Origin: a virus | Strand: one strand, 5' to 3' | IMG/VR virus record: IMGVR_UViG_3300045988_141143 | DNA length: 64,000 nt | Shown: positions 1 to 64,000 of the stretch, in pieces | Position numbering within the stretch: position 1 is the first letter of the stretch | Layout: the number at the start of each line of letters is the position of its first letter | Program-made: the position numbers and the translations under genes | Notes under the pieces: model-generated | Database searches by the model: none | The model's input: the letters and a program-made list of their open reading frames with translations, nothing else | What the model was told of the DNA's origin: nothing

Positions 1-35
1 ACTAAGCATATACTATATACTTTTAATTTTTTATA

Positions 36-43
36 TACTTTTG
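36..43 (+). promoter_or_regulatory. Candidate Bacteroidota-type -7 promoter box TACTTTTG (consensus TAnnTTTG)
   Basis: Exact TAnnTTTG match 27 nt upstream of the ATG at 71. The following leader AATACTAATAT recurs upstream of the gene at 2194. Confidence 0.45.
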
Positions 44-70
44 CAATACAAAATACTAATATTATACGTT

Positions 71-361
71 ATGAATAGGATAAAGCAAATACTAAAAGAA
101 CGCAATATTACGCAAAAGGAGTTCGCCGCCCTGCTTGGTATCTCTCCAGTCGGTTTATACCAGCAAATTAAAAAGCCATCTTATCCCACGTTAGAAAAGT
201 GGGCGGCCGTGCTTAATATTCCGATGTGGCAACTTTTCGCCAGCCCTGAAGAGGTTGCAGCCAACACGCAGCAGGAGGGGCAAGGCGTGCGCCTTGTGTG
301 TCCTCATTGCGGAAAACCTTTGCACATTGATTTAGCCAAGAGCGAAGTGTACCAAAATTAA
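71..361 (+). CDS. XRE/Cro-CI family helix-turn-helix regulator with C-terminal CPHCG motif
   Basis: ORF track 41..361; the ATG at 71 is favoured. HTH segment ITQKEFAALLGISPVGLYQQIK; C-terminal VCPHCGKPL. Confidence 0.7.
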   Translation: MNRIKQILKERNITQKEFAALLGISPVGLYQQIKKPSYPTLEKWAAVLNIPMWQLFASPEEVAANTQQEGQGVRLVCPHCGKPLHIDLAKSEVYQN

Positions 362-366
362 AAAAG

Positions 367-711
367 ATGAAATCATACATTAAAGATATACTAACCGAAA
401 AGGGCATTACACAAAAAGAACTCGCCCAGCGCCTCGACGTTAGACAAGCGACGATTTCCGCCGTAATCTCGCGGCCATCGTTTCCAACCTTGGAGCGCAT
501 CGCCGCCGCCTTGGATGTAGAGCCGTGGCAGCTCCTCGCCCCTCCTGCAGTTGTGGAGGAGGTGAAGCAAGCCAGGGCGCAGCGCGAAAGCGGTGTAGGT
601 GGTGCCCTGGTTGGTGTCGTGCGTGTCGGCGGTGAGATCTACACAGCCGACACCGTGCAACAGCTCCGCGCCATCGTGGAGAGGCTGGAGAGAGAAGAAG
701 CAAAGAAGTAA
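367..711 (+). CDS. XRE-family helix-turn-helix regulator
   Basis: HTH segment GITQKELAQRLDVRQATISAVIS. Starts 5 nt after the previous stop, so probably an operon. Confidence 0.7.
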   Translation: MKSYIKDILTEKGITQKELAQRLDVRQATISAVISRPSFPTLERIAAALDVEPWQLLAPPAVVEEVKQARAQRESGVGGALVGVVRVGGEIYTADTVQQLRAIVERLEREEAKK

Positions 712-796
712 AAAACAAAAAAAATCCCGACAGGGTGCAAACCTTGTCGGGAAAACTTCGGCTAATTTCCTAAGCTGTCAAACAAATAAAACTAAC

Positions 797-1204
797 CTAA
801 AGTATAACGGCCGCCGCCAACTCACGGGCAAAACGGTGCAAAGCGTTTATAATTTTCTCTTTCTGTGCCTGTCGCGGTTTCTTGCGTCCGTGCATATAGG
901 CCCATAGTTGTTTTTGATTTATCCCCGTGATACGCTCCATACCTGCAAGAGATATAAAACTACCGTAATAATACAAAAAGCTTTCGGTATCATACCGCCA
1001 TATAATTGTATATTCGCCAGCCTTCAGAGGTTCGGGCCAGTCCTCGCGCGGCATGTTCTTTTTTATTAACTCGATAGCTCGCACGGTGTCGGCCTTGCAT
1101 GCTTCCACGGTGTCACCAGCCGCCCAAATTCCGGGGCAATTCTCAGAGCATGCGCCGAAACTGTCGGCACTTGCAGAAATAAGCATTATAATTTCGTTTG
1201 CCAT
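797..1204 (-). CDS. hicB: HicB-like antitoxin (N-terminal HicB-type fold plus C-terminal HTH-like segment)
   Basis: CPGIWAAGDTVEACKADTVRAIELI resembles the HicB N-domain. C-terminal ITGINQKQLWAYMHGRKKP is HTH-like. Lies directly downstream of a HicA-like ORF. Confidence 0.55.
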   Translation of the reverse strand: MANEIIMLISASADSFGACSENCPGIWAAGDTVEACKADTVRAIELIKKNMPREDWPEPLKAGEYTIIWRYDTESFLYYYGSFISLAGMERITGINQKQLWAYMHGRKKPRQAQKEKIINALHRFARELAAAVIL

Positions 1205-1233
1205 ATCCTTATATATATTATTTCGTTTGTTAT

Positions 1234-1267
1234 GAAAGAGGAAAGGGGCGCGCCCCTTTCCTCTTTC
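1234..1267. repeat. Perfect 34-bp palindrome (17+17) between hicA-like and hicB-like genes
   Basis: gaaagaggaaaggggcg|cgcccctttcctctttc read directly. No adjacent U-run, so not a canonical intrinsic terminator. Confidence 0.9.
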
Positions 1268-1272
1268 TTCTG

Positions 1273-1451
1273 CTAAATTCCAATCGCTCGCGCTATGCTC
1301 CGCCGTAACGGCTCGGGCACCTCCTTTGCCCCATGAAAGGGGACAGGGGCGAGAGCTTTCCGCCCTTGGTGTAAAAGTAGTGCGAGCCTTCGGCGTGGTC
1401 GAACTTCCAGCCCTTGGCCTTGATTCTTCGGTGAAATTCTGTGTACTTCAT
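1273..1451 (-). pseudogene. hicA: HicA-like mRNA interferase toxin, frame-disrupted as assembled
   Basis: MKYTEFHRRIKAKGWKFDHAEGSHYFYTKGGK in one frame. The family-typical continuation ALAPVPFHGAKEVPEPLRRSIARAIGI* lies in the -1 frame. Span is 179 nt (2 mod 3). The break is near 1353-1364 (GGAAAG). Confidence 0.55.
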
Positions 1452-1481
1452 TGCTTTATATGTTTTATTTGTTTGACGTTG

Positions 1482-1489
1482 CAAAGGTA
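1482..1489 (-). promoter_or_regulatory. Candidate -7 promoter box TACCTTTG for hicA/hicB
   Basis: TAnnTTTG match on the minus strand about 30 nt upstream of the hicA-like ATG (1451). Confidence 0.45.
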
Positions 1490-2160
1490 GTAAAATTTCT
1501 ACCTTTTACCAAATATTTTTGCAATTATTTTTGCTTTCGTCATTATTTTTTTCTTTTCACCTTATTATATAGGCGCACGGCTGCACCTCTGCGCCATCGT
1601 CGAGAGGCTGGAGCAGGGCAGCACACCACCACCGCGGACTACTTCGCCACCGTTCAGGCATCCACAGCAGCCACCGACGAGCAACAGCACACACGACCGC
1701 CACACCCTCGCCCCGTCTGGTATGCCTCACGCCCTGAGCTGCGCACCCTCTCCCCATCCAGGGCGCACCCTCTACCGCCTGAGTGCGTCCGCATATATGA
1801 TAAGTTTTAGCTAAATCGGGTGCACGCAAGGCTCTCCAGTGCGGCGGCGCTCTCGCCTGTGAATCGAAGTTGCAAGGGAAGTTTGCAGGATGCGATTGCT
1901 CTAATTATCAATTATTTAGGTGTTCCTCTTGGGATGGCTTTTACAGGAGTGATTTTTAGTTAAGACATTGATTATTAACTATTTATAGGGGTAAAATAAT
2001 AATTCAGATACAACAAAAAAAATAGATAATATGCCTCTATTTTTACAAAAAAATACAAAAGAAAACTCTGCGAACAGATAAAACTATACTCTTTTGAACA
2101 GAAATAAACGTATATAATAATTATTTTTCAGAAAAACTTGCAAAATACAAATATATGTAT

Positions 2161-2168
2161 TAACTTTG
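2161..2168 (+). promoter_or_regulatory. Candidate -7 promoter box TAACTTTG
   Basis: TAnnTTTG match 25 nt upstream of the ATG at 2194. Its leader AATACTAATAT is shared with the gene at 71. Confidence 0.45.
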
Positions 2169-2193
2169 CAGCCAAAACAATACTAATATAAAC

Positions 2194-2487
2194 ATGAGAA
2201 CGAAAATAGACATTCGTCGCGCCATAAAAGAGCGCGGTTACACCATTACGTCTTTCTGTCAGAAGTTCGACCTAAAGACGCAGAACATCATTCAGAATTA
2301 CATCAAAGGCAACCCTACAATAAAACGTTTGGAAGACCTTTGCGAGAAACTGGATTGCGACATCACTGATTTGTTCTATCCAATAGGCGATTCGAGCGAT
2401 GCACAGTCTACTATCAACACCACCGCTTTATGTCCTCATTGTGGTGCAAAGGTTCGGGTCGGTGTGGTGCTCCTGCCCGAAGAATAA
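2194..2487 (+). CDS. HTH regulator with C-terminal CPHCG motif (paralogous architecture to 71..361)
   Basis: N-terminal HTH-like YTITSFCQKFDLKTQNIIQNYIKG. C-terminal LCPHCGAKV. Confidence 0.6.
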   Translation: MRTKIDIRRAIKERGYTITSFCQKFDLKTQNIIQNYIKGNPTIKRLEDLCEKLDCDITDLFYPIGDSSDAQSTINTTALCPHCGAKVRVGVVLLPEE

Positions 2488-2557
2488 GAAAATCCCACGG
2501 CAAGTCTTTTTGTGCATGCCGTGGGAAATGTTAAGGCTTTTGTGTGCAAGCCAGCCT

Positions 2558-2995
2558 TTAAGACTCCAGCTCGCCGCCAGGTTTCTGACCGCCGCCTTCA
2601 GTGGTGGAGCCGCCGGGCTTCACGCCACCCGTGAGGTCGTTGCCGGCAAGGATGACCTTGAGGTCATCGGTGACGAGGGAGCGCATGTAGCTGTAGGGGT
2701 TGCCGATTTTGTGCTGCGCCTTGTAGGCCTTCATCACGGCGAGGTAAGCCTCCGTGCCCTTGGCCGACGTAGCCGACGGGCGGTTCTGCTTCCACCAAGA
2801 GGAGGCGAACTGCGATTTCTTCGTAAACGAAGATTTCACCGTCTGCTGTTTCTCACTGTTCGGCTGCACGCATCCGTGATAGCCAGCCGAATACATCTTA
2901 CCCGTGCGTTTGTTGACACCAATATAAGTAGTGTCCTTTTTGCACAGTTTGCCACTAATGGAACTAACCAAGTGGCTTGGAACAATCTTTGCCAT
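2558..2995 (-). CDS. Hypothetical protein with glycine-rich C-terminal tail (GGGQKPGGELES) shared with the HU-like protein at 24288..24839
   Basis: ORF track 2558..3001; the ATG at 2995 is favoured. Its C-terminal tail and the 12-nt leader motif GTATTAACGCCC are both shared with the 24.8-kb gene. Confidence 0.5.
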   Translation of the reverse strand: MAKIVPSHLVSSISGKLCKKDTTYIGVNKRTGKMYSAGYHGCVQPNSEKQQTVKSSFTKKSQFASSWWKQNRPSATSAKGTEAYLAVMKAYKAQHKIGNPYSYMRSLVTDDLKVILAGNDLTGGVKPGGSTTEGGGQKPGGELES

Positions 2996-3056
2996 ACGCA
3001 ATAAATTTTTCCGTGAAACATTGTCCCTAAAAAGGGGCGTTAATACACTCAGAGCA

Positions 3057-3089
3057 AGTCTACTGAAAGTCTACTGAAAGTTCACTGAC
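3057..3089. repeat. Three tandem 11-bp direct repeats (AAGTCTACTGA x2, AAGTTCACTGA) in the leader of gene 2558..2995
   Basis: Read directly. One helical turn per unit. Lies between a TACCTTTA-like box (about 3104-3112, minus strand) and the start codon. Confidence 0.8.
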
Positions 3090-3173
3090 GTTGCTCATAG
3101 TGTAAAGGTACGAAAAACGTGCGTGAAACATCGGACATAAAAAATAATTACTAACTAAAATAACAGATTTATT

Positions 3174-3758
3174 ATGAAGAAAATTTTCAGTTTTTTGCTC
3201 ATGTTAGCCATGATGCTTGCCATGGGCGCGAGTGTAGCGAGCTGTAGCAGTAGCAGTGACGATGAAGGTGGAGAAAAAAATCCTCCAGAAGAAGAGTATG
3301 TCGCAAAAGAAAGCAAGTTTTGCGATGCCTTGAGAAAATTCAAGGTATCAGGGTTTGACTACCATCAATACCAATATGTCAGTAAATTCTCGCTGCATAG
3401 CGAGGCTCGCAGTGGAATAGATGCCACCGACCGATGGGAGATTGGAATGTATATAGCAAACGACCCAGGTCTGGATAAGTGGGACGGCACATACCAGTTA
3501 GACCAACTTTGGGGTACGCTCTACGGCTTTGAAAATGGGTACGAGGTGACAAAGGCATATTTAGGTACGGAAGATACTCTCCCAGTGAAAGGAGCATGGA
3601 TAAAATTCACCTACTTGCACAAAAACGACAAATACGGCAACAAGATATACACCATAGAGCTGCATATCGACGAAATGAAGGAGAAAAACGGCGACTACGC
3701 ACGCGACATCAACATCACATATACTGGTTCGATTAGTGGCGGCATGATAGAATATTAA
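3174..3758 (+). CDS. Lipoprotein (signal peptide plus lipobox)
   Basis: MKKIFSFLLMLAMMLAMGASVASCSSSSDDEGG: hydrophobic h-region then the lipobox-like SVASC followed by a Ser/Asp-rich linker. Confidence 0.7.
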   Translation: MKKIFSFLLMLAMMLAMGASVASCSSSSDDEGGEKNPPEEEYVAKESKFCDALRKFKVSGFDYHQYQYVSKFSLHSEARSGIDATDRWEIGMYIANDPGLDKWDGTYQLDQLWGTLYGFENGYEVTKAYLGTEDTLPVKGAWIKFTYLHKNDKYGNKIYTIELHIDEMKEKNGDYARDINITYTGSISGGMIEY

Positions 3759-3869
3759 AGATATATGGGTGAAAGTTTGCATGTTTCGCAAACTTTGCTT
3801 ACCTTTGCAGTGCTATAATGTGACTCGAAGTTTCAAATAGAGAGTCATAATCTAAAATTAAAAGTATGG

Positions 3870-3899
3870 ATCCCTGCTATTCGTGAGAATGGCAGGGAT
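3870..3899. terminator. 13-bp stem hairpin with GUGA tetraloop between convergent genes (possible bidirectional terminator)
   Basis: atccctgctattc gtga gaatggcagggat, with 12 Watson-Crick pairs plus 1 G-U. T-rich sequence follows on both strands. Confidence 0.5.
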
Positions 3900-3994
3900 T
3901 GTTATATGTTTTTTCTTGAAACGACCAAATTTTTTCGTTTCCAATTATTTCCTAAGAAATAAAAGGAAATAAATGGAAACGAGTTCTGCCCCAA

Positions 3995-4276
3995 TCAACA
4001 GAGCACGACAATATGATTCATCTTCAAGATATAAGCAAAGATGAAATAGTTGATGATGCTTCCCAGGATGATGACGAGGGTGTATCGCACAATATCCTCC
4101 CACTCGAACTTTGCCAAATGATAGTGTTTGTATTGATATACCTCTCTACATATCATTACAGGCAAAGCAAGCGGACCTACAAATATACTGACAAACAGCC
4201 AACAGGCGAGACCGATGAGGTCGCGCTTGTTGAGGGTGATGAGGTTTCGGAGAAATGTCTTCATACGCAGAGCCAA
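3995..4276 (-). CDS. Small membrane protein
   Basis: Two hydrophobic segments (LIGLACWLFVSIFVGPLALPVMI, YTLVIILGSIINYFIFAYIL). Overlaps the upstream membrane-protein gene by 16 nt. Confidence 0.5.
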   Translation of the reverse strand: MALRMKTFLRNLITLNKRDLIGLACWLFVSIFVGPLALPVMICREVYQYKHYHLAKFEWEDIVRYTLVIILGSIINYFIFAYILKMNHIVVLC

Positions 4277-4788
4277 TAGGTGAAATATACGTCAATGAAG
4301 CCCGCCATCTCTGCCCAATACCAGGGTTTGTAGAATGATGCCCTGCGGTCGAAGATGTAGAGGCAGAGAAGGTACTCTGCCAGTACGATGAGTGTCATCA
4401 TCCAGCATACGGACAGACTCCAACCTACACATCCTATGGCGGCTACGATGGCTCCTCCCTTATGGACAGGGTAGGCGTCGGCATCGAGATAGTTGGGTGC
4501 CGCACCGACAAAGAGCAGTCCTGCGCAACCTATGAAGGCGAGGCACTGAATGCCCTTGCCCGTGTCGAGCATACATATCATCATGGCGATGGCTGTGAAG
4601 AACATGATAAAGGTGAAGAGAAGTCCATAGTTGTGCTTCGTCTTGTTGCCTATCACCTCGCTGCCCGTGCAGTTTTGCAACTGATAGTAAATGTCGCTTA
4701 TCATGTCGGGTGCTCCGAAGCGCATAAACGACAGAAGAAGGAATCCTCCAAGCAGGAGGAATGAGATAATACTTAATATACACATCAT
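4261..4788 (-). CDS. Multi-pass membrane protein
   Basis: At least five hydrophobic helices by eye, e.g. ILSIISFLLLGGFLLLSF and LLFTFIMFFTAIAMMICML. No recognisable family. Confidence 0.55.
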   Translation of the reverse strand: MMCILSIISFLLLGGFLLLSFMRFGAPDMISDIYYQLQNCTGSEVIGNKTKHNYGLLFTFIMFFTAIAMMICMLDTGKGIQCLAFIGCAGLLFVGAAPNYLDADAYPVHKGGAIVAAIGCVGWSLSVCWMMTLIVLAEYLLCLYIFDRRASFYKPWYWAEMAGFIDVYFTYWLCV

Positions 4789-4880
4789 AATCTTTTTATA
4801 TTAATGGGTTTTGGGAATACTGACCATTTTCGTGAGGTCACGAATATGGTTATCATTTTCCCGGCATCAGGAAAATGATA

Positions 4881-5399
4881 TTATACACTCATCTCAAGCA
4901 TCTTCGGGTAGCCTGCCTTGTAGTCGTAGGCTTCCACCTCCTCGATGGTCGTCAGCTGACTGACTGCTTGCTTATGGCTCGCCGTAACGTTAAAACACTC
5001 GTAAGCATAGTTTTCGATGCTTCGCATGAGTACTTCGGCTTGCGCACATGGCATAGTAAAAGATACACCTTTTAGCCATATAGCGATATTTTCCTCGCCA
5101 AGCGCAAACTTGTCAGCAATATTCTGTCGTAAGTCCATGCGCTTTTCGACGTTAGGAGAATTAGTGTCATCCTTGTTCCATGAAATAAGCATACCGTTTA
5201 AAATAAAGCCGTTTACCTTGTCTGAGGTGTCGTAGGCTGTTATCTCTTCCTCCTTCTTTGAGATGGCATAAGCCAATTCTGCCGCCTTTACTCTTTCATC
5301 GAATTTAGCGTAAGCAGCCTTCACCTCGTCCTCATCGAATAGCGATGTCGGGATGCTACATTCATAACACCGATAAGCTCCTATCTCGCTATCCAACAC
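4881..5399 (-). CDS. Tail-fibre-associated small protein, paralog of 5974..6519 (possible fibre assembly/chaperone type)
   Basis: C-terminal similarity to the paralog: ENYAYECFNVTASHKQAVSQLTTIEEVEAYDYKAGYP versus EVYAKDCYNVTQTHLDKVAELQTIDSLIAYDITAGYP. The frame stays open upstream to an ATG at 5516 except for one in-frame TAA (5463-5465). Confidence 0.5.
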   Translation of the reverse strand: MLDSEIGAYRCYECSIPTSLFDEDEVKAAYAKFDERVKAAELAYAISKKEEEITAYDTSDKVNGFILNGMLISWNKDDTNSPNVEKRMDLRQNIADKFALGEENIAIWLKGVSFTMPCAQAEVLMRSIENYAYECFNVTASHKQAVSQLTTIEEVEAYDYKAGYPKMLEMSV

Positions 5400-5559
5400 C
5401 TCGCCAAGATGGTAGATGGTGATTGTTTCACTCTTGTCTGAACTACCGATTTCATATTTTTTTTAAAACTGGTCAGCAGGAATAATCGTACTGACAAACG
5501 AAATTGTTTTTTTCATAATTTTACCTTTCTTTTAAAGTTACTTTTTATTCTACTCTCTC

Positions 5560-5961
5560 TCAAAGAGGCAAATAGGTCAGCAAGCGTAGACAGGCAGAAA
5601 ACGAGTAGGCGACGGGCTTTCTGTTGGTGCCAATCTGATACGCGCAGTAAACAACAAACGTGGCACTACCCTGCGTTGAAGTCCATCTAATGGTTTTCTT
5701 AACGAAAGTTTCATAGGCTGTGGCAGTGCTTGCATCAAACAATTCCGTCAGAATTTCCTTGATAGTCTCAAGGTTAGCTACATGTACTAATTCCTGTCCT
5801 ATCGACATAATGAAACCACGCTGTTCTTCACCACCTAACGTAAGAATTGTGTTATATGCGTAGTCAAAGGCTGGCAAGGGGAAAGCCTGCGCTTGTCCCT
5901 CCACCATCTTCATCACTGGTATTCGCAGCGTGAAGTCGTTACCTTTAACGATTTTCTTCAT
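5560..5961 (-). CDS. Hypothetical protein
   Basis: 133-aa ORF with an ATG start, tightly packed between the two paralogs. Confidence 0.45.
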   Translation of the reverse strand: MKKIVKGNDFTLRIPVMKMVEGQAQAFPLPAFDYAYNTILTLGGEEQRGFIMSIGQELVHVANLETIKEILTELFDASTATAYETFVKKTIRWTSTQGSATFVVYCAYQIGTNRKPVAYSFSACLRLLTYLPL

Positions 5962-5973
5962 ATAGCTATAAAA

Positions 5974-6519
5974 TTAAATTGTTAGTCGTACTTTTTCGGG
6001 ATAACCTGCCGTAATATCATAAGCTATCAATGAGTCTATCGTCTGTAACTCCGCAACCTTATCAAGATGGGTCTGCGTAACATTGTAGCAGTCTTTGGCG
6101 TAGACCTCTATCTTGCTGATAAGGTCTTGAGCTGTGTCAATAGGCAGGGTATAACACTCACCGTCGAGCCACAGGGTCGTTTCCGTTCTCCCCATTCGTC
6201 TCAGTCGCTCGTTGCCCTGATACACTCTGTCTCTTGTCTCGAAGTCGAGCCAGTGAGCCTCGTCGTTGAGATAAAACGTATTCACCTCTGCGCTCTTATC
6301 GTACTCCGTTATCTGCTCGATGCACTTGATTCTCAGAGCCTCTGTCAGCTGTTCTTCTGTGGGCACCTCATCGGTATTCATACCGAGCAGCACGCAGTCA
6401 TACAGATACTCACCGTCTTCAGTCTTGCGTTCGTTCACAGCAAGACGCACCTCATTATTTTTCCATGTCGCAACCTTCGTTTCCAAAGGCGTAGCATACA
6501 ATTCCTTATATGTTATCAT
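5974..6519 (-). CDS. Tail-fibre-associated small protein, paralog of 4881..5399
   Basis: See paralog. Lies immediately downstream of the 880-aa fibre gene (6-nt gap). Confidence 0.55.
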   Translation of the reverse strand: MITYKELYATPLETKVATWKNNEVRLAVNERKTEDGEYLYDCVLLGMNTDEVPTEEQLTEALRIKCIEQITEYDKSAEVNTFYLNDEAHWLDFETRDRVYQGNERLRRMGRTETTLWLDGECYTLPIDTAQDLISKIEVYAKDCYNVTQTHLDKVAELQTIDSLIAYDITAGYPEKVRLTI

Positions 6520-6525
6520 ATTCGT

Positions 6526-9168
6526 TTAGTAATTATTGTTGCTCATTATTCCTACGTCAAGATTACCGAAAGTGGTTTCTGTCTGTATCGAATAGATTCT
6601 TCCATACCCTGCGAGTGTCATGTACTTAGCGCCGAAGGTGGCTATCTGTACATAGAAGGATGGCCTTGTCACGCTCTGCCCCTTCTTGATGGCAGGCACC
6701 AGCTTTGTGTTGTCGTAGGCCGTGGCATCCCCAGTAAGGAACACGCCATCCGCAAGATTTGTCAGCGCACCATTCTTCACCATTGTGCGGCTCGTAAAAG
6801 TCCTTCCGTCGGCTGCACTCGCAAGGTCGTAAGTACCCAATCCGTTTGCCGAGTCGGCTACTATCTTTCCGTTCACTCTTGGCGCTGAGTAACGATACAG
6901 GGTTGTCGTTTTGCCCGTCGCACCCTTAACGAAAAGAATGTAGTTGTTATCCTTCGTTGCCGTGTACCACGACTTGGTGGTATCAACCCACGGTAGGTCT
7001 ACATTCTCTCCGAGCGGAGTCGTCAGTCCTGCGTCCTCTGCTTTGATATATTGCGCAGAAGTTATCTTCGCGTCGGTCTTGCTTAGCGAGGCGATACCAG
7101 CAGGGCCGAGGTCATAGAGAAAGTTTCCGTTGTCGTCGTAGTACGACAGCACGGCCTGTCCCGAACTGTTCAGACCGAAGCGGATGTTTGCAGTTCCTGC
7201 CTTGCCGTAGATATTGATAAGGCCATCGGCTATCCTTACCATCTGTCCGTTGTGTCCTTGGGATGTAAGCATCTGCGCCAGTATCAGAGCCGCATTGATG
7301 GCTCCGTCTTTAAAGAGAGCGGCTGTCGTTGTCTGACCGGTAGAGAGCGTGTTCTCCACCTTGATTTTCTCGCCATACAGAGTTACTCCTCTCGACGTAA
7401 TCTCAAGTCCTGCCGCCTTTGCTGTGGCTCTGTCGATGAGGTCGGTCTTCCGTTCTGTATAATCAGTAAGTTGTGCGCCTTCCTCCAGTTTCGGCTTTGT
7501 CACCCAAGCCTCAGTATCGCCTGGAACACGTATCAGCACCTTGTCTGGGATTACCTCTGCTCCCTCGCCAGTATAGTCCTCTATTCGCCAATGCACCCAG
7601 TACCGCTTATAGGTCGAGGTGAGTGCGAGCTGTGCGTATCCGTCAGCCCAGCCGTCCGTATATTCGTTTCCTTCGCAGGTTTCTGTATATACATTTGCAT
7701 GAACGCTGTCTCCATAGAGAAAGACGTTGATGTTTCCGCTGCCCTTGGCAACGAAGGAGAACACATAGTCCTGATTCTTTACTATTCTCGCCTGCCCAGA
7801 AAGGGTAGCTGTTGTTGGAAATTTATATTGCAAGACTTCTGTGTACTGAGACTCTGCCGAGTTGTTTTTGTTGTACAATATACCGTAGCAGCCTTCGTAT
7901 TTTCCAAACATAATCAGTCCACTGGCAAGCTGGAGATTGCTTTTGTCAGACGATCTGGTCAGTGTCATCGTGTCCTCCATAAGGTTTCCTCCCACATAGT
8001 CGTAGTCCGTTTCCGCAGGAGTCCAGCCTGTGTACTCGCTTCCTTCTTCAAGCATTGGCATACATATCCATCCGTTGCCCGAGGCAGTATAACCAAAGGT
8101 TCCGTCCACGGTTATGCCATTGTAGACAAAGATATTCACCTCGATAAACTCTGCGTTGCTCGTATTGAAGGTGTAGTTCACCTGCCTCCACTGATTCACC
8201 TCGTTCTCCTTTGTCAGCCCGTACATGTTACCCGAGGTGGCAGTAATTCTGTCCCCTCTATCGCCATTCAGCGCAGCCATTTTGAACACCTCCGATATAA
8301 CCTGTAAGTCCTTCGTGTCGCACTTTATCCATGCCGAGAAAGTGTAGTCTGTATTCTTCTTCACAGCGATGCCGTTGACGGCCTGTCCCCAGAAAAGACC
8401 CTTGTACTGAGGCGTTCCGTTACCCGTCACCGAGAAGCGGATGGCATTATGGCCGTTTACGCCCTGTGTTATCGTAGGCTGGAAGATGCCGTTCATATAA
8501 TATATATCACCCTTCCTCGTCAGTGACGTATCTCGCAGTAGGTTATGCCGTCCTTGCTGGCTCTGAGTCACACTGAGAGTAATCTCCTTTGCTGTCTGCT
8601 TGATAGTAGATGTGTAGGCTTTGAGAACGGTAGGATTGCTTCCTTTGAGGTCGTTCTCCAATGCCTTAAATTGCGACTGATACTGCTTTGCCGTAGCCTT
8701 TACACTACCCATATACTTCGACACGTTCACCGAGAATGGAACTTGCGCAAAATAGAGAACACCAGTGTAAACAAATTGTGCGACCGCATAGCCTGATGTT
8801 GCAGAAACCTGTCCTTGATTTACCCCGTCAACAATTACATCGTTCTTTGCAATATTACTGCCTGATACAGATACTTCGATATATCCATCCTTCTGTGTTG
8901 CACTACATTTGCAATTTACACACAAATCATCCCTTGAGTTAATATTGCTGCATTCATTAGAGATATTCAGGTTACCCTTCATTATCTTTACCTTCGCAAC
9001 CTTTGATATGCTAACAGGTACAATTCCACTATCATCTGTGTCAAAAACGAGCGGAGCGTCTTCGACAATAATAGAAACGGCATCCTTGCCAGGCTTGCCT
9101 TGCGGGCCTGGCGCACCATCCTTTATCGCCGCTATCGTTATCTGGCCCCTCGCCAATAATACTGCCAT
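6526..9168 (-). CDS. Tail fibre / receptor-binding protein (880 aa)
   Basis: N-terminus MAVLLARGQITIAAIKDG is shared with the 347-aa neighbour. Collagen-like GAPGPQGKPGKD, then a long beta-rich, Gly/Thr/Asn-rich body. Distal position in the tail block. Confidence 0.65.
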   Translation of the reverse strand: MAVLLARGQITIAAIKDGAPGPQGKPGKDAVSIIVEDAPLVFDTDDSGIVPVSISKVAKVKIMKGNLNISNECSNINSRDDLCVNCKCSATQKDGYIEVSVSGSNIAKNDVIVDGVNQGQVSATSGYAVAQFVYTGVLYFAQVPFSVNVSKYMGSVKATAKQYQSQFKALENDLKGSNPTVLKAYTSTIKQTAKEITLSVTQSQQGRHNLLRDTSLTRKGDIYYMNGIFQPTITQGVNGHNAIRFSVTGNGTPQYKGLFWGQAVNGIAVKKNTDYTFSAWIKCDTKDLQVISEVFKMAALNGDRGDRITATSGNMYGLTKENEVNQWRQVNYTFNTSNAEFIEVNIFVYNGITVDGTFGYTASGNGWICMPMLEEGSEYTGWTPAETDYDYVGGNLMEDTMTLTRSSDKSNLQLASGLIMFGKYEGCYGILYNKNNSAESQYTEVLQYKFPTTATLSGQARIVKNQDYVFSFVAKGSGNINVFLYGDSVHANVYTETCEGNEYTDGWADGYAQLALTSTYKRYWVHWRIEDYTGEGAEVIPDKVLIRVPGDTEAWVTKPKLEEGAQLTDYTERKTDLIDRATAKAAGLEITSRGVTLYGEKIKVENTLSTGQTTTAALFKDGAINAALILAQMLTSQGHNGQMVRIADGLINIYGKAGTANIRFGLNSSGQAVLSYYDDNGNFLYDLGPAGIASLSKTDAKITSAQYIKAEDAGLTTPLGENVDLPWVDTTKSWYTATKDNNYILFVKGATGKTTTLYRYSAPRVNGKIVADSANGLGTYDLASAADGRTFTSRTMVKNGALTNLADGVFLTGDATAYDNTKLVPAIKKGQSVTRPSFYVQIATFGAKYMTLAGYGRIYSIQTETTFGNLDVGIMSNNNY

Positions 9169-9191
9169 ACTCTTTCATTTTTTTTATTAAT

Positions 9192-9216
9192 AAAAAATAA
9201 GGGTGAGGTGCCCTTA
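9192..9216 (-). terminator. Intrinsic terminator-like hairpin overlapping the stop codon of gene 9214..10257
   Basis: Minus strand TAAGGG CACCTCA CCCTTA followed by TTTTTT. Confidence 0.5.
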
Positions 9217-10257
9217 TTTAGACACCTCACAAGTAAACGTGCCTCTCACTGCCACGTCAGCGTTGGACACCGTGACGTAAGGCTTGCTCGAAGCATTCAC
9301 CGCACTTGATGTACCGTTCCAGTTCGTGGCTACACCGCTGGCATTGTACTTCGTCCATTTGTAGATGTAGTTCGAGGCATGGTTGCTGTCTGCCTTCACC
9401 GCTGCACCATCCTCCACTACCTTGCCGTCTTTCCAGAGTCGGGCGTAAAGCTCCGTCGACTGCGAACCGTTCACTATCTTGTCGCCGGTCAGCGAATACA
9501 CCTCCACCACGTACGGGTCGCTCGCATCGAAGAACGTGATGATAGCGCTGGCCGTATCAGCACCGTCCTTCACCGTACAGCGGAAAGTCTGGAAGTTAAG
9601 CACGTCATTGGCGCTCACGTTCAGAGTGCTCACGCCGCCCGAAGTGCTCACGTTGCCCGAAGCCACGGCGTCCCATGTTCCTGCACTGATATTCAGCACC
9701 TCCCAAGTCATTGATGTCATGGTGGTGTCCTGCACGTTGCCACGGAAGAACTTGGCTATAGCACGCAGCTTATTGCTGTTGTTGGTCGAGTCGAACGTGT
9801 TGCCGTCGGGAGTCTCAATCTGCACCGTCTGAAGCGCACCGCCACTCTTAGCCAGCGAAATGGTCTTGTAGCCGATACACGTTGTCGTAGCCTTAGTTTC
9901 GGGGTCAGTATATTTGCACGACCACTCGATGTTCTTCACGCTGCCGTTCTTGTCGATGTTGCTGGCGAGGTTAAGCTGATACGACTTGCCGCTCACAGGA
10001 GTGGCAGCCACACCATCCAACTTCCACGACCATCCCGTACAAGCCGAGGTCGGAGCCTGGTCTGTAGCACTGCCCGTCACATATACACGGGCTGTTATCA
10101 CGTTTGGTTCACTCGACGAGTAGTTCGGAGTGTACACACCCGTGTCGGGGGTGTAAATCTGAGTCTCGCCCTTAGAGCATTGTGTAAAACACTGAACGGC
10201 CTTGCCGTCATTGAGGTCAACGATAGTAATCTGACCATTAGCTAATACTTTTGCCAT
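9214..10257 (-). CDS. Tail fibre protein with Ig-like repeats (347 aa)
   Basis: N-terminus MAKVLANGQITIVDLNDG matches the 880-aa fibre. Ser/Thr/Gly-rich beta-type repeats. Confidence 0.55.
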   Translation of the reverse strand: MAKVLANGQITIVDLNDGKAVQCFTQCSKGETQIYTPDTGVYTPNYSSSEPNVITARVYVTGSATDQAPTSACTGWSWKLDGVAATPVSGKSYQLNLASNIDKNGSVKNIEWSCKYTDPETKATTTCIGYKTISLAKSGGALQTVQIETPDGNTFDSTNNSNKLRAIAKFFRGNVQDTTMTSMTWEVLNISAGTWDAVASGNVSTSGGVSTLNVSANDVLNFQTFRCTVKDGADTASAIITFFDASDPYVVEVYSLTGDKIVNGSQSTELYARLWKDGKVVEDGAAVKADSNHASNYIYKWTKYNASGVATNWNGTSSAVNASSKPYVTVSNADVAVRGTFTCEVSK

Positions 10258-10281
10258 AATCGTTTGTTTGTTTTAATATTA

Positions 10282-12597
10282 TTATATGTTACTATTAATA
10301 GTCTTTGTATCTGATACGCACACACTACATCCGAATTGTGCCTGTCTGTCTACGTCGTCACGTGTTATAAGACAGTTCCGGCCAATCCCCTCATGCAGCT
10401 TATTCCATACAGCATCATCTTCGGCATCAGCCGATTGTCGCCACCACGACCATGAGCTGTTGCCCACGGTGTCGCTTATGTCCTCGCCATTGCGTAGCAG
10501 CGTTGCCTTCAGCGTCATTTCGCCCGAACCGTTAATCATCACCGTGCCCGTATCGCTCGTTATCATTATCTGATAAGCCACGCCGTCCTCGCCCTTGTCT
10601 CCCTTCTCGCCTTTGCTTCCAGATAGAACTTTTTTCCATTGTGTCGAGCCGTCAGAAGGCTCACCTGTTACGTCCTCCTCTGAATTGGCAACACACACCC
10701 AAACGGCATTATTGTGATTTACTTGGTCGTTCTTATGATAGGTATTTCCTTCTACCCAGTCACCTCTATAATTGATGATATTAATAGTACTGCCGTCATC
10801 CGAAATCAATTCAAAGTGTGAGGAATTGATTTTCGTTCCACCCTTCGGTGAAGTCTCGAATACCGACAGAGATACTTCTTTGTTCTCGCCATTTACGCTT
10901 TTTGTGATAGTATGCTTGTACTCAGAGATATTAGCATAGCAAGCGATACGAGGAGCATAGTCGCCAGTTGTCTCAAGGATAATCACGTTCTGCCTGTCCG
11001 TCTTGTCGTACTCAAGATTGCCATTACGATGTCTGTTGCCGTCCAGCACGATTGTGTCGCCCTCAGCAGGGTCTCCCTTTATCTCAACAGGCGCATTCTT
11101 CTCTGTATATCCGTCTAAGCCTTCGGAATGCTTGCCAACGACAATCCAAGCAAACGCCTGACCATCGTACAATTCCACCTGTTCTTCTCTCGTCTGCTCC
11201 TTACCAGCTTCGTCAAGATAAGTCTCCGTTTTAGTGCCGTATATCTTCTCATTTTGCGTAGATACGCCACCATCAGGAATAGTACGCCAGTAACTCTTAT
11301 TACTTGTATCACTATATGCTCCACCAGCCACAATCTCGCCAATAGTCTGACAGCGCACTTGGTCGCCCTCCTGCCAGTAGTTCATCGTGGCAGTAGTTCC
11401 GTTGTCAGCTAAGAGATAGCATTTCCAGCCAGCGCATTCTGCATCATCCGCAGTTGTTTCTACCCAAGATATAACACCGTCAGCAGATACCGATTCCTTG
11501 ACAGGCACAACTTTGATAAGCTTGCTACCAGCTCCAGATAAATAGATGTTGCCTCCCGAATAAGACAGCTTGCGTACATCTAATTCGTGGAATATCGCCT
11601 TGCCCCAGATGGTGAGGTTCGTAACGAAGGCGTGATATTTTCCGTTATCCTTCTTAACAGCGAAACCCTGCTCTGCTTCGTTGTCGTAGTCGATGGACTG
11701 TAACGACTCAAAGATGGCACGTCCTGCCTCGTCTATCAACGCTCCTCCCTTACCAAAGTAAGCACCTCTGTTCAGCTTTACTAAAGCCTCGCTCACCAGT
11801 CCTTTGATAAAGGTAATCATGCCGTTTACCGTGTCATCATTCTCTTTGGATAAGAAATGGCGTACACCAAACTGCCCAAGGAACTCAGGAGTAACCACTT
11901 TGTTGGCTGACGTATCATCGGTGTTTTCTGTCGCTACGCCAACGATTTTATGTCCATTCAAGAAAAGGGTGGCGATAGTGGCTGTCGCTGCCTTGAGCGT
12001 AGTAAATGCTGCCACAGAGATGGTCTTCAGGAACTTGATGGTGTCGTGTACTGACTCATATCTCCACCACTGACCCTCGCCGCCGGAAGCTATCGCTTCG
12101 TCGGTGGCAAGAGAACCGTATTCCACAGTGAGAGTCCACTCACGATACTTTTCTATGATGTCCTGATCGTTCTCATCCTTACCTACATTTTTGGTCAGGA
12201 CCTCAGAGATTTCTCCTTGCAGATACACATAGTAATAGTCCTCGTTGCCCACCTGCTTGTCCGGAGATGCAATAGACTTACCGTAGATGTCAATGCGCTC
12301 GCTGGGGAATACCACCATTGCCGTACCGTTGACGCCATTGCTGACGCGCGGAATGGCTACGTAAACATACTTAGCCTTTGCATCAGGAAAGAGAGAGGGA
12401 TAAGCCACTAACGGCCAACGCTGATAGTTGTGCCCGGCATCGTAGCCCAGACCCTCAATGTCCTGCATATAGCATAGAATAGAAGCACCACTCGCCACGC
12501 TACACTGGATGTAGTTAGGCTCACCCATTGCGTTGAGTTGGATATAGAGCGCACTGCTCGAAATCCAATAATTCGTAATTTTGACTTCTGTTACCAT
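10282..12597 (-). CDS. Tail fibre / baseplate-distal protein (771 aa) with a carbohydrate-binding-like motif
   Basis: YRGDWVEGNTYHKNDQVNHNNAVWVCV resembles CBM5/12 chitin-binding-type aromatic motifs. Collagen-like GSKGEKGDKGEDG near the C-terminus. Confidence 0.55.
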   Translation of the reverse strand: MVTEVKITNYWISSSALYIQLNAMGEPNYIQCSVASGASILCYMQDIEGLGYDAGHNYQRWPLVAYPSLFPDAKAKYVYVAIPRVSNGVNGTAMVVFPSERIDIYGKSIASPDKQVGNEDYYYVYLQGEISEVLTKNVGKDENDQDIIEKYREWTLTVEYGSLATDEAIASGGEGQWWRYESVHDTIKFLKTISVAAFTTLKAATATIATLFLNGHKIVGVATENTDDTSANKVVTPEFLGQFGVRHFLSKENDDTVNGMITFIKGLVSEALVKLNRGAYFGKGGALIDEAGRAIFESLQSIDYDNEAEQGFAVKKDNGKYHAFVTNLTIWGKAIFHELDVRKLSYSGGNIYLSGAGSKLIKVVPVKESVSADGVISWVETTADDAECAGWKCYLLADNGTTATMNYWQEGDQVRCQTIGEIVAGGAYSDTSNKSYWRTIPDGGVSTQNEKIYGTKTETYLDEAGKEQTREEQVELYDGQAFAWIVVGKHSEGLDGYTEKNAPVEIKGDPAEGDTIVLDGNRHRNGNLEYDKTDRQNVIILETTGDYAPRIACYANISEYKHTITKSVNGENKEVSLSVFETSPKGGTKINSSHFELISDDGSTINIINYRGDWVEGNTYHKNDQVNHNNAVWVCVANSEEDVTGEPSDGSTQWKKVLSGSKGEKGDKGEDGVAYQIMITSDTGTVMINGSGEMTLKATLLRNGEDISDTVGNSSWSWWRQSADAEDDAVWNKLHEGIGRNCLITRDDVDRQAQFGCSVCVSDTKTINSNI

Positions 12598-12629
12598 GAT
12601 GATTTTTGATTATTTATTTTTAGATGTAG

Positions 12630-12637
12630 CAAAGTTA
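12630..12637 (-). promoter_or_regulatory. Candidate -7 promoter box TAACTTTG upstream of the 771-aa fibre gene
   Basis: TAnnTTTG match on the minus strand about 33 nt upstream of the ATG at 12597. Confidence 0.45.
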
Positions 12638-12693
12638 CCGAAAACACTTTTCTTGATAGGGACAAAGCATGACGGGAGGGTGACACTTAGATA

Positions 12694-12732
12694 CAAAAAA
12701 ACGAAGGACACAGCCCTAAAGCCGATGTCCTT
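12694..12732 (-). terminator. Rho-independent terminator after gene 12764..13816
   Basis: Minus strand AAGGACA-N15-TGTCCTT followed by CG and TTTTTTT. Confidence 0.6.
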
Positions 12733-12763
12733 TGCCAAACAAACTAAGAAAAAAAGTATTCTA

Positions 12764-13816
12764 TCAGAGTAGAAGTGAACCATTAATATCGATCACTACT
12801 TTAAACGACAAAGCATACATATTGGTGTTAGTGTCATCCTGGATAGTGGTCTCGTCTTCCAAAGTGATGGTGCATGGAATCCAAATGCCGTGCGATAGAA
12901 TCCATGCGTGTTCGCTCATGGCAAACTCGTGCAGATACCAGTCGAGCCAATTCTCGTCGAGTGGGTCAGTAGTGAGATTCCAAGTTTCTTGATCATTCTG
13001 TTTCTTGACCGACGCACGAGAGAAGGAGTTGAACGTCTCCTGCTTTGCCACAATATACGATTCTGTTGTAAGCGCCATCTTACGGCTGTTGGCTTTCGGC
13101 AGACTGACACTCTCAAGTACACCAAACAGATTGATGAAGCGTATGGTGTAACGGTTGCTCGCCTCTGTAGCAGGAAGCGCATAGAGTTGGTGAGTACCGA
13201 TGGTCTGTAGTCCTTCCTGCGTAATCTCCTTAGAGACAGACGTGGGAGGAACCAGGGTCGGACTGTTACTGAGCAGTTGTTCTGTCTCGTATGATGGAGT
13301 ATAAATAAAGGTGTCACCCACAACGACGGGTTGCGGCAATGTGTTCGGCTTTCGGGTAAACGAAACGACTCCCTTGCTGAGTCCAGACAGAAGGCGCACC
13401 ATATCAGAGAAAGCACCCGCTATGCTGCGAAGGTTCGTATTGCCGGTTTCGTCGGGGTTTTGAGGATAAAACACCTCGCCTACATTGGTATGTATCTCAC
13501 CATTGCTATCCATATATTCATCGTAGGCATGGACGTACCAGCTCACGAAAGGATAGGTTGTCGGCTCGGGAGTATATTCGTAGGAGTCGAGTGCCGCACG
13601 GAGAGCTGACGATACATCAAGCGATACATCAGTGCCCTCTTTGGTGACAGGCTCATTGAGTTGTATGACATCATAGCTGCCGTCATTGTCGAACATGACC
13701 TCTACGACGACACGATGAAAAGAAGGTGTATTATCTGGAACTGACGGCGAGATGGTAAAAGTAACCGGGTTGCCAGCAAGGATTGAACCAGATGTAAGTA
13801 AAATATTCTTTGCCAT
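12764..13816 (-). CDS. Hypothetical tail/baseplate protein (350 aa)
   Basis: Long ORF with an ATG start in the tail block. No motif recognised. Confidence 0.45.
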   Translation of the reverse strand: MAKNILLTSGSILAGNPVTFTISPSVPDNTPSFHRVVVEVMFDNDGSYDVIQLNEPVTKEGTDVSLDVSSALRAALDSYEYTPEPTTYPFVSWYVHAYDEYMDSNGEIHTNVGEVFYPQNPDETGNTNLRSIAGAFSDMVRLLSGLSKGVVSFTRKPNTLPQPVVVGDTFIYTPSYETEQLLSNSPTLVPPTSVSKEITQEGLQTIGTHQLYALPATEASNRYTIRFINLFGVLESVSLPKANSRKMALTTESYIVAKQETFNSFSRASVKKQNDQETWNLTTDPLDENWLDWYLHEFAMSEHAWILSHGIWIPCTITLEDETTIQDDTNTNMYALSFKVVIDINGSLLL

Positions 13817-13879
13817 ATCTATAGATAAAACAGGAGATGAATGTATGTGCTGAGATTTTTCTTTTGGCTGCGAAAGTCG

Positions 13880-14128
13880 CTAAGACATTTTCTTCTCTAC
13901 GATAGCTGTCACATCAGACACAAGCTGTAAGTCTTTTGCCTCTTCTGGCGAAATCTTGATATGGAACATGGTTTCGGTCTGAAGAACGAGGTCGAGAAAG
14001 TCAATAGACTCAAGAGCAAGATCATCACGCAGGTTAGCGCTGTCGGTCACTTCTGCTGTCGATGCCCAAGGTGTGCGCAGGCCTTCAACGATATTGAACA
14101 CCCGCTGACGTATATCTTCTTTGTTCAT
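13880..14128 (-). CDS. Acyl carrier protein-like (81 aa)
   Basis: Helix-II motif DDLALESIDFLDLVLQTE, with Ser at the canonical phosphopantetheine position of D-S-L/I-D. Size and acidic character are typical. Its ATG overlaps the KS stop (ATGA). Confidence 0.7.
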   Translation of the reverse strand: MNKEDIRQRVFNIVEGLRTPWASTAEVTDSANLRDDLALESIDFLDLVLQTETMFHIKISPEEAKDLQLVSDVTAIVEKKMS

Positions 14129-15339
14129 GATGGTTGATATTTAGAGATGATGAATGATGAGTTGGTGCCTCCGAAGCCAAAGGCATTGCAGAGGATATGG
14201 TGTGCTGAGTACTCGCGTGACTGCATGACGAGATTGAGTTTGGGAAAAGCATTCTCGGCTGTGGTAGCCGCACCGAAGACAGTGTCTGTGTTGAGCATCA
14301 TGGATGCTTGAACGGCCTGCGATACACCAGCCATCCAGCACTCGTGCCCCGTCATGCCCTTGGTGGCTACGATATAAGGGCTCTCGGGGAATACCTTTCC
14401 GATGGCTTCTGCCTCTGCAGCATCGCCCAGCTCTGTACCTGTGGCATGGGCAAGGAGTACATCTATCATTCCTGCATCGAGTCCTGCCGATTCTATGGCC
14501 TTAATCATTGCCACTTCTTCCTGATAAGCATCCGGGGTACAGATGTTGGTGCCGTTGGTGGAGAAGCCGCAGCCGGAAAGTTCTGCCACGGGCGAGACTT
14601 CATAATCCTCGAAACGCAAGCTGTCGGAAGGCTCAAGAATGACACAGGCTGCACCACCCGAAGGAGCAAGACCATTGCGGCCTTTGCCGAAGGGCTGCAC
14701 CTTGTCGGGCGAGAAAACGCCCATGGCATCAAACGACAGCATGGAGAAGGGACCTGTCTCCTGTGCGCCAACGACAATCACCATGTCGGTTTGGCGCGTA
14801 TCAAGAAGCATCTTGGCAAGACCGATGGCATGACCTCCTCCGGCACAAGCCCCGCTGACGGTAAGCGAAAGTCCTTTCAGTCCGTAGATAGAGGCGAGAC
14901 TCATGCTGACGGTGGAATTGAGTGTACGGAACACTGCGCCTGCCCCTAAACGTCGGGTGTCGCGCTGTGTAATGGCAGTTGTCATTGCCTGATAGTTGTC
15001 TCCAGCCGTAGTGTCGTTGCTGACGATGACCGATACATTGTGAGACTGCAAGAACTCGGGAAGAATATTGGCTTCCATCAGAGCCTCGTTGACGGCAGAT
15101 AAGGAATATAGGGTCGGTTCGGAAAGACATTGCCGTTGAGCCCTGGTGAGTTCGGATAGCTTCCAAGGGTTCGGGTCATTTATCTTTCCGCACAGGTCGG
15201 ACTGATAACCTTTCTCGCTACGTGCGGGGTCGTGGTGAAGACCGCACTCTCCATACGCCAGCTTCTGTGCGACGGAAAAGGTATCGTTGCCAAGACAGGA
15301 AACGATACCTGTGCCTGTGATTAATATTTTTCTATCCAT
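14125..15339 (-). CDS. Beta-ketoacyl-ACP synthase, KAS I/II (FabF/FabB) family
   Basis: Active-site Cys in TVSGACAGGGHAIG. His in LLAHATGTELGD. Second His in TKGMTGHECWMAG. C-terminal NAFGFGGTNSSFII. Confidence 0.85.
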   Translation of the reverse strand: MDRKILITGTGIVSCLGNDTFSVAQKLAYGECGLHHDPARSEKGYQSDLCGKINDPNPWKLSELTRAQRQCLSEPTLYSLSAVNEALMEANILPEFLQSHNVSVIVSNDTTAGDNYQAMTTAITQRDTRRLGAGAVFRTLNSTVSMSLASIYGLKGLSLTVSGACAGGGHAIGLAKMLLDTRQTDMVIVVGAQETGPFSMLSFDAMGVFSPDKVQPFGKGRNGLAPSGGAACVILEPSDSLRFEDYEVSPVAELSGCGFSTNGTNICTPDAYQEEVAMIKAIESAGLDAGMIDVLLAHATGTELGDAAEAEAIGKVFPESPYIVATKGMTGHECWMAGVSQAVQASMMLNTDTVFGAATTAENAFPKLNLVMQSREYSAHHILCNAFGFGGTNSSFIISKYQPS

Positions 15340-15368
15340 GATTATGTTTGTTTGATTAAAGAATACTC

Positions 15369-18182
15369 TTACAAAGCATAGACGGTCAGTTCCACCTCTC
15401 CAATGCCTTCCTTAGCCGTGATAGTTGTATTCACCTTGTCGATAAGACATTTCACACCTCCGATGTTCCACCACGTCTTCCAATGGTTAGGTATGTCGGC
15501 TATCTGTGCGACAGAAGCCGAACAGCGGATGATGTACTTCTTGCGGTTAAGCAGAAAATAGGCGTAGGGCAAAATGAAGGTATCAAAAAGACCGCGTGAG
15601 CGTATCTTGGTTATCACGTTGCCTTTGGCATCCACCTCGTCGGGGTCGCAGAGAGAAACATCCTTGTATTCCGGCTTACTGAGCCATGACGGCTCTTTGA
15701 AAGCGCGTATCTTGAGCGAGAAGCGTTCACCTTTGCCTCTGCCTTCCTGCACACCATTGTAGTCGAATACATTGCCCATCATGTCAAGAGAGTCGCAAGC
15801 AAGAGCATACTCGCCTGCTGCCGTGCGCCACTTGGAAGTACCGAAGTGGTCATAGTTATAGTCATAGGGCTCTGTGGTTGCATTCGTACCGCCGCCTCGC
15901 ATCATGGCCAAGGCAAATCCCCATCGTGAATCGTCTTGAAGAGGCGAGTTGCCGTCTTCGGTGTTTGACGGGTCGTAACTCTCGACGAGTTTCAATGACT
16001 GCTGCATATAGAAGTCGCAGAAAGGCGAGGAGATGGTCTGGTTGATGATTTGCTCGACAAACTCATGTTCCATTTCCTCGTCGACATAGGCGCAGAGGAT
16101 GGGCTGTCCTTCCTTGATAACGACACCATAGGTTGTTGTCTTTGAATCATCATAGTACTTTGCCGTATGAGAGCCGTAAGCAGCCTCTATCTCCTTGAAA
16201 TAGTTGACATCGTTGAACGGCACGGGAGTGAAGTCGATGGTGATGTCGTGGATGAAGTCTTCATTCTCCTCGCTGCAATCACCATACTCCACACCCTTGT
16301 ACTGGCCTACCTCGAAAAGTACAGGTTTGAGGTCGGCTGTAGTAGTGGCGTCGCCATTCACCTTCACGCGATAGGCATTGCCCGTCTTGCGGTCGATGTA
16401 GCATCTTTTATCTCCAGAACTTAAATTATGAAAGAAGTCAACGTAATCTCGATCGTAAACCGTTTCGTTGTCTCCACTTCCCGGTTCGGGATAGTCGATA
16501 TAGTCGTAATCGGTGGCATAGCCCATATTTTTATTCTTGCGGCTGTCCTTGACGTTCTGCTGCTGATCCTTGGCATCGCTCTCTTCGGAGTATCGCATAC
16601 GTACACCCGTTATCTTCTCGCTGACGGGAATGATAGAATGAATGTCTGCGCGGAACGTGCGTGCTGGCTGTCCACTCTCGCGAAGCACGTCACGGATGAG
16701 GTAGGCCGTGACTTTCTTTTGCTCATAGTCGTAGGAGAACTTGATGCCGAAGGCGCTTTCCAAGGATGAGATAATCGTGCTGACACTCTCATCGGGGAAG
16801 TTGTCGCTGTTGGCCACCATATAGAGCACGTTGGCCTGCACGTTGAACTTAGAGATTTGCGCCTCGATGCTGATACCAGTCACCTTGCCGCCCTCTTTTG
16901 TCGTCTCTCCCACCTGTATGTGTTCGGAAGTCCCTTCGTTAGTGGTGAGGGTGAGCTCGTTGACCGTCTTGTCCTCTGCCTTTACGATGTTGATTTTTCC
17001 ACCACAACCGCGCGACTCCAACCAGGAGTTGATATGATCTTGCTTCTTGAAATATCCTTCCTTAATCTCGCCTTCCTTCTTTTTCTTGGCGATGACTTCG
17101 GGGTCGTCCTTCTTGTAGTATGTTCCGTGATGTGGATGCTCTTTGGTATCGTAGGCGCAAACGGTGGTGAAGAAACAGAGGTGCTTCATATCCTCTATCT
17201 GCATCAGTGCCGACTTGTCGAAGGTGACACCCAAGTGAGCAAACAGGCAGTCGAGAAAATAGAGTACATAGAAACAAATGCCCGACTGCGGACGGCGTGC
17301 GTCCAACACCCAATAGGGATAAAGATCTTCGTTAGTCCACTTGCAATCCTTTGTGCTGATAATGTCGCTCGATGTGGTGCCATCGTCTGCCAGTCCGTGG
17401 TGCTTGTAGCAGATACGGGCATTGCAATAGGCTGCGGGACGGCCTGCGCCATCAGTCTCGCCATAGGCTGCCGATGTGTTGATATAGTCGCCATTCTTGG
17501 CGATGGCGGGCTCGTTGACTGAATTTCCGTTGGGGTAGGATCGTGACGACTTTCTCTTGGCATCGGCCTTCATGTGTAAAGGATAAAGGATATTGGTGGT
17601 GTACTCCTGGCACGATGCAGGATAGGAGAAGCCAAGAGCCTGCGGTTCGAGCACTTTACTTACACTTACGTGCTCAGCATGAATGGTTCGGGTGACAGTC
17701 TCGTCATCCTTATGCTTTCCTCCCTCCACAAATACACTGACATTTACAACAGGGTCGCTCTCGATGTCTACCATTACATTGCCTATCTTCTCGCCGATGA
17801 TCAGTTCATCCTTGATGGGGATGTCACGACAGTTGAGCGATCCGATGAGGTCGCTGAAACTCTGTCTGCCTGCATTAATACTCATAGAGAGCGAGTCTTT
17901 TATCTCTTCAGCATCCTGCATGACGAGCGTACCGTTGCGGAAGGGCAGTCCGTCGGCATGAATGCGCGTAGGCAAATGCTCCATGTTGACAGCACGAAAC
18001 GATGCCCGCACGTCATCGATGTTCTTTACCAGCCATCGGTTGCCGTCGAGCGGAATGGAAAACGGATAGGCGAACATCTCGTTATCATTGAACACAGGGT
18101 TTTGGTCCTCTATGTCGATAGAGAAATCATCGGGCAGCGACACAGGGCGGTCGTTGATAAGTATGGTGAGATGTGAGTTCAT
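15369..18182 (-). CDS. Large baseplate/tail structural protein (937 aa)
   Basis: Largest non-tape-measure protein in the tail block. ATGA overlap with the upstream ORF at 18179-18182. No motif recognised. Confidence 0.45.
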   Translation of the reverse strand: MNSHLTILINDRPVSLPDDFSIDIEDQNPVFNDNEMFAYPFSIPLDGNRWLVKNIDDVRASFRAVNMEHLPTRIHADGLPFRNGTLVMQDAEEIKDSLSMSINAGRQSFSDLIGSLNCRDIPIKDELIIGEKIGNVMVDIESDPVVNVSVFVEGGKHKDDETVTRTIHAEHVSVSKVLEPQALGFSYPASCQEYTTNILYPLHMKADAKRKSSRSYPNGNSVNEPAIAKNGDYINTSAAYGETDGAGRPAAYCNARICYKHHGLADDGTTSSDIISTKDCKWTNEDLYPYWVLDARRPQSGICFYVLYFLDCLFAHLGVTFDKSALMQIEDMKHLCFFTTVCAYDTKEHPHHGTYYKKDDPEVIAKKKKEGEIKEGYFKKQDHINSWLESRGCGGKINIVKAEDKTVNELTLTTNEGTSEHIQVGETTKEGGKVTGISIEAQISKFNVQANVLYMVANSDNFPDESVSTIISSLESAFGIKFSYDYEQKKVTAYLIRDVLRESGQPARTFRADIHSIIPVSEKITGVRMRYSEESDAKDQQQNVKDSRKNKNMGYATDYDYIDYPEPGSGDNETVYDRDYVDFFHNLSSGDKRCYIDRKTGNAYRVKVNGDATTTADLKPVLFEVGQYKGVEYGDCSEENEDFIHDITIDFTPVPFNDVNYFKEIEAAYGSHTAKYYDDSKTTTYGVVIKEGQPILCAYVDEEMEHEFVEQIINQTISSPFCDFYMQQSLKLVESYDPSNTEDGNSPLQDDSRWGFALAMMRGGGTNATTEPYDYNYDHFGTSKWRTAAGEYALACDSLDMMGNVFDYNGVQEGRGKGERFSLKIRAFKEPSWLSKPEYKDVSLCDPDEVDAKGNVITKIRSRGLFDTFILPYAYFLLNRKKYIIRCSASVAQIADIPNHWKTWWNIGGVKCLIDKVNTTITAKEGIGEVELTVYAL

Positions 18183-18847
18183 TGTTTCTTGATATTTACT
18201 TGAGCGTTGTCGTATATAGAGATAAACTGACGGGTGAAGGAGTTGACGACGGCATTACCGAAAGCGTAGACAGCTCTGTGGCCATGGTCGGTGAGTGTGC
18301 CTGCCGTGATGTTGACCACCGACATGTCATAACACTCGGCAGAGGCATTGGTGGTCAGTCGGGACTGGTTGCGTGCCACGGCGTGACCTTCCTTGACGGT
18401 GGCCCGTGAGAAGTCGCGCAACTCTACATGGCAGTCGGGATTCATAACCAGGGCAGAGGCGATGTTGTGCAGCACGACACGGGCGTTGCCCAGGATATAG
18501 GCCGTGTGGGCATGATAGAGGTGGATGGTCTCTGTGCTGTCGCCGATGAGCACATTGCCCGTAGGCGAGTCCTCGTTGTAGAAGATGCCGGCAGCATTTA
18601 TCTCACTCTTATAGTCAGGATAGAAGTCCCGAAAAGCTGCCATGACCTGCTGTGGCACCTCGGTTATCATGCCGTGCCAATACTTGTGCCAGGCCGCGCA
18701 CATCTGCTGTATGCTCTCCGTGCCACGGAAGGCGAGTTGCGACTCCTGGCAGTTGCCGCTCTGGGCAAGAATGGCGATACACAATGCCTTAAACTTTTCG
18801 GACTTCTCCATATTCTGACTCTTCTCTATTATCGAATTTCCAGTCAT
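18179..18847 (-). CDS. Hypothetical structural protein (222 aa), C-terminal beta-helix-like repeats
   Basis: ORF translationally coupled to the 937-aa gene. Repetitive hydrophobic/polar alternation in its C-terminal half. Confidence 0.4.
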   Translation of the reverse strand: MTGNSIIEKSQNMEKSEKFKALCIAILAQSGNCQESQLAFRGTESIQQMCAAWHKYWHGMITEVPQQVMAAFRDFYPDYKSEINAAGIFYNEDSPTGNVLIGDSTETIHLYHAHTAYILGNARVVLHNIASALVMNPDCHVELRDFSRATVKEGHAVARNQSRLTTNASAECYDMSVVNITAGTLTDHGHRAVYAFGNAVVNSFTRQFISIYDNAQVNIKKQ

Positions 18848-18884
18848 TTCTGACTAAAATAAGCACTAAACACAAAACGACATC

Positions 18885-19961
18885 TTAGACTCCCGCTTCG
18901 GCGATGGTCTTTGTAAGGATGGCCTCGTAGCCAGTGAGTTCGTCTTCGGTTACGATGTCGGCATACTCCTGGCGCAAACGGTCGATACGCTCCTTCAGTC
19001 CCTTAACCCTTGCCTTGGTACTTGGCTTGTCCTTGCGGATAATATACTTGATGATGGCATCAGCTTCGGCCTTGTGCTTGGCTGCCTTGTCGCGTGCGGC
19101 TTTCACCTCGGGGCGGTCGGCTGCGATTTTCTCTGCTATGCTGACAGCAAAGCGAGGATCACGCTCTTGGGCTTTCTCATAGAAGGGCTTGAGCTGAGTA
19201 CGCAGTTCCTGTGGCGACAAACTGAAAGTCTTTTCCACATAAGAGATAAATTCAGGATCGCCGTTGCGCTGATTCAATCGGAGATAGACTTCACCCATTT
19301 CACGGTCCACTGCCATGTAGATGTCGGGCAGGATGTGGCTCTCTATCTCTGTCGCACGGGTGGCGAGCAGCGCTATCTCGGCTTCAGTGTAGAGGATGCC
19401 CTTGTTCTGCTGTTGCGATTTCTCGTTGGCTTCTGCCATTGTCTTGGCTTGCTCGGCCTTGCTCGCCATTTCGTTGCGGAGGTCGCGCACGGTATTGACG
19501 CGCTGTTGAAGGGCGGGACTGAGGAAGGGACGTATCTGTGCGAGGTTGGGCATGGTGGCGGCGATGCTCTCGCCGTTGGGGTTGGCCACGATGCCGCCAT
19601 AGGTGAGTAGCTGTACGGCTACGTTGGGCTTCACCTCGGGGAAGAGCGACTGGCGGGCTTCGTCGAGGGCTTTCTGCTTCTGCTGTTCGTTGTATCGTGC
19701 CTGTTCCTCCTTGGTGGGTCTGCCCACGTGGCGCTTGGCTTCGGCAGCCTCGGGGATGGGGATAATCTGCAGGCTGGTGATCAACTGACGCACACGGCGG
19801 TGGTAGTCGCGAAAACGATGCGAGTCGCGCACGAAAGCCTGTGCGCTGGGCACGCTTTCGAGCAGTGTCAGTCCCTGCTCGAAGGCTTCTTTCTGTTCGG
19901 CAGTCAGCATTCGGGTGTTGAGTGCCGGCGTGAGTATCTGAATGATTTGCTCTTTGTTCAT
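18885..19961 (-). CDS. Hypothetical protein (358 aa), helical/charged
   Basis: Long ORF with an ATG start, in the structural block. Confidence 0.45.
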   Translation of the reverse strand: MNKEQIIQILTPALNTRMLTAEQKEAFEQGLTLLESVPSAQAFVRDSHRFRDYHRRVRQLITSLQIIPIPEAAEAKRHVGRPTKEEQARYNEQQKQKALDEARQSLFPEVKPNVAVQLLTYGGIVANPNGESIAATMPNLAQIRPFLSPALQQRVNTVRDLRNEMASKAEQAKTMAEANEKSQQQNKGILYTEAEIALLATRATEIESHILPDIYMAVDREMGEVYLRLNQRNGDPEFISYVEKTFSLSPQELRTQLKPFYEKAQERDPRFAVSIAEKIAADRPEVKAARDKAAKHKAEADAIIKYIIRKDKPSTKARVKGLKERIDRLRQEYADIVTEDELTGYEAILTKTIAEAGV

Positions 19962-19991
19962 ATTGTTGTGTCTTTTATTGTTGTCGGGGTT

Positions 19992-21101
19992 TTAGAACAT
20001 GAGTGGTGTGACGAATATCTTGCCGCCCTCCTGGTTATTCTCGTAGCTGCCGGATTTGTCTGCAGCGGATGATGAGGAAGCGGAGGACGTGGTGGAAGTG
20101 GAGGAGGAAGCGTTGCCTGCGGCGGCTTCCTGAGCCTGCTTCTCGTCCTTGAGGAGGCGATAGACGGAATCGCGGAGCGAGATGGACTCGTTGTGCGCCA
20201 GCAGACGGGTAGCCTTGTCGAAGGCGATGACGGTGGTTCGCTCCACGAGGTAGGCGGTCATCAGTCGGCGCACCTTGCGGAGGAGTTTGTCGCGGTCGTC
20301 AGCGTGCTGAAGACGGTCGATGAGCTCGTCGCCGAATACGTCGGCTATGTATTCGTCCTGCACGTAGCGGAGGTCGGGCAGCAAACGGATGAACTTGTCG
20401 CGGTTGTCGTAAATGTCGAGGTACTGCTGAAGGATGCTGCACGTAGGGATGAGGAGGTCGTGGTGCAGGTAGTAGTACTTACTCTCCTGCCACAACAGCA
20501 CTATTTCCTCGATAGCTGCGAGGCGCTCGGTACTTTCGTCCTGTGGTATGTCGGATTTTCCGTCGTCAGGTACTTCTGTACTTTCGCCCTTTGGTACTTC
20601 GGTACTTGCGCTGCCGTCTTTCGGGGCGGCTGTTTCGGCTGGCGTGTTGATGCTGACTGCCCAGTTTTCGAGAAGTATGAGGAGGTTGTTGAGTGACACC
20701 ATGGCCTCCTTTTTATATCCCGCAACTCCCTTGTCGAGGAGTTTCTCTGTAGCGGGGTCGTAGTCGGTAGAGGAGGCGATGTTGACGCCTGCGCCGTTAA
20801 CCGAAAGGATTTGCTGGTAGGCGTATCGCGCCATGGCATCGTTGACCACCATACGCTGTGCGAGGACGAGGAGGACGCTCCATGGCTTCATGACATAGGT
20901 GCCGTCGGTCATCTGCTGATAGAAGCCGTCGCCGCCCAGGGTGGTATAGTATTCGCAAAGCCGTGTGTAGAGCGGCTTGCCCAATTTGTCCTGCAGGAAG
21001 TCCTTCTCGCTGTTGTCGAGCACGCCCTGCAGGTTGGCTATCTCGTCCACGGCATTGCTGGGCAGGATAAGCCGAAGTTCTTGATTGGTGGAAAGTATCA
21101 T
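19992..21101 (-). CDS. Hypothetical structural protein (369 aa) with Ser/Thr-rich C-terminal tract
   Basis: Long ORF directly downstream of the portal candidate. Confidence 0.45.
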   Translation of the reverse strand: MILSTNQELRLILPSNAVDEIANLQGVLDNSEKDFLQDKLGKPLYTRLCEYYTTLGGDGFYQQMTDGTYVMKPWSVLLVLAQRMVVNDAMARYAYQQILSVNGAGVNIASSTDYDPATEKLLDKGVAGYKKEAMVSLNNLLILLENWAVSINTPAETAAPKDGSASTEVPKGESTEVPDDGKSDIPQDESTERLAAIEEIVLLWQESKYYYLHHDLLIPTCSILQQYLDIYDNRDKFIRLLPDLRYVQDEYIADVFGDELIDRLQHADDRDKLLRKVRRLMTAYLVERTTVIAFDKATRLLAHNESISLRDSVYRLLKDEKQAQEAAAGNASSSTSTTSSASSSSAADKSGSYENNQEGGKIFVTPLMF

Positions 21102-21173
21102 GATGTGTTGTGCTGTTATGTGCTGAGTGAAAAAAATGTTGTTGTCGGGACGGAAGTCAGGGAGGGGGGAGGG

Positions 21174-22967
21174 TTACTCCTGTTCCTGCTTCTTGACGCC
21201 TGTCTTCGAGTTGTCGAGGGTGGTGAGCACCTCACGGTCTATCTGCCATTCGAGGTGTGTGTCCCATTCATTGACATCGTCGATTACCTCCAAGGCGCGG
21301 AGCATGAGCTGCTGCAATGGGGCAAACTGTATCTGCTTGACGAGGAAACGCTCACGGAGGTCGGTGCCGCCCGATGAGGTTGCGTCGCCAGGGGTGTTGC
21401 CGATGAGCTTGGAGTCGAGACCCATGGCGAAGAAGATGATGCTCGTAATCTCCTGCAGCTCGGTCTTCTCGGCTTGCGCTTGCGAGTTGGCCTTGCTCTC
21501 TATCTCCACAATCTCCCATGCCTTGTGCTCCTTGCCGTCGGCGCCGGTGAACACGGCAGAGATGAGCGCCTGACCTGCATTGTCGGGATTGGAGAGCCAC
21601 GTGTTGATGTCGCTGAACACTTCCTGCTGAAGCTGCGCCATGGTCTTGGTCTTCTTGTCGCCCTGCTGGGTGTAGAGGTTCTTGAGATATTCCTGGTGAA
21701 TGTAGATGACGCGACCGATGATGTTGGAGTTGCGCTTACGGGTGAGTCGGTCGTCGACAATGGTGAAGGCATACTCGTAGATGCTTCCGGCAAAGATGGA
21801 ATGCCAGAGGGCATCGGCATAGTAGGGACCGCCATAGTCGCGTGGCGACATGATGAAGCGGGTGGGGCGGTCCTTGCGGCTTACCCGCTGCTGACGGGCA
21901 CGGCGCACGGCTGCCTGGAGGTCTTTCACTGCCGACACGGTGGGAAGATAGGGCACGGCGGCGATGCTCTTGTCGAGGTCGGCGAACTGGGCGGTGCGGT
22001 CTTGCGTGGGGTCGAGCCACTGGTTCGACACGTAGGCATAATTGATGCGATAGTTGGTGTCCTGTCGCTCCAGTCGGGTGGTGAAGATGCTGCGGTGTTT
22101 CAGTCCTACGACCTTGGGGGTCCACTGGCTGGTGGGTACCGGCTTGCCATCGTCGGAGAGTTGCCGCTGGTTGAGTTGCAGCTCGACGAAGCACTGCGAC
22201 ATGAGCGACATGTCGCCCGCCATGTTGAGGAAGGTCTGCATCAGGTCGTTGTCCTTCATGAATTTCTGCACCTCGCGGTTGGTCTGTTCCCACTTGGCGA
22301 GGGCATCCTTCAGTGCTTTCATCTCATCGCTGTCCTTTGGCTGGCCTTCGGTCTGCTGACTGACGGAATGCAGAGGGTCGTCGGGGTCGCCGCTGACGCC
22401 GTTCTGTTGTTGTGCCTGACGTTCTGCTGCCTCCTGTGCCTTGAGGTCGGCTATCTGTCCGCGGAGCAGTGTGCCAGCCGATGCGTAGGGGATGTATTTC
22501 TCGGTGATGTTGCCGCCTACGTACTGGGTGTAGTGGTATTTGGGCGAGGGTCCGTGGCCTACGAGTATCTTCTTGATGAAGTCGACGCCGGCAGCGGTGA
22601 AGGGCGACATCCGTGAGAGAATCCAGACGAGGTTGGGCAGTCGGTTGCCCACGCCCCATTCCATGTAGCCCAGTCCGGGTGTTCCCACGCCGTTGGGCTT
22701 GGCCTTGTTCTCGCCGCCGCTGGAGGCGAAGATGGTGGAAATCTGTCGTCGTGCTCCCGATGAGGTAGTCGAGCTGCCCTGCGCTGTCATGCCGGCTGTC
22801 TCGAAGAGCATGGAGCGGACGTAATCGTTCCATGAGAAGACTTGTGCGCCGCTGTTGGGATTGATGAAAGCAGAGGGCGACACGGCCACATATCCATCGC
22901 GCTTCAGCTCCTCACTACGATCTTGGAACTGCTGTAAGTTGGTAACTCTGTTCTTGTTGCGTGACAT
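21174..22967 (-). CDS. Portal protein candidate (597 aa)
   Basis: Size, own promoter, and a C-terminal region (GNTPGDATSSGGTDLRERFLVKQIQFAPLQQ) resembling portal stem/clip regions. Not verified by search. Confidence 0.5.
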   Translation of the reverse strand: MSRNKNRVTNLQQFQDRSEELKRDGYVAVSPSAFINPNSGAQVFSWNDYVRSMLFETAGMTAQGSSTTSSGARRQISTIFASSGGENKAKPNGVGTPGLGYMEWGVGNRLPNLVWILSRMSPFTAAGVDFIKKILVGHGPSPKYHYTQYVGGNITEKYIPYASAGTLLRGQIADLKAQEAAERQAQQQNGVSGDPDDPLHSVSQQTEGQPKDSDEMKALKDALAKWEQTNREVQKFMKDNDLMQTFLNMAGDMSLMSQCFVELQLNQRQLSDDGKPVPTSQWTPKVVGLKHRSIFTTRLERQDTNYRINYAYVSNQWLDPTQDRTAQFADLDKSIAAVPYLPTVSAVKDLQAAVRRARQQRVSRKDRPTRFIMSPRDYGGPYYADALWHSIFAGSIYEYAFTIVDDRLTRKRNSNIIGRVIYIHQEYLKNLYTQQGDKKTKTMAQLQQEVFSDINTWLSNPDNAGQALISAVFTGADGKEHKAWEIVEIESKANSQAQAEKTELQEITSIIFFAMGLDSKLIGNTPGDATSSGGTDLRERFLVKQIQFAPLQQLMLRALEVIDDVNEWDTHLEWQIDREVLTTLDNSKTGVKKQEQE

Positions 22968-23023
22968 ATTCTGTTATCCTGTTTTTAGGGGTTGATGTAT
23001 GTTGTTGTTGCTTTTTTCGACTA

Positions 23024-23031
23024 CAAATGTA
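23024..23031 (-). promoter_or_regulatory. Candidate -7 promoter box TACATTTG upstream of the portal candidate
   Basis: TAnnTTTG match. It lies in a 23-nt block identical to the one upstream of the HU-like gene. Confidence 0.5.
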
Positions 23032-23326
23032 CTAAGAATTGTCTTAGTGGTACGGACATGAGTCAGAACTGCGAGAGCTGCACGGTGCGGTTGCCTCATT
23101 CGGCGCACCGCGTATGAGCGAAAAAACTGCGGTCCCGTCGGTTCTCCCTTCCCTTTTCCGTCCACTTCATAGAATTGGAAAGTTCGAGAGTGTTGGTAGT
23201 CTTCGGGAATGAAGCCGTGCGAGCCGCAGTTAATCTAACAATATGTTTCACGTTTTTGCATTATGGCCTATATTATGTTGTTGTCGGGGTGTTGTGTTGC
23301 GTCCGCCTACATATCGTAGTCGTACA

Positions 23327-24145
23327 TTATCGTTTGATATTCCACATGTGCTCTGCCGGACCAACGAGCACGTCGATGTTTGCGCCCTGCTTCAGGGCCA
23401 CCGTCTCCACCCATTTAAGTTGAATAAACTGCTGTGGGTTAAGATTCATCTCGTTCATATACGCCTTGTCTGCCACAGCCTTTTGGCGTTCAGCCTTCTC
23501 GCGTGCCAACTGCACCTCATATTCACGTTCCTGCGTCTGCTTGGCCTGTACCATCTTTGCCGTGCGGTTCATTTCGGCAAGCTGTTCCTTGTTTGGGGTT
23601 GCCTTGCCGATGATAACGTCCTTGATGATGACGGGCATCGGCTTGTGCTTTGAGAGGGCAGCCACGTAATCCTGCATCTGCTTCAGAATCTTCTTGTCGA
23701 TGGTGCTCAATACCTGTCGGTTAGACATCAAATCGAATGGACTGTACTGCGAGATATGGTCTCTGATAAGATTGCAGAAATAGTTGTAGAGGTTGGTGTC
23801 AAACCAGTCGCGTCCATAGTTCTGCAACAGTATGGGAGACTTGCCTTGCTCCACCTGAGTGACTATGACAGAATGGAAGTCGAGTGGCGTGTTATCGTCG
23901 GAGAAGATGTCGTCAAGAACAACCTCGTGGCGTACAGGCACAATCTTGAATGTTTCAGAATGAGTACTCAGGGCACACCATGTCAAGCCACTCTGAACTG
24001 GGTCGTTGTCAACACCTCCGTGTCCGAAGAACCATGGTTTCTTTACCAACACGGTTTCCTCGTCAGCATCGGGCGACACAAAACAGCACGAGGATAACAT
24101 CACTACTGCGATAAGCGCAAAAAGAATTGAAAATAATTTTTTCAT
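23327..24145 (-). CDS. SPFH/band-7-like lipoprotein
   Basis: ORF track 23327..24391; the ATG at 24145 gives MKKLFSILFALIAVVMLSSC (signal peptide plus lipobox). The core resembles the SPFH fold, followed by a coiled coil (QTQEREYEVQLAREKAERQKAVADKA). Confidence 0.5.
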   Translation of the reverse strand: MKKLFSILFALIAVVMLSSCCFVSPDADEETVLVKKPWFFGHGGVDNDPVQSGLTWCALSTHSETFKIVPVRHEVVLDDIFSDDNTPLDFHSVIVTQVEQGKSPILLQNYGRDWFDTNLYNYFCNLIRDHISQYSPFDLMSNRQVLSTIDKKILKQMQDYVAALSKHKPMPVIIKDVIIGKATPNKEQLAEMNRTAKMVQAKQTQEREYEVQLAREKAERQKAVADKAYMNEMNLNPQQFIQLKWVETVALKQGANIDVLVGPAEHMWNIKR

Positions 24146-24287
24146 AATTGTTTTTTGTTTATATTGATTCATTAAAATCCTTATATATGACAATCGTACA
24201 TTGTCAATAGAGTGTCTGTAGGTATTCCAGTTCTTTCCAATTCTTTCAAAACTGGAAAGAACGGGAATGGCTATACACCCGCTGCCT

Positions 24288-24839
24288 TTACGACTCAATC
24301 TCGGGAGGGTTGCCACCAGGTTTCTGCTCGCCGCCTCCAGTGGTGCCGGAATCGCCCGTGCCGGGAGTTGCTGGAGCATCCGTTGCAGCATCGCCCACTC
24401 GCTTGAACGAGCCGTGCTGTGCGAAGGCGGCGGTGAACTTCTTGGAGAAGTCGATGGCTACGCCTGCGGTGAGGTCCTTTGTGGTGAGGTCGGCGGCGGT
24501 AATCTCTCGGTTCACGTCAACGTCCTCGCCTGCTGCCTTACGTGCTTCGAGCTTCGCCTTGAGCTGGCTCTGAGTGAGCGAACCGCTGACGGTAGGACGT
24601 ACCGTCATGCCCTCGGCAGACACCTGTACCTTGGTGCCCAGTGCCAACAGAAGCGGCAGCTTTTTCTCCAACTGCGTCATCACGGCCATTACGTCCGCTG
24701 CGCCTACTGTAGAGTCCTGCGCCATGTAGTCGCAAAATTCAGGGAATGACATCTGCTGCAAGTCAACGATCTGTGCGCTTGCAACCTTTTCTTTCGTGAA
24801 ATTATTCACACGAACTGCAATTCTTGTTTTGATTGCCAT
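24288..24839 (-). CDS. HU-like (HU_HIG-type) DNA-binding protein with glycine-rich tail
   Basis: N-terminal region typical of Bacteroidota HU-family proteins (AADVMAVMTQLEKKLPLLLALGTKVQV). C-terminal GGGEQKPGGNPPEIES. Confidence 0.55.
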   Translation of the reverse strand: MAIKTRIAVRVNNFTKEKVASAQIVDLQQMSFPEFCDYMAQDSTVGAADVMAVMTQLEKKLPLLLALGTKVQVSAEGMTVRPTVSGSLTQSQLKAKLEARKAAGEDVDVNREITAADLTTKDLTAGVAIDFSKKFTAAFAQHGSFKRVGDAATDAPATPGTGDSGTTGGGEQKPGGNPPEIES

Positions 24840-24900
24840 AGGTTATTTTTTGTTTGGGCGTTAATACTTCCCTCTCTGTTTTTACCCGATTCCACAAAGA

Positions 24901-24957
24901 GGTTTTTTGCAATGTGCCGACACTTTTTATCGAATGTGCCGACACTTTTTGTCAAAT
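24901..24957 (+). repeat. Three AATGTGCCGACAC sites at exact 22-bp spacing (operator-like array)
   Basis: Copies start at 24901, 24923 and 24945. They lie between the promoter box (24985-24992) and the HU-like start codon (24839). Confidence 0.85.
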
Positions 24958-24984
24958 GTGCCGACACATTGCTTTTTTCGACTA

Positions 24985-24992
24985 CAAATGTA
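24985..24992 (-). promoter_or_regulatory. Candidate -7 promoter box TACATTTG upstream of the HU-like gene
   Basis: TAnnTTTG match inside the shared block TGCTTTTTTCGACTACAAATGTA. Confidence 0.5.
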
Positions 24993-25024
24993 GGGAGAAA
25001 ATTTTGAGCGGTGCGGACATAAAT

Positions 25025-25795
25025 TCAGAACAGCGTGAGCTGTGCTTGCTCCAACTTGATGCGCTTGCAAGCCTTGTCGTAATACTCCTTGTTGAGCTCA
25101 AAGCCGATGAAGTTGCGCTTCTCTTTTATACAAGCAATGGCGGTGGTGCCGCTGCCCATGCAGTTGTCTAATATGGTGTCGCCCTCGTTGGAGTAAGTAC
25201 GGATGAGGTACTGGATGAGAGCGACAGGCTTTTGAGTGGGGTGGAAGCTGTTGTGAATATCCCTCTGAAATAAGACAATATCGGTTGGATATTTTTCGTC
25301 GGTTATCATATCCTTCACTTTGCCATAATTTCCGTAACATCTGTTGGTTTGCTCTTTCTCTTGCTTTCCTCTGCTGTGATTGCGTTCATGTGGAAGACAT
25401 TTGCGCATTTGTGGATGATAGGTTGGCTGTCCGTCGTAGAAAACGGAAATCATCTCCGTTTGCTTTAGAGGCATCTTCTTTGTGTTCAAAAAGCCAGTTG
25501 TACGGCATTTATCCCACGTGATATTATAGCGCCACATCTTTTCATTGCTCATCATCAGTTTTGCCGTGAACATACCCTGTCCGAACAATATTATAGCCGC
25601 ATTGGGCTTACTGATACGAAGATATTGCTTCCATAAAGAATCAAGTGGAATAATACTATCCCATCCTCCTCCTTCGCTCTGCTTATTGAGGACACCATAC
25701 GGCAAATCGCACACAATGCAATCCACGCTTCCGTCTGGAATCCTTTTCATTCCTTCGAGGCAGTCTTCATTATATATTTTGTTCAGTTCTATCAT
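25025..25795 (-). CDS. DNA methyltransferase, beta-class N6-adenine/N4-cytosine type
   Basis: Motif IV-like CDLPYG near the N-terminus. The AdoMet motif DNCMGSGTTAIAC near the C-terminus gives the beta-class order. Confidence 0.8.
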   Translation of the reverse strand: MIELNKIYNEDCLEGMKRIPDGSVDCIVCDLPYGVLNKQSEGGGWDSIIPLDSLWKQYLRISKPNAAIILFGQGMFTAKLMMSNEKMWRYNITWDKCRTTGFLNTKKMPLKQTEMISVFYDGQPTYHPQMRKCLPHERNHSRGKQEKEQTNRCYGNYGKVKDMITDEKYPTDIVLFQRDIHNSFHPTQKPVALIQYLIRTYSNEGDTILDNCMGSGTTAIACIKEKRNFIGFELNKEYYDKACKRIKLEQAQLTLF

Positions 25796-25802
25796 TGTCT
25801 TT

Positions 25803-26837
25803 TTACTTTTTCCTTATCTTTTCCATTTCCTCATTCTCCACCGTCAGGCGTTCCAGGTGCTCCAGCACGAGGGAATAGCTTTGGTTGTTCACCTGGTCCT
25901 CCGTCAGTCCGGCATACTTCTGCATGGTGGCGGTGGTGGCAGTGTAAATCTCCAAGGGCGTGGTGGGCTTCTGCGACTTGAGGGGCTGCACCTTGAACAC
26001 ATGACGATAACGATGAGCGAGGGTGTGCATCACGCCCGTCCACCAAAAGAGTATCACCTGCCATGCCGTTTCGGGAAAATCGCGGAAATAGGACTGGTTC
26101 GTCTCCCACTGGTTCAACTCGTAGTGGAAGTCGTGCTTCACCATGCCCGTGTTACTGTCCACATAGTCGGTCGTGCCGTTGAAGATGGTGGCGAGAAACA
26201 TCGTCCGGGCAGAACTCACGTTCTCCATCTGCCGCTGCATCTGCTCGTCGGTGAAAGTGCCGCGCTGCTGCATCTTCAAGAGGCTGTTGCTAAGTCGGGT
26301 GTAGGTCTGCATCATGTCGGAGGCGAAGCGATACTGCGCCCACGAGAATCCGTCGAGGTCGTTGGCAGGACCGCTGAACACCTTCTTGCGTCGCCACCAC
26401 GCGCGGCGTCGCCGGATGACAGGGTAGGGAAAACGGGTGAGGAAAGCACCGTTCTCGTTATCAAGCCAGTCGAGCAAGCCTGCTCCCTGAGCGATATACT
26501 CTGCCGACTTTCGGGCGTCGGTCTTTGCCTTGGGCGTCAGCCAATAGTTGATTTGCCACAGATACAGCGGAAAGGTGCCGCTGTCCTCGTCGTCCTGCAT
26601 ACGGCAGAGGTAATACTGCTCGCTGAGGTCGAGGCGAGTGTCGGGCGCTGCCACTATCTCCAAGCCCGACAGGGCAAAGAAGATCGCCACCTTCACATTG
26701 CGCATGTCGAAGGGGTGGTATCTGTCCTGCCGTTCCACCTGCTCACGTATCACGTCGGCTATCAGCTCCAACTGTTTCGTAGAGCAGAGGTTCCAGTGGC
26801 GGGGAAGATGTAAGTCTATTTTTTTTGGATTGTTCAT
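25803..26837 (-). CDS. Hypothetical protein (344 aa)
   Basis: Long ORF with an ATG start. The opposite-strand 422-aa ORF has aberrant composition. Confidence 0.5.
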   Translation of the reverse strand: MNNPKKIDLHLPRHWNLCSTKQLELIADVIREQVERQDRYHPFDMRNVKVAIFFALSGLEIVAAPDTRLDLSEQYYLCRMQDDEDSGTFPLYLWQINYWLTPKAKTDARKSAEYIAQGAGLLDWLDNENGAFLTRFPYPVIRRRRAWWRRKKVFSGPANDLDGFSWAQYRFASDMMQTYTRLSNSLLKMQQRGTFTDEQMQRQMENVSSARTMFLATIFNGTTDYVDSNTGMVKHDFHYELNQWETNQSYFRDFPETAWQVILFWWTGVMHTLAHRYRHVFKVQPLKSQKPTTPLEIYTATTATMQKYAGLTEDQVNNQSYSLVLEHLERLTVENEEMEKIRKK

Positions 26838-26859
26838 TTTTACAGAATCCTAAGTTTTT

Positions 26860-26976
26860 ATCCCAAAAATGCCAAAATTGGATTATTTTAGTCCAGAAAA
26901 ATCCAAAAATGGACGAATTTAATCCCAAAAATCCAAAAGCTGGACCAGATTTATCCAGAAAAATCCAAAAATGGAT
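26860..26976. repeat. Four 24-bp imperfect palindromes at exact 31-bp periodicity
   Basis: Units start at 26860, 26891, 26922 and 26953: ATCCCAAAAATGCCAAAATTGGAT / GTCCAGAAAAATCCAAAAATGGAC / ATCCCAAAAATCCAAAAGCTGGAC / ATCCAGAAAAATCCAAAAATGGAT. Spacers are 7 bp. Confidence 0.9.
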
Positions 26977-26993
26977 GGGAAAGTTATCAAAAA

Positions 26994-27548
26994 CTACCAG
27001 GTGATTTCCATTCCTCGGTTGTCGACGAGCGAGCCGTATCGGATGCCGTCGAGTCGACGAAGCCATCCGTCGAGGAACCGCCTCTGCGAAGGTTTGCTCT
27101 TCACCAACCGCTCATAGTACAACTTGCGGCGAGCCTTGAGGCGCGAGAAGAAAGTTTCGGGGTTCTGTCGGTTCAGGGCGGCGAGGGTGTTCTTGCCCAT
27201 GATGCCGTCGGCTTTCACACCCAGTAAGGCTTGGGTGAGGGTGACGGCAGGCGTACCGCTGATCCACAGCCAGTCCACAAGTAGGTTGGCGATGCTCTGG
27301 TCTTTGATTTCATCGGCACGGCATCGGCGCCAGTAGCATCGGCGCAGGATTTCCGTAGCATCAGTATCTGAGATAAGTCGGAGGTCGCGCACGTCTATCC
27401 GTCCGTCGCCGTTCTTGTCGTACCCCTGCTGCCGCCATGTGCCGATGGTCACGCCCTTGTTTGTAGCACCGCCACGGTCTTTCGGGTCGTTCACGAAACC
27501 GCCCTCAAACGAGAGAATGAATTTAGCTAAAGGTTCAATCTTTACCAT
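26994..27548 (-). CDS. Endolysin, glycoside hydrolase family 108 N-acetylmuramidase with C-terminal peptidoglycan-binding region
   Basis: N-terminal FEGGFVNDPKDRGGATNKGVT matches the GH108 signature EGGYVNxPxDxGGxTxxGIT. The rest has the typical layout. Confidence 0.8.
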   Translation of the reverse strand: MVKIEPLAKFILSFEGGFVNDPKDRGGATNKGVTIGTWRQQGYDKNGDGRIDVRDLRLISDTDATEILRRCYWRRCRADEIKDQSIANLLVDWLWISGTPAVTLTQALLGVKADGIMGKNTLAALNRQNPETFFSRLKARRKLYYERLVKSKPSQRRFLDGWLRRLDGIRYGSLVDNRGMEITW

Positions 27549-27847
27549 AGTTTATCGTTTTCTTGTTCTGTTATGTATAAATGTAGGGCAAAGATACAAA
27601 AAAGTCATCCATCGTGCGGGACAAAAATATCCCAGATACTTTGCATGGCAGACTGCGCACCGTGGTCGGCGCAGCCGGAAAACAATGGAAGCCGCAATGC
27701 TGCACTCTTCGTGGAGCAAAGCGGCTTCTGAAACGAAATATTATCCTGAAAAGGAAAGATTACCATTTTGCTGACGCCAGCAAAATGATATTCGGCTCTT
27801 TTTACCTTTTTACTTTTTTGTCTTAGAAATCAGCAAGAAAGCTCTTT

Positions 27848-28375
27848 TTACCTTTTTACCTTTTTACTTTTCAAACATGGCCTCATGTATTCCCATATTT
27901 TCGTACAGTCGAGTACATCTGTGTCCTTCCAGTCGGCATCACAGAAGTAGAACAAGTATGCGGCCTTGATAATCTCCTCTTCGCTCATCTCGGCGCAGAG
28001 GTCAGCATACATGGCATTGAAGGCTACATACTTGTCCCAACAATTCACCTTGCTTGGGAAGTCGAAGTCCTTGGTGGCTTGCTCAATCTCCGATTTAGTC
28101 CAGTGAGCGCCCCTGCCCATAGGCACACCCTCATCGTCCAACTTGCTGTAGAGAAGTCGGTCGACATCATGATGGGCAAACATCTCGCTGTAGTGGCGGT
28201 CGTAGAGCACGGCATGCTGGTGACGGATAATCTTCCAGTAAAGTTCAGGATTCTCATTCTCCACCTTCATCAGGTCGCACGACAACTGCTCCAAGGCAGC
28301 ATTGAGTTTTTTGTCTGTCATCTGTCCGTCAACACGGGCCTGGTTGATTAATTGATTGTACTTCATGATTTTCAT
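27848..28375 (-). CDS. Hypothetical protein (175 aa)
   Basis: ORF with an ATG start. Its 3' end (KSKKVKR*) is encoded by a repeated A/T-rich motif. Confidence 0.45.
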   Translation of the reverse strand: MKIMKYNQLINQARVDGQMTDKKLNAALEQLSCDLMKVENENPELYWKIIRHQHAVLYDRHYSEMFAHHDVDRLLYSKLDDEGVPMGRGAHWTKSEIEQATKDFDFPSKVNCWDKYVAFNAMYADLCAEMSEEEIIKAAYLFYFCDADWKDTDVLDCTKIWEYMRPCLKSKKVKR

Positions 28376-28522
28376 TTATTTTTTTAAGAATTAATGGTCT
28401 AACAATTGGGGCAAGCGCCACGGAAATGTGGAATGACGGGAAGCGCCGTCGCCTGTCCCGAATCGGGAAGAAAGAAAGAAACTTGCTCTAACTTTCTTTC
28501 TTTCTTATTTTCTCTTAGGTCA

Positions 28523-28852
28523 TCACTCGATGGTTCTGTCAGAGCCTCGGGCATGACCTTCACTTTCTTTTCTTTCATAATCGTATAGTCTTGTGAATAA
28601 TCTCTGCAGCCAAAGCAGCAAAAGCAAAAGCCAGTTGGAACAATAAGCTGCAAGAATGGACAACAGCGCAGCCCCGACGGGAGGACAACGCATACAAACA
28701 AGTACGGCAAGCACGCTCCAGAACGTAAGGCACTGAGGGCATGATGCTACCTTGTTCAACACCTGGGCTACGGCTTCAGCCAATCCCAGATGCTGAATGA
28801 GCGTCGCGGCCGTCAGGACTGCGAGGGTTACTAACAGGTACTCCGTCATCAT
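28523..28852 (-). CDS. Small membrane protein with several Cys (holin-like candidate)
   Basis: Three hydrophobic segments and a charged C-terminus (KESEGHARGSDRTIE). About 1 kb upstream (in the transcription direction) of the endolysin gene. Confidence 0.4.
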   Translation of the reverse strand: MMTEYLLVTLAVLTAATLIQHLGLAEAVAQVLNKVASCPQCLTFWSVLAVLVCMRCPPVGAALLSILAAYCSNWLLLLLLWLQRLFTRLYDYERKESEGHARGSDRTIE

Positions 28853-28861
28853 CGTCAGAGT

Positions 28862-29293
28862 TTAAGCGGTCGCTGTGATGGTGAGGGTGAGAGGCGCATC
28901 GCACACAAAGGTCTTACTGCAGCTGCAACAAGCCACACGGGCTATGCCGTTCTGAATCGCACCTACCGAAGCAGACACGGCTGTAATTGCTGTAGCACTG
29001 AACACGGGAATGGTGAAGTCCTGACTCACCACCTGGGAGCGGGTGCAGCACGTGCCGCAGTTGCAGGGCACGTAGTTGATGACACCCTCGGCGTGCATCA
29101 CCACGAGATACTGCGAAGTGCCTACCTTGACAATATTCTTCACCGAAAACTGGGGCACGAACACGGGTGTCTCGTCCACACAGGCAGGTGTGCAGAGCTG
29201 CTGCGTGATGTTCACATCATAATAAGGGGCAGTGGCTGTCGCACCTACTGCCAGAGTAGCCGTAATGACGGCTGGAATGGTTCTTTTGTTCAT
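28862..29293 (-). CDS. Secreted Cys-rich protein (143 aa)
   Basis: ATG at 29293 gives the signal-like MNKRTIPAVITATLAVGATATA. The mature part has 11 Cys, including CNCGTCC and ACCSCS. Confidence 0.45.
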   Translation of the reverse strand: MNKRTIPAVITATLAVGATATAPYYDVNITQQLCTPACVDETPVFVPQFSVKNIVKVGTSQYLVVMHAEGVINYVPCNCGTCCTRSQVVSQDFTIPVFSATAITAVSASVGAIQNGIARVACCSCSKTFVCDAPLTLTITATA

Positions 29294-29401
29294 AATCTTT
29301 TTCTTTTTTAATAAAGCGACGAAACTTGCCGCCGCATTCTTTTTAATTGATAAATAGTGCAGGACGTATCTCCTACTGTCAGAGAAAAGGCGAGGCACAC
29401 G

Positions 29402-29824
29402 TTAATGTTTCACCTGATAGCCTGTCGATGACTCCACAGGGAGGTTCTTCTGCAGAAGGTCTGCCAGCTCGTCGAGGTCATCCTCGTCGAAGGTGATCAT
29501 GCCCTCAAGGATAGAGAGCGACCCCTTGAAGCGCAACTGGTCCACCACGTCGTGAGCCATCTGCGGAATGCTCTCGTCGGGAATGTTACCGAAGTACTTG
29601 CATAGCATCGGCGTGACGAGCGCATTCACTATGGGCTGAATCATGGGTTCCATGTCGGCCTGCAGCGAGTAGTTGCCGCTCACCAGTCCCATGCTGCCGA
29701 TGGTGGCTTGCAACGACTGGAGCATGGGCAGACGCATCAGGTTGCTGGCAGCAATCTGCGAAATGGCTGGCCGTGCCCACTCGGACACGACCGCCGCCAA
29801 AATCTGAGAATTGGTGTAATCCAT
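29402..29824 (-). CDS. Hypothetical protein (140 aa)
   Basis: ORF with an ATG start, tightly packed in the cluster. Confidence 0.45.
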   Translation of the reverse strand: MDYTNSQILAAVVSEWARPAISQIAASNLMRLPMLQSLQATIGSMGLVSGNYSLQADMEPMIQPIVNALVTPMLCKYFGNIPDESIPQMAHDVVDQLRFKGSLSILEGMITFDEDDLDELADLLQKNLPVESSTGYQVKH

Positions 29825-29836
29825 ATCTCACGCCGA

Positions 29837-30355
29837 TTACTGGTTACAGCCACAACCACAACCGCAGCCGGTCTGGCATACGTTGGAGGAAGGGATAAAC
29901 ACCTTGGTGACACTCGCAAGAGATGCCACCTGCGACTTCAGCACGTCGATGTTGGCATTGGCAGCAGCATTGTATGCCACCTGCTGTGCGTTGATCGCCT
30001 GCTGTGCGTCCTTGTTGGCATCCACCTTGTCTTCCACACGGCGCAACTTCGTGTCGAGATACTGGGTTACCTCCACCAACTTCTTGTCGGTGTAGTTCTC
30101 GCTCTTCTGGATGGCGAGCTCAGTCTTGAGTGTAGAGTTCTCCTGAATGAGGTTGGTCTCACTCTTGGTGACAAAACGTGCATCGGGGTCGGAAGGGTTG
30201 GCAGTAGCCGGACCGCCGTTTCTCGTCATGCCCAACAGCGAAGCGCCACCGCCCAAAAGGCTGGTAGCCAATCCCGCAATACCAAGGCCAAGGGCTGTGT
30301 TACCTAAGCCTTTGCTGGCAACATCATAGTTGCCGTCATTAGTTTTTACTTGCAT
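29837..30355 (-). CDS. Gly-zipper membrane segment plus coiled-coil protein ending in a (CG)n tail
   Basis: GLGNTALGLGIAGLATSLLGGGASLLG, then heptad-like Gln/Ala/Lys-rich region, then C-terminal CQTGCGCGCGCNQ*. Confidence 0.45.
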   Translation of the reverse strand: MQVKTNDGNYDVASKGLGNTALGLGIAGLATSLLGGGASLLGMTRNGGPATANPSDPDARFVTKSETNLIQENSTLKTELAIQKSENYTDKKLVEVTQYLDTKLRRVEDKVDANKDAQQAINAQQVAYNAAANANIDVLKSQVASLASVTKVFIPSSNVCQTGCGCGCGCNQ

Positions 30356-30400
30356 AATGATTGATATTTAAAAAAATTCTTCCAATATCGGAATCATCTG

Positions 30401-30408
30401 CAAAAGTA
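30401..30408 (-). promoter_or_regulatory. Candidate -7 promoter box TACTTTTG upstream of gene 29837..30355
   Basis: TAnnTTTG match on the minus strand about 45 nt upstream of the ATG. Confidence 0.4.
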
Positions 30409-30530
30409 AAGGGAAACAGACAAAAAGAAAAGGGAAGTTTATGAAGTATTCTTACAGGAAAACCACGAAACAGAAATGCTTATGAAAACATAAACAGGCA
30501 CTATATATAAAGGTATAATAAGAATATCTT

Positions 30531-31439
30531 TTATCGCATGGCTTCCTCAAGAGTTCTAATATAAGGTATGGCTTCGTTGCGCACAATGTCGAGAAAAAGT
30601 TGTGCTGACCGCTTCATCGGCACGTCCTTCATCCAGTGGGCATTGCTCATCAGGTCGTGCTCAAGCCCAGCGATGGGACGGACGGTAAGGGTGGGGTGAC
30701 TCTTCAGATAAAGTTTAGGCATGAAAGTAACACAATGGGTTTCTTCCACGATGGCAAGGTCTTCGTTGGGGTCGCTCACAATACATTTTACATTCAGTTT
30801 CATCAAGTCGTATCTCAGATATTGCTGGAAGGTATTGAACACCCTTTCGCCTACATCGGGCATAATCACGTTGTGCCTTAACAAATCCTCGTATGACACC
30901 TTTTCCAGTCGGGCCAAAGGATGGGTGTCCCGCATCATCGCATAGATACGGAAAGGAATACAGGGTTCTGACTTGATACCCTCATTCTTGTAGGCAGAGT
31001 TCAGAGTGAAGGCGAGGTCAATGGAGTGGCTTCTCAACAGGTGGTTCAAGTTCGCTGCCTTGGCAAACTCGGCGTTGATTCTCACATTCGGGTATCGCTC
31101 CATGAAGATAAGTGCAGCCATCCGAATGTAAGGTGCGATAAAAGAGCCTACACCTATCCTCAGCTCGCCCACAAGGCAGTTGTTGAGCGCATTGATTTGC
31201 TCCTTGCAGTCATCCGTCTGCTTCAGTATCTCCTTGGCGCGAGGCAAAAGCGCCTCGCCGCTCTCGGTGAGCATGATGCTGTGCGAGGTGCGGATAAGCA
31301 GCTTGCACCTCAGTTCATCCTCAAGAGCCTTGATGTGCTGACTGATGGCGGACTGAGTGACACAACAGCGCGTGGCTGCAATGCTGAAAGATAAAGTTTC
31401 AGCGACATATACAAATGAGCGCAAATGACGAAGTTCCAT
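30531..31439 (-). CDS. LysR-family transcriptional regulator
   Basis: N-terminal wHTH MELRHLRSFVYVAETLSFSIAATRCCVTQSAISQHIKALEDEL. About 300 aa with a LysR-type substrate-binding body. Confidence 0.9.
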   Translation of the reverse strand: MELRHLRSFVYVAETLSFSIAATRCCVTQSAISQHIKALEDELRCKLLIRTSHSIMLTESGEALLPRAKEILKQTDDCKEQINALNNCLVGELRIGVGSFIAPYIRMAALIFMERYPNVRINAEFAKAANLNHLLRSHSIDLAFTLNSAYKNEGIKSEPCIPFRIYAMMRDTHPLARLEKVSYEDLLRHNVIMPDVGERVFNTFQQYLRYDLMKLNVKCIVSDPNEDLAIVEETHCVTFMPKLYLKSHPTLTVRPIAGLEHDLMSNAHWMKDVPMKRSAQLFLDIVRNEAIPYIRTLEEAMR

Positions 31440-31479
31440 AATAGTTAAATGTTAATAGACCAATAATAAATTCATGCCG

Positions 31480-31487
31480 CAAATTTA
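31480..31487 (-). promoter_or_regulatory. Candidate -7 promoter box TAAATTTG dedicated to the LysR gene
   Basis: TAnnTTTG match about 40 nt upstream of the LysR ATG and downstream of a terminator. Confidence 0.45.
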
Positions 31488-31544
31488 CACAAAATATTTA
31501 AAGATAACAGAAACCTCGCATTAAAATTGCTAATATTATAATAA

Positions 31545-31584
31545 CAAAAAACCCGGTATCATAGACTTATTAGCCAAGATACCG
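31545..31584 (-). terminator. Rho-independent terminator after the extension ORF
   Basis: Minus strand CGGTATC-N17-GATACCG stem followed by GGGTTTTTTG. Lies about 60 nt after the stop at 31643. Confidence 0.6.
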
Positions 31585-31642
31585 AGTCTTTGAAAGTATA
31601 AATTTTAAAATCGTAAATGTTATGCCTTACAATTTAGAGCGA

Positions 31643-31822
31643 TCAATCATCATCAATCAATGTACTGGCGGTGCTTGTCGGAGTTGTACTTGCGTCTGTC
31701 GGCTTCACACTTGCAGAGCTCGTCCTTCCCGCAGTCGCTCTCGCAGCCGCTTTCTTTGCTGCTGATGTTCCTGGGTCGGCGGAATCAGTCTCGCCCTTAT
31801 CAGTTCCGCCCGTTATCCCCCC
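31643..31822 (-). other. -1 frame C-terminal extension ORF of gene 31813..32379, entered at G_GGG_GGA
   Basis: The heptamer G GGG GGA (31822-31816) abuts the TAA stop. The -1 frame stays open for 57 more codons (ITGGTDKGETDSADPG...STLIDDD*). A 7-bp stem (31804-31810 / 31778-31784) starts 5 nt downstream. Confidence 0.35.
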
Positions 31823-32379
31823 ACTGCCTTGGAAGCAAGGAGTGAATCCCATCCTTCCGTTGCAGGATCGGTCACGTAGAGGTTAGGATAAAGCACACCG
31901 GACAATTTTGCCTCGTAGGTGGTTTTACGCTCGTCGCCGATTTTTGCGCCAGTGTCCGTTTTAATTCCACCATTGTCGAACTTCACCTTGATGTTAGGAT
32001 CGTACATGATCTGCGTCTTGTCGTTTCCCTTACCTGTTACAATGATGAAAATATCCAGGTTGTTGGCGGCGCGGGCAAGCTTGCCGGCGACCTCGTTCAC
32101 AGCGGCGACAGCAAAGTTAGAGGTGATCTCGAAGCCACCTTTATAACCAGCCGAAGAACCCTGAATCTGCTGTGTGTCATCGCTGGCTTCAACCTTGTAA
32201 AGTCCCTTACCGCTCTTGAAGGTAGGAGTAGAATAAGTGCTGCCGGTGAGAGTCAGTGGCGCAGCCAAATCACTCTTCAGACCGATATACACATTATTGC
32301 CCATACCTGCGATATTCTCCAAGCACTCGTTTTCGTTCAGTACATCCACGAGCTCAGGACATGTTGCTTTTTCTGCCAT
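31813..32379 (-). CDS. Virion structural protein downstream of the capsid gene (188 aa; head decoration or tail tube candidate)
   Basis: Beta-rich ORF with an ATG start, directly after the capsid candidate. Confidence 0.45.
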   Translation of the reverse strand: MAEKATCPELVDVLNENECLENIAGMGNNVYIGLKSDLAAPLTLTGSTYSTPTFKSGKGLYKVEASDDTQQIQGSSAGYKGGFEITSNFAVAAVNEVAGKLARAANNLDIFIIVTGKGNDKTQIMYDPNIKVKFDNGGIKTDTGAKIGDERKTTYEAKLSGVLYPNLYVTDPATEGWDSLLASKAVGG

Positions 32380-32490
32380 AGTCGTATCTTGTTTTAATGG
32401 TTTAATAAGAAAAGGCGGCGACCGACATTTTCCGTCAGGTCAGCCGACCGCCGCCCGTGAATTTATTATTATGAGCAGTCGTGCCGATGA

Positions 32491-33777
32491 TTACTCACTT
32501 GCCTTGAAGAAGGCAGTAAGACCCATACTCATACCAGTAGCGGTGATGGTGATGGACTTCTCCTTGCTGCCGTTGCTCCAATGTGAGAACTTATCCTTTG
32601 TACCGTCCTTTGCCTCAAGAGTCAGGATCTGGTTAGGAGTGGTTTCTACGGCCTTGTCGTATTTAGTACCGTTGACGGTTACTGAAGCGTCGGTAATCTC
32701 CTTGCCTTCAGTTTCTGCGATAGTCACTACAAGGTTAGAGTTGGTATAGTCGCCAGATACGAAGTCAGTGCAGCGCAGCTCACCATCCGTAACAGCCAAA
32801 GCCCATGAGAATGGATTTTCGATACCGTAGCCCTGAATACTCTGACACTGGAACTGCAGGTCACGTGTATCGTTGTCAGAGCCGAGGCGTACATCGACGA
32901 AAGTCTGATTACCCTCTGAATCAACAGCGAACACGAGGTTGCCGGCAACAGAGAAGATGATGCGGTCGCCTTCACCCATACCGTCTACAGGAGCGATAGT
33001 TACCTTTGGCAACTCAGGAATCTTGTAGTTACCGTCTGCTACTACGTCGAGCTTGTGAGTACCGTATGACTGGAGAGCATAAGCATCAGAGATATTGATA
33101 GCAGTCTCTGTAGTCATGTAAGCGAAAATCTGCTGACGACGAAGACGTGGATCAAGCTTCATGTAAGCTTCACGGAAGTTCTTGTAAGCAGAACTATCTG
33201 TGGAAGACGTAGGAGCTGAGATGGCTTCACAATGAATGAGGTTATGGTTAGCCTCACTGATCAAGCCGTCCTCGATGTCATGGTTGATACAGGTAATCCA
33301 GCCATCAGCCAAGCCCATAGCCTTCTCCTCTTCGGTAGCGCCCTCGTGATCGTTGTCGATGTCACCCCACCAGGCGTTATTGTAGATGTCATCTGCATGG
33401 GTTTTGATTACGGCCTCTACAGCAACAGTAGAAAGAGGATAAGCACCCTGCGCGTCTGTACCATGGATTGTCTCGCAATATCTGTCGATATTATCAGAAC
33501 CATGGAACCAAGCGAGCTTGGCAGTAAGTACGCGCTCTTTCAGGAAGCCCACCTCGCTGTTCATCTTAGGATTGACATCCTTTCGGCGAGTGGTGCCACC
33601 TTTACGCAAGAAGATGTTAGTTGTACGCTGATACTGGATGCCACTGATAACTTTTACTCCAAGACGCTGCATATCTTCAGGAGCTGCATACTGTGGTCCC
33701 ATCACGACGCTTTTAAAAACTTGGTTAGCTACCTGCTGAAGGACATCAATACCAATAAAGTTTTTAGGTGTATTCAT
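32491..33777 (-). CDS. Major capsid protein candidate (428 aa)
   Basis: Immediately downstream of the protease-scaffold gene. Size and composition fit an HK97-fold capsid protein with an extra C-terminal domain. Not verified. Confidence 0.55.
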   Translation of the reverse strand: MNTPKNFIGIDVLQQVANQVFKSVVMGPQYAAPEDMQRLGVKVISGIQYQRTTNIFLRKGGTTRRKDVNPKMNSEVGFLKERVLTAKLAWFHGSDNIDRYCETIHGTDAQGAYPLSTVAVEAVIKTHADDIYNNAWWGDIDNDHEGATEEEKAMGLADGWITCINHDIEDGLISEANHNLIHCEAISAPTSSTDSSAYKNFREAYMKLDPRLRRQQIFAYMTTETAINISDAYALQSYGTHKLDVVADGNYKIPELPKVTIAPVDGMGEGDRIIFSVAGNLVFAVDSEGNQTFVDVRLGSDNDTRDLQFQCQSIQGYGIENPFSWALAVTDGELRCTDFVSGDYTNSNLVVTIAETEGKEITDASVTVNGTKYDKAVETTPNQILTLEAKDGTKDKFSHWSNGSKEKSITITATGMSMGLTAFFKASE

Positions 33778-33830
33778 AATACTTTACTTTTTAAAAATGT
33801 GAATGAAAGTTTGAAAAAATAGAAATGATG

Positions 33831-35552
33831 TTAGAGAAGACCATTATCACGTTTATACTTCTCGATAGCCTTCTTTGAGCCAACAGGATCTGAAGGGTTC
33901 CAAGTGGGGTAGGCTGTATGAGGTTCGGTTACCTGTGCGCCTTCTCCGTTGTTACCTGGTGCAGTTCCTGCCGCAGGTTCCTTGCCAGCCTCTTCGGTAA
34001 GGGCGGCTATCTGGGCGTCCTTGTCGGCAATGGTCTGCTCGGCTGTAGCGAGCGATTCCTTTGCGCCTTTCAGTTCCTCTTCGACCTTGGCTTTGTCGGT
34101 TGTCAGGGCAGCTATCTCCTCATCCTTCTTGGTTGTCAGGGCAGCTATCTCCTCGTCCTTCTTGGCAGTAAGAGTTGTCAGTTCCTCGTTCTTCTTGGCG
34201 AGAGTTGCAGCCGTTTCATCAGAAAGAGTCTTAGCTGCATCGTGTTCTTTCTGAAGAGCATCAAACTTAGCCTGAAGGTCGGCGAGCTTTTGCTCTGCTG
34301 TAGTGGCTTTCTGCTTGGCATCGGCCACAGCCTGCTCGTTGGTGTTCAACTTGGTTTCGAGAGAGTCGAGCAATGGAGCATTCATGAATGTGCCTTCTGC
34401 ATTGACTTCAATCTCGCCTTCCTTGATACCACAAGCAGCGCTAATCAATGGGTAATTTTTCATATCAATATGAGTTTGGTTAAAATTGTTGTTGTTATCC
34501 TTTTTTGAAGATGGAGCGGTTGTTGGCTCTTGTGCTGAACTGGCTACTGTAGCTGAGGTAGAGGCGTTCTTAGGCTCTTTTTCTGTGCCTTCGGTATCAG
34601 TACCTTGGTCATCAGTGGTGATTTCTCTCTCGATAGGCTTTGCTGTACCATTGTAGAGATCGAAGCAGCGGTGGATGCAGTCAAGGAAAGTAGATTGACC
34701 ATCCACCAAAATGCCCTTTGCCTCTTCGGCTGTGAATATCTTTCCATGGAGATGCTCCTTTTTAGCTTTCGGGCAAGCCTTCTTTACATCTCTGCGGAAC
34801 TCGACGCCCAGTTCAGCCAACTCTGCCACGAACTTCTTCGTATTGCCGTCGTTGGCAATATCACGGAACTCGCGATTCTTGTCATAAGACTCCGGATCGT
34901 AAATCTCGTGATAAGTCTTGTTGGTGAACTTGTTGGTACTGCCGTCGGCCTCAGTATAAAAAGCACCCATCACACCGATGCAGCCTACACCGTCCTTCGG
35001 GTGCATGTAATATCGCTCATCGCAGAGAGAGGCGAGATACATACCGGCAGAATAGCAGTCGCCATCGATAAAACACAGAACTGGCTGGCCAAGTGAACGT
35101 GCGTAATTGATGGCCTGTTCATAATCATTCTTAGCCCATGCTGTACCGCCAGGTGTGTCAATAATAAAGATATGACCACGACACAAAGGATGATTGGCTG
35201 CATTAATCATTATGTTACGATGATCGACGGAACCATACGAGCAACCGCCGCCATTGCGGGTGATAGGACCATCAACTGTAAGGACAGAGACAAAAGGAAA
35301 ATTTTGTGCATCATCATCTTTGAGAGCCCACTGACTTCTCACCTGATTACCATCCTCTGAGATCTGATATTCCTCGGGATAGTAGACGCATCCGTTCTCG
35401 TCTATAGCAGTGACAAAACCGCAAGTCTTCTGAGGCTTCTCGAAAGCAGCATGAGTGTTCAGGTTCTGCTCTAAGGCCTTACGTATTCCGTGTACGAACT
35501 CGGGGTTGATCATCCACTCCTTGTTGGTCATAATTTCAAAAAGACCTTTCAT
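33831..35552 (-). CDS. Head maturation protease (S49/SppA-ClpP fold) fused to a coiled-coil scaffold domain
   Basis: IFIIDTPGGTAWA...CFIDGDCYSAGMYLASLCD...VGCIGVMG matches the S49 pattern InSPGG / aaSaayxla / GSIGV. The C-terminal 200 aa is Ala/Glu/Lys/Thr-rich coiled coil. Confidence 0.7.
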   Translation of the reverse strand: MKGLFEIMTNKEWMINPEFVHGIRKALEQNLNTHAAFEKPQKTCGFVTAIDENGCVYYPEEYQISEDGNQVRSQWALKDDDAQNFPFVSVLTVDGPITRNGGGCSYGSVDHRNIMINAANHPLCRGHIFIIDTPGGTAWAKNDYEQAINYARSLGQPVLCFIDGDCYSAGMYLASLCDERYYMHPKDGVGCIGVMGAFYTEADGSTNKFTNKTYHEIYDPESYDKNREFRDIANDGNTKKFVAELAELGVEFRRDVKKACPKAKKEHLHGKIFTAEEAKGILVDGQSTFLDCIHRCFDLYNGTAKPIEREITTDDQGTDTEGTEKEPKNASTSATVASSAQEPTTAPSSKKDNNNNFNQTHIDMKNYPLISAACGIKEGEIEVNAEGTFMNAPLLDSLETKLNTNEQAVADAKQKATTAEQKLADLQAKFDALQKEHDAAKTLSDETAATLAKKNEELTTLTAKKDEEIAALTTKKDEEIAALTTDKAKVEEELKGAKESLATAEQTIADKDAQIAALTEEAGKEPAAGTAPGNNGEGAQVTEPHTAYPTWNPSDPVGSKKAIEKYKRDNGLL

Positions 35553-35642
35553 ACGGGTTTAAAAATTAAGATTGTGAATGTAAGTTATCCTGTAAACAAT
35601 TCTTTTTACCAAAGAATGTACTATGTCAAATGTTTCTGTTTG

Positions 35643-35650
35643 CAAAGGTA
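35643..35650 (-). promoter_or_regulatory. Candidate -7 promoter box TACCTTTG upstream of the protease-scaffold gene
   Basis: TAnnTTTG match on the minus strand about 90 nt upstream of the ATG at 35552. Confidence 0.4.
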
Positions 35651-35757
35651 ATAGATTGAAGGTAGGCAAAAAGGACAAAAAAACGCCGCTATCCTCACGG
35701 ACAACGACGTTGACAACTAAATACTATTTCTGATATTTAACGAATATATTATAAAAT

Positions 35758-36246
35758 TTATTCCAACTGAATAGGAATAAAATCGGACATTGCTTTACAA
35801 GTGGCTGTTATGGTTCTCGACTCCGAACTGTTTGTAGCAGTCGAAGATGTGGCAAGTCGGAAAGTATGAGCAAGCGTATAACAGAGCCAAAACGATTCGT
35901 CTCGCCTACGAAGTACTATATAATAGTCCTTACCCTTCATTAGTTTAGACGCTTCGCATACAAGATTACCACCAGTCAACACATTTACACTCACCTCAAA
36001 GGTATAAACAGTTCCGTTTCCACCTTGCGATGGAGTTTCTTTTGCTGTAATGCTGCTTGCCAATACCGTATGTTCTCCTTCAGACATGGCGATATGCAGC
36101 GCTGGCTCGGAAAAATTGCAGTTGTTTATCTGCATAATCTGAGCGACAAATGGCGGAACAGGGATAGAGGAATGTTCCACATCATGAAAGTAAACGTCGG
36201 TTACGCCATCGAGAAACGTCTCCCTACAATTATCTGGTACAAACAT
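35758..36246 (-). CDS. Hypothetical protein (162 aa)
   Basis: ORF with an ATG start. Confidence 0.4.
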   Translation of the reverse strand: MFVPDNCRETFLDGVTDVYFHDVEHSSIPVPPFVAQIMQINNCNFSEPALHIAMSEGEHTVLASSITAKETPSQGGNGTVYTFEVSVNVLTGGNLVCEASKLMKGKDYYIVLRRRDESFWLCYTLAHTFRLATSSTATNSSESRTITATCKAMSDFIPIQLE

Positions 36247-36318
36247 ATATATCGAATATTATAATTAAACTTTTAACTTATTTTACTTTTCTTATTAACA
36301 CATTTTTAAAGGCGGTAT

Positions 36319-37050
36319 TTATAGCCATTGTATCTCGTCAATGTGCATACAGCTTTCTTTTGCGTCGCCATACTGCATATCGAAACACGAAAACGACTTA
36401 TAATTGGCGTGTTCGGTACTCAACCAGCGGTTGACGATGCGGCGAAGATTATCCTTTTCTTCGGTTGTCGGTTCTATGCCATATCTCATTAAGTATCGCT
36501 CCAGCGCAGCAGCCCTGGAACGAGCTATCAGACGGCCTTTTGACGTGCAATAATCGAAAGTAGAAAGCGACCACTCCACAATGCTTCGCTTGAAGTCATT
36601 GTTTATGGATGTAAGCAGGCGACGCACACCATGGGTATCAATCGTCCAGGAAGGAGTAACCGACTTGACTACATCTACCATCTCCACCTCATTCGGAAGT
36701 TTAATGCAAAGATAATCTTCATTGTTGGTTTTAGCGTAATCAAGTTTACCGTTCAAGTATTGAACTTCGCCATAAGAAAGATATTGGTGAACATCTCTCT
36801 TGATGACAATACTTCCACCTAAAGGATGTCTGCCTTGCATCATGTTTCGCCACTGCTGTTGCGAAAAACAAGTCATATTGATTTGCTTACAATTAGCCAC
36901 AGCCGGGGTCAGTGAATTGCGCAGAATGAAATGCTCCGGCATATAACTGTTAAAGACCAGAGGATCACACTCGGACAATACGTGGTTAGGGTCTCGATTC
37001 CTGATAAACTGGCACCGACTCAACGGAAGCCGAAGATAGATATTTGGCAT
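36319..37050 (-). CDS. Hypothetical protein (243 aa)
   Basis: ORF with an ATG start. Confidence 0.45.
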   Translation of the reverse strand: MPNIYLRLPLSRCQFIRNRDPNHVLSECDPLVFNSYMPEHFILRNSLTPAVANCKQINMTCFSQQQWRNMMQGRHPLGGSIVIKRDVHQYLSYGEVQYLNGKLDYAKTNNEDYLCIKLPNEVEMVDVVKSVTPSWTIDTHGVRRLLTSINNDFKRSIVEWSLSTFDYCTSKGRLIARSRAAALERYLMRYGIEPTTEEKDNLRRIVNRWLSTEHANYKSFSCFDMQYGDAKESCMHIDEIQWL

Positions 37051-37099
37051 CTTAAAAAATGTTTACTTTTTACATTCAGATTGGCAAGAGGGTCTTTTT

Positions 37100-38077
37100 T
37101 TACCTTTTTACTTTTTTACCTTTACTTCTATGGTAGTACAACAGGATAATATCTGTTACTCTAAAGCAATAGTTGGCTGGATCTTTATCCGCTGTGACAG
37201 TACATCCCGCCTCTTTCATCACCTTGTCGAGCCTTTCTGTCTGACTGGGCGATAAAACTTTGACGAGCGATAAAGCATCTATATACGTTCCTCCACTTTC
37301 CGTATGCTTGATAAATTCCTTATCAAAATGGGTTTCATTGTAAAAAAACAGGTTAATGGCTTCTACCATCTGCTCTGCAGTATAAACTGGCAACATGGGT
37401 GTCAGTTTACGAAGCTTCTTGCTGTAGGTAGTCAAACGTTTGCTGAGGTAATCGTCGATACTGTCAGAATATTCAAAATACAGCTGTGCTTTAGGAGTGT
37501 TGTCATCCTTACCAATAACAGACTGATAAAAGCCACGAAGTTGCTGTATCATTTTGATAACACCGTCGAACTGATGGAACTCAGTAGTATTGCCGAAGAC
37601 TGCATACATATTCGACCTGACATCCTTCACGACGCATTCCAGCATGTCGGAAAGAAACGCTACCTTATCAAGGTTGAGTGACAATGTATCTACCTTCTCT
37701 TGCATACCATCCTGAGAATAATCTACAAAATATCTCAGTAGAGTACCGAAGGAGAAAAAGTCGAAGGTAACGTTGGAACGAACATTCGCCAACACAACGG
37801 AGGAATACATCGTATAAGCCAGCTCTAAATCGCGCTTCTGTATCTGCTTCACCAGATTTTGAATTTCCGATGAACCTTGCTTCAACCGACTTGCCACCTT
37901 CGCGAGGTTGTTGCGTCTCGTCATCAACTCATTAAAGTCAGGATCACGAAAGAGTAGGTCAAGCGACTCGGTATATTTCTCCAAAGGTACGTCTTTGAAG
38001 TTAATGGAATAAATGGTAGGCTGCGCATAGATGGCATCTATGCGCTTTGCCTCTTGTTGCTTTTTGCTTTTGCCCAT
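37100..38077 (-). CDS. Hypothetical protein (325 aa)
   Basis: ORF with an ATG start. Its 3' end (SKGKKVKR*) is encoded by the same A/T-rich motif as gene 27848..28375. Confidence 0.45.
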   Translation of the reverse strand: MGKSKKQQEAKRIDAIYAQPTIYSINFKDVPLEKYTESLDLLFRDPDFNELMTRRNNLAKVASRLKQGSSEIQNLVKQIQKRDLELAYTMYSSVVLANVRSNVTFDFFSFGTLLRYFVDYSQDGMQEKVDTLSLNLDKVAFLSDMLECVVKDVRSNMYAVFGNTTEFHQFDGVIKMIQQLRGFYQSVIGKDDNTPKAQLYFEYSDSIDDYLSKRLTTYSKKLRKLTPMLPVYTAEQMVEAINLFFYNETHFDKEFIKHTESGGTYIDALSLVKVLSPSQTERLDKVMKEAGCTVTADKDPANYCFRVTDIILLYYHRSKGKKVKR

Positions 38078-38156
38078 ATTAAAATCTACTATTTATCATA
38101 ACGTCCATTAATGACCAAACGGAAAACGCATCTTTAGCCATGATTATCAAATACGA

Positions 38157-38546
38157 TTATCTCTCGTCACCATCGCCGGCAATGACATTTCGCTGCTTGC
38201 GAGAGGCAAGTTTAGCCAGGTTTTCCTCAGCCACTTCTTCGAGCGTAACACCCATCACTTTTGCCAGTCCTGCTGTCTGCCAAAGAATGTCGCCGATTTT
38301 AGAAAGCATCAGATGGCGTTCCTCGTCACTGACGTTCCACACCTGTGTATGCAGGATCTTGCCTTCCTCGTCGCGCTGGGTAGTGGTGATATGCAGCTTG
38401 CCTTTGCGCATGTGCTTACCGGCTTTGCTTGCAAACTCACCAACCTCGCCAACGAGATTGGCAAGCATATAGAAGAGGTTGTCACTCTCAGGAAGACAAG
38501 TACTCATTGCCTTGTCCTGATATTCGTTTAATGTTAAATTTGCCAT
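38157..38546 (-). CDS. MazG-like nucleoside triphosphate pyrophosphohydrolase
   Basis: ATG at 38546 (MANLTLNEYQ...). EVGEFASKAG and GDILWQTAGLAKVMGVTLEEVAEENLAKL match the MazG EXXE / GDxLW helices. Confidence 0.7.
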   Translation of the reverse strand: MANLTLNEYQDKAMSTCLPESDNLFYMLANLVGEVGEFASKAGKHMRKGKLHITTTQRDEEGKILHTQVWNVSDEERHLMLSKIGDILWQTAGLAKVMGVTLEEVAEENLAKLASRKQRNVIAGDGDER

Positions 38547-38571
38547 GATATATATATGTTTATATTGATGA

Positions 38572-39468
38572 TTATATGTCAAACTCATCACAATACTGGC
38601 GCATACGCTCGATGATGATGTTGCGTATCTTCTCACCAATAATCTTGGCATTGGGATGCGGTGTGCCCGTCTTGCCATGATAGCGAAGGTCGAGAATATG
38701 GCTCCAGTCGGAAAGCGTATAGGTATATGCCACAACGGTATAGGTATCGAGAGGCAGAACACCTCGTGCGTCCTGCGGCTTCAAGCCGGACTTCAGAAGT
38801 CGGTTGTAGCCCCACTCGCATACTCGGCATACAAGGCCATAGACCATGCGCTGCCAACGACTGCCTTCTACGTGCCAATGCGGACGTGCTATCTGTACGC
38901 CTCCCTTCTTCTCTAAATAGCAATAGCGTGTGCTCTGTTCGGCGATGCTGTTGGGCGACGTGCGGTTGAGCTCACGCGAGGTACTTATCTGCGTGGTTAC
39001 TACCAGCGTCATGCGGATAATAGAGAATGCCTCCTCGCACTCGTACTTCAGTGCCTTCTCGATAAACTCGTCTTCGCTGACACCATACTGACTAAGCGTA
39101 TTCATTATGTCCTCGTGCTCAAGCGCAAACTGAGTATTGGTACTGAACCATACCTTATGATTCTTGGTGGCATAGTTGATGTAAGGCGATGCCTCCAGAT
39201 ATGCCCAGATGTGGTTAGGAAGACCCCTTTCGTTGGGCATAAAGAAATAGACTGTGCCGTGGCGAAACATCGAGCGATGTCCGCTTTCCCAGAAGCCTTT
39301 GCAGCGTTCCTCGTCACGCTTCTGGATGAAAGTTTTCTCTTCCTCTTCGGTCATTCCTTCTTCGGGCTGCTTGCCCTTTGCCTTGTAGCATATTCTGCCC
39401 ACTCTTGCTATATGTTGTGCAAGAGTAGTCTGCTGCCACCATTCTACTTGTGGTTCGATGAATTTCAT
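38572..39468 (-). CDS. ThyX-like (flavin-dependent thymidylate synthase fold) protein with a non-canonical signature
   Basis: SGHRSMFRHGTVYF aligns with ThyX GHETPFEH. SRELNRTSPNSIAEQSTRY aligns with ARQWFRHRIASYNELSGRY, so RHR becomes RTS. ARGVLPL aligns with ARIVLPL. Confidence 0.6.
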   Translation of the reverse strand: MKFIEPQVEWWQQTTLAQHIARVGRICYKAKGKQPEEGMTEEEEKTFIQKRDEERCKGFWESGHRSMFRHGTVYFFMPNERGLPNHIWAYLEASPYINYATKNHKVWFSTNTQFALEHEDIMNTLSQYGVSEDEFIEKALKYECEEAFSIIRMTLVVTTQISTSRELNRTSPNSIAEQSTRYCYLEKKGGVQIARPHWHVEGSRWQRMVYGLVCRVCEWGYNRLLKSGLKPQDARGVLPLDTYTVVAYTYTLSDWSHILDLRYHGKTGTPHPNAKIIGEKIRNIIIERMRQYCDEFDI

Positions 39469-39509
39469 TATGGATGAATTTTAATTTGTTATTAAAAGAT
39501 AGTGCATTC

Positions 39510-40016
39510 TCATATTTTCCGAAGTTTACTCAATACTCGTCGCTGCACCTTGTCACACAGACTTTCGAGCGAGCCGTTATTGAAGATTACTGCATCGTAG
39601 AAGAACAAGGACAGAAGATTGCGCTGTTGGTCGCGGTCTAAGCGTTCCTGCGACACCCCTCGGCGCAGTCGAGTTGCTTCCCATGCCGTCACACAAATCT
39701 TGAATAGCTCGATGTCGGGGAATTTCTCGCACAAGGCTTTCAGTCCGTCCTCGTCAATGACGTAAATAGCCTTGTCCGTCACCTGGTCGATGGTGGTCCA
39801 ATACTCATAGCCGCCATACTGGGTGTATGCCAACATCTTGTCGTGCGGTACGTCGCACTTCTCTACAAAATAATGCTGCCAACCGTCAATTTCGCCTTCA
39901 CGCTTCGGACGAGTGGTATAAGAACATATCACTTTATAGCCGCCCATGTCGGACAGCATCTGAGCCACAGTGTCCTTTCCTGCACCACTCGGACCAGTAA
40001 TTGTTATCAGTTTCAT
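39510..40016 (-). CDS. Guanylate-kinase-like nucleoside monophosphate kinase
   Basis: P-loop GPSGAGKDT plus TTRPKREGEIDGWQHYF, which matches the Gmk signature T-[ST]-R-x2-R-x2-E-x2-G-x2-Y-x-F. Confidence 0.7.
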   Translation of the reverse strand: MKLITITGPSGAGKDTVAQMLSDMGGYKVICSYTTRPKREGEIDGWQHYFVEKCDVPHDKMLAYTQYGGYEYWTTIDQVTDKAIYVIDEDGLKALCEKFPDIELFKICVTAWEATRLRRGVSQERLDRDQQRNLLSLFFYDAVIFNNGSLESLCDKVQRRVLSKLRKI

Positions 40017-40194
40017 ATATTTTTTGTTTGAATTTTAACATTTGAGCAATCAGTAAACAATCAGTAAACAATCAGTAGACATGAAGTAAATACGCATAGG
40101 CTTCACTCTTTGCGAAAATCGGGGCTTTTTTTGCCGTTTTTCGAGTTTTTGATTTAACACTTGTGAAAAAGTGTTTTTATGTGATTACGACCCT

Positions 40195-41280
40195 TTAGCC
40201 ATAGATTTCCTGCATATCCTCCCTCGAAAGTGTTACCTTGGCTCTTTTGCAAAACATGAAAAAAGTATTTGCTCTTACTCTTTCGTATTTTCCGAATGAC
40301 TTCCAAGGAGCCACAAAGTCTGATTCACGGTGTCCGTGGTTGGCATCAAAGGGACGGAAACGAGAAACTCGCTTCCACATATCATAGCCTTCATTCGGAT
40401 CGATACTGTATAAAGACATTCCGCATTTAACCCAGTCATCATAGTTTTCCATAATGTCAACAGCATTCTGCTCTACCTTACGTACAAGGACACGCGCTTT
40501 GCGCAAGATGATGTCGGGTGTATCATTTTCCCAATCACCAGTATAACCCGACCTCTGACCTGACGACGTATTTTCGTAATGCGTAGCAACTTTAGTTACA
40601 GGAATTAGCGATGGCAACACAGCCATATCTTCCAGTCCCTTATACGGCACCACATTTTCATTGATATATATATGTTCGGGATCGTCCCAGGAGGCGAAGC
40701 GCACACGACCGATGTTGCTGCAAGCCTTGTCGAGCATGATGCCGATAGCGGCATATTCTTTGAGCAGAGCTTTGAACTGGTCTTTGTGTCTTTCGGGATA
40801 GGCCAGACGAACCAGACCGAAATAACCAGTACCAGAGCAAGACCGCATCATTAATCCTATCTCAGGACGAAAACGGGCAAGCTTAAATATACTTTCAAAA
40901 TCAGTTATCTGAAGATTGTCCTGCAGATCAATGTCGATGGCGAGCCAGCCCGTGTGCTGTTTCAGGTGGCTCTCTCGTCGGCTCACCATGACACGCTGCC
41001 CTGGATGCGTCAGACTGTCATCTTCATAGAGAGCGAACAAGCCGCTAAGAGTGGCACCAGGTAACATCTTCTTGGTATTGATGTACTCAGGCATTTTCTT
41101 TGCCTTGCTGCCAAATTCCTGACGCATAGCACGAAGACGCTGCACATACGGCTTCCATCTATCCGTAAGACAGAACTCGCGGATGGTCATCTGCTGAATG
41201 CACTCACCCGTCTCGCGGTCTACGAAACGGCCATAAGCATCTTGGGCAGACTCATAAATAGAGCAAACTTCGTCAAACAT
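40195..41280 (-). CDS. VirE/BT4734-type N-terminal domain protein (replication/primase-associated candidate)
   Basis: GWLAIDIDLQ, SCSGTGYFGLVRL and ACSNIGRVRFASWD resemble conserved blocks of Bacteroidota VirE_N-type proteins. Recognition is from memory only. Confidence 0.4.
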   Translation of the reverse strand: MFDEVCSIYESAQDAYGRFVDRETGECIQQMTIREFCLTDRWKPYVQRLRAMRQEFGSKAKKMPEYINTKKMLPGATLSGLFALYEDDSLTHPGQRVMVSRRESHLKQHTGWLAIDIDLQDNLQITDFESIFKLARFRPEIGLMMRSCSGTGYFGLVRLAYPERHKDQFKALLKEYAAIGIMLDKACSNIGRVRFASWDDPEHIYINENVVPYKGLEDMAVLPSLIPVTKVATHYENTSSGQRSGYTGDWENDTPDIILRKARVLVRKVEQNAVDIMENYDDWVKCGMSLYSIDPNEGYDMWKRVSRFRPFDANHGHRESDFVAPWKSFGKYERVRANTFFMFCKRAKVTLSREDMQEIYG

Positions 41281-41457
41281 ATCTTAGTTATTATACTTAA
41301 TACTTTCACTGCAAAATTAAGAAATAAAACCTAAATAACAAAATATCTGGGGTATTTTCTTGTGTATTTAAGATATATTAAAAGAAATTTAATCGAAATA
41401 TCCCAGTTGTTTCACGTAATGATAGGTATTTTTGAGTGATGAGAAGGAGCATAAAAT

Positions 41458-42150
41458 AAAATGAGACCAAAAAGAAGACTCTGGTCTCATTTCTGTATCA
41501 AAAAGTCCCATTTTTCAAAAATGAACCAAAAAGCAAAAGTCCACTCATCCTATTTTTCTCCTTTTTAGTCCCATGATTGTCTCACGATTATCACCCTGTT
41601 GCCCACTTATTTCTTGCTGTTACTTGCTTACTAATTAGCTTTTTATATTATTTTGGTCTCAAAATGATTATTTTTTTTATAAACTAATATGCGCATAAGA
41701 AATAAAATATTTATCTAAAAGATATAAAATACAGCAAAATTGGCTCAAATCCATCTTATACTTTGCTCCATTTCAATCTTGTAAGTAACTTATTGTCTGA
41801 TGTTTACGGCAAAGCCGTTAATGCTACTAACTTCTAAATTGAGGTTAGGGGCTTTTGATTTTAGGAGAATAAAAAAATTACCCAAAATTCTGATATAGTA
41901 TGCTTAGGATTCATGAAAAATGCGACCAAAACCCTGAAATGAGACCAAAAATGCGAATAAAGTCCCAATAAATGAGACTGTTACACCACTACTCTACCCT
42001 GTCACATTCATATTTGCGAAATGCGACCAGATTATTCGGATTCCATATTGACTATCGTTTTATAGCCGTTCACACCTCACAGCGAAAGAGAAAAACACTG
42101 CGTTTCACAACGAAAAAAGACCACCACGTTTCACAACGGAGCGGTCTCAT
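41458..42150. repeat. Iteron-rich AT-rich non-coding region (origin/operator candidate)
   Basis: Nine copies of ATG(A/C)GACC. Six are direct at 41461, 41521 (degenerate), 41920, 41939, 41972 and 42021. Three are inverted at 41482, 41654 and 42143. Four AAAGTCC(C/A) copies; 12-bp CGTTTCACAACG x2 (42101, 42127). Confidence 0.6.
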
Positions 42151-42199
42151 CAGAAAATACTAACTAATAAATAAGATAAAGAAAATAAAATTCGTAAAC

Positions 42200-45100
42200 T
42201 TAGCCCTTGCCTTTCATAAACTGGTTGGCTTTTGTCATGCTGTCATAAAGATTACCACGGCCATACATGTCTATCTTTGCGTAGATAGGTTCATTCAGTC
42301 GGTCGAGGAGGGTCTTGACGGCTTGCATGAGAGCGGCTTGGCTGGCTGTGTTGTTAGCGATTACATTGTTGGCCGCTGGTGCGCCCAACAGAAGATTACC
42401 ATTTTCTGCTGTAAAGCCCGCTGCTGCGTCCCCCATTGCGCTCGCAAGCTCGCCGACATTACCATTGTCAAATGCGCGTCTTGCTGCACGTCTGCCTGAA
42501 TAGTTGCTGTCGTAGTTGACGAGAGCCTTGAGGAGTGCCGGATTGTTCATCATCATGGCGTGTGTCGTCTCACGACCGATTACTATCTCGGGTCCATTCT
42601 CTGCTACAAGAGAAGGCTGGCCATTGATGGTAGTAGCCCTTGGAGTAGTTATCATTTGCACGCCAGTTTTTTGCCTGCCGTCATCCTCTGTTGCCCAATA
42701 AATATCACCATTGTCGGCTACAAATGGCTTCAGGTCTTGCACGTTACCGCTGTCATACGTAAGCATACCTGAAACGAGCTTCGTGTTTTTAGATACAGAA
42801 GAAGATTTCTTACTGCTGCTGCTGAAAGCCGAATTAAGTGCCCACTGAAGCAAGCCCATCAGAGTAGCCATCACTCCTGCTGCAGCAATAGGACCAGCAA
42901 TAGGACCTAAGAACTCAAAACACTTCGCCATTGCTCCCGCGATAGAGAATGTCACCTCTTGGTCGGTGCGGGCCGCGTCCGAGTTTGCCACATCCTGATT
43001 GTTCTGTTCTTTAGCTGCAAGATTGGTGGTCATAGCCGTCTGGGTCATATCAAGAATGGCATTCTGCGCTATCTCCGTACTCTTACTTTGCTCTTTATTG
43101 CCGGCATCGGTGATGTCAGTTATATTCTTGACACCTTGATGGGTTTCTTTCTCTCTATCCTTAGCTCCCTTTTTAACCTCTTTGCTGAGTTCTTTTTGAT
43201 GCTTCCTTTCTTTCTTGAGCTGCTTGGCTTTTTCCTTGTCGTCTCCAGTTTTCTTTGAAGAACCGCCAAGAGTGAAATTGGTATTCATCAAGTCACCCAC
43301 AAGGCTGCCTCCGATACCGGCTACGGCATCGGACAGAGTAGTACCACCTGTAATAGCACCAGCAACGGCTGTTCCCGCTTGAGAGGCTGTATCAATACCG
43401 TAAGTCTCCTTGTTATAATCATGGATAGTACCGTTTGGATGACGTTTCTTCCATGCAGCAGGAGGCTCAGTATTTGCAAGATTGTTGCCGTTGGCATCAA
43501 TATACTGACCTCCTACGACACGTACCCACATCGGGTTTTCAGCCGTGCCCAGGTTACGCCAATCCATATCAATGGTAGTAGCATTAGCATTAGCATTGGC
43601 TCTCGCTGCATCAATGCCAGGCTGTGCGTTTTTCTTGCCTTGTTTCGCTCCGGCATCATTGATGGCTTTCCACATTTGGGTGTTCACGTCATTTAGCGCC
43701 ATATTAGCCCACGACTCAATCATAGACTTCAGGGCATTCTTGATGCTCTCCTGTGCGCTTGATACGTCAGACTCCATCATGGCGAAAGCCTTGCCTACCT
43801 CTGCACCGAAGGTTTCAATAGGCTGTACGAGCTGCTGCATCTGCGAAAGGCGGTTCTTCATCGCCGTCGCCATTTGGTTGGCATAAGCAAGTTCGGCCTC
43901 CTGGCGAGCCTTATCCGCCTCGTCTACCAACTGCTTGTTACGAGAGTTCTTCAGACAGAAGGCATAGTAATCTTCTGCCAGCTGCATCTTCAGCTTCAGT
44001 AGTTCTACCTCTGGGTCAGCGGTAAGGTCGGCAAGACCGAGGTTGGAAAGAAGGTTGGTCCGCTTGCCGAAGAGAGAACTTTCCTGCTGCATCTTGCGCA
44101 GCTTTGCCTGCTGATCGAGATTGCGTTTGTTGTTTTTCCAAAGAAAATCAGAAATCTTCTTGGCTTCATCGTATTCTTTTTTCTGTGCAGCTGTATATTC
44201 ATCAACATATTGGATAAGCTTGTGATAGAATAGCTTTACATTCTGCTCAGTCTCGCCCATCAACGCAAGAAAGACAGAAGGCATCTGCATATAGTCTTTT
44301 CCAAATAAGAACTGAAGCAGCTTCTGCTTCTCCCCGTTTGTCTCAAAAAGTGCCGCCATTTGTGTGCGAGCCTTTTCCAAAACTTTTATAACATCAGCCC
44401 TATCTTTATTTAGCGTTTCAAGCGAAACGTCTGCAAAACGAGAATTTATTAATCCCAAGAAAGAATTTTGTTGAACTATGCCTGTGTAATCATGTTCAAG
44501 TAGCTCCTTCCGACGTTGCTCTATGCGTTTTTGAATCACATTGCTTGAATCGTTCTCTTTTGATGAAGCATTCAGCCACATTCGGTCAAGATAAGCACGG
44601 TCGCGTTCATCTGATTTATATCCGACAACTTGCCCTTTCTTAATTTTAGGCATTTGCTTTAATAAATCAGAACGAAGTTGTGCTACATTAGTATTCAATA
44701 TGGCATCCTCAAGCATACGAGACTGAGATTGTCCAAACTCATCGTCTTTTTCCTTGCGATATTTGTCTATTGATTTTTTAAATTTATCCCAAGTTTTATT
44801 TCCAAAGACAATAGACTGCTGCGCAGCTGCAAGGGCAGCATCCATTTGTATTTGAATGTCATTAACTGCCTGTTCTTGTAATTCTTTCTCTACACCCTTC
44901 TTTGAAAGATCCTCAACAGTAGCTGTCATTTGGCGCTTATAGAAATTCTTTATCTTCGTAATAAACTCAGATATGTTGTTGCGAGCATCATCTTCAGGAG
45001 TAGTTGTGTTACCTCCACCACCGTTGCCGCCATAAACTTTTTGACCTACAGCCATTCCATCTCCTACATCAAGTTTAGCCCCAAACTTTTTCCGTAAGGC

Positions 45101-48100
45101 TTCTTCTTGTGCGTTTATTTCATCCAGTCTTGACTGAGCCTTATCTCGCTCGCGTTTCGCAGCCGCACGTTGTCCTGCCTGTCCGATTGCACCCTGTGCC
45201 TGCCCTGGCATCATAGCACCACCAGAGGTCTGAATATATCTTCCATTAGGAGCGTTCACGTGTGTATTTGCATACGCATCTTCTTTTTTCTGCAAATCAA
45301 GAATAGCATCCACTTTCTCACGACCCAATTCTGCCAACTTAGAACGAGCGCCCTCAAGTTCGTAGTAATCTTGTAGACGTTGAAAGTTTTTCTCCCATGC
45401 CTTAGTGTTTTCCTTAACAACACCCGTCTCTGTGTTAATTTTAGCGTTGAGGTTAGGAATAGCGCCATTCAATTTATTCATAGCTTCGAGGCGAAGATTC
45501 ATTGACGCAGAAGTATCGTGCATAACATTATGCAGACGCTTCAACGATTCTTGTTCCTCCATAGCCTTACGCTTACCTTCTTCTTGTACTTCGTTAAGCA
45601 CGCGCTGTCCTGCGGATAAACCGTTCAAAGAGGAAGAATATTCGGCAAGTTTTACGACCAATATACCCAATAATCCAATTAATCCTCCCATAATACCCGC
45701 CTGCTTGGCAAACGACAAGCCATTAAATGCAGCTTTAGTTTTGGCAACAACAGCCCCCAGAGACAACATACCTCCCTCTAATCCCTGAACATAAGTAAGC
45801 AGTTTTGCAAAGCCACCCGCTAATCCTGCCATACTAATCATGGTGATCAACGTAGGAAGTATGCTCAGTAGCATCTTTATAGAGGCAAAGAGCAGCGCTA
45901 ACGCTACACGAACCTCTGTCATAAAACTCATACTGGTTGTAAGTTCCTTTACAACTTCAAACCAAGCTTTTGCTATATCACGAATAGGTCCCGAAGCCGC
46001 ACTTGAAGAAACAAACTGTTTTTCAAGAAGGTTGTTAGCCCTCTCCATATACGCGGCTGCAGTTTCCTGCTGCATATTATACTCAACCGTAACAGCAGAA
46101 CCTTCATTAAAAGCTTTATTAGACTCCTTTACCGCTTTAGTAAGCATACCATTCTTGGCAGCCATTGTTACCATAGTTTTTACCAAACGAGCGCCATCTG
46201 AGCCTAAGTCCTTAAATAAGCCATCAAGAGCAAAAAGGTTTTTAGTTTCGCCCATTCTGCGGAAAATGGTTAAGATTGCATCCATACCTCTTCCACTCTC
46301 GATCATCTTCTTCAAAGAACCAGAAGCTATACCGAGTGATTTTTCAATAGGGCTTGTACCTTTACGAAGCTCTACAACCAACTTTCCAAAAGCTGTTGCT
46401 GCAACTTCTGGCTCAAGGGCCATTGAGTCAACAGCCGCACCAAGAGCCAAAATATCTGGGGTTGTTAAAGCCGCCTGTTCGCCCAATGCAAGCATACGAT
46501 TAGAGAAATCCACAATCTTTCCGCTTGTCGCTGTAGATGTAGATGCCAGTCGGAAAATCGCAGAGCCTGTTTTCAGCATAGCCTGCTCCACTCCATATTT
46601 ATCCGCAAGACCCATCACCTCAGTAATCTTAGCAAGAGCCGTCAACGCTTCATCGCCCAAATCCTCTTTCAATGCGACGTTCACCTGGTCTGCGGCACGG
46701 ACGAAGCCAGCTAAATTTTGAGTTGTAACACCAAGTTTAGCTCCCGCATAGGCCAAGTTGTTCAGTTCTTCTATGCTTGTACGGGTATCGATTTTAGCAA
46801 GTTCCTTTGATAAATTTGCTACTTCGTCAGTTGTAGATAAAGCGACCTTACGAATATTAGTAAGCTGTTCGCTATACTTCATATTAAGACGAAACAAATC
46901 CATAAAGTACGTTTTAAGCTGATTGAACATCGCAAACAATCCGACATAAGCCGTGAGGTTCTTCAGTGCTGTCTGCCATGCGCTGCCATGCTTGTTGGCC
47001 GCACCCGTCGCCTCGTCGATGTTCTTCTTCAGCTCCTTCATCGACTTCTGCTTGTCGGCAAACTCCTTACTCTTGGTATTGATTTGGTTCAGTTCCTCTT
47101 CGAGTTGCTTGTAGGCACGGCGCAGTTCGTCGAGGGAGGCCTTACCCTGCTTGCTACGGGCGAGAATGTCGTTAAGGGCACTCTGCGACATACGGGTCCC
47201 CTTGAGGGTCTGTTCGAGCATGGAGTATTGGCGACGGAGGTCGGCCACATACTTGCTGCCAGCAGGGAGTTGCTGAATCTTCTGCTGTATCACTTCCATC
47301 GTGCGCTTGATGTCTTCGCCCGAAGCCTTGTTAGGTTCAGCCAATACCTGCTTCATCTGCTTCCAGCTCATTGATGCTTTCTGAGTCTTACCCGACACAG
47401 CCTCCAGCCGCTTCTCTATCTCCTGGAGCTCGCTGTTGTATTTTGCAATATCAGCCGAATTGCCTGTAGGTGTGTTGTCGCGAGCCTCAGTAAGCGTAGA
47501 CTTGGCTCGGCGCAAATCAGATGCTGAAGCGTTTTGACTGGTTACAGTCTGATGTGCCTCTGCCACGCCCATTTTGCCCTTGCGTCTGTCCTCCTCGGCT
47601 TCAAGTTGCTTCAATGTGGCGAGATTCTGCTGATAGGACGCATCCGATTTTTGCAGCGAACCTACGAGGTCACGCTGTTGTTTGATGGCCTTGTCGAGCC
47701 ATTGATCGGATTGGTTCTTTACATTATTCAAGCCATCGGCTATCTTGACATACTGACCTTCAATAAGGCGCATTTGATCGCCCACTTGCTTCATCTCGCT
47801 TCGTATCTGCTCTGCCTTCTTCAGGTCGGCATCCGAGCCGGTGAGCTTAGCAAGAGCCGACTTGCCCGAACCCATAGCACGACGCAGGTCACGAAGCTTA
47901 GTGTTGGTGAGGTCTTGCACCACCTCGCTCAATCGCTTCGTGTCCTCGATATTGTCACGCTGCACTTGCGACAACGCCTTCAATGTGCTCTCTGCCCTCT
48001 TACACTCAGCAGTGTTAGCCTGTCCTGCGGCAGTCATCTTCTGGATGTCGGCAGTATATTTCTGCACAAGATTGTCAATCTCTTCCAACACCTTCTTGGC

Positions 48101-48151
48101 TGTAGAGGCATTGGCCGTGATTACTACTTTTGCTAATTTTTGTGTTGCCAT
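42200..48151 (-). CDS. Tail tape measure protein (1983 aa)
   Basis: Extreme length, long Ala/Lys/Gln/Glu-rich coiled-coil segments, and a central hydrophobic/glycine-rich block (GLAGGFAKLLTYVQGLEGGMLSLGAVVAKT...). Confidence 0.8.
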   Translation of the reverse strand: MATQKLAKVVITANASTAKKVLEEIDNLVQKYTADIQKMTAAGQANTAECKRAESTLKALSQVQRDNIEDTKRLSEVVQDLTNTKLRDLRRAMGSGKSALAKLTGSDADLKKAEQIRSEMKQVGDQMRLIEGQYVKIADGLNNVKNQSDQWLDKAIKQQRDLVGSLQKSDASYQQNLATLKQLEAEEDRRKGKMGVAEAHQTVTSQNASASDLRRAKSTLTEARDNTPTGNSADIAKYNSELQEIEKRLEAVSGKTQKASMSWKQMKQVLAEPNKASGEDIKRTMEVIQQKIQQLPAGSKYVADLRRQYSMLEQTLKGTRMSQSALNDILARSKQGKASLDELRRAYKQLEEELNQINTKSKEFADKQKSMKELKKNIDEATGAANKHGSAWQTALKNLTAYVGLFAMFNQLKTYFMDLFRLNMKYSEQLTNIRKVALSTTDEVANLSKELAKIDTRTSIEELNNLAYAGAKLGVTTQNLAGFVRAADQVNVALKEDLGDEALTALAKITEVMGLADKYGVEQAMLKTGSAIFRLASTSTATSGKIVDFSNRMLALGEQAALTTPDILALGAAVDSMALEPEVAATAFGKLVVELRKGTSPIEKSLGIASGSLKKMIESGRGMDAILTIFRRMGETKNLFALDGLFKDLGSDGARLVKTMVTMAAKNGMLTKAVKESNKAFNEGSAVTVEYNMQQETAAAYMERANNLLEKQFVSSSAASGPIRDIAKAWFEVVKELTTSMSFMTEVRVALALLFASIKMLLSILPTLITMISMAGLAGGFAKLLTYVQGLEGGMLSLGAVVAKTKAAFNGLSFAKQAGIMGGLIGLLGILVVKLAEYSSSLNGLSAGQRVLNEVQEEGKRKAMEEQESLKRLHNVMHDTSASMNLRLEAMNKLNGAIPNLNAKINTETGVVKENTKAWEKNFQRLQDYYELEGARSKLAELGREKVDAILDLQKKEDAYANTHVNAPNGRYIQTSGGAMMPGQAQGAIGQAGQRAAAKRERDKAQSRLDEINAQEEALRKKFGAKLDVGDGMAVGQKVYGGNGGGGNTTTPEDDARNNISEFITKIKNFYKRQMTATVEDLSKKGVEKELQEQAVNDIQIQMDAALAAAQQSIVFGNKTWDKFKKSIDKYRKEKDDEFGQSQSRMLEDAILNTNVAQLRSDLLKQMPKIKKGQVVGYKSDERDRAYLDRMWLNASSKENDSSNVIQKRIEQRRKELLEHDYTGIVQQNSFLGLINSRFADVSLETLNKDRADVIKVLEKARTQMAALFETNGEKQKLLQFLFGKDYMQMPSVFLALMGETEQNVKLFYHKLIQYVDEYTAAQKKEYDEAKKISDFLWKNNKRNLDQQAKLRKMQQESSLFGKRTNLLSNLGLADLTADPEVELLKLKMQLAEDYYAFCLKNSRNKQLVDEADKARQEAELAYANQMATAMKNRLSQMQQLVQPIETFGAEVGKAFAMMESDVSSAQESIKNALKSMIESWANMALNDVNTQMWKAINDAGAKQGKKNAQPGIDAARANANANATTIDMDWRNLGTAENPMWVRVVGGQYIDANGNNLANTEPPAAWKKRHPNGTIHDYNKETYGIDTASQAGTAVAGAITGGTTLSDAVAGIGGSLVGDLMNTNFTLGGSSKKTGDDKEKAKQLKKERKHQKELSKEVKKGAKDREKETHQGVKNITDITDAGNKEQSKSTEIAQNAILDMTQTAMTTNLAAKEQNNQDVANSDAARTDQEVTFSIAGAMAKCFEFLGPIAGPIAAAGVMATLMGLLQWALNSAFSSSSKKSSSVSKNTKLVSGMLTYDSGNVQDLKPFVADNGDIYWATEDDGRQKTGVQMITTPRATTINGQPSLVAENGPEIVIGRETTHAMMMNNPALLKALVNYDSNYSGRRAARRAFDNGNVGELASAMGDAAAGFTAENGNLLLGAPAANNVIANNTASQAALMQAVKTLLDRLNEPIYAKIDMYGRGNLYDSMTKANQFMKGKG

Positions 48152-48171
48152 TGTTTTCTGTTTTTGTGTTG

Positions 48172-48699
48172 TTAGAGAGTGATATGGATGTCATAATCCT
48201 CGAAAGCCTTAATTATCTGTGCTTCGCCCTGGAATCCGTAGAAATCTACGAGATATTTTTGCATACGCGTTTGCAGGTGTCGAAGCTCCATCATAATGGC
48301 AGGACGCTGAGAGCGACCCGCTCCGTAGCGTTTCCAAGAACGGACATAGCGGCGAGAATAGTTGGCCTTTCGTGCGCTATCCACATCGTTGTACTTAGTA
48401 CCGAGACCTACACCCATATCCACAAAGCGCATATAGTCGTTGTAGGTAAATTCGTAGGTCCAGCCTTCGGGAGTATCGTTCACAATCCTGCCTTGGAAAG
48501 AGTTTACGCCCACTCCCTCGGCGTGCCATTGTCCGCGTGCTCCACGGGCATCGTTTATAGCCCGAAAGCCGCTGTAAATCTCCTTCGGGAAGATGCACTG
48601 CGTCTCGGTGTTTATCTTGAGCTGACGCAATACGTCGCCAAGATACCATCGTGCGGTGTCCTTGAAATCAAAGGCCGGGGCTTGTATTGGTTTTGGCAT
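48172..48699 (-). CDS. Hypothetical tail-assembly region protein (175 aa)
   Basis: ORF immediately upstream of the tape measure gene. Function unsupported. Confidence 0.4.
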   Translation of the reverse strand: MPKPIQAPAFDFKDTARWYLGDVLRQLKINTETQCIFPKEIYSGFRAINDARGARGQWHAEGVGVNSFQGRIVNDTPEGWTYEFTYNDYMRFVDMGVGLGTKYNDVDSARKANYSRRYVRSWKRYGAGRSQRPAIMMELRHLQTRMQKYLVDFYGFQGEAQIIKAFEDYDIHITL

Positions 48700-48705
48700 G
48701 ATGTT

Positions 48706-49311
48706 TTACTTTTTTTTATCATCCGAGTTTTCATCTTTCGGCACGATATACTTTCCGTTGCTGCCACACGCGAAGTTGTATAGCGGTTGCAGGCTCTTCC
48801 AGTCCATGCCCACCACGAGCCATTGTCCGGCATAGATGTCGCCCACCATGCCGAAGGAGATGGAGCTGGTGTCGATGCTTTGCAACTCTGCCATCATTAC
48901 GGCATCATCGGCGAAGCTGCGCTTTGTGACGGGACAGCGGCCTGTGCGCTTCACCTCGATAAGCCAGGCTATGAGGTCCTTGCAGTAGTCGGTGAGGTCG
49001 TTGGCCGTGCGTTCTATCTTGTTGCCGTCGTAACGGCCAAGGGTCTGCGGCGTGTCCTTCACCTTAGCGAGAAACCACACCTGGTGAGAGACCGATGCCT
49101 TCTTTGCGTCAACGAGTTCGCCGGTGGTGAGTACGCTGTATAGCATACACGGTGAGTGAACGACGTTGGCGTTTCGGGAGAAAATGTTCTCAAGGTCGAT
49201 GTAGCGGATGCGGAAGAAGCTCTGGTCTTCGAGGCGCTTGCTCTCGGGGTTGTGAGACAGGGGCTTGTAGATGGAAGCCCAATGCTCAAGAATGTTGCTT
49301 ATTGTTGCCAT
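48706..49311 (-). CDS. Hypothetical tail-region protein (201 aa)
   Basis: ORF with an ATG start, 6 nt upstream of the next gene. Confidence 0.4.
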   Translation of the reverse strand: MATISNILEHWASIYKPLSHNPESKRLEDQSFFRIRYIDLENIFSRNANVVHSPCMLYSVLTTGELVDAKKASVSHQVWFLAKVKDTPQTLGRYDGNKIERTANDLTDYCKDLIAWLIEVKRTGRCPVTKRSFADDAVMMAELQSIDTSSISFGMVGDIYAGQWLVVGMDWKSLQPLYNFACGSNGKYIVPKDENSDDKKK

Positions 49312-49367
49312 ACTCTTTTCACTTTATTAGGGTTGCCGGGCGGCGAACCGCCCATGCTGCTATATGA

Positions 49368-49898
49368 CTATTCGGGGTCGGGGGATTTTTCTTTATTCAT
49401 CTCCTCATCATCCCGCATGAGTTCCTTCAACTTGATATTGAAATGTCGCTCGGTCTTGTCGGCTACTATCTTCTGCATCACTCTCGCCCATCCTGCTCCG
49501 TTGCAGGTGCTTTCGTTCTCAAGGATGCTGACGAACTGGACTCCGCAGTAAAGGGCGGCGAGATAGTTGGCGAGGTGGAGCGGATTCATATAGTCGAGTA
49601 CGATGGTGTCGATGGCGGTGGCGAGGAAAATGGCGAGGATGAGGACGGAGAAGTCCTGCACCATCTTGGTCATCTTCTTGGATTTCAGTTTGCCGTCCAT
49701 CTGGCATTTGGGGTTCTTCTTGATGGCCTCACGATACCGGCTGTAGATACGGCGGTTGAGCCGCCATGCCGTGTAGCAATCCAGTAGAAGGGCGAAGAAG
49801 CATACACCGATGTAGTTGAGTGAGGGTTCGATGTAGCACCACAGCAGACCTATTGCGGCTGCTATGAATCGGGTAATGTTGGGTAAGATCGTTTGCAT
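49368..49898 (-). CDS. Holin-family membrane protein (toxin secretion/phage lysis holin type)
   Basis: LLLDCYTAWRL and YCGVQFVSILENESTCNG resemble the LDxxTG ... E-x-x-SI-x-EN blocks of that holin family. Three to four TM segments. Confidence 0.5.
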   Translation of the reverse strand: MQTILPNITRFIAAAIGLLWCYIEPSLNYIGVCFFALLLDCYTAWRLNRRIYSRYREAIKKNPKCQMDGKLKSKKMTKMVQDFSVLILAIFLATAIDTIVLDYMNPLHLANYLAALYCGVQFVSILENESTCNGAGWARVMQKIVADKTERHFNIKLKELMRDDEEMNKEKSPDPE

Positions 49899-49966
49899 TG
49901 TTGTGTTTGATTTTTAATGTGTGAAGTAAATGTGAAGTGTTATCCTGTTTTGATTAAGATACGATG

Positions 49967-49974
49967 CAAAGGTA
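49967..49974 (-). promoter_or_regulatory. Candidate -7 promoter box TACCTTTG at the head of the long minus-strand block
   Basis: TAnnTTTG match about 70 nt upstream of the ATG at 49898. Divergent from the plus-strand box at 50062. Confidence 0.45.
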
Positions 49975-50061
49975 ACGAAAGGCGAAAAAACGGGTGGGAC
50001 ATATTATTTCGCCATGGGGACGGGCAGCGAGGCTTGTCCCAATCGTTTTGGGACGATTTCG

Positions 50062-50069
50062 TAACTTTG
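50062..50069 (+). promoter_or_regulatory. Candidate -7 promoter box TAACTTTG at the head of the plus-strand packaging block
   Basis: TAnnTTTG match 28 nt upstream of the ATG at 50097. Overlaps a TTTGCCGACG sequence related to the TGCCGACAC repeat. Confidence 0.45.
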
Positions 50070-50096
50070 CCGACGTAACAAACAACATAAACAAAG

Positions 50097-50900
50097 ATGA
50101 GTCAGATAACACAAGGCACATTGGCACGCATCGACAAATGGTTGGCGCAAGGCATCAGTATCGAGACGATGTTCCCGAACCTGGAGCAGCGCTATCGTAT
50201 GCAACTCTGTGCGGAATATTACAAGAGGTGGGTGCAGAACAAGGACATTGACCCTCGTACCACCTGTCGCAACATTGCCAGACGCGACTACGAGTTGTTT
50301 ATCAACCAGGCCGCGCAGGGCAACAAGGAGGCTGTGGCGATGATTCAGGCGCTGGGCATCACGGTGGATGACGAGGGCAATGTGAGAAATCGCACCATCA
50401 CGGAACTCAACAACGACGTGGCGGTGTGCAATCACATCATCCGCTTCTTCACCACCGACGAGAGTCCGCGCCACAAAGCCATGTACCTCAATTCGGCAGA
50501 ATGGTTGATACGCACGGGCAAGCAGCAGAACAACGACCGTGCCGTGGATAAGGGTATGCAGGCCTTGGCCAACATATACAGCAACTTCATCGAGGAGAAG
50601 GACGCTACGGACGAGATGCCGGACATGAGCCGCATTGCCATCACGCAGGACGTGAGCATCGTGAAGCGCGACCGCATCAACTACACCGAGGAGGAGAAGC
50701 TTCGTCTGGCCCGCAAGTATGGTCTTACGGCAAAGGATATGCGGGATATAGCCGAAGAGGAATCCCTGCAGGCTGTAGGCAAAGAGAATGAGCCCGACTA
50801 CTTCGAGTACATGGAGAAGAAAGACGAGGAGGAGGACGTGATTAGACACGGGTACATGAAAGAAAGCGAAATGACGGATTCCGAAACGACGGATGAGTGA
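50097..50900 (+). CDS. Hypothetical protein with acidic C-terminus (small terminase candidate by position only)
   Basis: First gene of the plus-strand block that ends with the large terminase. The antisense 335-aa ORF has aberrant composition. Confidence 0.35.
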   Translation: MSQITQGTLARIDKWLAQGISIETMFPNLEQRYRMQLCAEYYKRWVQNKDIDPRTTCRNIARRDYELFINQAAQGNKEAVAMIQALGITVDDEGNVRNRTITELNNDVAVCNHIIRFFTTDESPRHKAMYLNSAEWLIRTGKQQNNDRAVDKGMQALANIYSNFIEEKDATDEMPDMSRIAITQDVSIVKRDRINYTEEEKLRLARKYGLTAKDMRDIAEEESLQAVGKENEPDYFEYMEKKDEEEDVIRHGYMKESEMTDSETTDE

Positions 50901-50976
50901 AAACGAAACAGAAGTATCTGTTTGATGCAAACATAAGTATCTGTTTGATATAAACAATGGGCATCGTTTGAAAAAC

Positions 50977-51145
50977 AACTTGCCGACACTTTTCATCGAA
51001 TGTGCCGACACATTAAAACGAAGGTGTTAGCACTTTTTGCCAAAAGTGTTAGCACATTTTACCAAAAGTGTTAGCACATCAAAAAAACGGAGGTTCAGTT
51101 GATTTCATCAAAAGAGTCGGCTGATTTCGCCAAAAGAGTCGAACC
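50977..51145 (+). repeat. Eight-register 22-bp periodic array: TGCCGACAC x2, GTGTTAGCAC x3, one degenerate unit, AAGAGTCG x2
   Basis: Ten-mer registers at 50980, 51002, 51024, 51046, 51068, 51090, 51112 and 51134. Preceded by AAGTATCTGTTTGAT x2 (50912, 50935). Confidence 0.85.
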
Positions 51146-51193
51146 TCGGCAAATATATAGTGCATAAATGCGCTATAAAAACACTATAAAAAT

Positions 51194-52044
51194 ATGTTAA
51201 ACGAACAACTGCAGAAAAAGGTAAAACAGTCGATAAAACTCCTGCAGAGTGTGCAGAAGCGATACGACGGCGAGATAGAGATAGCCTACTCGGGCGGTAA
51301 GGACTCCGACGTGATCCTTCAGCTGGCGAAAGAGGCAGGCATCAAGTATCGGGCCATATACAAGAATACGACCATCGACCCGCCAGGCACGTTGGGGCAC
51401 GTCAGAGAAATGGGAGTGGAGATACTGCGGGCCAAGACATCCTTCTTTCATCTCGTGGCACAGAAAGGATTTCCATCTCGCTTTACTCGTTTCTGTTGTG
51501 AAGAACTGAAGGAATACAAGGTGCTCAACAAAAGTATTATCGGCGTGCGCAAGGCTGAGAGCCGGAAACGAAACGAAAGATACAACGAGCCGACAGAGTG
51601 CCGATACTTCGGAAAGAAGAAAGAGGAAAATCACGTAGAACAGATTTATCCTATTCTGGAATGGACCGATGAGGACGTGCGTGACTTCATCATAGACAGA
51701 AAGTTGAAACTCGCACCCATTTATTACAATTCGGGGGGCAAATCGACGTGTCGAAACGTCTTGGCTGTATGTGCTGTCCTCTTGCCTCAAGGCGCAAGCG
51801 CATTATCGAGTTTCAGAAATATCCCAAGATAGCAAAGGCTTATCTCCGTGCGGGGCAACGATTTATGGAAACGCATCCTGACAGCAAGGCGTGCCAGAGG
51901 TACGACAATGTTTACGAATGGTTCGTTCGCGACGTATTTTACAGCTCCAATGCAGATTGGAGCAAGGTAAGCACAGGGCTGTTCGGTAAGCCGGACTTCA
52001 AGAAATTCTTGGAGGACAAGTTCGGTATTGACTTGACATTATAA
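51194..52044 (+). CDS. PAPS-reductase-family (adenine nucleotide alpha-hydrolase) protein, split at a G6 tract as assembled
   Basis: The SGGKDS PP-loop lies in ORF 51194..51832. The family-typical C-terminal RLGCMCCP lies in ORF 51748..52044 (-1 frame). Seven G at 51733-51738 would fuse them as ...YYNSGGQIDVSKRLGCMCCP.... Confidence 0.7.
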
Positions 52045-52065
52045 ACAACACAAAACAATAACGAT

Positions 52066-52395
52066 ATGGCAAAGATTATTTATTTCGGGACAGAAGGCAA
52101 CGGGCGAGCAGGACACTACCCTATGGGTATCGACAAATACCTTACCCTCGAAGAATGCAAAATATGGACTGAATGTGACAACGAGACGTGGATCAATAAC
52201 ATCTACAAGAATCCCGGTCGTCACTTGATAAAACATCACGGTGTTGTATATACCAACTATGCCGTGCCGTTCTCCGTAGATGATGAAAGGGGTGGGTCGC
52301 ATACTGAAGTATTTTGGGAAGGAATACACTCCGAGGAGGAAATGATAGAGCTTATTAAAAGCAACACTTTCTTGAAAAAACAATTCAAAATGTAA
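52066..52395 (+). CDS. Hypothetical protein (109 aa)
   Basis: ORF with an ATG start. Confidence 0.45.
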   Translation: MAKIIYFGTEGNGRAGHYPMGIDKYLTLEECKIWTECDNETWINNIYKNPGRHLIKHHGVVYTNYAVPFSVDDERGGSHTEVFWEGIHSEEEMIELIKSNTFLKKQFKM

Positions 52396-52401
52396 GCGAC
52401 A

Positions 52402-52683
52402 ATGATAACAATAAAAATCAAAACATGGAAGGACTGGAAGAAGGACTTCATCGATTGGGTAAAGGAGCCGCGGCGCAAGACGTGCAAGGAGTATGTGGAC
52501 TATATGGAGGCTTTACAAAAAAATACTCTCTACCAAATAATAGAGGACACTTGTGATAAATACAACAATATGCGTGAGGATCAAATCAAAGACATCACAG
52601 AAGCAGTAGAAAAATGCGTGGCTGCTTGTGCTGAAGAAGCTCGCAAGTTAATCGATGAAAGTCAGCCCGTAAAATTCTTCTAA
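52402..52683 (+). CDS. Hypothetical protein (93 aa)
   Basis: ORF with an ATG start. Confidence 0.45.
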   Translation: MITIKIKTWKDWKKDFIDWVKEPRRKTCKEYVDYMEALQKNTLYQIIEDTCDKYNNMREDQIKDITEAVEKCVAACAEEARKLIDESQPVKFF

Positions 52684-52724
52684 GACTGGAACTTTCATTA
52701 TAAGCAACAAAAACTCTACACAAC

Positions 52725-53333
52725 ATGAATAACAACATAAAAAGAAAGGACTGGGTAGGCGGCTCGGCTGCTGTATTCAAGACGTTGGGCGCGAGCAACC
52801 ATACGAATGCGGATAGACAGCGTGAGGATTACTATGCCACTGAGCCGAAGGCTACGGAATGGCTGTGCAAGCTGGAGAGGTTTGAGGGCAGGATTCTTGA
52901 GCCTTCGTGTGGCGAGGGCCACATGAGTAGAGTATTGGAGGCAGCAGGGTATGAGGTGGTGAGCCGCGATCTTGTGGATAGAGGGTACGGCGAAGTTGCC
53001 GACTTTCTCTCTATTGACAATATGGAGTGGGATGGCAATATCGTGACTAATCCACCCTACAAATACGCACAGGAATTTGTGGAGAAGGCTCTAAGCATCA
53101 TTCCCGAAGGAAAGAAGGTGGCGATGTTTCTAAAGCTGACTTTCCTCGAAGGCAAGGGTCGACGCGCTCTCTTCCGTTCTACTCCCCCCATTCGTGTTTG
53201 GGTAAGTTCATCACGACTGAAATGCGCCATGAATGGCGACTTCGAGGCTTACGGCAGCAGCGCCGCGGCTTACGCATGGTTCGTGTGGGAGAAAGGATAT
53301 AAAGGCGAGACAACTGTAAAATGGTTTAACTGA
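52725..53333 (+). CDS. Small N6-adenine DNA methyltransferase (NPPY type)
   Basis: AdoMet motif ILEPSCGEGHM followed by the catalytic IVTNPPY. Confidence 0.75.
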   Translation: MNNNIKRKDWVGGSAAVFKTLGASNHTNADRQREDYYATEPKATEWLCKLERFEGRILEPSCGEGHMSRVLEAAGYEVVSRDLVDRGYGEVADFLSIDNMEWDGNIVTNPPYKYAQEFVEKALSIIPEGKKVAMFLKLTFLEGKGRRALFRSTPPIRVWVSSSRLKCAMNGDFEAYGSSAAAYAWFVWEKGYKGETTVKWFN

Positions 53334-53372
53334 CGGAAAATAGAACAACTAACAACAACACAAAAACAACAC

Positions 53373-53603
53373 ATGAGTAACAACCGACACAAATACTTCA
53401 ACAAGGTACCGCCGTTCAAGCCGGACCCTGAACACTACACTCGCAAGCAACACTCTTGGAAAGCGAAGGAGGCCTACGAGACGGAAGATGATGCTTGGGA
53501 ATATCTCAATCAGAACCCGAAGCTGCGGGCGCAGGGCATGACGGCGTACCGATGCAGGACGTGCAACAAATGGCACATAGGACATAAGACGCACAGCGAA
53601 TAA
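53373..53603 (+). CDS. Small basic protein with C-x2-C...H-x3-H motif
   Basis: YRCRTCNKWHIGHKTH. Lies directly upstream of the large terminase. Confidence 0.4.
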   Translation: MSNNRHKYFNKVPPFKPDPEHYTRKQHSWKAKEAYETEDDAWEYLNQNPKLRAQGMTAYRCRTCNKWHIGHKTHSE

Positions 53604-53632
53604 GCTACACAACACAAAATCAGGATAACACA

Positions 53633-55627
53633 ATGCAGCAAGCACACAACATATACTTAACCAAATTCCAGCAGCAGTCACTATACATGGGAGCCAAGGA
53701 TGAGCGAGTGATTGCTGCCCGCCGTGTGGGTAAGACCGACGGACTTGTGGCTCCTTACGTCTGGACGGCAAGCAACTCCATGCCTGGTATGCTCGGCGCA
53801 TGGGTGGCTGTGTCACGTCAGCAGGGCTTCGGCAAGACCATACCGAGTACGATGGCGGCCATGGAACGTATGTTCGGATTTACGCAGGGCATTCACTTCG
53901 GTTGGGGTCGCCCACCGAAGCACGCTCGCGAGAGTATCTTCAAGCCTAAGAACTACGACAACTACATTTGGTTGGCCAATGGTGCGGGATGGGTTCTTAT
54001 CTCCCTCTCGCAGACCGCCTCTGCCAACTCCTACACGTTCTCTGCGATGGTGGGCGACGAGGCGAGATTCTTTCCCTATAAGAAAGTGACCGACGAGCTG
54101 ATGCCGGCGCTTTCAGGACAGACGCACCCCTTGGGCGACATCAACTTCTCTGACCACAACCCGATGTATAAAAGTACGCGCTTTCTCTCGGATGCCTCGC
54201 TCACAGCCAAAGGTTCGTGGTTGGAGAAGGAGGAGGAGAAGTTGGATATGACGGTGGAGACGGGTCCATTCAAGGGCAAGACCTACCGATGGGTACAGGA
54301 GCAGCTGGAGGATTATGCCGACAAGGTGATACGCTACAACGACCTGTTGTATAACGCCAAGAAGACCGGTCACGGGGTGCATGTGGTGCCGAAGGAACTG
54401 CGCACGATGATACGCGCCGTGGCGCTGAAGATGATGAAACATGAGGGGCAGTTCCGCATCATGCCCAACCATGGCCAACACGTCACGAAGGGCATGGTGG
54501 AGATGGCTGTCAACTACAAACTCATTCCGCAGGAGGATGCCGAACTGATTTACGATTACGAATACCTTATCACGCCGGAAGAGGATTTCGAGATGCAGAT
54601 GTTTCTGCGGTCGAAGAAATTCTCTGAAAACTATCTGCGTGAGCTGCGCCGTGTGGCTTTCTGCGTGCGCCGTGCGTCATCGCTCGACAATGTGGATATT
54701 CTGGGTGAAGACTATATTCGCCAGATGAAACGAGATTTGCCTCCGATGACCTTCGCTATTTCAATCCTCAACATCAAAGTAAAGAAGTCAAACGACGGAT
54801 TTTACTCCAACCTCGACATCGATCATGTTCACGGATATATCCCCGACGAGATAGACCCCTTATCGTCTGCCAAATTTTCCACGCAAAAGGTATCGGGCAT
54901 CATCGGTGGCAAGAAAGTCACGAGCGAGAGTTATCAGCCCGACTTCAAGGAGTTGGGCGAGCGCAACGACTCGCGCCAGGACTCCGACTGCATCAACTCC
55001 CTTCCTTTATATATAGCCCTCGATTACAATGCCAATATCAATACGTTGGTGGTCGGGCAGATGTACGAGCGCGACGGCATGGAATGTCTGAACGTCATCA
55101 AGAGTTTCTATGTAAAGAACGAGCGCAAGTTGCGTGAAGTGATAGCCGATTTTTCCGACTATTACGCACCGAAGCGAGCCATCAACCGTGACGTGACGTA
55201 TTTCTATGATGCTACGGCAAAGCAGGGAGCATCCTATGCTTCGTCGGACGAGCGATTCTATATGACCGTGATTGCTGAATTGGAGAAGCACGGCTGGAAC
55301 GTGACGGCCATTGATATGGGCGCACCAGAGAAGCACGAGGTGAAGCACAAGATTATCAACGACGGACTGGCTCACCTCTCCTACCCTGCCATCCGCATTA
55401 ACCAGGTGAACAATCCCGACCTTATCATCGCCATGCAGCTGTGTGAGGTGCAGATTTCGTACAAGGGATTCCACAAAGACAAGAGTCAGGAGAAGAAGCC
55501 CGAAAGCGAGGACACGCTGCCCCTGCAGCAACGTACCGACTTCACGGATGCCTTCGATACGCTGTACTTAGGTTGCAAGTTCTTCCGTGTCGGTGGCGGT
55601 TGGTTTGTGCTGCCGAGTGGAAGATAG
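53633..55627 (+). CDS. terL: Terminase large subunit
   Basis: Walker A IAARRVGKT, Walker B FSAMVGDEARF, and a C-terminal nuclease-like Asp-containing region (YIALDYNANINT). Size 664 aa. Confidence 0.75.
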   Translation: MQQAHNIYLTKFQQQSLYMGAKDERVIAARRVGKTDGLVAPYVWTASNSMPGMLGAWVAVSRQQGFGKTIPSTMAAMERMFGFTQGIHFGWGRPPKHARESIFKPKNYDNYIWLANGAGWVLISLSQTASANSYTFSAMVGDEARFFPYKKVTDELMPALSGQTHPLGDINFSDHNPMYKSTRFLSDASLTAKGSWLEKEEEKLDMTVETGPFKGKTYRWVQEQLEDYADKVIRYNDLLYNAKKTGHGVHVVPKELRTMIRAVALKMMKHEGQFRIMPNHGQHVTKGMVEMAVNYKLIPQEDAELIYDYEYLITPEEDFEMQMFLRSKKFSENYLRELRRVAFCVRRASSLDNVDILGEDYIRQMKRDLPPMTFAISILNIKVKKSNDGFYSNLDIDHVHGYIPDEIDPLSSAKFSTQKVSGIIGGKKVTSESYQPDFKELGERNDSRQDSDCINSLPLYIALDYNANINTLVVGQMYERDGMECLNVIKSFYVKNERKLREVIADFSDYYAPKRAINRDVTYFYDATAKQGASYASSDERFYMTVIAELEKHGWNVTAIDMGAPEKHEVKHKIINDGLAHLSYPAIRINQVNNPDLIIAMQLCEVQISYKGFHKDKSQEKKPESEDTLPLQQRTDFTDAFDTLYLGCKFFRVGGGWFVLPSGR

Positions 55628-55663
55628 GGGATTTTTTGAGTTTTGATATTAGAATAGAAAGGC

Positions 55664-55701
55664 GAAGGGCAGACGTTATCACAACGGCTGCCCTTCTTTT
55701 T
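55664..55701 (+). terminator. Rho-independent terminator after the terminase gene
   Basis: GAAGGGCAG-N15-CTGCCCTTC followed by TTTTT. Confidence 0.7.
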
Positions 55702-55750
55702 GTAAAATAATGAATAAATGTGCAATCTTTTGATATGATATGATTAGATA

Positions 55751-56395
55751 TTACTTATTTCTTTGTTTACCATGACGATATTTGTGCGTCTTAAAAAGAG
55801 GACGAGTAAGTCTTGCGGAGACTGAGTAATAAGACGGAGTATTGAATACCTCTGCTTTAAATCTTACCGTATAGCCCACCTTCTTTATATAACCGTTGAT
55901 GTGCTTCACATCCTCCATCGTGAGGGTAGCCATTTTGTATGTCTCCCGTAGACGCAAAGACGCATGCCTGCCAATAAGATTACAGAAACCCATCGAATAG
56001 TCACTATATGGTATCGACAAAGTATCGTCTGCCACATAGAGAGTATCAATGTTATTCGACTCGTGTACCAAAAAAGCGTAACACATGACCGTCTTCCCTT
56101 TCTCACAGGGACTTTTCAAAATGGCAATAATATACGTCCCAGGATGTTCGGAATCTAAAAACTTGTAATATATGCCGTTAGCAGCATCATAACGGTCGCG
56201 ATCTCCGAGGGCAGCACTCCCCATACTAAACTCTATATGCTTGTTCCTCTCAACACCACTGCCCTTTGCGGACAACTGACTTATGCGCTGTTCCAGCTCT
56301 TTAATGCTCTTAGCGTGCTCGTCGAGCGTATCTATTACAGACCCCATATTGTCCATCAATGCCTGCAATAGTTTTTCTTTTAATTGTTTACACAT
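55751..56395 (-). CDS. Hypothetical protein (214 aa) with N-terminal coiled coil
   Basis: ORF with an ATG start. Confidence 0.45.
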   Translation of the reverse strand: MCKQLKEKLLQALMDNMGSVIDTLDEHAKSIKELEQRISQLSAKGSGVERNKHIEFSMGSAALGDRDRYDAANGIYYKFLDSEHPGTYIIAILKSPCEKGKTVMCYAFLVHESNNIDTLYVADDTLSIPYSDYSMGFCNLIGRHASLRLRETYKMATLTMEDVKHINGYIKKVGYTVRFKAEVFNTPSYYSVSARLTRPLFKTHKYRHGKQRNK

Positions 56396-56470
56396 GTCTT
56401 TTATGTTTAAAATTCACTCTTTTTCTTCCTTCAGCATTACAAATTGCTTTGTGGGTGGGGATGGTTATCA

Positions 56471-57109
56471 TTACAAGAACACTGGCAGTCTGCGCCACAC
56501 GCCTCCGTTCGGCTGAAACTCCTCATGCCATTCCCGATATTCCACTTCAAACTTTGCACCATAATAAGCCAAACCTTTGAGAGGTAGGCTCTTGATATAT
56601 TTCTCCTGCTCCTCACGAGTCATAAAGTCGTTAGGCATGAGAATGATGCGATTGCTACGGACATGAATAAAGAACTCTATCGCAAAATTACTATTCGTCA
56701 GCATTCTCTTAATCGCGTCATAGTCCCACTTGCCTTTAGGCGAAAAGTTTATGCCATCCACATAAGGGTAAAAACGTTCGGGAAAGTTGTTTATATCCAC
56801 GTTGGCAAACATCCATCTACCAGAAGTGTAGATATAGAGCTGCTTGATGTTAGGATAATCATGGCGCAGGTGTGAGCATATATCTATGATACCAGTCACA
56901 TAGAATGGGTCTCCACCAGTAAGCATAACAGTATGTGCTGCCTTCAACTCCTCTACAGTTGCCACAGGCACCGTATCGAGGTCGTACTGCTTGTTGCAGT
57001 ACACGGGACAGGAGTTAGTACATGTACGGTTAATAATCAAGTGTATGGCTTCCTTATCGGAGCCCGGCTCGTCAGCATATTTACGTTTTGTTTCCATTAA
57101 CTTTTTCAT
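56471..57109 (-). CDS. Radical-SAM-like small protein with atypical Cys spacing
   Basis: INRTCTNSCPVYCNKQ (C-x3-C-x3-C) and VMLTGGDPFYV (GGE/D-P SAM-binding-like). ATG at 57109 is favoured over 57142. Confidence 0.5.
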   Translation of the reverse strand: MKKLMETKRKYADEPGSDKEAIHLIINRTCTNSCPVYCNKQYDLDTVPVATVEELKAAHTVMLTGGDPFYVTGIIDICSHLRHDYPNIKQLYIYTSGRWMFANVDINNFPERFYPYVDGINFSPKGKWDYDAIKRMLTNSNFAIEFFIHVRSNRIILMPNDFMTREEQEKYIKSLPLKGLAYYGAKFEVEYREWHEEFQPNGGVWRRLPVFL

Positions 57110-57259
57110 ATCTATATGTATTAGTTTTATTACTTCTAACAATATATAAGGCTTTTGCCCTTACAGGGCGCATTACCAATTGCCATTACACCCAGTGCGA
57201 TGCCCTGGGCTAAGAGCTTCTGCCCCCTTCAGGGCGTGCTGATTATATGACCTTTGCCT

Positions 57260-58291
57260 TCAGGGTGTGGTGACTCTGGAGCTGCCCGATGGGTTGTCAG
57301 ATACTTCTTGGCTCTTCTGCTGTTCCTTTACCGCACTGGACGCAGGCTTCTCATAAATATCGAACTTGCGTGTGGTTGGACACCAACTGATTCCGGCGGC
57401 GTGCAGCGCATTGTCTATTGTGATTTCAGTCGCAAGATCGGCTGGAATGATAGACAGAGGAACGCCACCTTGATAGAGGTGGTCGAGATAGATACACGGT
57501 CCAAAGTATATGCCGTTATTAAAACCAATAAAGGTCATGCTGTAATCTAAACCCCTAATGTCTTTGTTTTTCTTTACCATGGAATGCAGGTGGATGGTTC
57601 TGCTCTCCACATCGTAGCAGTTGAAGATAGCTGCATAAGAAGCCAGTCCGCAGCCAGGCCTTGCGTAGGTAAGCTCTACGTACTGACCAGTCTTGAATGC
57701 CGGAAGGAGCTTATAACCTTTACGACTGGAGAAAAGACGACCCGTAAACTTTTCTATTTTACGGTAAAGCTCTCGGGTGTCTTCTTCGTTGAGCTTGCTG
57801 TAGCTATTGACGGAAATCTTACACTTTTCGCCATCCGAGGTCTTGGGGCATTCCTCTATACTCTGAATTTCTGAATATCTGTCCTCAAATACTTCCACCA
57901 GCGGAGTAAAGGTGTTATAATCATCATTGTTTACCTTATCGACAATAAAGAATGGGCCGTCGTATTCGTAAGGACGTCTCACTACCGTGCCCTTGCGCCA
58001 TGTAAGCACGTCCCATTTCGCTTTACTTGGATTGGGATGTATCACGCAGTCGGAACCTAAAAGGTCTGAGATTTCGATGTTTCCTACCTTGAGTTTCAGA
58101 CAGCCCTCCTTATTGAACGTAAGGTAGGCGGTCTTTGGGTCGGCTTTTTTATCGGCGATGGCACAGAAAATCTCGTCATCCGTCACGTCTATCAACGTCA
58201 TCCAACCGCACAGGTCGCACCACACTTGCATTCCTACCCTGCCGTATTGAAACAGAACCTCCTTCACGTTCTCTAAATTTCTCTGGCTCAT
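57260..58291 (-). CDS. Hypothetical protein (343 aa)
   Basis: ATG at 58291 (MSQRNLENV...) is favoured over the track start at 58363. Confidence 0.45.
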   Translation of the reverse strand: MSQRNLENVKEVLFQYGRVGMQVWCDLCGWMTLIDVTDDEIFCAIADKKADPKTAYLTFNKEGCLKLKVGNIEISDLLGSDCVIHPNPSKAKWDVLTWRKGTVVRRPYEYDGPFFIVDKVNNDDYNTFTPLVEVFEDRYSEIQSIEECPKTSDGEKCKISVNSYSKLNEEDTRELYRKIEKFTGRLFSSRKGYKLLPAFKTGQYVELTYARPGCGLASYAAIFNCYDVESRTIHLHSMVKKNKDIRGLDYSMTFIGFNNGIYFGPCIYLDHLYQGGVPLSIIPADLATEITIDNALHAAGISWCPTTRKFDIYEKPASSAVKEQQKSQEVSDNPSGSSRVTTP

Positions 58292-58409
58292 AATATATAC
58301 ATTTAATAAATTGATTAAACATGCTGTTCTCTTTACTGGTCGCTGTCCGAACATCAACGCCAATCCACGAGCCGCTACATGGCGTTCATCTCATCCCACT
58401 TCTTCTTCA

Positions 58410-59048
58410 TCACTCATCGGCGGGAAAGCTGATCTTTGCATCTGCCAGTCTTTTCTTGCAGATCACACCAAGGCCTTCAATGACACCCAAACATGAGCTA
58501 CAATCCAAACAGTAAGCATAGCCAATCATGGCGCTAACGGTATTGTATGGGCATTTCTCCCCCTTTATCGCATAAAGGTGTTTGTCCTCCATAAAGGCGT
58601 GGATTTCTTTTTTTAACCCATTCAGTATTTTGTTCTCTCTTTCCAGCTCGTCGCAATGGTCGCGCATCTGCTGCATCTCAACAAGCGACTGCCTTGACTC
58701 GCGCTCCTCCTTACTGCCCAACTGGTGAGCGACATCGTTGTAATCATCCGTGAGCTTATGCACAAGCTGCTCAAGTTCTCCGTTCTTTCTTTCCAGCTCA
58801 TCACAATGGTCGCGCATCTTCATCATCTCGCCAAGCGTCTGCTTGGAAGAGTTTTCATCCTTGCGTGCCTCCAGTCCATGCTGTTGGCGCACGGCATCGT
58901 TGTAATCGTCCATGAGCTGATGCACACGTTGCGTCATCTCAATGTTCTCTGCCTTCAAGTCGGCTACGATATAGGAAAGAGCCAACATACGTTTGTTTTC
59001 TTCTGTTGTCATTGTTTCTTGGGTTTTATGTTTGTTATTCATATTCAT
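58410..59048 (-). CDS. Coiled-coil protein with an internal ~50-aa duplication and Cys-rich C-terminus
   Basis: VHQLMDDYNDAVRQQ...MRDHCDELERKNGEL repeats as VHKLTDDYNDVAHQL...MRDHCDELERENKIL. The C-terminus is CPYN...CLDCSSC. Confidence 0.5.
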   Translation of the reverse strand: MNMNNKHKTQETMTTEENKRMLALSYIVADLKAENIEMTQRVHQLMDDYNDAVRQQHGLEARKDENSSKQTLGEMMKMRDHCDELERKNGELEQLVHKLTDDYNDVAHQLGSKEERESRQSLVEMQQMRDHCDELERENKILNGLKKEIHAFMEDKHLYAIKGEKCPYNTVSAMIGYAYCLDCSSCLGVIEGLGVICKKRLADAKISFPADE

Positions 59049-59214
59049 ATACTATATGCGATGTGGTATTGCCCAGTCCGTCGCGAGGGTCGGTAATACC
59101 TATCCCGACCATTGTCGTCACGGCATTGGCTATCTGCTTGCGCGGTCGACTCTTTACGAGGCCCTTGCCGTCCTTGCCGCTGCGTACCCAACCGATGTAA
59201 TACTTGTCAATCAT
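59035..59214 (-). CDS. Mini-cistron h (59 aa), TRD-like with an IVYEYE* end
   Basis: Translated by hand: MIDKYYIGWVRSGKDGKGLVKSRPRKQIANAVTTMVGIGITDPRDGLGNTTSHIVYEYE*. Its ATG overlaps the upstream stop (ATGATTGA) and its end overlaps the next ATG. Confidence 0.35.
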   Translation of the reverse strand: MIDKYYIGWVRSGKDGKGLVKSRPRKQIANAVTTMVGIGITDPRDGLGNTTSHIVYEYE

Positions 59215-60019
59215 CGGTCTGTGGTATGGTCAGATACATTCGTTCATTAGCCTTGCACGACTCCCCTTGCATTCTACCTGCCTCTAACCCTGCTTTCTTT
59301 AGAGCTTCGTCACGCTCATGCTCCAGTTTTATGCAATATTCAGTCAGGCGATTATATTCTTTCTGCAAGGCGTTGAAATCCTCGCGCAGTTGCTCGGGAG
59401 TGTGAGTTTCTGAATCTAATGGCACAAGACGCTGCTTTCTCTTGTCCCATATTTTCCCGATTCTCTCCACGGCATTGTTGAGAAGTTTTTCTTCCGTAGG
59501 CGTGGCGTATCTCAGTTCGATGCTTACTTCTTCTGCGCATGTACCGAGAAGATCAAGATGGACGTTAGGAGTAAGTTCGTCGCTGTTTTTGCACAAGCAG
59601 GCGTATGTTCTTATCTTGGGATAAGAATCTATAAAATCCACTTCATTGAAAATCACAATGTAGGTCAGGATGTTGCCATCTTTATTTTTAATATCCATTG
59701 CCACGATGTCGCCGGGCTGGAAGTTGAGCACATTCCAATGCCGGTAAAGATGCGAGAGAAACAGCATACACTCTCCTTTTTCAAAGTTCGCTAAACGCCC
59801 ATTGCAACGAAAAAGAATGTAGTGTGCTTCATCCTCGTCAGGAATGGAGGGACCCACCAAAATACCCGAAGCGTTTGTTTCTTTCACATTCAGATAGCCA
59901 AACAAAGGTGAGTAAAGCGTGTCACCTTCAGTCAAGCCGTAGAGGAAGGCTGCCATTTTTTCAATCTCGAATAATTTAGCTTTTATCTCAGGGATGCTTC
60001 TTGTTGCTTTTTGTTTCAT
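59207..60019 (-). CDS. Hypothetical protein (270 aa)
   Basis: ORF with an ATG start. Preceded by the conserved 38-nt junction/uORF block. Confidence 0.45.
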   Translation of the reverse strand: MKQKATRSIPEIKAKLFEIEKMAAFLYGLTEGDTLYSPLFGYLNVKETNASGILVGPSIPDEDEAHYILFRCNGRLANFEKGECMLFLSHLYRHWNVLNFQPGDIVAMDIKNKDGNILTYIVIFNEVDFIDSYPKIRTYACLCKNSDELTPNVHLDLLGTCAEEVSIELRYATPTEEKLLNNAVERIGKIWDKRKQRLVPLDSETHTPEQLREDFNALQKEYNRLTEYCIKLEHERDEALKKAGLEAGRMQGESCKANERMYLTIPQTDD

Positions 60020-60072
60020 AATGTCTCTATTTTAAATTATCACTCATATTCTATCTTGTGATGTTATTCATA

Positions 60073-60363
60073 TTACCCTTTTTCTACTAATTCCCAGGTC
60101 TTTTCATCGTGAGAGGAATAGACGGTATAGGTAAGTTCACAACAGTTCTTGGCTGTCCTCACTTCATGCAACATTTCTCTCGTATAGAAGCAACGCTCCA
60201 TAAGGTACGCCAATGCCTTAAACTGGTCTTGAGTAAGAAAGACCTCCTGCTCGCCGCAAGTGATACCAACATTATCAGTAATGGTAGAATAGAAGAGCTT
60301 TACGTCCTCTTCCTTCCCTGTGTCCTCGTTCTTTACGATTATCTTTTCTGTATTGAAACTCAT
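60073..60363 (-). CDS. Hypothetical protein (96 aa)
   Basis: ORF with an ATG start. Confidence 0.4.
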   Translation of the reverse strand: MSFNTEKIIVKNEDTGKEEDVKLFYSTITDNVGITCGEQEVFLTQDQFKALAYLMERCFYTREMLHEVRTAKNCCELTYTVYSSHDEKTWELVEKG

Positions 60364-60503
60364 AATTTATTTCTCCTTTTATAATTCAACAAACACGCAA
60401 ATTCCACCACTTGCAGCGATCAGTGCGTTTACAAGCTTACTCCCATCCTCGCCATTCGAGCCGATGGCTAACGGGATGCACGGAAATGTAGATGTGGGTC
60501 ATG

Positions 60504-60965
60504 TTACTCTTGAAGATACTCGCCGTATAGTTTCCACTCCTTATCATGGATGTTGCCGACAACCTCAAAGCTCTTCATCTTCTCTTGCAAGAGATCATCT
60601 GGGATGCCGTCTTCAAGACCACCTACGTCAGAGTAGGGATTTTTTACCGTAACGATACCAAAGCAAGCTTTCTTCTCACAATAATACACTACGGCATAGT
60701 AGTCGTCGCAAGTATTGTATTCGATTCTGCTATACGGATATTCGTTCGATCGCAATACGTCGCCTTCATAAATCTCCTTGCCGTTCTTGTCGGTGAAGCC
60801 AGTGAACTGGCATACAGTAGAGGGGTCAACAGCAAACGTAAAAACAGGCCGTCCATCACTGACTGGATTATTTTTTACGAGAGTCTGGTCACCCACATGG
60901 GACAAATCGCCGTAATTCCACTTCCCGTCCTCTATACTCTTAGCCTTAAACTTAATTGTTCTCAT
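60504..60965 (-). CDS. YopX-family protein
   Basis: MRTIKFKAKSIEDGKWNYGD... and C-terminal FEVVGNIHDKEW match the YopX pattern (M-R-x-I-K-F-R-A-W ... V-I-G-N-I-H/Y-D/E-N). Confidence 0.65.
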   Translation of the reverse strand: MRTIKFKAKSIEDGKWNYGDLSHVGDQTLVKNNPVSDGRPVFTFAVDPSTVCQFTGFTDKNGKEIYEGDVLRSNEYPYSRIEYNTCDDYYAVVYYCEKKACFGIVTVKNPYSDVGGLEDGIPDDLLQEKMKSFEVVGNIHDKEWKLYGEYLQE

Positions 60966-60984
60966 AATTCTCTATTTTAAATTG

Positions 60985-61133
60985 TTACTCATATTCTATC
61001 AATACAATGGTGTGCTGTCCGTGCTCGTCGTAGAGTCCTGCCATCCGTCGTAGCGGGCGGACAATGCCGTGGAATACCCCCGACGAGGGCAAAGCTGGGA
61101 TGTGCGTAACACGAAAGGAATTTGGTTACACAT
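60985..61133 (-). CDS. Mini-cistron d (about 49 aa), TRD-like, frame-disrupted as assembled
   Basis: ATG inside the TATGTGTAA junction gives MCNQIPFVLRTSQLCPRRGYSTALSARYDGWQ. The continuation GLYDEHGQHTIVLIEYE* is in the -1 frame. Span is 149 nt (2 mod 3); the break is near 61035-61041. Confidence 0.35.
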
Positions 61134-61296
61134 AATCGGGATTGAAAAATATGCCATTTACACCTTCAATATCGATGGTGTTTCTGTTACAGTCAAAATC
61201 AGCATCACAAAACTCGTCGCCATTGACTGTTACTTCCAATTCGCCATGTTCTTTACGCAAAAGTTCAAGGCGGTTTATAAGTTCGCTTATATTCAT
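61126..61296 (-). CDS. Small ORF (56 aa), not TRD-like
   Basis: Translated by hand: MNISELINRLELLRKEHGELEVTVNGDEFCDADFDCNRNTIDIEGVNGIFFNPDYV*. Below the ORF-track length cut-off. Confidence 0.35.
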   Translation of the reverse strand: MNISELINRLELLRKEHGELEVTVNGDEFCDADFDCNRNTIDIEGVNGIFFNPDYV

Positions 61297-61306
61297 ATTA
61301 TTTTCT

Positions 61307-61480
61307 TTACAAATATTCTATCAATGCCATATTATCCTTGCCTACTGACGTAAGGGTGTTGGTTGTACTTCCCCCGTTTATCTCCATTCGCTGACAGAAG
61401 CGTCCGTTGGAGGGATGCTTGCGGTCGGACGGATTGTCGGGGTCACGGCCTCGGAAGGCTGCTATGCGAAAGTGTAGCAT
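61307..61480 (-). CDS. Mini-cistron c (57 aa), RGR-type TRD-like
   Basis: MLHFRIAAFRGRDPDNPSDRKHPSNGRFCQRMEINGGSTTNTLTSVGKDNMALIEYL*. This is part of ORF track 61307..61564. Confidence 0.45.
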   Translation of the reverse strand: MLHFRIAAFRGRDPDNPSDRKHPSNGRFCQRMEINGGSTTNTLTSVGKDNMALIEYL

Positions 61481-61644
61481 AGGAGGTTGTCTTTTGTTAC
61501 TGTTGTTATCGAATTGCTCCACGCCCACGGACTTGGGCGGTGATACTTGTCGCTGTATTTGCACCCTCCCCGGTCGCCATGTTCACGACGGAAGGTTTTG
61601 GCTTCCTCGGTGCGGTAGTGGACGAGGACGGAACGATTAATCAT
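61462..61644 (-). CDS. Mini-cistron A (60 aa), RTEEAK-type TRD-like
   Basis: MINRSVLVHYRTEEAKTFRREHGDRGGCKYSDKYHRPSPWAWSNSITTVTKDNLLCYTFA*. Confidence 0.45.
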   Translation of the reverse strand: MINRSVLVHYRTEEAKTFRREHGDRGGCKYSDKYHRPSPWAWSNSITTVTKDNLLCYTFA

Positions 61645-61789
61645 ACTCTATCAATATTTTCGGTTTATCCACGTCGTGACCTTTACCTCCCCCGGCTATG
61701 CACAAGGCTATGCCGCGCGGCGACACGATGATGCCGTTCTGCGAGGGGCTGTAGGAGCCGAGGATGATGGGGCGAGGGTTGTTATTCAT
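61637..61789 (-). CDS. Mini-cistron e (50 aa), HhaI-type TRD-like
   Basis: Translated by hand: MNNNPRPIILGSYSPSQNGIIVSPRGIALCIAGGGKGHDVDKPKILIEYD*. Compare M.HhaI QGERIYSTRGIAITLSAYGGGIFAKTGGYLV. Confidence 0.5.
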   Translation of the reverse strand: MNNNPRPIILGSYSPSQNGIIVSPRGIALCIAGGGKGHDVDKPKILIEYD

Positions 61790-61928
61790 ATATTACAATT
61801 ACGCCAGTGGCTTTGAAATTTGCTCCTTGGGTTGAAACGTCAAGAACATCGTATGCACCCTTCTTGAAATAATTGGCTTTGATAGTGCGTGATGTGCCAT
61901 CGGATTCGGTGTTGAAAGGGAATGTCAT
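61782..61928 (-). CDS. Mini-cistron g (48 aa), TRD-like
   Basis: Translated by hand: MTFPFNTESDGTSRTIKANYFKKGAYDVLDVSTQGANFKATGVIVIYE*. ATGA overlap with mini-cistron f. Confidence 0.4.
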   Translation of the reverse strand: MTFPFNTESDGTSRTIKANYFKKGAYDVLDVSTQGANFKATGVIVIYE

Positions 61929-62066
61929 AATTCTACTGCTACAAAGAACACGTCGCTGCAATCGGTGCGCGACATGATAGTTACTGCTATACCGTGAAAT
62001 GCTCCGTTGAAGCGTTCTGCGCTGAACATCGAGGCAGGGCAGGTGAGCAAACTACCCCCCAATCAT
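61925..62066 (-). CDS. Mini-cistron f (about 46 aa), TRD-like, with a G6 tract after the ATG
   Basis: ATGATTGGGGGGTAG: the ATG frame stops after the G6 run (62055-62060). The frame from the TTG at 62062 reads LGGSLLTCPASMFSAERFNGAFHGIAVTIMSRTDCSDVFFVAVEL*. G5 or G8 would put the ATG in frame. Confidence 0.4.
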
Positions 62067-62103
62067 ATCAGCTATGATACGGATTACACGGTCGGGTGGA
62101 TTA

Positions 62104-63419
62104 TCAGTTCTCATTCTTCCTCTCCATATTCTCCTTGAACATTTCTCCGAAACCATCCCAATAATGAGCGTCCATCCATTCGGGCGAGGATAAAAACTGC
62201 TCATACATCATTGTCGCAGGTATCGTCCGTAGGTATTTCTCGCAAGCCTTAACGTCTTTGTCCCACAAATCCATCCGCTCCATTTCTATCTGAAAATACG
62301 TCTTGAGGAACATTGCCGCCTCATGTGTCGGTGGCAGGTCGAATTGAAGGAATAAGGCATTGTCGGAGTCGTTTGCCTTGAGGAACTTGCTCACGGCATC
62401 GTCCTTGAGGAAATAGCGGTCAGACACTTCCTCTTCGAGCACGTCTTCCAATCGGGTAAGCAGCTCGAAAGGTTCTGGGAACTGATAGTCGAATGCCACG
62501 TCTCGGCGCATGGAGAGGCAGAACACACGGTCGCGGTTTTGTGGCACACCGTAGTTCTTGGCGTTGAGTCGCGTCCAACGGCTCACATAGCCGAGCGACG
62601 AGAGTTTGTCGAGCCACTTCTGAAAGTCTGGCAAGAACTTCTGGCTTACCAGTGCCGCCACGTTCTCCTGCAAGAGATACTTCGGGCGAAGCACCTCCAC
62701 AGCATCCGCCACACGCCAAAGCAGTGCGCTTCGGGTGTCGCTGCCCTCCTGCAAGCCCATTTGCTTGCCCGCCTGACTGATGTCCTGGCAAGGCGAGGAA
62801 TAGGTGAAGAGGTCTACTTCGCGGCCTTCGAGCGAGCTTTCCACCTCGTGCCAGTCAATCTTGGTGATGTCGCCCAGGGCGCAGTCGGCAAACTGAGGGA
62901 AGACGAGGTTGTGCATCTGACAGGCGTATTTGTCGATGTCGCTCCATCCTATACATGTCCATCGGAAGTCGGGATGCCACTCGCGGAGCACATCGGCTGC
63001 CATAAGCTGCGAGTCGTAGCCGAAGAACGTGGTAAGGAATATCTTCTCCTCGTTCTTGTTGGCTGCGGTGGGCGGCAGGGCGGGTAATGTGTCTTCGAGG
63101 TCGTCGAAGAGCGAGAGTTGCTTTTGCTTACGAGGTTTGGGCGTAGGATAGAAAAGTTGCTCGTAGATGTGGGCCAACACGTCCACCACGATGCTGTTTC
63201 CGGCTTGCTTGTACTGCTGTGAGGCAGATATAGCCATGTCTTCGGGCTTGCCCTTGCCTTTCCAGTCGGGCAGACGTTCGGCTGCTTGAGCATTGCTGCT
63301 CTGCATCGTGCCGATTACATTGTCACGAACGCCATCAGACGAAAACACTCCTTGGGTGTGAGCTTGCGGATGGCATAGCTCTTGATGGTGCGGTCGGTGA
63401 AATTGAGTTTTGTAATCAT
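62104..63419 (-). CDS. C5-cytosine DNA methyltransferase core, circularly permuted (motifs IX-X-I-IV-VI-VIII), one frame break as assembled
   Basis: AIRKLTPKECFRLMG (IX), QYKQAGNSIVVDVL (X), FLTTFFGYDSQ (I-like), FTYSSPCQDIS (IV), LLQENV (VI), GVPQNRDRVF (VIII). The 34-codon ORF from the ATG at 63419 joins ORF 62104..63348 if one base is added near 63330-63335. Confidence 0.8.
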
Positions 63420-63432
63420 ATTGTTGCTGTTA

Positions 63433-63585
63433 TTATTCGTATTCTATTAAAATTCCTGGAGCATGATTATCTGCCTTGACGCATCTATTTATTCCTTCTA
63501 ACGGAGGTCTTTTATAGTCAGGCGAAACATTCCAATAAATGCTCGATATTGCATGAGCGTGATAGTCTATTGTGATGTTATTCAT
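63433..63585 (-). CDS. Mini-cistron 3 (50 aa), TRD-like
   Basis: Translated by hand: MNNITIDYHAHAISSIYWNVSPDYKRPPLEGINRCVKADNHAPGILIEYE*. Ends 13 nt before the MTase core ATG. Confidence 0.4.
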   Translation of the reverse strand: MNNITIDYHAHAISSIYWNVSPDYKRPPLEGINRCVKADNHAPGILIEYE

Positions 63586-63709
63586 ATTCTTCAATCAAAA
63601 ATACATTTTGCTGCCACGAGTTGATTGTTACGGTCGGGCAAACGTCTGTACCTAATCGACCTCCATCGTTATTGCCACGAGGATATTGGTAGAAGTCAAG
63701 ATTAATCAT
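63578..63709 (-). CDS. Mini-cistron 2 (43 aa), TRD-like
   Basis: Translated by hand: MINLDFYQYPRGNNDGGRLGTDVCPTVTINSWQQNVFLIEEYE*. Bracketed by 19-nt identical direct repeats. Confidence 0.45.
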   Translation of the reverse strand: MINLDFYQYPRGNNDGGRLGTDVCPTVTINSWQQNVFLIEEYE

Positions 63710-63718
63710 ATTCTTCAA

Positions 63719-63976
63719 TCAAAAGAACGCTTCAGATTGCAAGTCGCCAATATAACAATAACGCTGCACTTCGTATTCGCTGATAAACATTCGCCAATTC
63801 TGTTCGTCATGATCGAAATGTTCATGTACGAAGCATGTACCACCGAGTCGCCAACAGAGAAGCGATCCTATGCAATGCGGTTGTTCTCTGGCTGGATGCC
63901 ATAACTGAACGATATTACGATATTCGGCTCTTTTATCCGTTTCTACATCGTCAGACAAGGAATCCTTAAAGCTCAC
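63719..63976 (-). CDS. Hypothetical protein (about 85 aa)
   Basis: ORF track entry. The start is uncertain. Confidence 0.35.
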   Translation of the reverse strand: MSFKDSLSDDVETDKRAEYRNIVQLWHPAREQPHCIGSLLCWRLGGTCFVHEHFDHDEQNWRMFISEYEVQRYCYIGDLQSEAFF

Positions 63977-64000
63977 GCCTTTTTTATCGGAATCGACAAA

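What the first reader, a model, noticed from the sequence alone, without database searches (positions are those of the whole stretch)
31643..31822. Candidate -1 programmed frameshift (G_GGG_GGA plus downstream stem) giving a C-terminally extended virion protein
The 188-aa gene after the capsid candidate ends ...GCA GTG GGG GGA TAA. G GGG GGA fits the X_XXY_YYZ slippery pattern directly before the stop. The -1 frame is open for 57 more codons (ITGGTDKGETDSADPGTSAAKKAAARATAGRTSSASVKPTDASTTPTSTASTLIDDD*). A 7-bp stem, GGCGGAA (31810-31804) paired with TTCCGCC (31784-31778), begins 5 nt after the heptamer. The extension region is much more GC-rich than the AT-rich intergenic DNA that follows it. 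The intrinsic terminator (31545-31584) is placed after the extension stop, not after the TAA at 31813. Long and short forms of capsid or tail-tube proteins made by recoding are well known (T7 10A/10B; Listeria phages A118 and PSA). A missing G in the assembly would give the same extended protein constitutively.
Basis: partly seen in the sequence, partly recalled or inferred. Interest (0 to 1): 0.5.

Follow-up and report, generated by a model that had tools for sequence, protein, structure and literature searches.

The report
Frameshift-extended phage tail tube protein
A gut phage's tail-tube gene ends in a slippery G-run and an RNA hairpin that most likely make some ribosomes slip back one base and add a 57-residue floppy tail; the trick is known in phages, but here it is conserved across a large uncultured phage group and may use an unusual long-range RNA contact.

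Summary
The interpretation, a -1 programmed ribosomal frameshift, is strongly supported by comparison with relatives, although no protein data exist.

- **The gene:** the 188-aa gene (31813-32379, minus strand) has a tail-tube fold. It is not a capsid accessory protein.
- **The cassette:** more than 60 distinct related loci carry the same layout, including some whose tube protein is only 43-72% identical. The layout is a slippery run in the last one or two sense codons, then the stop, then a hairpin 4-6 nt after the last sense codon, then a -1 ORF of 30-72 codons.
- **The slippery site:** the run changes identity between lineages but stays slippery (G_GGG_GGA, G_GGG_GAA, G_GGA_AAA, A_AAA_AAA, A_AAA_AAC, or only A_AAA).
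- **The hairpin:** its arms covary (99.5% of cells paired; 4 of 7 pairs changed on both sides).
- **Coding signal:** substitutions in the extension show it only in the -1 frame.
- **G-run length:** G6 is identical in all ~20 close-relative contigs retrieved, and no fused homologue turned up in the protein search. An assembly error is therefore excluded.
- **New here:** the hairpin loop (GAGCGA; AGGGCGA in the window) is complementary to UCGCUC, which lies immediately after the -1 stop in nearly all lineages. This suggests a long-range pseudoknot and is inferred, not shown.

This is a new member of a known kind of recoding.

The parts
31813..32379 (-). Frame-0 gene: 188-aa tail-tube-fold protein, most likely the major tail tube protein (19.8 kDa)
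31816..31822 (-). Slippery heptamer G_GGG_GGA (G6 run 31817-31822) occupying the last two sense codons
   Evidence: It is identical in all ~20 close-relative contigs retrieved. Relatives carry G_GGG_GGT, G_GGG_GAA, G_GGA_AAA, A_AAA_AAA, A_AAA_AAC, A9G or the tetramer A_AAA at the same place.
31813..31815 (-). Frame-0 stop TAA, lying inside the 5-nt spacer (TAACG, 31811-31815) between heptamer and hairpin
   Evidence: The distance from the last sense codon to the hairpin is 4-6 nt in the lineages whose hairpin was mapped.
31778..31810 (-). Stimulatory hairpin: GGCGGAA (31810-31804), 19-nt loop, TTCCGCC (31784-31778)
   Evidence: It appears as the centroid structure. Covariation across 26-34 distinct sequences: 88-99.5% of cells paired against 28-49% in slid controls. 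Pair 8-39 takes UA, AU, CG and GC and is never unpaired.
31791..31797 (-). Apical-loop motif AGGGCGA (family consensus AGAGCGA), proposed 5' arm of a long-range helix
   Evidence: This is the most conserved part of the cassette outside the stem. The first G is the third base of a codon that varies (CAG, AAG, CUG, ACG) yet is always G. The only variants are GGGCGA, GAGCGG and GAGUGA, and all keep pairing through G.U.
31646..31816 (-). -1 frame extension, 57 codons (ITGGTDKGETDSADPGTSAAKKAAARATAGRTSSASVKPTDASTTPTSTASTLIDDD). The fused product is 245 aa, 25.3 kDa
   Evidence: Relatives keep a -1 ORF of 30-72 codons. In the 41-codon clade syn:nonsyn is 30:40 in the -1 frame against 15:54 and 12:58 in the other frames. 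93% of the residues are disorder-promoting.
31643..31645 (-). Stop codon (TGA) of the -1 frame
31636..31642 (-). UCGCUCU directly 3' of the -1 stop: proposed 3' arm of the long-range helix (7 bp with the loop motif, -10.6 kcal/mol)
   Evidence: TCGCTC lies 0-3 nt after the -1 stop in nearly all cassette lineages, although extension length varies from 31 to 72 codons and the flanks are not conserved. It is the best duplex partner of the loop within 330 nt in the window. It is the only exact TGATCGCTC in the window, and no TCGCTC follows any other long ORF.
31546..31590 (-). Intrinsic terminator closing the capsid-candidate/tube transcription unit, placed after the extension
   Evidence: It folds at -21.3 kcal/mol, z = -5.9, followed by U6.

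Best explanation
The gene encodes the tail tube protein of an uncultured phage of about 100 kb. The phage has a long tail (1983-aa tape measure) and comes from the human gut; the host is probably a Bacteroidota.

**Proposed mechanism**
1. Most ribosomes stop at TAA and make the 188-aa tube subunit.
2. A fraction slip back one base while GGG and GGA occupy the P and A sites of G_GGG_GGA. The tRNAs re-pair with GGG GGG.
3. The slip is promoted by a 7-bp hairpin that starts 5 nt downstream and sits at the mRNA entrance of the ribosome.
4. These ribosomes read AUA instead of UAA and add a 57-residue acidic, Ala/Ser/Thr/Gly-rich, probably disordered tail. This gives a 245-aa minor tube subunit.
5. 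The tail would project from the outside of the tail tube. A relative carries an in-frame Ig-like domain at the same C-terminus.

**Shown:** the sequence elements, their conservation, the hairpin covariation, the coding signature of the -1 frame in relatives, and the tube fold.

**Inferred:** that slippage is ribosomal, that two products are made, and what the tail does.

**Further inferred (about 55-60%):** the hairpin's apical loop (AGGGCGA) pairs with UCGCUCU immediately after the -1 stop, 161 nt downstream. This would form a long-range pseudoknot that strengthens the stimulator. Placing the distal arm just outside the translated region keeps it free of elongating ribosomes.
For: **Slippery motif**
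- It is kept at the same place but changes identity across lineages whose tube protein is 43-100% identical: G_GGG_GGA, G_GGG_GGT, G_GGG_GAA, G_GGA_AAA, A_AAA_AAA, A_AAA_AAC, A9G, and A_AAA next to the stop.
- These are largely the motifs used by bacterial IS elements (PMC4066793).

**Hairpin**
- It lies 4-6 nt after the last sense codon in the lineages where it was mapped.
- Arm sequences differ between lineages: GGCGGAA/UUCCGCC, GCGAUAUUG/CAAUAUCGC, GGCGACA/UGUCGCC, AGCGGGU/ACCCGCU, UGGCGGGG/CCCCGCCA, UUAGCGGUG/CACCGCUAA.
- 99.5% of cells are paired, 4 of 7 pairs change on both sides, and slid controls give 28-43%.

**-1 ORF**
- It is open for 30-72 codons in more than 60 distinct loci, while +1 closes in 1-5 codons.
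- There is an excess of third-position changes, and syn:nonsyn is 30:40 against 15:54 and 12:58 in the other frames.

**Run length**
- G6 is invariant in the ~20 close-relative contigs retrieved. No fused homologue was found.

**Protein and context**
- Tube fold. Tape measure, protease and tail genes are in the window.
- A relative, P0118, has an in-frame Ig-like domain at the same C-terminus.

**Long-range helix**
- Two independently conserved hexamers are exact reverse complements.
- All four single-base variants seen keep pairing through G.U: loop GGGCGA, GAGCGG and GAGUGA, and distal UCGCUU.
- In L095 the helix shifts by one pair: A-U is lost and C-G is gained.
- The one lineage without UCGCUC also has an altered loop, GAGCGC.
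- Duplex energy is -9 to -11.5 kcal/mol.
Against: **Against the frameshift claim**
- There is no protein or RNA evidence. Efficiency is unknown.
- G_GGG_GGN is among the poorest heptamers in E. coli without a stimulator (PMC4066793).
- The window's own clade shows no coding signature in the extension: only 11 variable sites, 3 synonymous and 8 nonsynonymous.
- The local fold is not more stable than shuffles (z = -0.49).
- Some relatives lack the cassette (L014, L165 and most relatives at 60% identity or less), so the extension is dispensable.
- L157/L420 keep the hairpin but have no slippery run.

**Against the long-range helix**
- No fully compensated double change was seen in the six core pairs.
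- TCGCTC(AC) also follows the tube stop in relatives with no cassette, so its conservation may have another cause.
- In about half of the lineages another site within 330 nt gives an equal or better predicted duplex.

**Against the tube assignment**
- Major tube rather than another tube-fold protein rests on fold and context only.
Confidence: 0.82

Rival explanations
1. Transcriptional slippage. RNA polymerase adds one extra G (or A in other lineages) in the homopolymer run, so a subset of mRNAs encodes the fused protein directly. The ribosome does not shift.
For: The site is a homopolymer in most lineages, and some have A9 or A7. Those lengths are known to cause slippage by bacterial RNA polymerases (PMC5009743, general knowledge). 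The protein product would be identical.
Against: Several lineages have only A4 next to the stop (TCA AAA TAA, GCA AAA TAG), G3A4, or A6C. These are too short for efficient polymerase slippage but are classic ribosomal motifs. A covarying hairpin 4-6 nt downstream is the hallmark of ribosomal -1 frameshifting and has no known role in polymerase slippage at an upstream run. The in-frame position of the run is conserved.
Confidence: 0.07
2. No recoding. The region after the TAA is a structured 3' UTR made of a hairpin plus a distal complementary segment. It would act in mRNA stability, processing or regulation. The open -1 frame and the homopolymer run would be by-products.
For: The RNA elements are the best-conserved features, more so than the peptide. 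TCGCTC is also present in relatives without any extension. The window clade shows no coding signature. The extension peptide is low-complexity and poorly conserved.
Against: An untranslated region would not keep one specific frame open for 30-72 codons in more than 60 distinct sequences while the +1 frame closes within 1-5 codons. It would not show third-position and synonymous bias in that frame only. It would not keep a slippery motif in phase with the upstream gene through six different motif types.
Confidence: 0.07
3. DNA-level variation. Either the assembly lacks one G, giving a plain 245-aa gene, or the run is a phase-variable tract that switches between G6 and G7 in the phage population.
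For: Homopolymer tracts are prone to sequencing error and to slipped-strand mutation.
Against: G6 and the same layout occur in all ~20 close-relative contigs retrieved, from many different samples and three collections. Every other lineage is also out of frame. None of 174 homologue clusters has the extension in frame. A hairpin and a stop codon at a fixed spacing would not be needed.
Confidence: 0.03

Closest known systems
Frameshift-extended siphophage tail tube proteins: SPP1 gp17.1/gp17.1* and the Listeria phage A118/A500/PSA Tsh proteins (both +1 shifts), and the Lactobacillus phage A2 major tail protein (-1 shift)
   Different: SPP1 and the Listeria tsh genes use +1 shifts at CCC_UAA or CCC_UGA. 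Their extensions are folded FN3 or Ig-like domains (87 aa in SPP1). Here the shift is -1 on a G or A run with a hairpin, and the extension is short, low-complexity and probably disordered. There is no detectable sequence similarity.
T7 gene 10A/10B capsid frameshift (also T3) and the proposed Enterococcus phage phiEf11 ORF10 frameshift
   Same: A -1 shift near the end of a major virion gene adds a short non-Ig extension. T7 frameshifting depends on an unexplained element more than 200 nt 3' of the site, in the terminator region (PMC5009743). phiEf11 has AAAAAAA directly before the stop, a stem-loop just after it and a 21-aa extension (PMC5221750).
   Different: Those cases concern capsid proteins and this one a tube protein. 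The T7 site is G_GUU_UUC. The T7 distal element is a CCCC in the terminator, and no pairing partner has been defined. Here the distal element is a hexamer complementary to the hairpin loop, and it lies upstream of the terminator.
Apical-loop/internal-loop (ALIL) pseudoknots of IS3411 and at least 27 other bacterial IS elements, and the long-distance frameshift elements of BYDV, RCNMV and PEMV2
   Same: The apical loop of a hairpin placed a few nt 3' of the slippery site pairs with a distant downstream sequence. The distance is 44-104 nt in IS elements and kilobases in the plant viruses (PMC5009743). Here the loop has a 6-7-nt complement 83-206 nt downstream. The slippery motif repertoire overlaps that of IS elements.
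   Different: In IS elements the partner is an internal loop of a second stem-loop lying inside the coding region. Here the partner appears to be an unstructured segment placed 0-3 nt after the stop codon of the trans-frame ORF, so it lies outside all translated sequence. The pairing is inferred from conservation only.
Lambda gpG/gpGT-type tail assembly chaperone frameshift
   Same: It is a conserved -1 frameshift in a phage tail gene cluster, giving a fixed ratio of a short and a long protein.
   Different: G/GT are chaperones absent from virions. They are encoded between the tube and tape-measure genes, and the shift is internal to G. Here the shifted gene is the tube-fold protein itself, the site is at the stop codon, and the tape measure gene is 10 kb away.

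Membership tests
-1 programmed ribosomal frameshift signal | Slippery X_XXY_YYZ heptamer (or Z_ZZN tetramer) in phase with the upstream frame | tested here: met
   G_GGG_GGA lies in frame at 31822-31816. In-phase slippery motifs of six other types occur at the same place in relatives.
-1 programmed ribosomal frameshift signal | RNA structure 5-9 nt 3' of the motif, supported by covariation | tested here: met
   A 7-bp hairpin follows a 5-nt spacer. 99.5% of cells are paired and 4 of 7 pairs change on both sides, against 28-43% paired in slid controls.
-1 programmed ribosomal frameshift signal | Overlapping -1 ORF that is conserved and evolves as coding sequence | tested here: met
   The frame is open for 30-72 codons in more than 60 distinct loci. 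Syn:nonsyn is 30:40 in the -1 frame against 15:54 and 12:58 in the other frames. The window's own clade has too few substitutions to tell.
-1 programmed ribosomal frameshift signal | Two protein products sharing an N-terminus, and a trans-frame peptide | not testable with these tools
   This needs proteomics or a reporter assay.
Phage tail tube (major tail) proteins | Tail tube/Hcp beta-sandwich fold | tested here: met
Phage tail tube (major tail) proteins | It is the polymerising major subunit, not a terminator, Dit or other tube-fold paralogue | tested here: inconclusive
   The best hits are major tail proteins. The gene follows the capsid candidate with no other long ORF between them, and the first strong terminator found downstream lies after the extension. 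No HMM family matched, and other small ORFs in the window were not modelled.
Ig-like/FN3 domains added to virion proteins by frameshifting (Fraser et al. class) | The extension is a folded Ig-like or FN3 domain | tested here: not met
   The extension has 57 residues, 93% of them disorder-promoting, and shows no predicted secondary structure (the model is poor). A relative, P0118, does carry PF13287/PF13290 Ig-like domains, but in frame.
ALIL / long-range pseudoknot frameshift stimulators | The apical loop of the proximal hairpin is complementary to a distal downstream segment, and the complementarity is maintained in evolution | tested here: inconclusive
   The complementarity of 6-7 nt is conserved, and only G.U-compatible variants occur. 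There is one register shift (L095) and one joint loss. No double compensatory change was seen in the core pairs. TCGCTC also exists without the cassette.
ALIL / long-range pseudoknot frameshift stimulators | The distal partner lies in an internal loop of a second stem-loop | tested here: not met
   No conserved second stem-loop surrounds UCGCUC. The local fold in the window is weak (z = -1.3), and the flanks are not conserved.

The most novel reading that the evidence does not exclude
The frameshift stimulator would be a new type of long-range pseudoknot. The apical loop of the hairpin next to the slip site pairs with an unstructured hexamer placed immediately after the stop codon of the trans-frame ORF, 83-206 nt away, so that the helix brackets the whole extension.

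A ribosome terminating on the -1 stop would cover this hexamer. Frameshifted ribosomes could then transiently switch off the stimulator, giving a built-in feedback on the long:short ratio.

The slip site, hairpin, extension and distal arm would behave as one portable module. It is exchanged by recombination between phages whose tube domains are 91-96% identical.
Probability: 0.4. Interest if true: 0.65.

Novelty: new member of a known kind. Interest (0 to 1): 0.45.

Why it matters
**Annotation.** Gene callers miss the long form in every one of these genomes: all 174 database homologues are annotated as the short protein only. A minor tail-surface protein of an abundant group of human-gut phages is therefore invisible in current catalogues.

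**Recoding.** The family offers a natural series of slippery motifs and hairpin arm sequences on one conserved scaffold. That series is unusually good material for asking which motif and stimulator combinations work in Bacteroidota, which mostly lack Shine-Dalgarno pairing and where frameshifting has hardly been studied.

**Long-range contact.** If the loop-to-3'UTR pairing is real, it would be a phage counterpart of the long-range stimulators known from IS elements and plant viruses. It might also help explain the old unexplained distal requirement in T7 gene 10.

**Function.** Exposed, disordered, acidic tails on the tube could matter for adhesion in the gut or for tail assembly.

Tried and rejected
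1. **Capsid decoration protein.** Rejected: the fold is tail tube.

2. **Independent initiation of the -1 ORF.**
   - The window has an ATG at 31852 giving a 69-aa ORF.
   - In other lineages the -1 frame is open for only 3-8 codons upstream of the slip site and has no start codon.
   - An SD-like G-run driving AUA initiation, as seen as an artefact in E. coli, does not fit the A-run lineages.

3. **Database identification.** Pfam, PHROGs and NCBIfam gave nothing for the 188-aa protein or for the 428-aa capsid candidate. PDB sequence searches also gave nothing. The capsid identity of the upstream gene therefore remains unverified.

4. **GenBank phages.** No DNA or protein match was found.

5. 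**TCGCTC as a general motif.** Rejected as a genome-wide regulatory or 3'-end motif. TGATCGCTC with up to one mismatch is not enriched, and no TCGCTC follows any other long ORF end.

6. **Loose DNA pattern scans of IMG/VR for the hairpin arms.** These mostly returned unrelated sites. Only hits that also had a run and a stop were used.

7. **Genome-collection scans.** The alignment query failed. The single-protein scan found only 5 loci, none with the cassette.

8. **AF2 of the fused 245-aa protein without an alignment.** The model was too poor to use (pLDDT 41).

9. **Covariation in the long-range helix.** A search for true double compensatory changes found none in the six core pairs.

Full report
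**1. The observation**

On the minus strand the 188-aa ORF (31813-32379) ends GCA GTG GGG GGA TAA.

| Element | Coordinates |
|---|---|
| G6 run | 31822-31817 |
| Heptamer G_GGG_GGA | 31822-31816 |
| Stop TAA | 31815-31813 |
| Spacer TAACG | 31815-31811 |
| 5' arm GGCGGAA | 31810-31804 |
| 3' arm TTCCGCC | 31784-31778 |
| -1 stop TGA | 31645-31643 |

The two arms are separated by a 19-nt loop. The -1 frame reads ITGGTDKGETD...STLIDDD, 57 codons.

The extension is 57-60% GC and the spacer beyond it is 24-30% GC. A strong terminator hairpin (-21.3 kcal/mol, z = -5.9, then U6) lies at about 31546-31590, after the extension.

On this sequence alone the case is weak:
- 8% of dinucleotide shuffles of the 171 nt stay open.
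- 4 of 168 long stop-to-stop ORFs in the window end with an in-frame XXXYYYZ.
- The local fold is no better than shuffles (z = -0.49).

**2. What the gene is**

No HMM library recognises the protein. A search of 5.8 billion proteins found 174 homologues, almost all 180-190 aa and unnamed.

The viral structure library gives uncharacterised proteins of Flavobacteriia siphoviruses and one 'Major tail protein'.

The window also holds these genes:
- a 1983-aa tape measure protein (42200-48151);
- an S49 protease/scaffold fusion (33831-35552);
- tail and tail-fibre proteins (9214-12597), an endolysin and a terminase-like protein.

Related contigs are 70-105 kb and come mainly from human gut. Distant relatives sit in Prevotella assemblies. 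There is no match in GenBank phages.

I conclude that the gene is a tail-tube-fold protein, most likely the major tube subunit of an uncultured long-tailed gut phage. The 'capsid candidate' upstream (428 aa) fits by position, but I could not verify it.

**3. Comparative test of the frameshift**

I collected about 490 loci. Roughly 250 were retrieved through a relative of the tube protein. The rest came from DNA-pattern scans that mostly hit unrelated sites.

*Close relatives.* All ~20 close-relative contigs retrieved, from many different samples, have exactly the same G6-TAA-hairpin arrangement and a 57-codon -1 ORF. One has 37 codons. None of the 174 protein clusters has the extension fused in frame. 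A missing G is therefore excluded.

*More distant relatives.* Relatives whose tube protein is only 43-72% identical carry the same cassette with different sequences.

| Slippery site and stop | Example loci |
|---|---|
| G_GGG_GGT TAA | L095 |
| G_GGG_GAA TAA/TAG | L010-L013 and others |
| G_GGA_AAA TAA | L093 |
| A_AAA_AAA GAG TAA | many |
| A_AAA_AAC GCG TAA | L144, L164 |
| A9G TAA | L021 |
| only A_AAA before the stop (TCA AAA TAA; GCA AAA TAG) | L025, L098 |

In every mapped case the hairpin starts 4-6 nt after the last sense codon, so the frame-0 stop lies in the spacer. In all of them the -1 frame stays open for 30-72 codons while the +1 frame closes after 1-5 codons.

*Coding signal.* In the clade with a 41-codon extension, variable sites fall 19, 17 and 28 on codon positions 1, 2 and 3 of the -1 frame. 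Single-step codon changes are 30 synonymous to 40 nonsynonymous in that frame, against 15:54 and 12:58 in the other two. The 40-codon clade gives 8:2 against 2:10 and 1:7. The window's own clade has only 11 variable sites and shows no such signal.

*Hairpin.* The arms differ between lineages but stay complementary:
- GGCGGAA/UUCCGCC
- GCGAUAUUG/CAAUAUCGC
- GG(C/U)G(A/G)CA/UGUCGCC
- AGCGGGU/ACCCGCU
- UGGCGGGG/CCCCGCCA
- UUAGCGGUG/CACCGCUAA

On an alignment of 34 distinct sequences, 99.5% of cells in the 7-bp helix form standard pairs. Four of the seven pairs change on both sides, and one pair takes UA, AU, CG and GC. Structures slid by 1-3 columns give 28-43%. An earlier 26-sequence alignment gave 88% against 28-49%.

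*Exceptions.*
- L014 has lost both the run and the extension by deletion.
- Most relatives at or below 60% identity lack the cassette.
- L157/L420 keep the hairpin but have no slippery run.
- L072 has an indel inside the extension.

The extension is therefore dispensable in evolution, as in other phages.

**4. Ribosomal or transcriptional slippage?**

Runs of A7-A9 could support polymerase slippage. Three observations point to the ribosome:
- The same cassette works with A4, G3A4 and A6C.
- The motif is kept in phase with the gene.
- A covarying hairpin sits at the canonical spacing.

The motif set also overlaps that of bacterial IS elements, which use A_AAA_AAG/A, A_AAA_AAC, G_GGA_AAN and the tetramer A_AAA (PMC4066793). 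A caveat is that G_GGG_GGN is a poor motif in E. coli without a stimulator. Nothing is known for Bacteroidota.

**5. A second, unexpected layer**

*The two motifs.* The hairpin loop always contains AGAGCG(A/G); in the window it is AGGGCGA, 31797-31791. The six bases right after the -1 stop are TCGCTC in nearly every lineage, at an offset of 0-3 nt. This holds although extension length varies from 31 to 72 codons and the surrounding sequence is not conserved. The two hexamers are exact reverse complements.

*The loop is constrained as RNA.* Its first G is the third base of a codon that changes meaning (CAG, AAG, CUG, ACG) yet is always G. The Ser codon is always AGC or AGU.

*Variants.* The only single-base variants found all preserve pairing through G.U. 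They are loop GGGCGA (window clade), GAGCGG (L025, L098, L100) and GAGUGA (L010), and distal UCGCUU (L465).
- In L095 the loop is CGAGCGA and the distal site is GCGCUCG. The helix moves by one position, losing an A-U pair and gaining a C-G pair.
- The one lineage without TCGCTC (L479-L482, L400) also has a changed loop, GAGCGC.

*Energetics and specificity.* The duplex is worth -9 to -11.5 kcal/mol. It is the best partner of the loop within 330 nt in about half of the lineages, including the window. TCGCTC does not follow any other long ORF in the window, and the 9-mer is unique there.

*Points against.*
- No core pair shows a full double change.
- TCGCTC(AC) also follows the tube stop in some relatives that have no cassette at all (L083, L136, L137, L489, L490). 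Its conservation may therefore have an older, independent reason.

I rate the long-range pairing at about 55-60%.

*Precedents.* Known precedents are the ALIL pseudoknots of IS3411 and at least 27 other IS elements, where an apical loop pairs 44-104 nt downstream. Others are the long-distance elements of BYDV, RCNMV and PEMV2, and the unexplained requirement in T7 gene 10 for a sequence more than 200 nt downstream (PMC5009743).

**6. The extension and its likely role**

All extensions are acidic (pI 4.1-4.9) and hydrophilic. They consist of 82-94% disorder-promoting residues, and only the first few residues (GGI(T/V)GGTDK) are similar between clades. Some clades share a D-x-x-FF-S-x-S-(D/E)-E motif that the window lacks.

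A relative, P0118/L078, carries Ig-like domains (PF13287, PF13290) fused in frame at the same C-terminus. This fits an exposed position on the outside of the tube, as in lambda gpV and SPP1 gp17.1*. The function of the disordered tail is unknown. Surface decoration is an inference by analogy.

Tube domains that are 91-96% identical carry three entirely different cassettes (L095, L024, L025). The slip site, stimulator and extension therefore travel as a module.

**7. Comparison and verdict**

This is a -1 programmed frameshift at the 3' end of a phage tail tube gene.
- It is of the same kind as SPP1 gp17.1* and the Listeria phage Tsh proteins (both +1), and as the Lactobacillus A2 tail protein (-1).
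- In layout it resembles T7 10A/10B and the proposed phiEf11 ORF10 site: a homopolymer directly before the stop, a stem-loop and a short non-Ig extension.
- It differs in host group, in the short disordered extension and possibly in the long-range stimulator.

I file it as a new member of a known kind. Confidence that it is a real, selected recoding site is about 0.8. What remains unproven is that two proteins are made, and in what ratio.

Noticed in passing
window 30531-31439 (-): A complete LysR-family transcription regulator (HTH_1 plus LysR_substrate domains) sits directly after the tube-gene terminator, inside the virion gene block. It is conserved at the same place in L001-L003. It looks like a moron or host-derived cargo gene.
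   Followed up: partly
window 48690-48730 (-), end of ORF 48706-49311: The 201-aa ORF two genes upstream of the tape measure gene ends GAT AAA AAA AAG TAA, a canonical A_AAA_AAG directly before the stop. The -1 frame runs on for only 13 codons. The next ORF (175 aa) starts 2 codons later in frame 0. It is unclear whether this is the tail-chaperone recoding site of this phage.
   Followed up: partly
L083, L136, L137, L489, L490 (5 nt after the tube stop); also L014: The TCGCTC(AC) motif is present right after the tube gene stop in relatives that have no slippery run, no hairpin and no extension. The motif therefore predates the frameshift cassette or is independent of it. Its own function is unknown.
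   Followed up: partly
L095 compared with L024/L410, L025/L411 and L021/L414: Tube domains that are 91-96% identical carry three unrelated cassettes: G6T with a GGCGGGG stem, A7 with a GCGATATTG stem, and A4 with a GGCGACA stem. The slip site, hairpin and extension are exchanged as a module by recombination.
   Followed up: partly
L479-L482 and L400: This lineage has A7 and the GCGATATTG hairpin, but the loop is GAGCGC, the extension is 30 codons and there is no TCGCTC after the stop. Both halves of the proposed long-range helix changed together.
   Followed up: partly
L157/L420; L110; L072/L418: These look like decayed or odd variants. L157/L420 keep the hairpin and a 51-codon -1 ORF but have no slippery run. 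In L110, frame 0 reads into the hairpin and meets TAG and TAA where relatives have CAG and AAA. L072/L418 have an indel in a C-run inside the extension.
   Followed up: no
P0118 / L078 3001-3783: One relative (263 aa, 49% identical) has Ig-like domains (PF13287, PF13290) fused in frame to the same C-terminus where the window has the frameshift extension.
   Followed up: no
window 33831-35552 (-): The head maturation protease (S49/SppA-like, phrog_53) is fused to a long coiled-coil, low-complexity C-terminal half that gives SMC-like hits. It is probably a protease-scaffold fusion. The 428-aa gene after it matches no capsid family by sequence.
   Followed up: no
IMG/VR loci L290-L409: The inverted repeat GCGATATTG-N14-18-CAATATCGC also occurs in many contigs of about 55 kb from the same gut data set, without the GAGCGA loop or an upstream run and stop. 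It is an unrelated element that was not examined.
   Followed up: no

What the first reader, a model, noticed from the sequence alone, without database searches (positions are those of the whole stretch)
41281..42199. 0.9-kb AT-rich non-coding gap packed with iterons next to the VirE-like replication gene
The gap between the tape measure stop (42200) and the VirE-like start (41280) has no convincing ORF. It holds nine copies of ATG(A/C)GACC. Six are direct, at 41461, 41521 (degenerate), 41920, 41939, 41972 and 42021. Three are inverted, at 41482, 41654 and 42143. The inverted copy at 41482 pairs with the direct copy at 41461 as ATGAGACCA-N12-TGGTCTCAT (41461-41490). There are also four copies of AAAGTCC(C/A) (41502, 41536, 41565, 41959) and a 12-bp direct repeat CGTTTCACAACG (42101, 42127). 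Iteron clusters in an AT-rich region beside an initiator or primase-type gene are the classic signature of a replication origin.
Basis: partly seen in the sequence, partly recalled or inferred. Interest (0 to 1): 0.58.

Follow-up and report, generated by a model that had tools for sequence, protein, structure and literature searches.

The report
Conserved origin-like non-coding module in phage
The 0.9-kb gap is a real, conserved non-coding module of an uncultured gut (probably Prevotella) phage family, made of lineage-specific protein-binding repeats around a small conserved double hairpin and an easily melted AT-rich stretch; it looks most like a replication origin, but that function and its link to the neighbouring primase gene are not shown.

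Summary
The gap 41281-42199 has no conserved ORF and is 31% GC. Two items are not iterons: the CGTTTCACAACG pair is a window-specific duplication of the tape-measure terminator, and the 42143 copy lies in that terminator's stem.

More than 100 related phage contigs keep the same 0.75-1.0 kb module after the tape-measure gene. The repeats sit at fixed positions, about -166, -125, -98, +170, +258, +287, +320, +341 and +360 from a central block. The motif itself changes by lineage: TGRGACC, TGGACTT or TGCAC. That pattern indicates binding sites for a lineage-specific protein.

The central block is two adjacent hairpins with an invariant GTAGCAT loop, supported by compensatory changes (0/500 shuffles). 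An AT-rich low-stability stretch follows it.

The primase-like protein does not co-vary with the motif. In some genomes a 3.6-kb cassette separates it from the module. GC skew shows no inflection and there are no DnaA boxes.

Best reading: a replication origin with IncQ-like logic (confidence about 0.4). Main rival: a small-RNA gene or regulatory hub.

The parts
42200..48151 (-). 1983-aa tape-measure-like gene. Its stop marks the left edge of the module, with 'left' and 'right' read in the orientation of the primase gene (window minus strand).
   Evidence: ORF. Pfam PF10145 PhageMin_Tail, E = 6.6e-14. The gene sits upstream of the module in essentially all relatives.
42113..42148 (-). Intrinsic terminator of the tape-measure gene: hairpin GAGACCGCTCCGTTGTGAAACGTGGTGGTCT followed by a T-run.
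   Evidence: Terminator scan. A hairpin plus T-run is conserved at this position in all aligned relatives, with different stem sequences (columns 170-215).
42086..42112 (-). Second, partial terminator copy. This is a 25-bp tandem duplication specific to this genome and contains the 42101 copy of CGTTTCACAACG.
   Evidence: for the hairpin and T-run. One search shows a 25-nt insertion relative to L003 and all other relatives; gap of 919 bp here against 892-894 bp in L003-L005.
41920..42028 (.). Left repeat cluster: ATGCGACC at 42021, ATGAGACT at 41972 (degenerate), AAAGTCCC at 41959, ATGAGACC at 41939, ATGCGACC at 41920.
   Evidence: Relatives carry their own lineage's motif at about -166, -125 and -98 from the central block.
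41843..41858 (-). Conserved, apparently unpaired stretch TCAAAAGCCCCTAACC (pattern AAAA-NN-CCC-NNN-C). It lies a fixed 12 nt upstream of hairpin Ha.
   Evidence: Invariant columns. Fixed spacing. This pattern joined to the hairpin recovers only this phage family among 185,579 species genomes.
41817..41831 (-). Hairpin Ha: GTTA-GTAGCAT-TAAC, a 4-bp stem with an invariant 7-nt loop.
   Evidence: Alignment A3. Stem variants GTTA/TAAC, GTGA/TCAC, GTAG/CTAC, GTGT/ACAC and GTCA/TGAC are all complementary. It is the only copy in the window.
41803..41816 (-). Hairpin Hb: GGC-TTT-GCC, extendable to 5 bp by borrowing the last two bases of Ha. It is followed by the conserved GTAAA.
   Evidence: all three inner pairs show changes on both sides. 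For Ha and Hb together, 98% of cells are paired and there are 31 double-change cells against 5.6 in shuffles, 0 of 500. T32 and A33 are invariant.
41640..41735 (.). AT-rich stretch of lowest duplex stability, a candidate unwinding region.
   Evidence: In the window, and in 6 of the 7 genomes profiled, one of the three least stable 60-bp stretches of the module starts about 100-145 nt after Ha (75 nt in the seventh). The window value is -59.5 kcal/mol against a locus mean of -79.8.
41461..41662 (.). Right repeat cluster: TGGTCTCAA at 41654, TTAGTCCCA at 41565, AAAGTCCA at 41536, ATGAACCA at 41521, AAAGTCCC at 41502, ending in the inverted repeat ATGAGACCA-N12-TGGTCTCAT at 41461-41490.
   Evidence: Homologous positions +170 to +360 in relatives carry their own motif. 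Nearly every lineage aligned has an inverted pair of its own motif at the right end. On the minus strand the window's inverted repeat also scores as a terminator-like hairpin with a T-run.
41427..41434 (+). Bacteroidota-type -7 box (TATTTTTG) pointing into the module from its right edge. This is a possible leftward promoter.
   Evidence: Many relatives have reverse-strand TAnnTTTG boxes at +279 and/or +365. It is a consensus match only.
41312..41319 (-). The -7 promoter box TAATTTTG of the primase gene, 32 nt upstream of its ATG.
   Evidence: A forward TAnnTTTG box lies about 32-49 nt before the ATG in all 62 distinct relatives. TTTG is invariant.
40195..41280 (-). [quoted passage not shown]
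   Evidence: Pfam PF08800 (3.2e-07) and PF08707 (7.1e-06). PHROG 'DNA primase' 5.2e-12. The metal-binding motif AIDID is present. The N-terminal 200 aa are mostly 80-97% identical across lineages and the linker 4-25%.

Best explanation
The gap is an autonomous cis-acting DNA module, most likely the phage's replication origin.

Proposed mechanism:
1. A lineage-specific DNA-binding protein, encoded elsewhere and not identified, binds the 8-11 bp repeats on both sides of the centre. Mostly same-orientation copies at +170 to +341 would take single units, and the terminal inverted pair a dimer.
2. This binding bends and loads the DNA, and the about 100-bp AT-rich stretch between the centre and the right array melts.
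3. Melting exposes, on the primase-sense strand, the conserved double hairpin with its flanks: AAAA-NN-CCC...-12 nt-[GTNN GTAGCAT NNAC][NNN NNN NNN]GTAAA.
4. The hairpin acts as a single-strand initiation signal read by the phage's own small AEP-type primase (AEP catalytic domain, flexible linker, PriCT-2 helix bundle), and the first primer is laid down there.

This is the logic of the IncQ plasmid RSF1010: RepC on iterons, an AT-rich region, and ssiA/ssiB hairpins read by the RepB' primase.

Shown: the repeats, their conserved positions and lineage-specific sequence, the covarying hairpins, the AT-rich low-stability stretch, the independence of the module from the primase gene, and the primase domain architecture.

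Inferred: protein binding, unwinding, priming at the hairpin, and origin function itself.
For: - The repeats are far above chance: 6 observed against 0.0175 expected, 0 of 2000 shuffles. Six of the 7 window matches lie in the gap.
- In 63 relatives, nearly all copies of the lineage's motif within 9 kb fall inside about 730 bp of the gap.
- Site positions are conserved while the motif switches between TGRGACC, TGGACTT and TGCAC.
- In most lineages aligned the right-hand array ends in an inverted pair of that lineage's own motif.
- The module of 720-1000 bp at GC about 0.32 is kept in most of the 79 primase-linked loci and in further contigs.
- It stays intact beside the tape-measure gene when a 3.6-kb cassette separates it from the primase. 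So it is not merely that gene's promoter region.
- The double hairpin is supported by covariation: 98% of cells paired, 5 of 7 pairs with compensatory change, 0 of 500 shuffles, and slid controls at or below 50% paired.
- The hairpin's loop and 3' GTAAA are invariant. The stem varies freely, so it is read as a single strand rather than as a duplex palindrome.
- The least stable duplex stretch lies just after the hairpins.
- The neighbouring protein is an AEP catalytic domain plus hypervariable linker plus PriCT-2. [quoted passage not shown]
- The conserved primase N-domain matches the invariance of the hairpin.
Against: - There is no functional data.
- No initiator or helicase gene was identified. 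No protein within about 13 kb co-varies with the motif type.
- Only one hairpin signal, on one strand, exists in the 64-kb window. IncQ has two.
- Repeat spacing of 19-33 bp is not regularly phased.
- There are no DnaA-box-like sites in the gap.
- GC skew passes through the gap without inflection, and its minimum is near 49 kb at a strand switch.
- The hairpins could equally be RNA. Three independent G.U cells and one C.A cell only weakly fix the strand.
- Distant primase-bearing phages show no equivalent hairpin.
Confidence: 0.4

Rival explanations
1. The module is a small non-coding RNA gene, or a longer non-coding transcript, inside a transcription-control hub. On this reading the conserved unpaired C-rich stretch is a seed and the two hairpins are the RNA body. 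The flanking repeats are operator sites of a lineage-specific phage regulator that times this transcript or insulates the late (tape-measure) unit from the primase/nucleotide-metabolism unit.
For: - Covariation-supported hairpins with G.U-compatible changes lie on the primase-sense strand.
- A conserved unpaired stretch lies upstream.
- A conserved near-consensus -7-like sequence (TAAATTTC / GAATTTTG) lies about 50 nt before the block.
- Bacteroidota-type -7 boxes point into the module from the right in many genomes.
- In the window, a terminator-like hairpin with a T-run (41458-41493, minus strand) lies before the primase promoter.
- In some genomes the family-wide LysR-type regulator gene sits right beside the module. 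From general knowledge, LysR-type regulators classically neighbour small-RNA genes such as oxyR/oxyS and gcvA/gcvB.
Against: - No sense-strand promoter matches TAnnTTTG in a fixed register.
- The region downstream of the hairpins folds no better than shuffles (z between -2.1 and +1.7), so a terminator is not supported.
- No long-range closing helix exists (mean z = -0.27).
- There is no Rfam match.
- No complementary target exists in the window.
- The repeats occur in both orientations and more than 300 nt from any candidate start, which fits DNA-level architecture better than simple operators.
- Hairpin Ha is thermodynamically weak on its own.
- The LysR helix-turn-helix is nearly identical across motif lineages.
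Confidence: 0.3
2. The module is a packaging-recognition site (pac/cos). The flanking repeats would bind the small terminase subunit and the conserved centre would be the cleavage region, as in P1 pac, SPP1 pacL-pacC-pacR or lambda cosB-cosN.
For: - Binding-site clusters flank a highly conserved centre.
- The module is inherited with the structural (tape-measure) side rather than the primase side.
- All six contig ends that fall within 4 kb upstream or downstream of the primase gene lie in the gap, five inside it and one at its tape-measure edge.
Against: - Those contig ends are at scattered positions: -23, +118, +168, +320 and +420.
- The one full-length case is a 119-bp k-mer overlap of a circular assembly, not a physical end.
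- The roughly 100-kb contigs are permuted relative to one another.
- No terminase was recognised among the ORFs of 300 aa or more in the window by Pfam, PHROG or NCBIfam, and none is adjacent.
- A cleavage site would not be expected to evolve by compensatory stem changes.
Confidence: 0.08
3. The module is a plasmid-style partition site or a phage attachment site (attP). The repeats would be centromere or integrase arm-type sites around a core.
For: Repeats in both orientations surround a conserved core in AT-rich DNA. The assemblies are circular.
Against: - No integrase, ParA or ParB was found among the ORFs of 300 aa or more in the 64-kb window.
- The core occurs in species genomes only as part of the whole phage module, in two Prevotella metagenome-assembled genomes and one mis-binned contig. 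It never appears as a bare host site or as a half-site junction.
- The core evolves by compensatory changes, which is not the pattern expected if it had to stay identical to a host site.
Confidence: 0.05
4. The gap holds nothing specific: only a terminator, a promoter and chance repeats in AT-rich spacer DNA.
For: A promoter for the primase gene is present.
Against: - Enrichment is far beyond shuffles.
- Site positions are conserved across lineages that are only 57-74% identical in the flanking primase protein.
- The hairpins covary.
- Phage genomes rarely keep 0.8 kb of inert spacer.
Confidence: 0.03

Closest known systems
IncQ plasmid oriV (RSF1010: RepC iterons, AT-rich region, ssiA/ssiB hairpins read by the RepB' primase)
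   Same: - Short repeated binding sites lie next to an AT-rich stretch and a conserved hairpin.
- The hairpin has specific unpaired flanks and a conserved G-T-purine triplet 3' of it.
- The element encodes its own small primase, built as an AEP catalytic domain, a flexible linker and a helix-bundle (PriCT) domain, with no fused helicase (PMC8567376 and PMC5862659).
   Different: - There is one hairpin signal on one strand, not two inverted ones.
- The repeats lie on both sides and in both orientations, are 8-11 bp long and irregularly spaced, rather than 3.5 tandem 20-mers.
- The primase belongs to the BT4734-like family with PriCT-2, not the RepB' family with PriCT-1.
- No RepC-like or RepA-like genes were found.
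- The genome is a roughly 90-105 kb tailed phage of Bacteroidota.
- Nothing has been tested biochemically.
Iteron-type origins of theta plasmids and phages (pSC101, pPS10, P1 oriR, lambda ori, P4 ori with octamer repeats)
   Same: - A cluster of mostly same-orientation repeats ends in an inverted pair of the same motif next to the downstream replication gene.
- An AT-rich unwinding stretch is adjacent.
- Repeat sequence diverges between relatives, as with incompatibility groups.
- As in P4, the repeats are short and occur in both orientations, and a primase gene is close by.
   Different: - The adjacent gene product does not co-vary with the repeats and can be displaced by 3.6 kb.
- There are no DnaA boxes.
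- Spacing is not about 22 bp.
- The inverted repeat is about 145 bp from the primase promoter, too far for simple auto-repression.
Lactococcal phage origins (c2, sk1 and phi31 types): non-coding AT-rich regions with direct and inverted repeats, some transcribed (from my own knowledge; not checked in a paper here)
   Same: A non-coding, AT-rich, repeat-rich origin region lies at a module boundary. A non-coding transcript may be part of origin function, which would reconcile the two leading readings.
   Different: There is no sequence or protein homology, the host phylum differs, and there is no experimental evidence here.
Trans-acting bacterial small RNAs (for example the Bacteroides small RNAs catalogued in Rfam)
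   Same: An unpaired conserved stretch is followed by short covarying hairpins, and the whole lies in an intergenic region.
   Different: - There is no match to any of 4227 Rfam families.
- A promoter and a terminator are not supported.
- The block is flanked by arrays of DNA repeats.

Membership tests
Iteron-type replication origin | Multiple copies of a short specific binding motif clustered in a non-coding region | tested here: met
   Six exact copies against 0.0175 expected. In 63 relatives, nearly all copies of the lineage's motif fall inside the gap.
Iteron-type replication origin | Repeats regularly spaced and helically phased, mostly direct | tested here: inconclusive
   The sites at +170 to +341 share one orientation, and those from +258 to +360 are spaced 29, 33, 21 and 19 bp apart. 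The left cluster has mixed orientation.
Iteron-type replication origin | Adjacent AT-rich DNA-unwinding element | tested here: met
   In 6 of the 7 genomes profiled, one of the three least stable 60-bp stretches starts about 100-145 nt after the hairpins. This is a computed stability only.
Iteron-type replication origin | Cognate initiator encoded next to the repeats and co-varying with them | tested here: not met
   The primase-like protein has only 1 lineage-specific column. No gene within about 13 kb tracks the motif type. A cassette can separate gene and repeats.
Iteron-type replication origin | Host DnaA boxes | tested here: not met
   There is no TTATCCACA match with at most 1 mismatch in 41281-42199. 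Not all phage origins need them.
Iteron-type replication origin | Supports initiation of replication | not testable with these tools
   This needs origin cloning, marker-frequency analysis or nascent-strand mapping. GC skew gives no inflection at the gap, but in phages skew follows transcription.
IncQ-type oriV with single-strand initiation (ssi) signals | Conserved hairpin with sequence-specific flanks, read as a single strand | tested here: met
   The structure shows compensatory changes in 5 of 7 pairs, with an invariant loop and invariant 3' GTAAA. Whether it acts as DNA or RNA is not known.
IncQ-type oriV with single-strand initiation (ssi) signals | Two signals on opposite strands | tested here: not met
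   The 64-kb window holds a single copy.
IncQ-type oriV with single-strand initiation (ssi) signals | Element-encoded AEP-type primase with a helix-bundle domain | tested here: met
   PF08800 plus PF08707, the DxD motif and a hypervariable linker. The architecture parallel to RepB' is described in PMC5862659 and PMC8567376. It is a different AEP family.
IncQ-type oriV with single-strand initiation (ssi) signals | The primase binds and primes on the hairpin | not testable with these tools
   This needs a primer-synthesis assay on single-stranded DNA carrying 41795-41862.
Small-RNA gene | Conserved secondary structure with covariation | tested here: met
Small-RNA gene | Own promoter and intrinsic terminator | tested here: inconclusive
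   Only 7-of-8 matches to TAnnTTTG, in shifting register. Downstream folding is no better than shuffles.
Small-RNA gene | Membership of a described RNA family | tested here: not met
   No Rfam match at the gathering threshold, and no relevant match at E <= 1.
pac/cos packaging site | Fixed genome ends at the site, and terminase genes adjacent | tested here: not met
   Contig ends are scattered, and one is a 119-bp assembly overlap. No terminase is recognisable nearby. Virion-end mapping was not possible.
attP site | Integrase gene present and core identical to a host attB | tested here: not met
   There is no integrase among the window ORFs of 300 aa or more. The core is found only inside complete phage modules.

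The most novel reading that the evidence does not exclude
The invariant-loop double hairpin, with its conserved 5' unpaired stretch and 3' GTAAA, may be a dedicated single-strand initiation signal read by the BT4734-type AEP/PriCT-2 primase. The flanking repeats would then be bound by a separate, lineage-switching initiator. That would make this the first IncQ-like 'initiator plus hairpin-specific primase' origin in a tailed phage. It would also be the first template-recognition signal assigned to the BT4734-like primase family. Alternatively, the hairpin block could be a new phage small RNA conserved across an abundant family of probable Prevotella phages.
Probability: 0.25. Interest if true: 0.65.

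Novelty: new variant of a known kind. Interest (0 to 1): 0.5.

Why it matters
This phage family is large. More than 100 contigs of 50-106 kb carry the module, almost all from one human-gut-associated collection. The family is uncultured, most of its proteins are unannotated, and its probable host genus (Prevotella) lacks genetic tools.

A defined 0.7-kb cis module gives a concrete, testable handle on how these phages start replication or switch transcription. Its parts are separable: the repeat arrays, the hairpin block and the AT-rich stretch.

If it is an origin, it could seed shuttle vectors or phage-engineering tools for Prevotella. The lineage-specific repeat variants would then define incompatibility-like groups.

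If the hairpin is the primase's recognition signal, it would give the first substrate for a widespread but uncharacterised primase family.

The module is also a recombination and assembly-break hot spot. That matters for anyone assembling these genomes.

Tried and rejected
1. Repeats as start codons of tiny ORFs (ATG-AGA-CC = Met-Arg-Pro). Rejected: the other lineages' motifs lack a consistent ATG, and the ORFs are 5-63 aa and not conserved.
2. A roughly 30-aa ORF on the + strand across the central block (MLLT...). Rejected: no third-position excess, premature stops and frameshifts.
3. A right-arm ORF in one lineage (LKNSLGGHEVDF...). Rejected: starts and frames vary, and it is absent from the other lineages.
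4. The central block as a LysR box (TTA-N7-TAA). Dropped once the arms were seen to co-vary as a stem. LysR as the repeat-binding protein was also dropped, because its helix-turn-helix is nearly identical across motif lineages.
5. Helix CTAAC/GTTAG, favoured by energy folding. Not kept, because relatives with changed GTTAG show no matching change.
6. A downstream terminator and a long-range closing helix. Neither is better than shuffles.
7. Physical genome ends in the gap. The tested case is a 119-bp assembly overlap and the other ends are scattered.
8. Searching for the cognate binding protein by asking which window proteins are closer to same-motif genomes. Nothing convincing appeared within about 13 kb. 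One 140-aa protein (29402-29824) shows 89% against 76%, and the tape-measure 3' part is slightly closer, probably through linkage.
9. A 14-mer scan of viral contigs was too unspecific; most hits were chance.
10. An equivalent hairpin near distant BT4734-type primases (Cellulophaga phi46:1 and a faecal phage). None found.
11. Rfam, PDB sequence, PHROG and NCBIfam searches gave no function for most neighbouring proteins.
12. No cultured phage matches at the DNA level. The best protein match to the primase is 30% identical.
Full report
**What is at the coordinates**

The gap 41281-42199 lies between the stop of a 1983-aa protein on the minus strand and the ATG of a 361-aa protein on the same strand. 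The first carries a tape-measure domain (PF10145). The second carries BT4734-like_N (the former VirE N-terminal family) and PriCT-2 domains. PHROGs calls the second protein a DNA primase, and it has the AIDID metal-binding motif of archaeo-eukaryotic primases (AEPs). 'VirE-like replication gene' is therefore fair, and more precisely it is a small AEP-type primase without a helicase. The gap is 919 bp and 31% GC in a window averaging about 48%.

**Checking the repeats**

- ATG(A/C)GACC has six exact copies in the gap, and six of the seven in the 64-kb window lie there.
- Dinucleotide shuffles of the gap give 0.0175 copies on average, and none of 2000 reached six.
- AAAGTCC(C/A) has three exact copies against 0.06 expected, and a fourth is degenerate.
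- The palindrome at 41461-41490 is exact.
- The 12-bp repeat CGTTTCACAACG is exact but is not an iteron. Each copy is the core of a hairpin followed by a T-run on the minus strand, directly after the tape-measure stop.
- Alignment with near-identical relatives shows that the second copy is a 25-bp duplication unique to this genome.
- The 'inverted copy' at 42143 is part of the stem of that terminator.

**Relatives**

The primase-like protein recovers 79 loci from 50-106 kb viral contigs, at 57-100% identity. Most keep a 720-1000 bp gap of GC about 0.32 between the tape-measure gene and the primase gene. No cultured phage is close. A specific pattern for the central block finds the module in two Prevotella metagenome-assembled genomes, so the host is probably Prevotella.

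**The repeats are lineage-specific sites at conserved positions**

I take the most conserved block as zero and read in the primase orientation. Motif copies then sit at about -166, -125, -98, +170, +258, +287, +320, +341 and +360 in nearly all genomes. The motif differs by lineage:

- TG(A/G)GACC(AAAA) in the window's lineage, in L025/L027 and in a large further group.
- TGGACTT(TT) in most lineages.
- TGCAC in one lineage.

In each lineage, nearly all copies within a 9-kb locus fall inside the gap. The window carries both of the first two types. In nearly every lineage aligned, the right-hand array ends in an inverted pair of that lineage's own motif. Conserved positions with swapped sequence are what binding sites of a co-evolving protein look like.

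**The centre is a double hairpin**

The block that first looked invariant (TTAGTAGCATTAA) turned out to be a stem-loop once more divergent genomes were added. It reads GTNN-GTAGCAT-NNAC, with stems GTTA/TAAC, GTGA/TCAC, GTAG/CTAC, GTGT/ACAC and GTCA/TGAC. A second hairpin of 3-5 bp with a 3-nt loop follows directly, and then a conserved GTAAA.

On 35 distinct sequences:
- 98% of cells are paired.
- Five of seven pairs show changes on both sides.
- There are 31 double-change cells against 5.6 in shuffles (0 of 500).
- Sliding the partners drops pairing to 11-50%.

The loop and flanks are fixed while the stems vary. The element is therefore read as a single strand, RNA or DNA, and not as a duplex palindrome. 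A few G.U cells favour the primase-sense strand, but one C.A cell argues the other way.

A conserved unpaired stretch (AAAA-NN-CCC-NNN-C) lies a fixed 12 nt upstream. There is one copy only in the window. There is no Rfam match. Energy folding alone prefers a different first helix, but relatives do not keep that helix.

**What follows the hairpins**

One of the least stable duplex stretches of the module begins about 100-145 nt after the hairpins in six of the seven genomes profiled, and it is the least stable of all in three of them, including the window. The supposed terminator in that region folds no better than shuffles, and no closing helix is supported.

**Link to the primase gene**

- The primase protein does not track the motif type. 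Only one alignment column is specific to the window's motif lineage, and its C-terminal half comes in unrelated variants within a single motif type.
- No other gene within about 13 kb tracks the motif type.
- In nine loci the primase has a short upstream gap. In these genomes a 3.6-kb opposite-strand cassette, including the family's LysR-type regulator, is inserted between the last repeat and the primase promoter. The module stays whole beside the tape-measure gene.
- The primase's own promoter, a Bacteroidota TAnnTTTG box, lies about 32-49 nt before its ATG in every genome.

The module is therefore an autonomous unit and not the primase's operator region.

**Tests of the rivals**

- Genome ends. 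All six contig ends near the primase fall in the gap. They are scattered, and the full-length case is a 119-bp overlap of a circular assembly. This points to an assembly-graph break at a variable region, not a physical terminus.
- attP or partition site. No integrase, terminase or partition gene was recognised among the larger ORFs of the window, and the core never occurs as a bare host site.
- Coding. Recurrent small reading frames fail codon-position and length tests.
- GC skew shows no inflection at the gap, which neither helps nor, in a phage, seriously hurts the origin reading.
- No DnaA-box-like sites lie in the gap.

**Interpretation**

The layout resembles an origin. It has repeat arrays for a specific protein, an AT-rich melting stretch, a strand-specific conserved hairpin, and a nearby element-encoded primase.

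The closest mechanistic precedent is IncQ plasmid RSF1010. There RepC binds iterons, the AT-rich region opens, and the RepB' primase starts synthesis on the ssiA/ssiB hairpins at a thymine just 3' of the stem (PMC8567376). [quoted passage not shown] The phage protein has the same three-part build, with a highly conserved catalytic half and a hypervariable linker.

The differences are real:
- One hairpin signal rather than two.
- Repeats on both sides and in both orientations.
- A different primase family.
- No initiator or helicase identified.

I put this reading at about 0.4. A small-RNA gene or transcription hub is the main rival at about 0.3, and the two are not mutually exclusive. Packaging, attachment or partition, and 'nothing' readings are unlikely.

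**Verdict**

The origin idea is reasonable but unproven, and its stated logic (iterons beside their initiator) is not borne out. The more informative features are the lineage-switching repeats and the covarying double hairpin.

Noticed in passing
window 30531-31439 (-); L159 6019-6933 (-): The phage family universally encodes a full-length LysR-type regulator (HTH_1 2e-20 and LysR_substrate 2e-28), 76-99% identical across the best 80 related contigs. This is unusual for a phage. In a subset of genomes the gene lies in a 3.6-kb cassette directly beside the non-coding module, with its 3' end abutting the last repeat.
   Followed up: partly
window 14125-15339 (-), 51194-51832 (+), 38572-39468 (-), 39510-40016 (-): The window carries metabolic-type genes: a beta-ketoacyl synthase-like protein, a PAPS-reductase-domain protein, ThyX, and a guanylate-kinase-like P-loop kinase.
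   Followed up: no
window 25025-25795 (-), 52725-53333 (+), 62104-63348 (-): Three separate DNA methyltransferase genes lie within 64 kb.
   Followed up: no
L002, L012, L015, L033, L039, L042 (ends); L281/L282: Of the 79 related contigs, six end within 4 kb upstream or downstream of the primase gene, and all six ends fall at the gap: five inside it and one at its tape-measure edge. The 92-kb contig 100224 has a 119-bp terminal overlap there. The module therefore seems to be an assembly-graph break point, probably through strain-level variation or recombination.
   Followed up: yes
window 42086-42148: This genome has a 25-bp tandem duplication of the tape-measure terminator hairpin. It is absent from relatives that are 98-99% identical.
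   Followed up: yes
window 18885-22967: A stretch of about 4 kb has clearly higher GC (0.56-0.58) and positive GC skew than its surroundings. Its ORFs have no family match apart from DUF6712, so it may be a mosaic acquisition.
   Followed up: no
whole window: TTATCCACA-like 9-mers (at most 1 mismatch) occur 28 times against 14 expected (0 of 100 shuffles reach 28), yet none lies in the gap.
   Followed up: no
window 40195-41280 (protein residues about 220-270): The linker between the primase catalytic domain and the PriCT-2 domain is hypervariable (4-25% identity between lineages), while the N-terminal 200 residues are mostly 80-97% identical. The C-terminal half exists in at least two unrelated versions.
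   Followed up: partly
window 33831-35552 and 42200-48151: The gene order is unusual. The tape-measure-like gene is preceded by a holin-like gene (49368-49898) and followed by the primase and nucleotide-metabolism genes. The prohead protease/scaffold gene comes only afterwards, on the same strand.
   Followed up: no

What the first reader, a model, noticed from the sequence alone, without database searches (positions are those of the whole stretch)
50912..51145. Repeat-dense intergenic region with an eight-register 22-bp periodic array in the packaging block
Ten-mer cores occur at 50980 (TTGCCGACAC), 51002 (GTGCCGACAC), 51024, 51046 and 51068 (GTGTTAGCAC x3), 51090 (degenerate) and 51112 and 51134 (AAGAGTCGnn x2). 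All are exactly 22 bp apart, two helical turns, and each is preceded by a CAAAA-type spacer. Upstream lie two copies of AAGTATCTGTTTGAT (50912, 50935). A related TTTGCCGACG overlaps the promoter box at 50062-50069. The GTG-N4-CAC cores are partial palindromes. The array sits between the first gene of the terminase-containing operon (a small-terminase candidate by position) and the PAPS-reductase-like gene. Same-face phasing of three sub-families of sites suggests cooperative binding of one or several DNA-binding proteins. Candidate roles are a pac or terminase small-subunit recognition site, a centromere-like partition site, or an operator bank.
Basis: seen in the sequence. Interest (0 to 1): 0.58.

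Follow-up and report, generated by a model that had tools for sequence, protein, structure and literature searches.

The report
Operator-like repeat bank matching phage HU-HIG protein
The periodic repeats are real and are most likely tandem binding sites (operators) for an HU-family DNA-binding protein encoded by this gut phage, not a packaging or partition site; the protein's N-terminus changes in step with the repeat sequence across related phages.

Summary
The array is real. TRF finds four tandem families, and lag-22 self-identity is 0.59, against at most 0.446 in 5000 shuffles.

The units are 10-bp pseudo-palindromes flanked by A/T tracts, in modules C (x2), D (x3) and E (x3). Upstream lie two other palindromic modules.

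The same C unit occurs three times at 24914-24967. There it sits between a Bacteroidetes-type promoter and the start codon of a phage HU-HIG (PF18291) gene.

In 29 distinct related loci, the core type at that promoter tracks residues 13-14 of the protein's N-terminal extension:
- HL goes with a central TA (16 of 16).
- NF, SI or AI goes with a central CG (13 of 13).

This holds in three sequence backgrounds. Six look-ups made after the rule was stated all fitted it.

The C, D and E cores of the reported array each serve as the sole HU-HIG promoter array in some lineage. So the reported array is a composite operator bank, and only C is cognate to the resident protein.

The bank is deleted in one 97%-identical relative and absent from most relatives. 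That argues against a pac site, an origin or a centromere. Binding itself is inferred, not shown.

The parts
50909..50956 (.). Module A: two 23-bp units (AAGTATCTGTTTGAT at 50912-50926 and 50935-50949). Each holds a pseudo-palindrome (CAGA-AGTA-TCTG), interleaved with TGTTTG/CAAACA inverted repeats.
   Evidence: Copy number is 0-3 in relatives.
50953..50971 (.). Module B: AACAATGGGCATCGTTTGA, a palindrome of form AAACNAT-GGGC-ATNGTTT. It is followed by an A-rich leader that loosely resembles the leader of the HU-HIG promoter.
   Evidence: It occurs 1-2 times in relatives. The resemblance to a promoter is weak.
50980..51011 (.). Module C: two units, TTGCCGACAC at 50980-50989 and GTGCCGACAC at 51002-51011. 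This core type is cognate to the resident HU-HIG allele.
   Evidence: In L001 the second copy is inverted to GTGTCGGCAC.
51024..51077 (.). Module D: three perfect GTGTTAGCAC cores (51024, 51046, 51068) inside AAAAG...TTTT flanks, 22 bp apart. This is the operator type of HL-allele HU-HIG lineages.
51092..51145 (.). Module E: GGTTCAGTTG (51092, degenerate), GAGTCGGCTG (51114) and GAGTCGAACC (51136), with TGATTTC(A/G)(T/C)CAAAA spacers. This is the operator type of the AKVIV/SI-allele lineages.
51173..51192 (+). Module F: CTATAAAAA x2 with an 11-bp period, immediately before the ATG at 51194.
   Evidence: It occurs three times in L001, L003 and L229.
24914..24967 (.). Second array: three GTGCCGACAC cores (24914, 24936, 24958) with a 22-bp period. 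They lie between the promoter and the start codon of the HU-HIG gene, at roughly +11 to +64 of the predicted transcript.
24985..25020 (-). Promoter of the HU-HIG gene: ATGTCC, 22 nt, then the -7 box TACATTTG. The same promoter class occurs at 23024-23059(-) without an array, at 49967-50002(-), and as TTGTCC...TAACTTTG at 50034-50069(+) for the 267-aa gene.
24288..24839 (-). HU-HIG family DNA-binding protein (183 aa). It has an N-terminal extension (residues 1-26), an HU core and a Gly-rich tail. It is the proposed binder of the arrays.
   Evidence: Pfam PF18291 at 2e-8. The HU core aligns from residue 27.
50097..50900 (+). 267-aa all-alpha protein with an acidic tail, first gene of the operon. 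Function unknown, and not shown to be a small terminase.
51194..52044 (+). PAPS-reductase-like gene downstream of the bank. It is frameshifted in this window (two ORFs) but intact (283 aa) in L231.
53633..55627 (+). Large terminase subunit, at the distal end of the same-strand gene block.

Best explanation
The 22-bp units are double-stranded DNA operators of the kind recognised by the phage's own HU-HIG protein.

Each unit is a 10-bp pseudo-palindromic core set between an A-tract and a T-tract. That design suits one symmetric dimer per unit. The 22-bp (two-turn) spacing puts neighbouring dimers on one face of the helix.

At the HU-HIG gene, three such units lie directly downstream of the promoter. 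The protein would therefore shut off its own transcription by occlusion or roadblock.

The reported region (50909-51192) is a composite bank of these units. It sits inside the operon that runs from the 267-aa gene into a cassette hot spot (PAPS reductase, methyltransferases) and the large terminase. Two C units match the resident HU-HIG allele. The D and E arrays match the alleles of sister lineages.

The most likely effect is that bound protein gates read-through, or a weak internal promoter, into the downstream accessory and packaging genes. The non-cognate arrays would then act in one of three ways:
- as weaker sites in an affinity ladder;
- as sites that keep regulation working when the HU-HIG allele is swapped by recombination;
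- as sites that engage HU-HIG proteins supplied in trans.

Shown: the anatomy of the arrays, the second locus, the promoter class, and the protein-operator covariation.
Inferred: binding, repression, and any role of the orphan arrays.
For: 1. Identical C units occur at two loci with the same 22-bp period.

2. At the HU-HIG promoter, the promoter and the gene are conserved across relatives but the array core is lineage-specific. The C, D and E cores of the bank each occur alone there.

3. Covariation holds in 29 distinct loci. Residues 13-14 = HL go with a central TA (16 of 16). NF, SI or AI go with a central CG (13 of 13). This is seen in the TRIAV, TRIVF and AKVIV backgrounds.

4. Six look-ups made after the rule was formulated all fitted it.

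5. Window against L119 over 520 nt: the differences cluster in the CG-to-TA change in all three cores and in a 10-nt patch in codons 13-19. The intervening leader shows only scattered changes, and the last ~240 nt are identical. That is two separate patches, not one recombination tract.

6. The asymmetric centre of the cores flips between copies (CCGA to TCGG, ATAGC to GCTAT). The C array is also inverted relative to transcription at the two loci. Both fit symmetric recognition of duplex DNA rather than RNA.

7. The same promoter occurs upstream of the 597-aa gene without any array, so the array is an add-on regulatory module.

8. The bank is identical in independent samples.

9. The variable residues lie in a 26-residue extension ahead of the HU core. 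PMC5499826 notes that terminal extensions can alter the DNA specificity of HU-fold proteins.
Against: - No binding data exist. The AlphaFold model of HU-HIG failed (pLDDT 38), so the position of residues 11-23 relative to DNA is unknown.
- A 22-bp spacing is tighter than the footprint of a canonical HU/IHF dimer, so the binding mode would have to differ.
- PMC5499826 argued that HU-HIG proteins are unlikely to be sequence-specific transcription factors.
- The array and codons 13-19 are only about 110-220 bp apart, so linkage contributes to the covariation.
- Only one HU-HIG gene exists in the window and one in the 91-kb relative 134987. The D and E arrays therefore have no resident cognate protein.
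- Several contigs that carry a bank at this locus gave no HU-HIG hit in the pattern scans (151591, 138321, 133708, 134988, 128456).
- No canonical TAnnTTTG box lies inside 50901-51193, so the regulatory target at this locus is uncertain.
- L002 lacks the bank entirely.
Confidence: 0.55

Rival explanations
1. The bank consists of recombination scars or expansion-prone repeats with no present function at this locus. On this view, operator modules were left behind by repeated insertion and loss of cassettes, including HU-HIG-type promoter-operator cassettes, at a hypervariable hot spot. They are kept only by chance and by concerted evolution.
For: - The region downstream of the 267-aa gene is a cassette hot spot with many alternative genes.
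- Module copy numbers vary among close relatives (A 0-3, C 1-2, E 2-3).
- L002 lacks the bank.
- Relatives 104445, 108496, 102495 and 111964 keep the promoter and D array after losing the HU N-domain, so arrays do persist as scars.
- Banks occur in contigs with no detectable HU-HIG gene.
Against: - The three D cores are perfect and the bank is identical in independent samples.
- The 22-bp phasing is kept within modules and across the C-to-D junction.
- Comparable multi-module banks with different module sets recur at the same position in L007, L072 and L082.
- In L001 and L006 the D array changed in a concerted way (GTGTTAGCCC x2) rather than decaying.
Confidence: 0.17
2. The array acts at the RNA level. 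The palindromes would form tandem hairpins in the 5' leader or intercistronic mRNA and control stability, processing, termination or translation of the downstream genes.
For: - Both arrays lie in regions expected to be transcribed: downstream of a -7 box at the HU-HIG gene and inside an operon at 50901-51193.
- Both fold much better than shuffles (z = -6.6 and -4.3).
- Changes between core types keep the dyad (for example T2/A9 to G2/C9).
Against: - A low folding energy is automatic for any palindrome array, and the minimum-energy fold pairs different repeats rather than forming local hairpins.
- Local stems have only 3 G-C/A-U core pairs plus A-U flanks, with mismatches in copies 2 and 3.
- The C array is in opposite orientation relative to transcription at the two loci, and core centres flip between copies. 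That would change the loop sequences.
- Strict two-turn spacing has no obvious meaning for RNA.
- There is no Rfam match.
- The coding patch that covaries is not complementary to the cores (read).
Confidence: 0.1
3. The array is a pac site or small-terminase recognition region at which packaging starts. The 267-aa protein would act as the small terminase and the HU-like protein as a bending factor, as IHF does at lambda cosB.
For: - It lies in the same-strand block as the large terminase.
- Arrays of repeated sites plus an HU/IHF-family factor resemble cosB (own knowledge).
Against: - The array is absent after the 267-aa gene in most relatives that share that gene and the operon, and it is deleted in L002.
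- The same units stand in front of the HU-HIG gene 26 kb away.
- There is no terminase-small-subunit signal in the 267-aa protein.
- Independent assemblies break near window position 1, not here. This is weak evidence.
Confidence: 0.05
4. The array is an iteron-type replication origin or a plasmid-type centromere, that is, an array bound by an initiator or by a centromere-binding protein.
For: - Direct repeats with about 22-bp phasing and an adjacent AT-rich stretch (51150-51193) resemble iteron origins.
- Repeat arrays also resemble parC/parS sites (own knowledge).
Against: - No initiator, ParA/ParM/TubZ-type NTPase or ParB/RHH protein was detected beside the array or anywhere among the roughly 60 window proteins scanned.
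- The bank is dispensable in L002 and absent in most relatives.
- A 900-bp, 35% GC non-coding region with its own repeated boxes lies next to the primase gene and is a better origin candidate.
- The GC-skew turn near 49-50 kb coincides with the switch in gene orientation.
Confidence: 0.05

Closest known systems
Tripartite operators of lambdoid immunity regions (OR1-3 and OL1-3 of lambda, 434, P22)
   Same: Both have three pseudo-palindromic sites about two helical turns apart and two operator loci per genome. Related phages fall into specificity classes in which the operator sequence and the recognition residues of the binder change together. Autoregulation of the binder's own gene is inferred here. 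(The lambda facts are own knowledge; the features here come.)
   Different: The binder implicated here is an HU-HIG protein with a variable N-terminal extension, not a Cro/CI helix-turn-helix protein. The HTH_3 protein of the window does not track the core type. The arrays lie downstream of the -7 box rather than across divergent promoters. One locus stacks arrays of several specificities, which lambdoid operators do not. No lysogeny module was seen.
Omega (ribbon-helix-helix) repressor heptad arrays of inc18 plasmids such as pSM19035
   Same: Both involve cooperative binding to short repeats arranged in tandem, with individual units in either orientation. The arrays occur at several promoters of one replicon and include autoregulation. 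(Own knowledge.)
   Different: The units there are contiguous 7-bp heptads, whereas here they are 10-bp dyads on a 22-bp pitch. No RHH protein was found in the window. The omega arrays also act as a centromere together with a ParA, and no ParA is present here.
IHF/HU superfamily, including sequence-specific IHF sites and the HU-HIG clade of Bacteroidetes (PMC5499826)
   Same: The candidate binder matches PF18291 and PF14848 and carries the Gly-rich tail described for one HU-HIG subclade. IHF shows that an HU fold can read sequence.
   Different: IHF sites are asymmetric, single and about 30-35 bp long. Here the sites are short dyads 22 bp apart. The HU-HIG clade has no assigned DNA motif and was predicted not to act as sequence-specific transcription factors.
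Lambda cosB (R3-I1-R2-R1) and SPP1 pacL/pacR terminase recognition regions
   Same: Both show repeated protein-binding sites near terminase genes, and an HU/IHF-family factor is involved at lambda cosB. (Own knowledge.)
   Different: The bank is not conserved with the terminase operon and is dispensable. Its units are shared with a promoter elsewhere in the genome, and no small terminase was identified.

Membership tests
pac / small-terminase recognition site | Conserved together with the terminase genes among related phages | tested here: not met
   Only about 13 of the 80 related loci carry an array after the 267-aa gene. L002 (97% identical protein) has it deleted.
pac / small-terminase recognition site | The adjacent gene encodes a small terminase subunit | tested here: inconclusive
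pac / small-terminase recognition site | Virion DNA ends or the headful series start at the site | not testable with these tools
   This needs read-start or end mapping. The only hint is that assemblies break near window position 1.
Iteron-type origin | Initiator gene adjacent to or containing the iterons | tested here: not met
   The neighbours are the 267-aa unknown protein and a PAPS-reductase-like gene. The primase-like gene is at 40195-41280, next to a different repeat-rich AT-rich region.
Iteron-type origin | Indispensable and positionally conserved in relatives | tested here: not met
Plasmid-type centromere (parC/parS array) | Linked partition NTPase and centromere-binding protein genes | tested here: not met
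   None were found among the roughly 60 window proteins scanned. About 38 kb of the genome lies outside the window.
Tandem operators with a cognate, co-varying repressor (lambdoid-type logic) | Two or more dyad-symmetric sites with helical phasing next to a promoter | tested here: met
   At the HU-HIG gene there are three sites 22 bp apart, starting about 11 nt after the predicted start site. At 50980-51145 the sites and phasing are present but no canonical promoter box is.
Tandem operators with a cognate, co-varying repressor (lambdoid-type logic) | Operator sequence covaries with residues of the binder across lineages | tested here: met
   29 of 29 distinct loci follow the rule, in three backgrounds, and six later look-ups fitted it.
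Tandem operators with a cognate, co-varying repressor (lambdoid-type logic) | The binder is a Cro/CI-type HTH repressor | tested here: not met
   The HTH_3 protein at 367-711 is nearly identical in a C-type genome and a GGTTCGAACC-type genome, and differs from the window's own copy.
Tandem operators with a cognate, co-varying repressor (lambdoid-type logic) | Demonstrated binding and repression | not testable with these tools
   This needs EMSA or footprinting and reporter or infection assays.
HU/IHF superfamily, HU-HIG clade (candidate binder) | Match to the HU-HIG profile and an HU core fold | tested here: met
   PF18291 scores 34.7 bits (cut-off 26.2) at 2e-8. PF14848 is below its cut-off. 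Residues 27-73 align to HU chain 2ndp residues 4-50. The AF2 model was too poor to confirm the fold.
Known RNA families (Rfam 15) | Score at or near a family's gathering threshold | tested here: not met
   Only two miRNA-model matches at 22 bits, against thresholds of 81-102 bits.

The most novel reading that the evidence does not exclude
Phage HU-HIG proteins may be programmable, sequence-specific DNA binders. Their specificity would be set by a few residues at the tip of an N-terminal hairpin: HL for a TA centre, and NF, SI or AI for a CG centre. This would define immunity-like groups among co-circulating gut phages, probably of Prevotella.

On this reading, the composite bank deliberately carries 'orphan' operators for the alleles of sister lineages. 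It would work as an inter-phage device that either senses or titrates the HU-HIG proteins of co-infecting relatives or of the host's expanded HU-HIG paralogs, or keeps the downstream anti-defence and packaging operon regulated after HU-HIG alleles are swapped.
Probability: 0.15. Interest if true: 0.85.

Novelty: new variant of a known kind. Interest (0 to 1): 0.62.

Why it matters
HU-HIG is a large, fast-evolving clade of HU-fold proteins, lineage-specific to Bacteroidetes. It has no known DNA target, and it was explicitly predicted not to act as sequence-specific regulators (PMC5499826).

Here a phage-borne member comes with a natural series of operator variants and matching protein variants. 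That gives a directly testable recognition rule and a first candidate function, autoregulation through tandem operators.

It would also add an HU-fold example to the classic picture of heteroimmune operator-repressor pairs. The stacking of several specificities in one intergenic bank, next to an anti-restriction and packaging gene block, would offer a handle on regulatory cross-talk between related gut phages.

For genome annotation, it shows that a striking periodic array beside terminase genes need not be a pac site.

Tried and rejected
- AF2 of HU-HIG from a shallow alignment failed (pLDDT 38). A profile search of the PDB reached only a marginal HU hit.
- No close annotated phage was found. 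No relative was found in GTDB genomes.
- The HTH_3 proteins as binder: rejected, because they do not covary.
- An RHH binder, suggested by an unrelated element carrying GTGTTAGCAC repeats: there is no homologue in the window.
- Pairing between the leader RNA and codons 12-19 as the cause of the covariation: no complementarity is seen.
- Linking the HU allele to the bank composition within single genomes largely failed. Exact-pattern scans returned mostly chance hits or single loci, contig names did not overlap, and one look-up failed.
- The sigma-70 promoter scan is not applicable to Bacteroidetes promoters.
- Alignment of the module B leader to the HU promoter leader showed only weak similarity.
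- The literature search found no description of such arrays.

Full report
**Setting.** The window is part of a gut phage genome of about 100 kb.
- It carries a tape-measure protein, a head protease/capsid fusion, an endolysin, a holin, a primase, methyltransferases and a large terminase.
- Source names for homologous proteins point to Prevotella.
- The 267-aa protein upstream of the array belongs to a small uncharacterised family found on many phage contigs of 50-110 kb.

**Observation.** The 293-bp gap between the stop codon of the 267-aa gene (50900) and the PAPS-reductase-like gene (51194) is built almost entirely of short tandem families.
- A: AAGTATCTGTTTGAT x2, 23-bp period.
- B: AACAATGGGCATCGTTTGA.
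- C: (T/G)TGCCGACAC x2.
- D: GTGTTAGCAC x3.
- E: GGTTCAGTTG, GAGTCGGCTG and GAGTCGAACC.
- F: CTATAAAAA x2, 11-bp period.

Lag-22 self-identity over 50980-51155 is 0.59, and none of 5000 shuffles exceeded 0.446 at any lag. The stated coordinates are correct. The one adjustment concerns the E cores. Relatives also show 24-bp steps between modules.

Each unit reads AAA(A/T)-[10-bp pseudo-palindrome]-(A/T)TTT, followed by a short linker. As a result, a dyad axis recurs every 11 bp.

**A second locus.** GTGCCGACAC recurs three times at 24914, 24936 and 24958, again exactly 22 bp apart and with the same spacer.
- On the minus strand this array lies between a Bacteroidetes-type -7 box (TACATTTG, 24992-24985, preceded by ATGTCC at 25020-25015) and the ATG (24839) of a 183-aa protein.
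- That protein matches the HU-HIG family, PF18291.
- The same promoter stands in front of the 597-aa gene at 22967, with no array.
- The motif ATGTCC-N18-26-TAnnTTTG occurs three times in the window against 0.06 expected.
- The 267-aa gene has a variant of it, TTGTCC...TAACTTTG at 50034-50069, which is the canonical ATGTCC form in relatives.

The array is therefore an add-on module placed just downstream of a promoter of a shared class.

**Covariation.** In relatives, the promoter, the leader and the HU-HIG gene are conserved, but the array core differs by lineage:
- GTGTCGGCAC
- GTGTTAGCAC
- GGGCTAGCCC
- GGGGATAGCCCC
- GGTTCGAACC
- GAGTCGGCTG
- GAGTTAGCTG
- AGTATTAC

The C, D and E cores of the reported bank are thus each the sole operator type of some lineage.

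Protein variation is concentrated in residues 5-23. These lie in a 26-residue extension ahead of the HU core.
- Across 29 distinct loci, residues 13-14 = HL always accompany a central TA (16 of 16). NF, SI or AI always accompany a central CG (13 of 13).
- The association recurs in three backgrounds: TRIAV, TRIVF and AKVIV.
- After stating the rule, I looked up six further proteins with informative combinations (AKVIV with E/D-NHL, S-NAI, S-NSI, and TRIAV with E-NHL). All six fitted.
- In the closest pair (window against L119, 520 nt), the differences cluster in the CG-to-TA change in each of the three cores and in ten substitutions within codons 13-19. The leader between them carries only scattered changes, and the last ~240 nt are identical. 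That is two patches, not one recombination tract.
- The coding patch is not complementary to the cores, so an RNA-pairing explanation fails.
- The HTH_3 protein at 367-711 does not track the core type.

**DNA or RNA.** Several points favour a symmetric protein on duplex DNA.
- The asymmetric centres of the cores flip between neighbouring copies: CCGA/TCGG in L001 and L122, and ATAGC/GCTAT in L095.
- The C array is inverted relative to transcription at the two loci.
- The two-turn pitch is kept.

The good folding energies (z = -6.6 and -4.3) are what any palindrome array gives. No Rfam family matches.

**What the reported array is not.**
- Most of the 80 relatives go straight from the 267-aa gene to other genes without any array.
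- L002, with a 97%-identical 267-aa protein, has a microhomology deletion that removes the bank and most of the PAPS-reductase gene.
- No small-terminase signal was found for the 267-aa protein.
- No initiator or partition proteins were found in the window.
- A 900-bp AT-rich repeat region next to the primase gene is a better origin candidate.

A pac site, an origin and a centromere are therefore each unlikely.

**Interpretation and its limits.** The best reading is that the units are HU-HIG operators.
- At its own gene the protein would autorepress.
- At 50909-51192 a composite bank sits inside the operon ahead of a cassette hot spot and the terminase.
- Only the C units are cognate to the resident allele (N13 F14 V19).
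- The window holds one HU-HIG gene, and so does the 91-kb relative 134987. D and E are therefore orphan arrays in these genomes.
- Banks with other module sets occur at the same place in L007, L072 and L082.
- The window's bank is identical in independent samples.

Three points weigh against a simple story:
- several bank-bearing contigs gave no HU-HIG hit;
- arrays persist as scars after loss of the HU N-domain in four relatives;
- no canonical promoter box lies within the bank.

Whether the orphan arrays form an affinity ladder, act as a compatibility device, engage proteins in trans, or are relics cannot be decided here. No binding has been measured, and the structure prediction for HU-HIG failed.

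**Comparison with what is known.**
- The logic is that of heteroimmune tripartite operators in lambdoid phages, and of omega-type repeat arrays on inc18 plasmids.
- The implicated binder, however, is an HU-HIG protein. That clade has no known motif and was predicted not to be sequence-specific (PMC5499826).
- Stacking several specificities in one bank has no close precedent that I know of.

I rate this a new variant of a known kind.

Noticed in passing
window 51194-52044: The PAPS-reductase-like gene is split by a frameshift in the window (ORFs 51194-51832 and 51748-52044). The same gene is called intact (283 aa) in an otherwise identical locus, L231.
   Followed up: partly
window 41281-42199: A roughly 900-bp non-coding stretch at 35% GC lies beside the primase-like gene. 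It holds repeated ATGAGACCAAAA / ATGCGACCAAAA boxes and a GAGACCA...TGGTCTC palindrome. It is a plausible replication origin.
   Followed up: no
window 26857-26975: A 31-bp unit is repeated about 3.9 times (TCCAnAAAAATCCAAAAATGGA, itself dyad-symmetric), directly upstream of the 344-aa ORF 25803-26837(-). It looks like another promoter-proximal array of a different sequence family.
   Followed up: no
window 40047-40090 and 3056-3088: There are 11-bp tandem repeats (CAATCAGTAAA x3-4 and AAGTCCACTGA x3) in gaps just upstream of genes.
   Followed up: no
window 23024-23059(-), 24985-25020(-), 49967-50002(-), 50034-50069(+): A phage promoter class, (A/T)TGTCC-N18-26-TAnnTTTG, has a non-host-like upstream element. 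It drives the 597-aa gene, the HU-HIG gene, the holin-side operon and the 267-aa/terminase operon. This may be one temporal class, possibly using a phage factor.
   Followed up: partly
window 1-40; L239 1-40; L240 1-40: Three independent assemblies end within about 10 bp of window position 1, just upstream of two Cro/CI-type HTH genes. L239 differs in sequence upstream of that point. This could be a physical genome end or a strain-variable break.
   Followed up: partly
L111 2400-2700 and L112: An unrelated small Rep-encoding element has GTGTTAGCAC repeated 3-4 times at about 11/22-bp spacing, upstream of a ribbon-helix-helix gene. It shares the core with module D, probably by coincidence.
   Followed up: partly
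L109, L113, L115, L116: Relatives keep the promoter and the D-type array but have lost the N-terminal HU domain of the gene. The array is then followed by the C-terminal fragment or by other DNA.
   Followed up: partly
L001-L080, about 0-900 bp after the 267-aa gene: The segment between the 267-aa gene and the Zn-ribbon/terminase genes is a cassette hot spot. It holds two PAPS-reductase types, several methyltransferases, a gene starting MKIGLIDVDGRHG and others. L027, L038 and L068 carry a different 22-bp tandem repeat there (CCGATTGGATTGCGTTCGCCG).
   Followed up: partly
window 50066-50075: TTTGCCGACG directly follows the -7 box of the 267-aa gene promoter. It is specific to this clade (TTTGCCGACA in L002 and L003; TTTGGCTACA in other relatives) and could be a single degenerate C-type site at the start site.
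   Followed up: partly
window 34098-34165: A 33-bp unit is repeated 2.1 times at 97% identity inside the head protease/capsid-like gene (33831-35552, minus strand), so it is a coding repeat.
   Followed up: no
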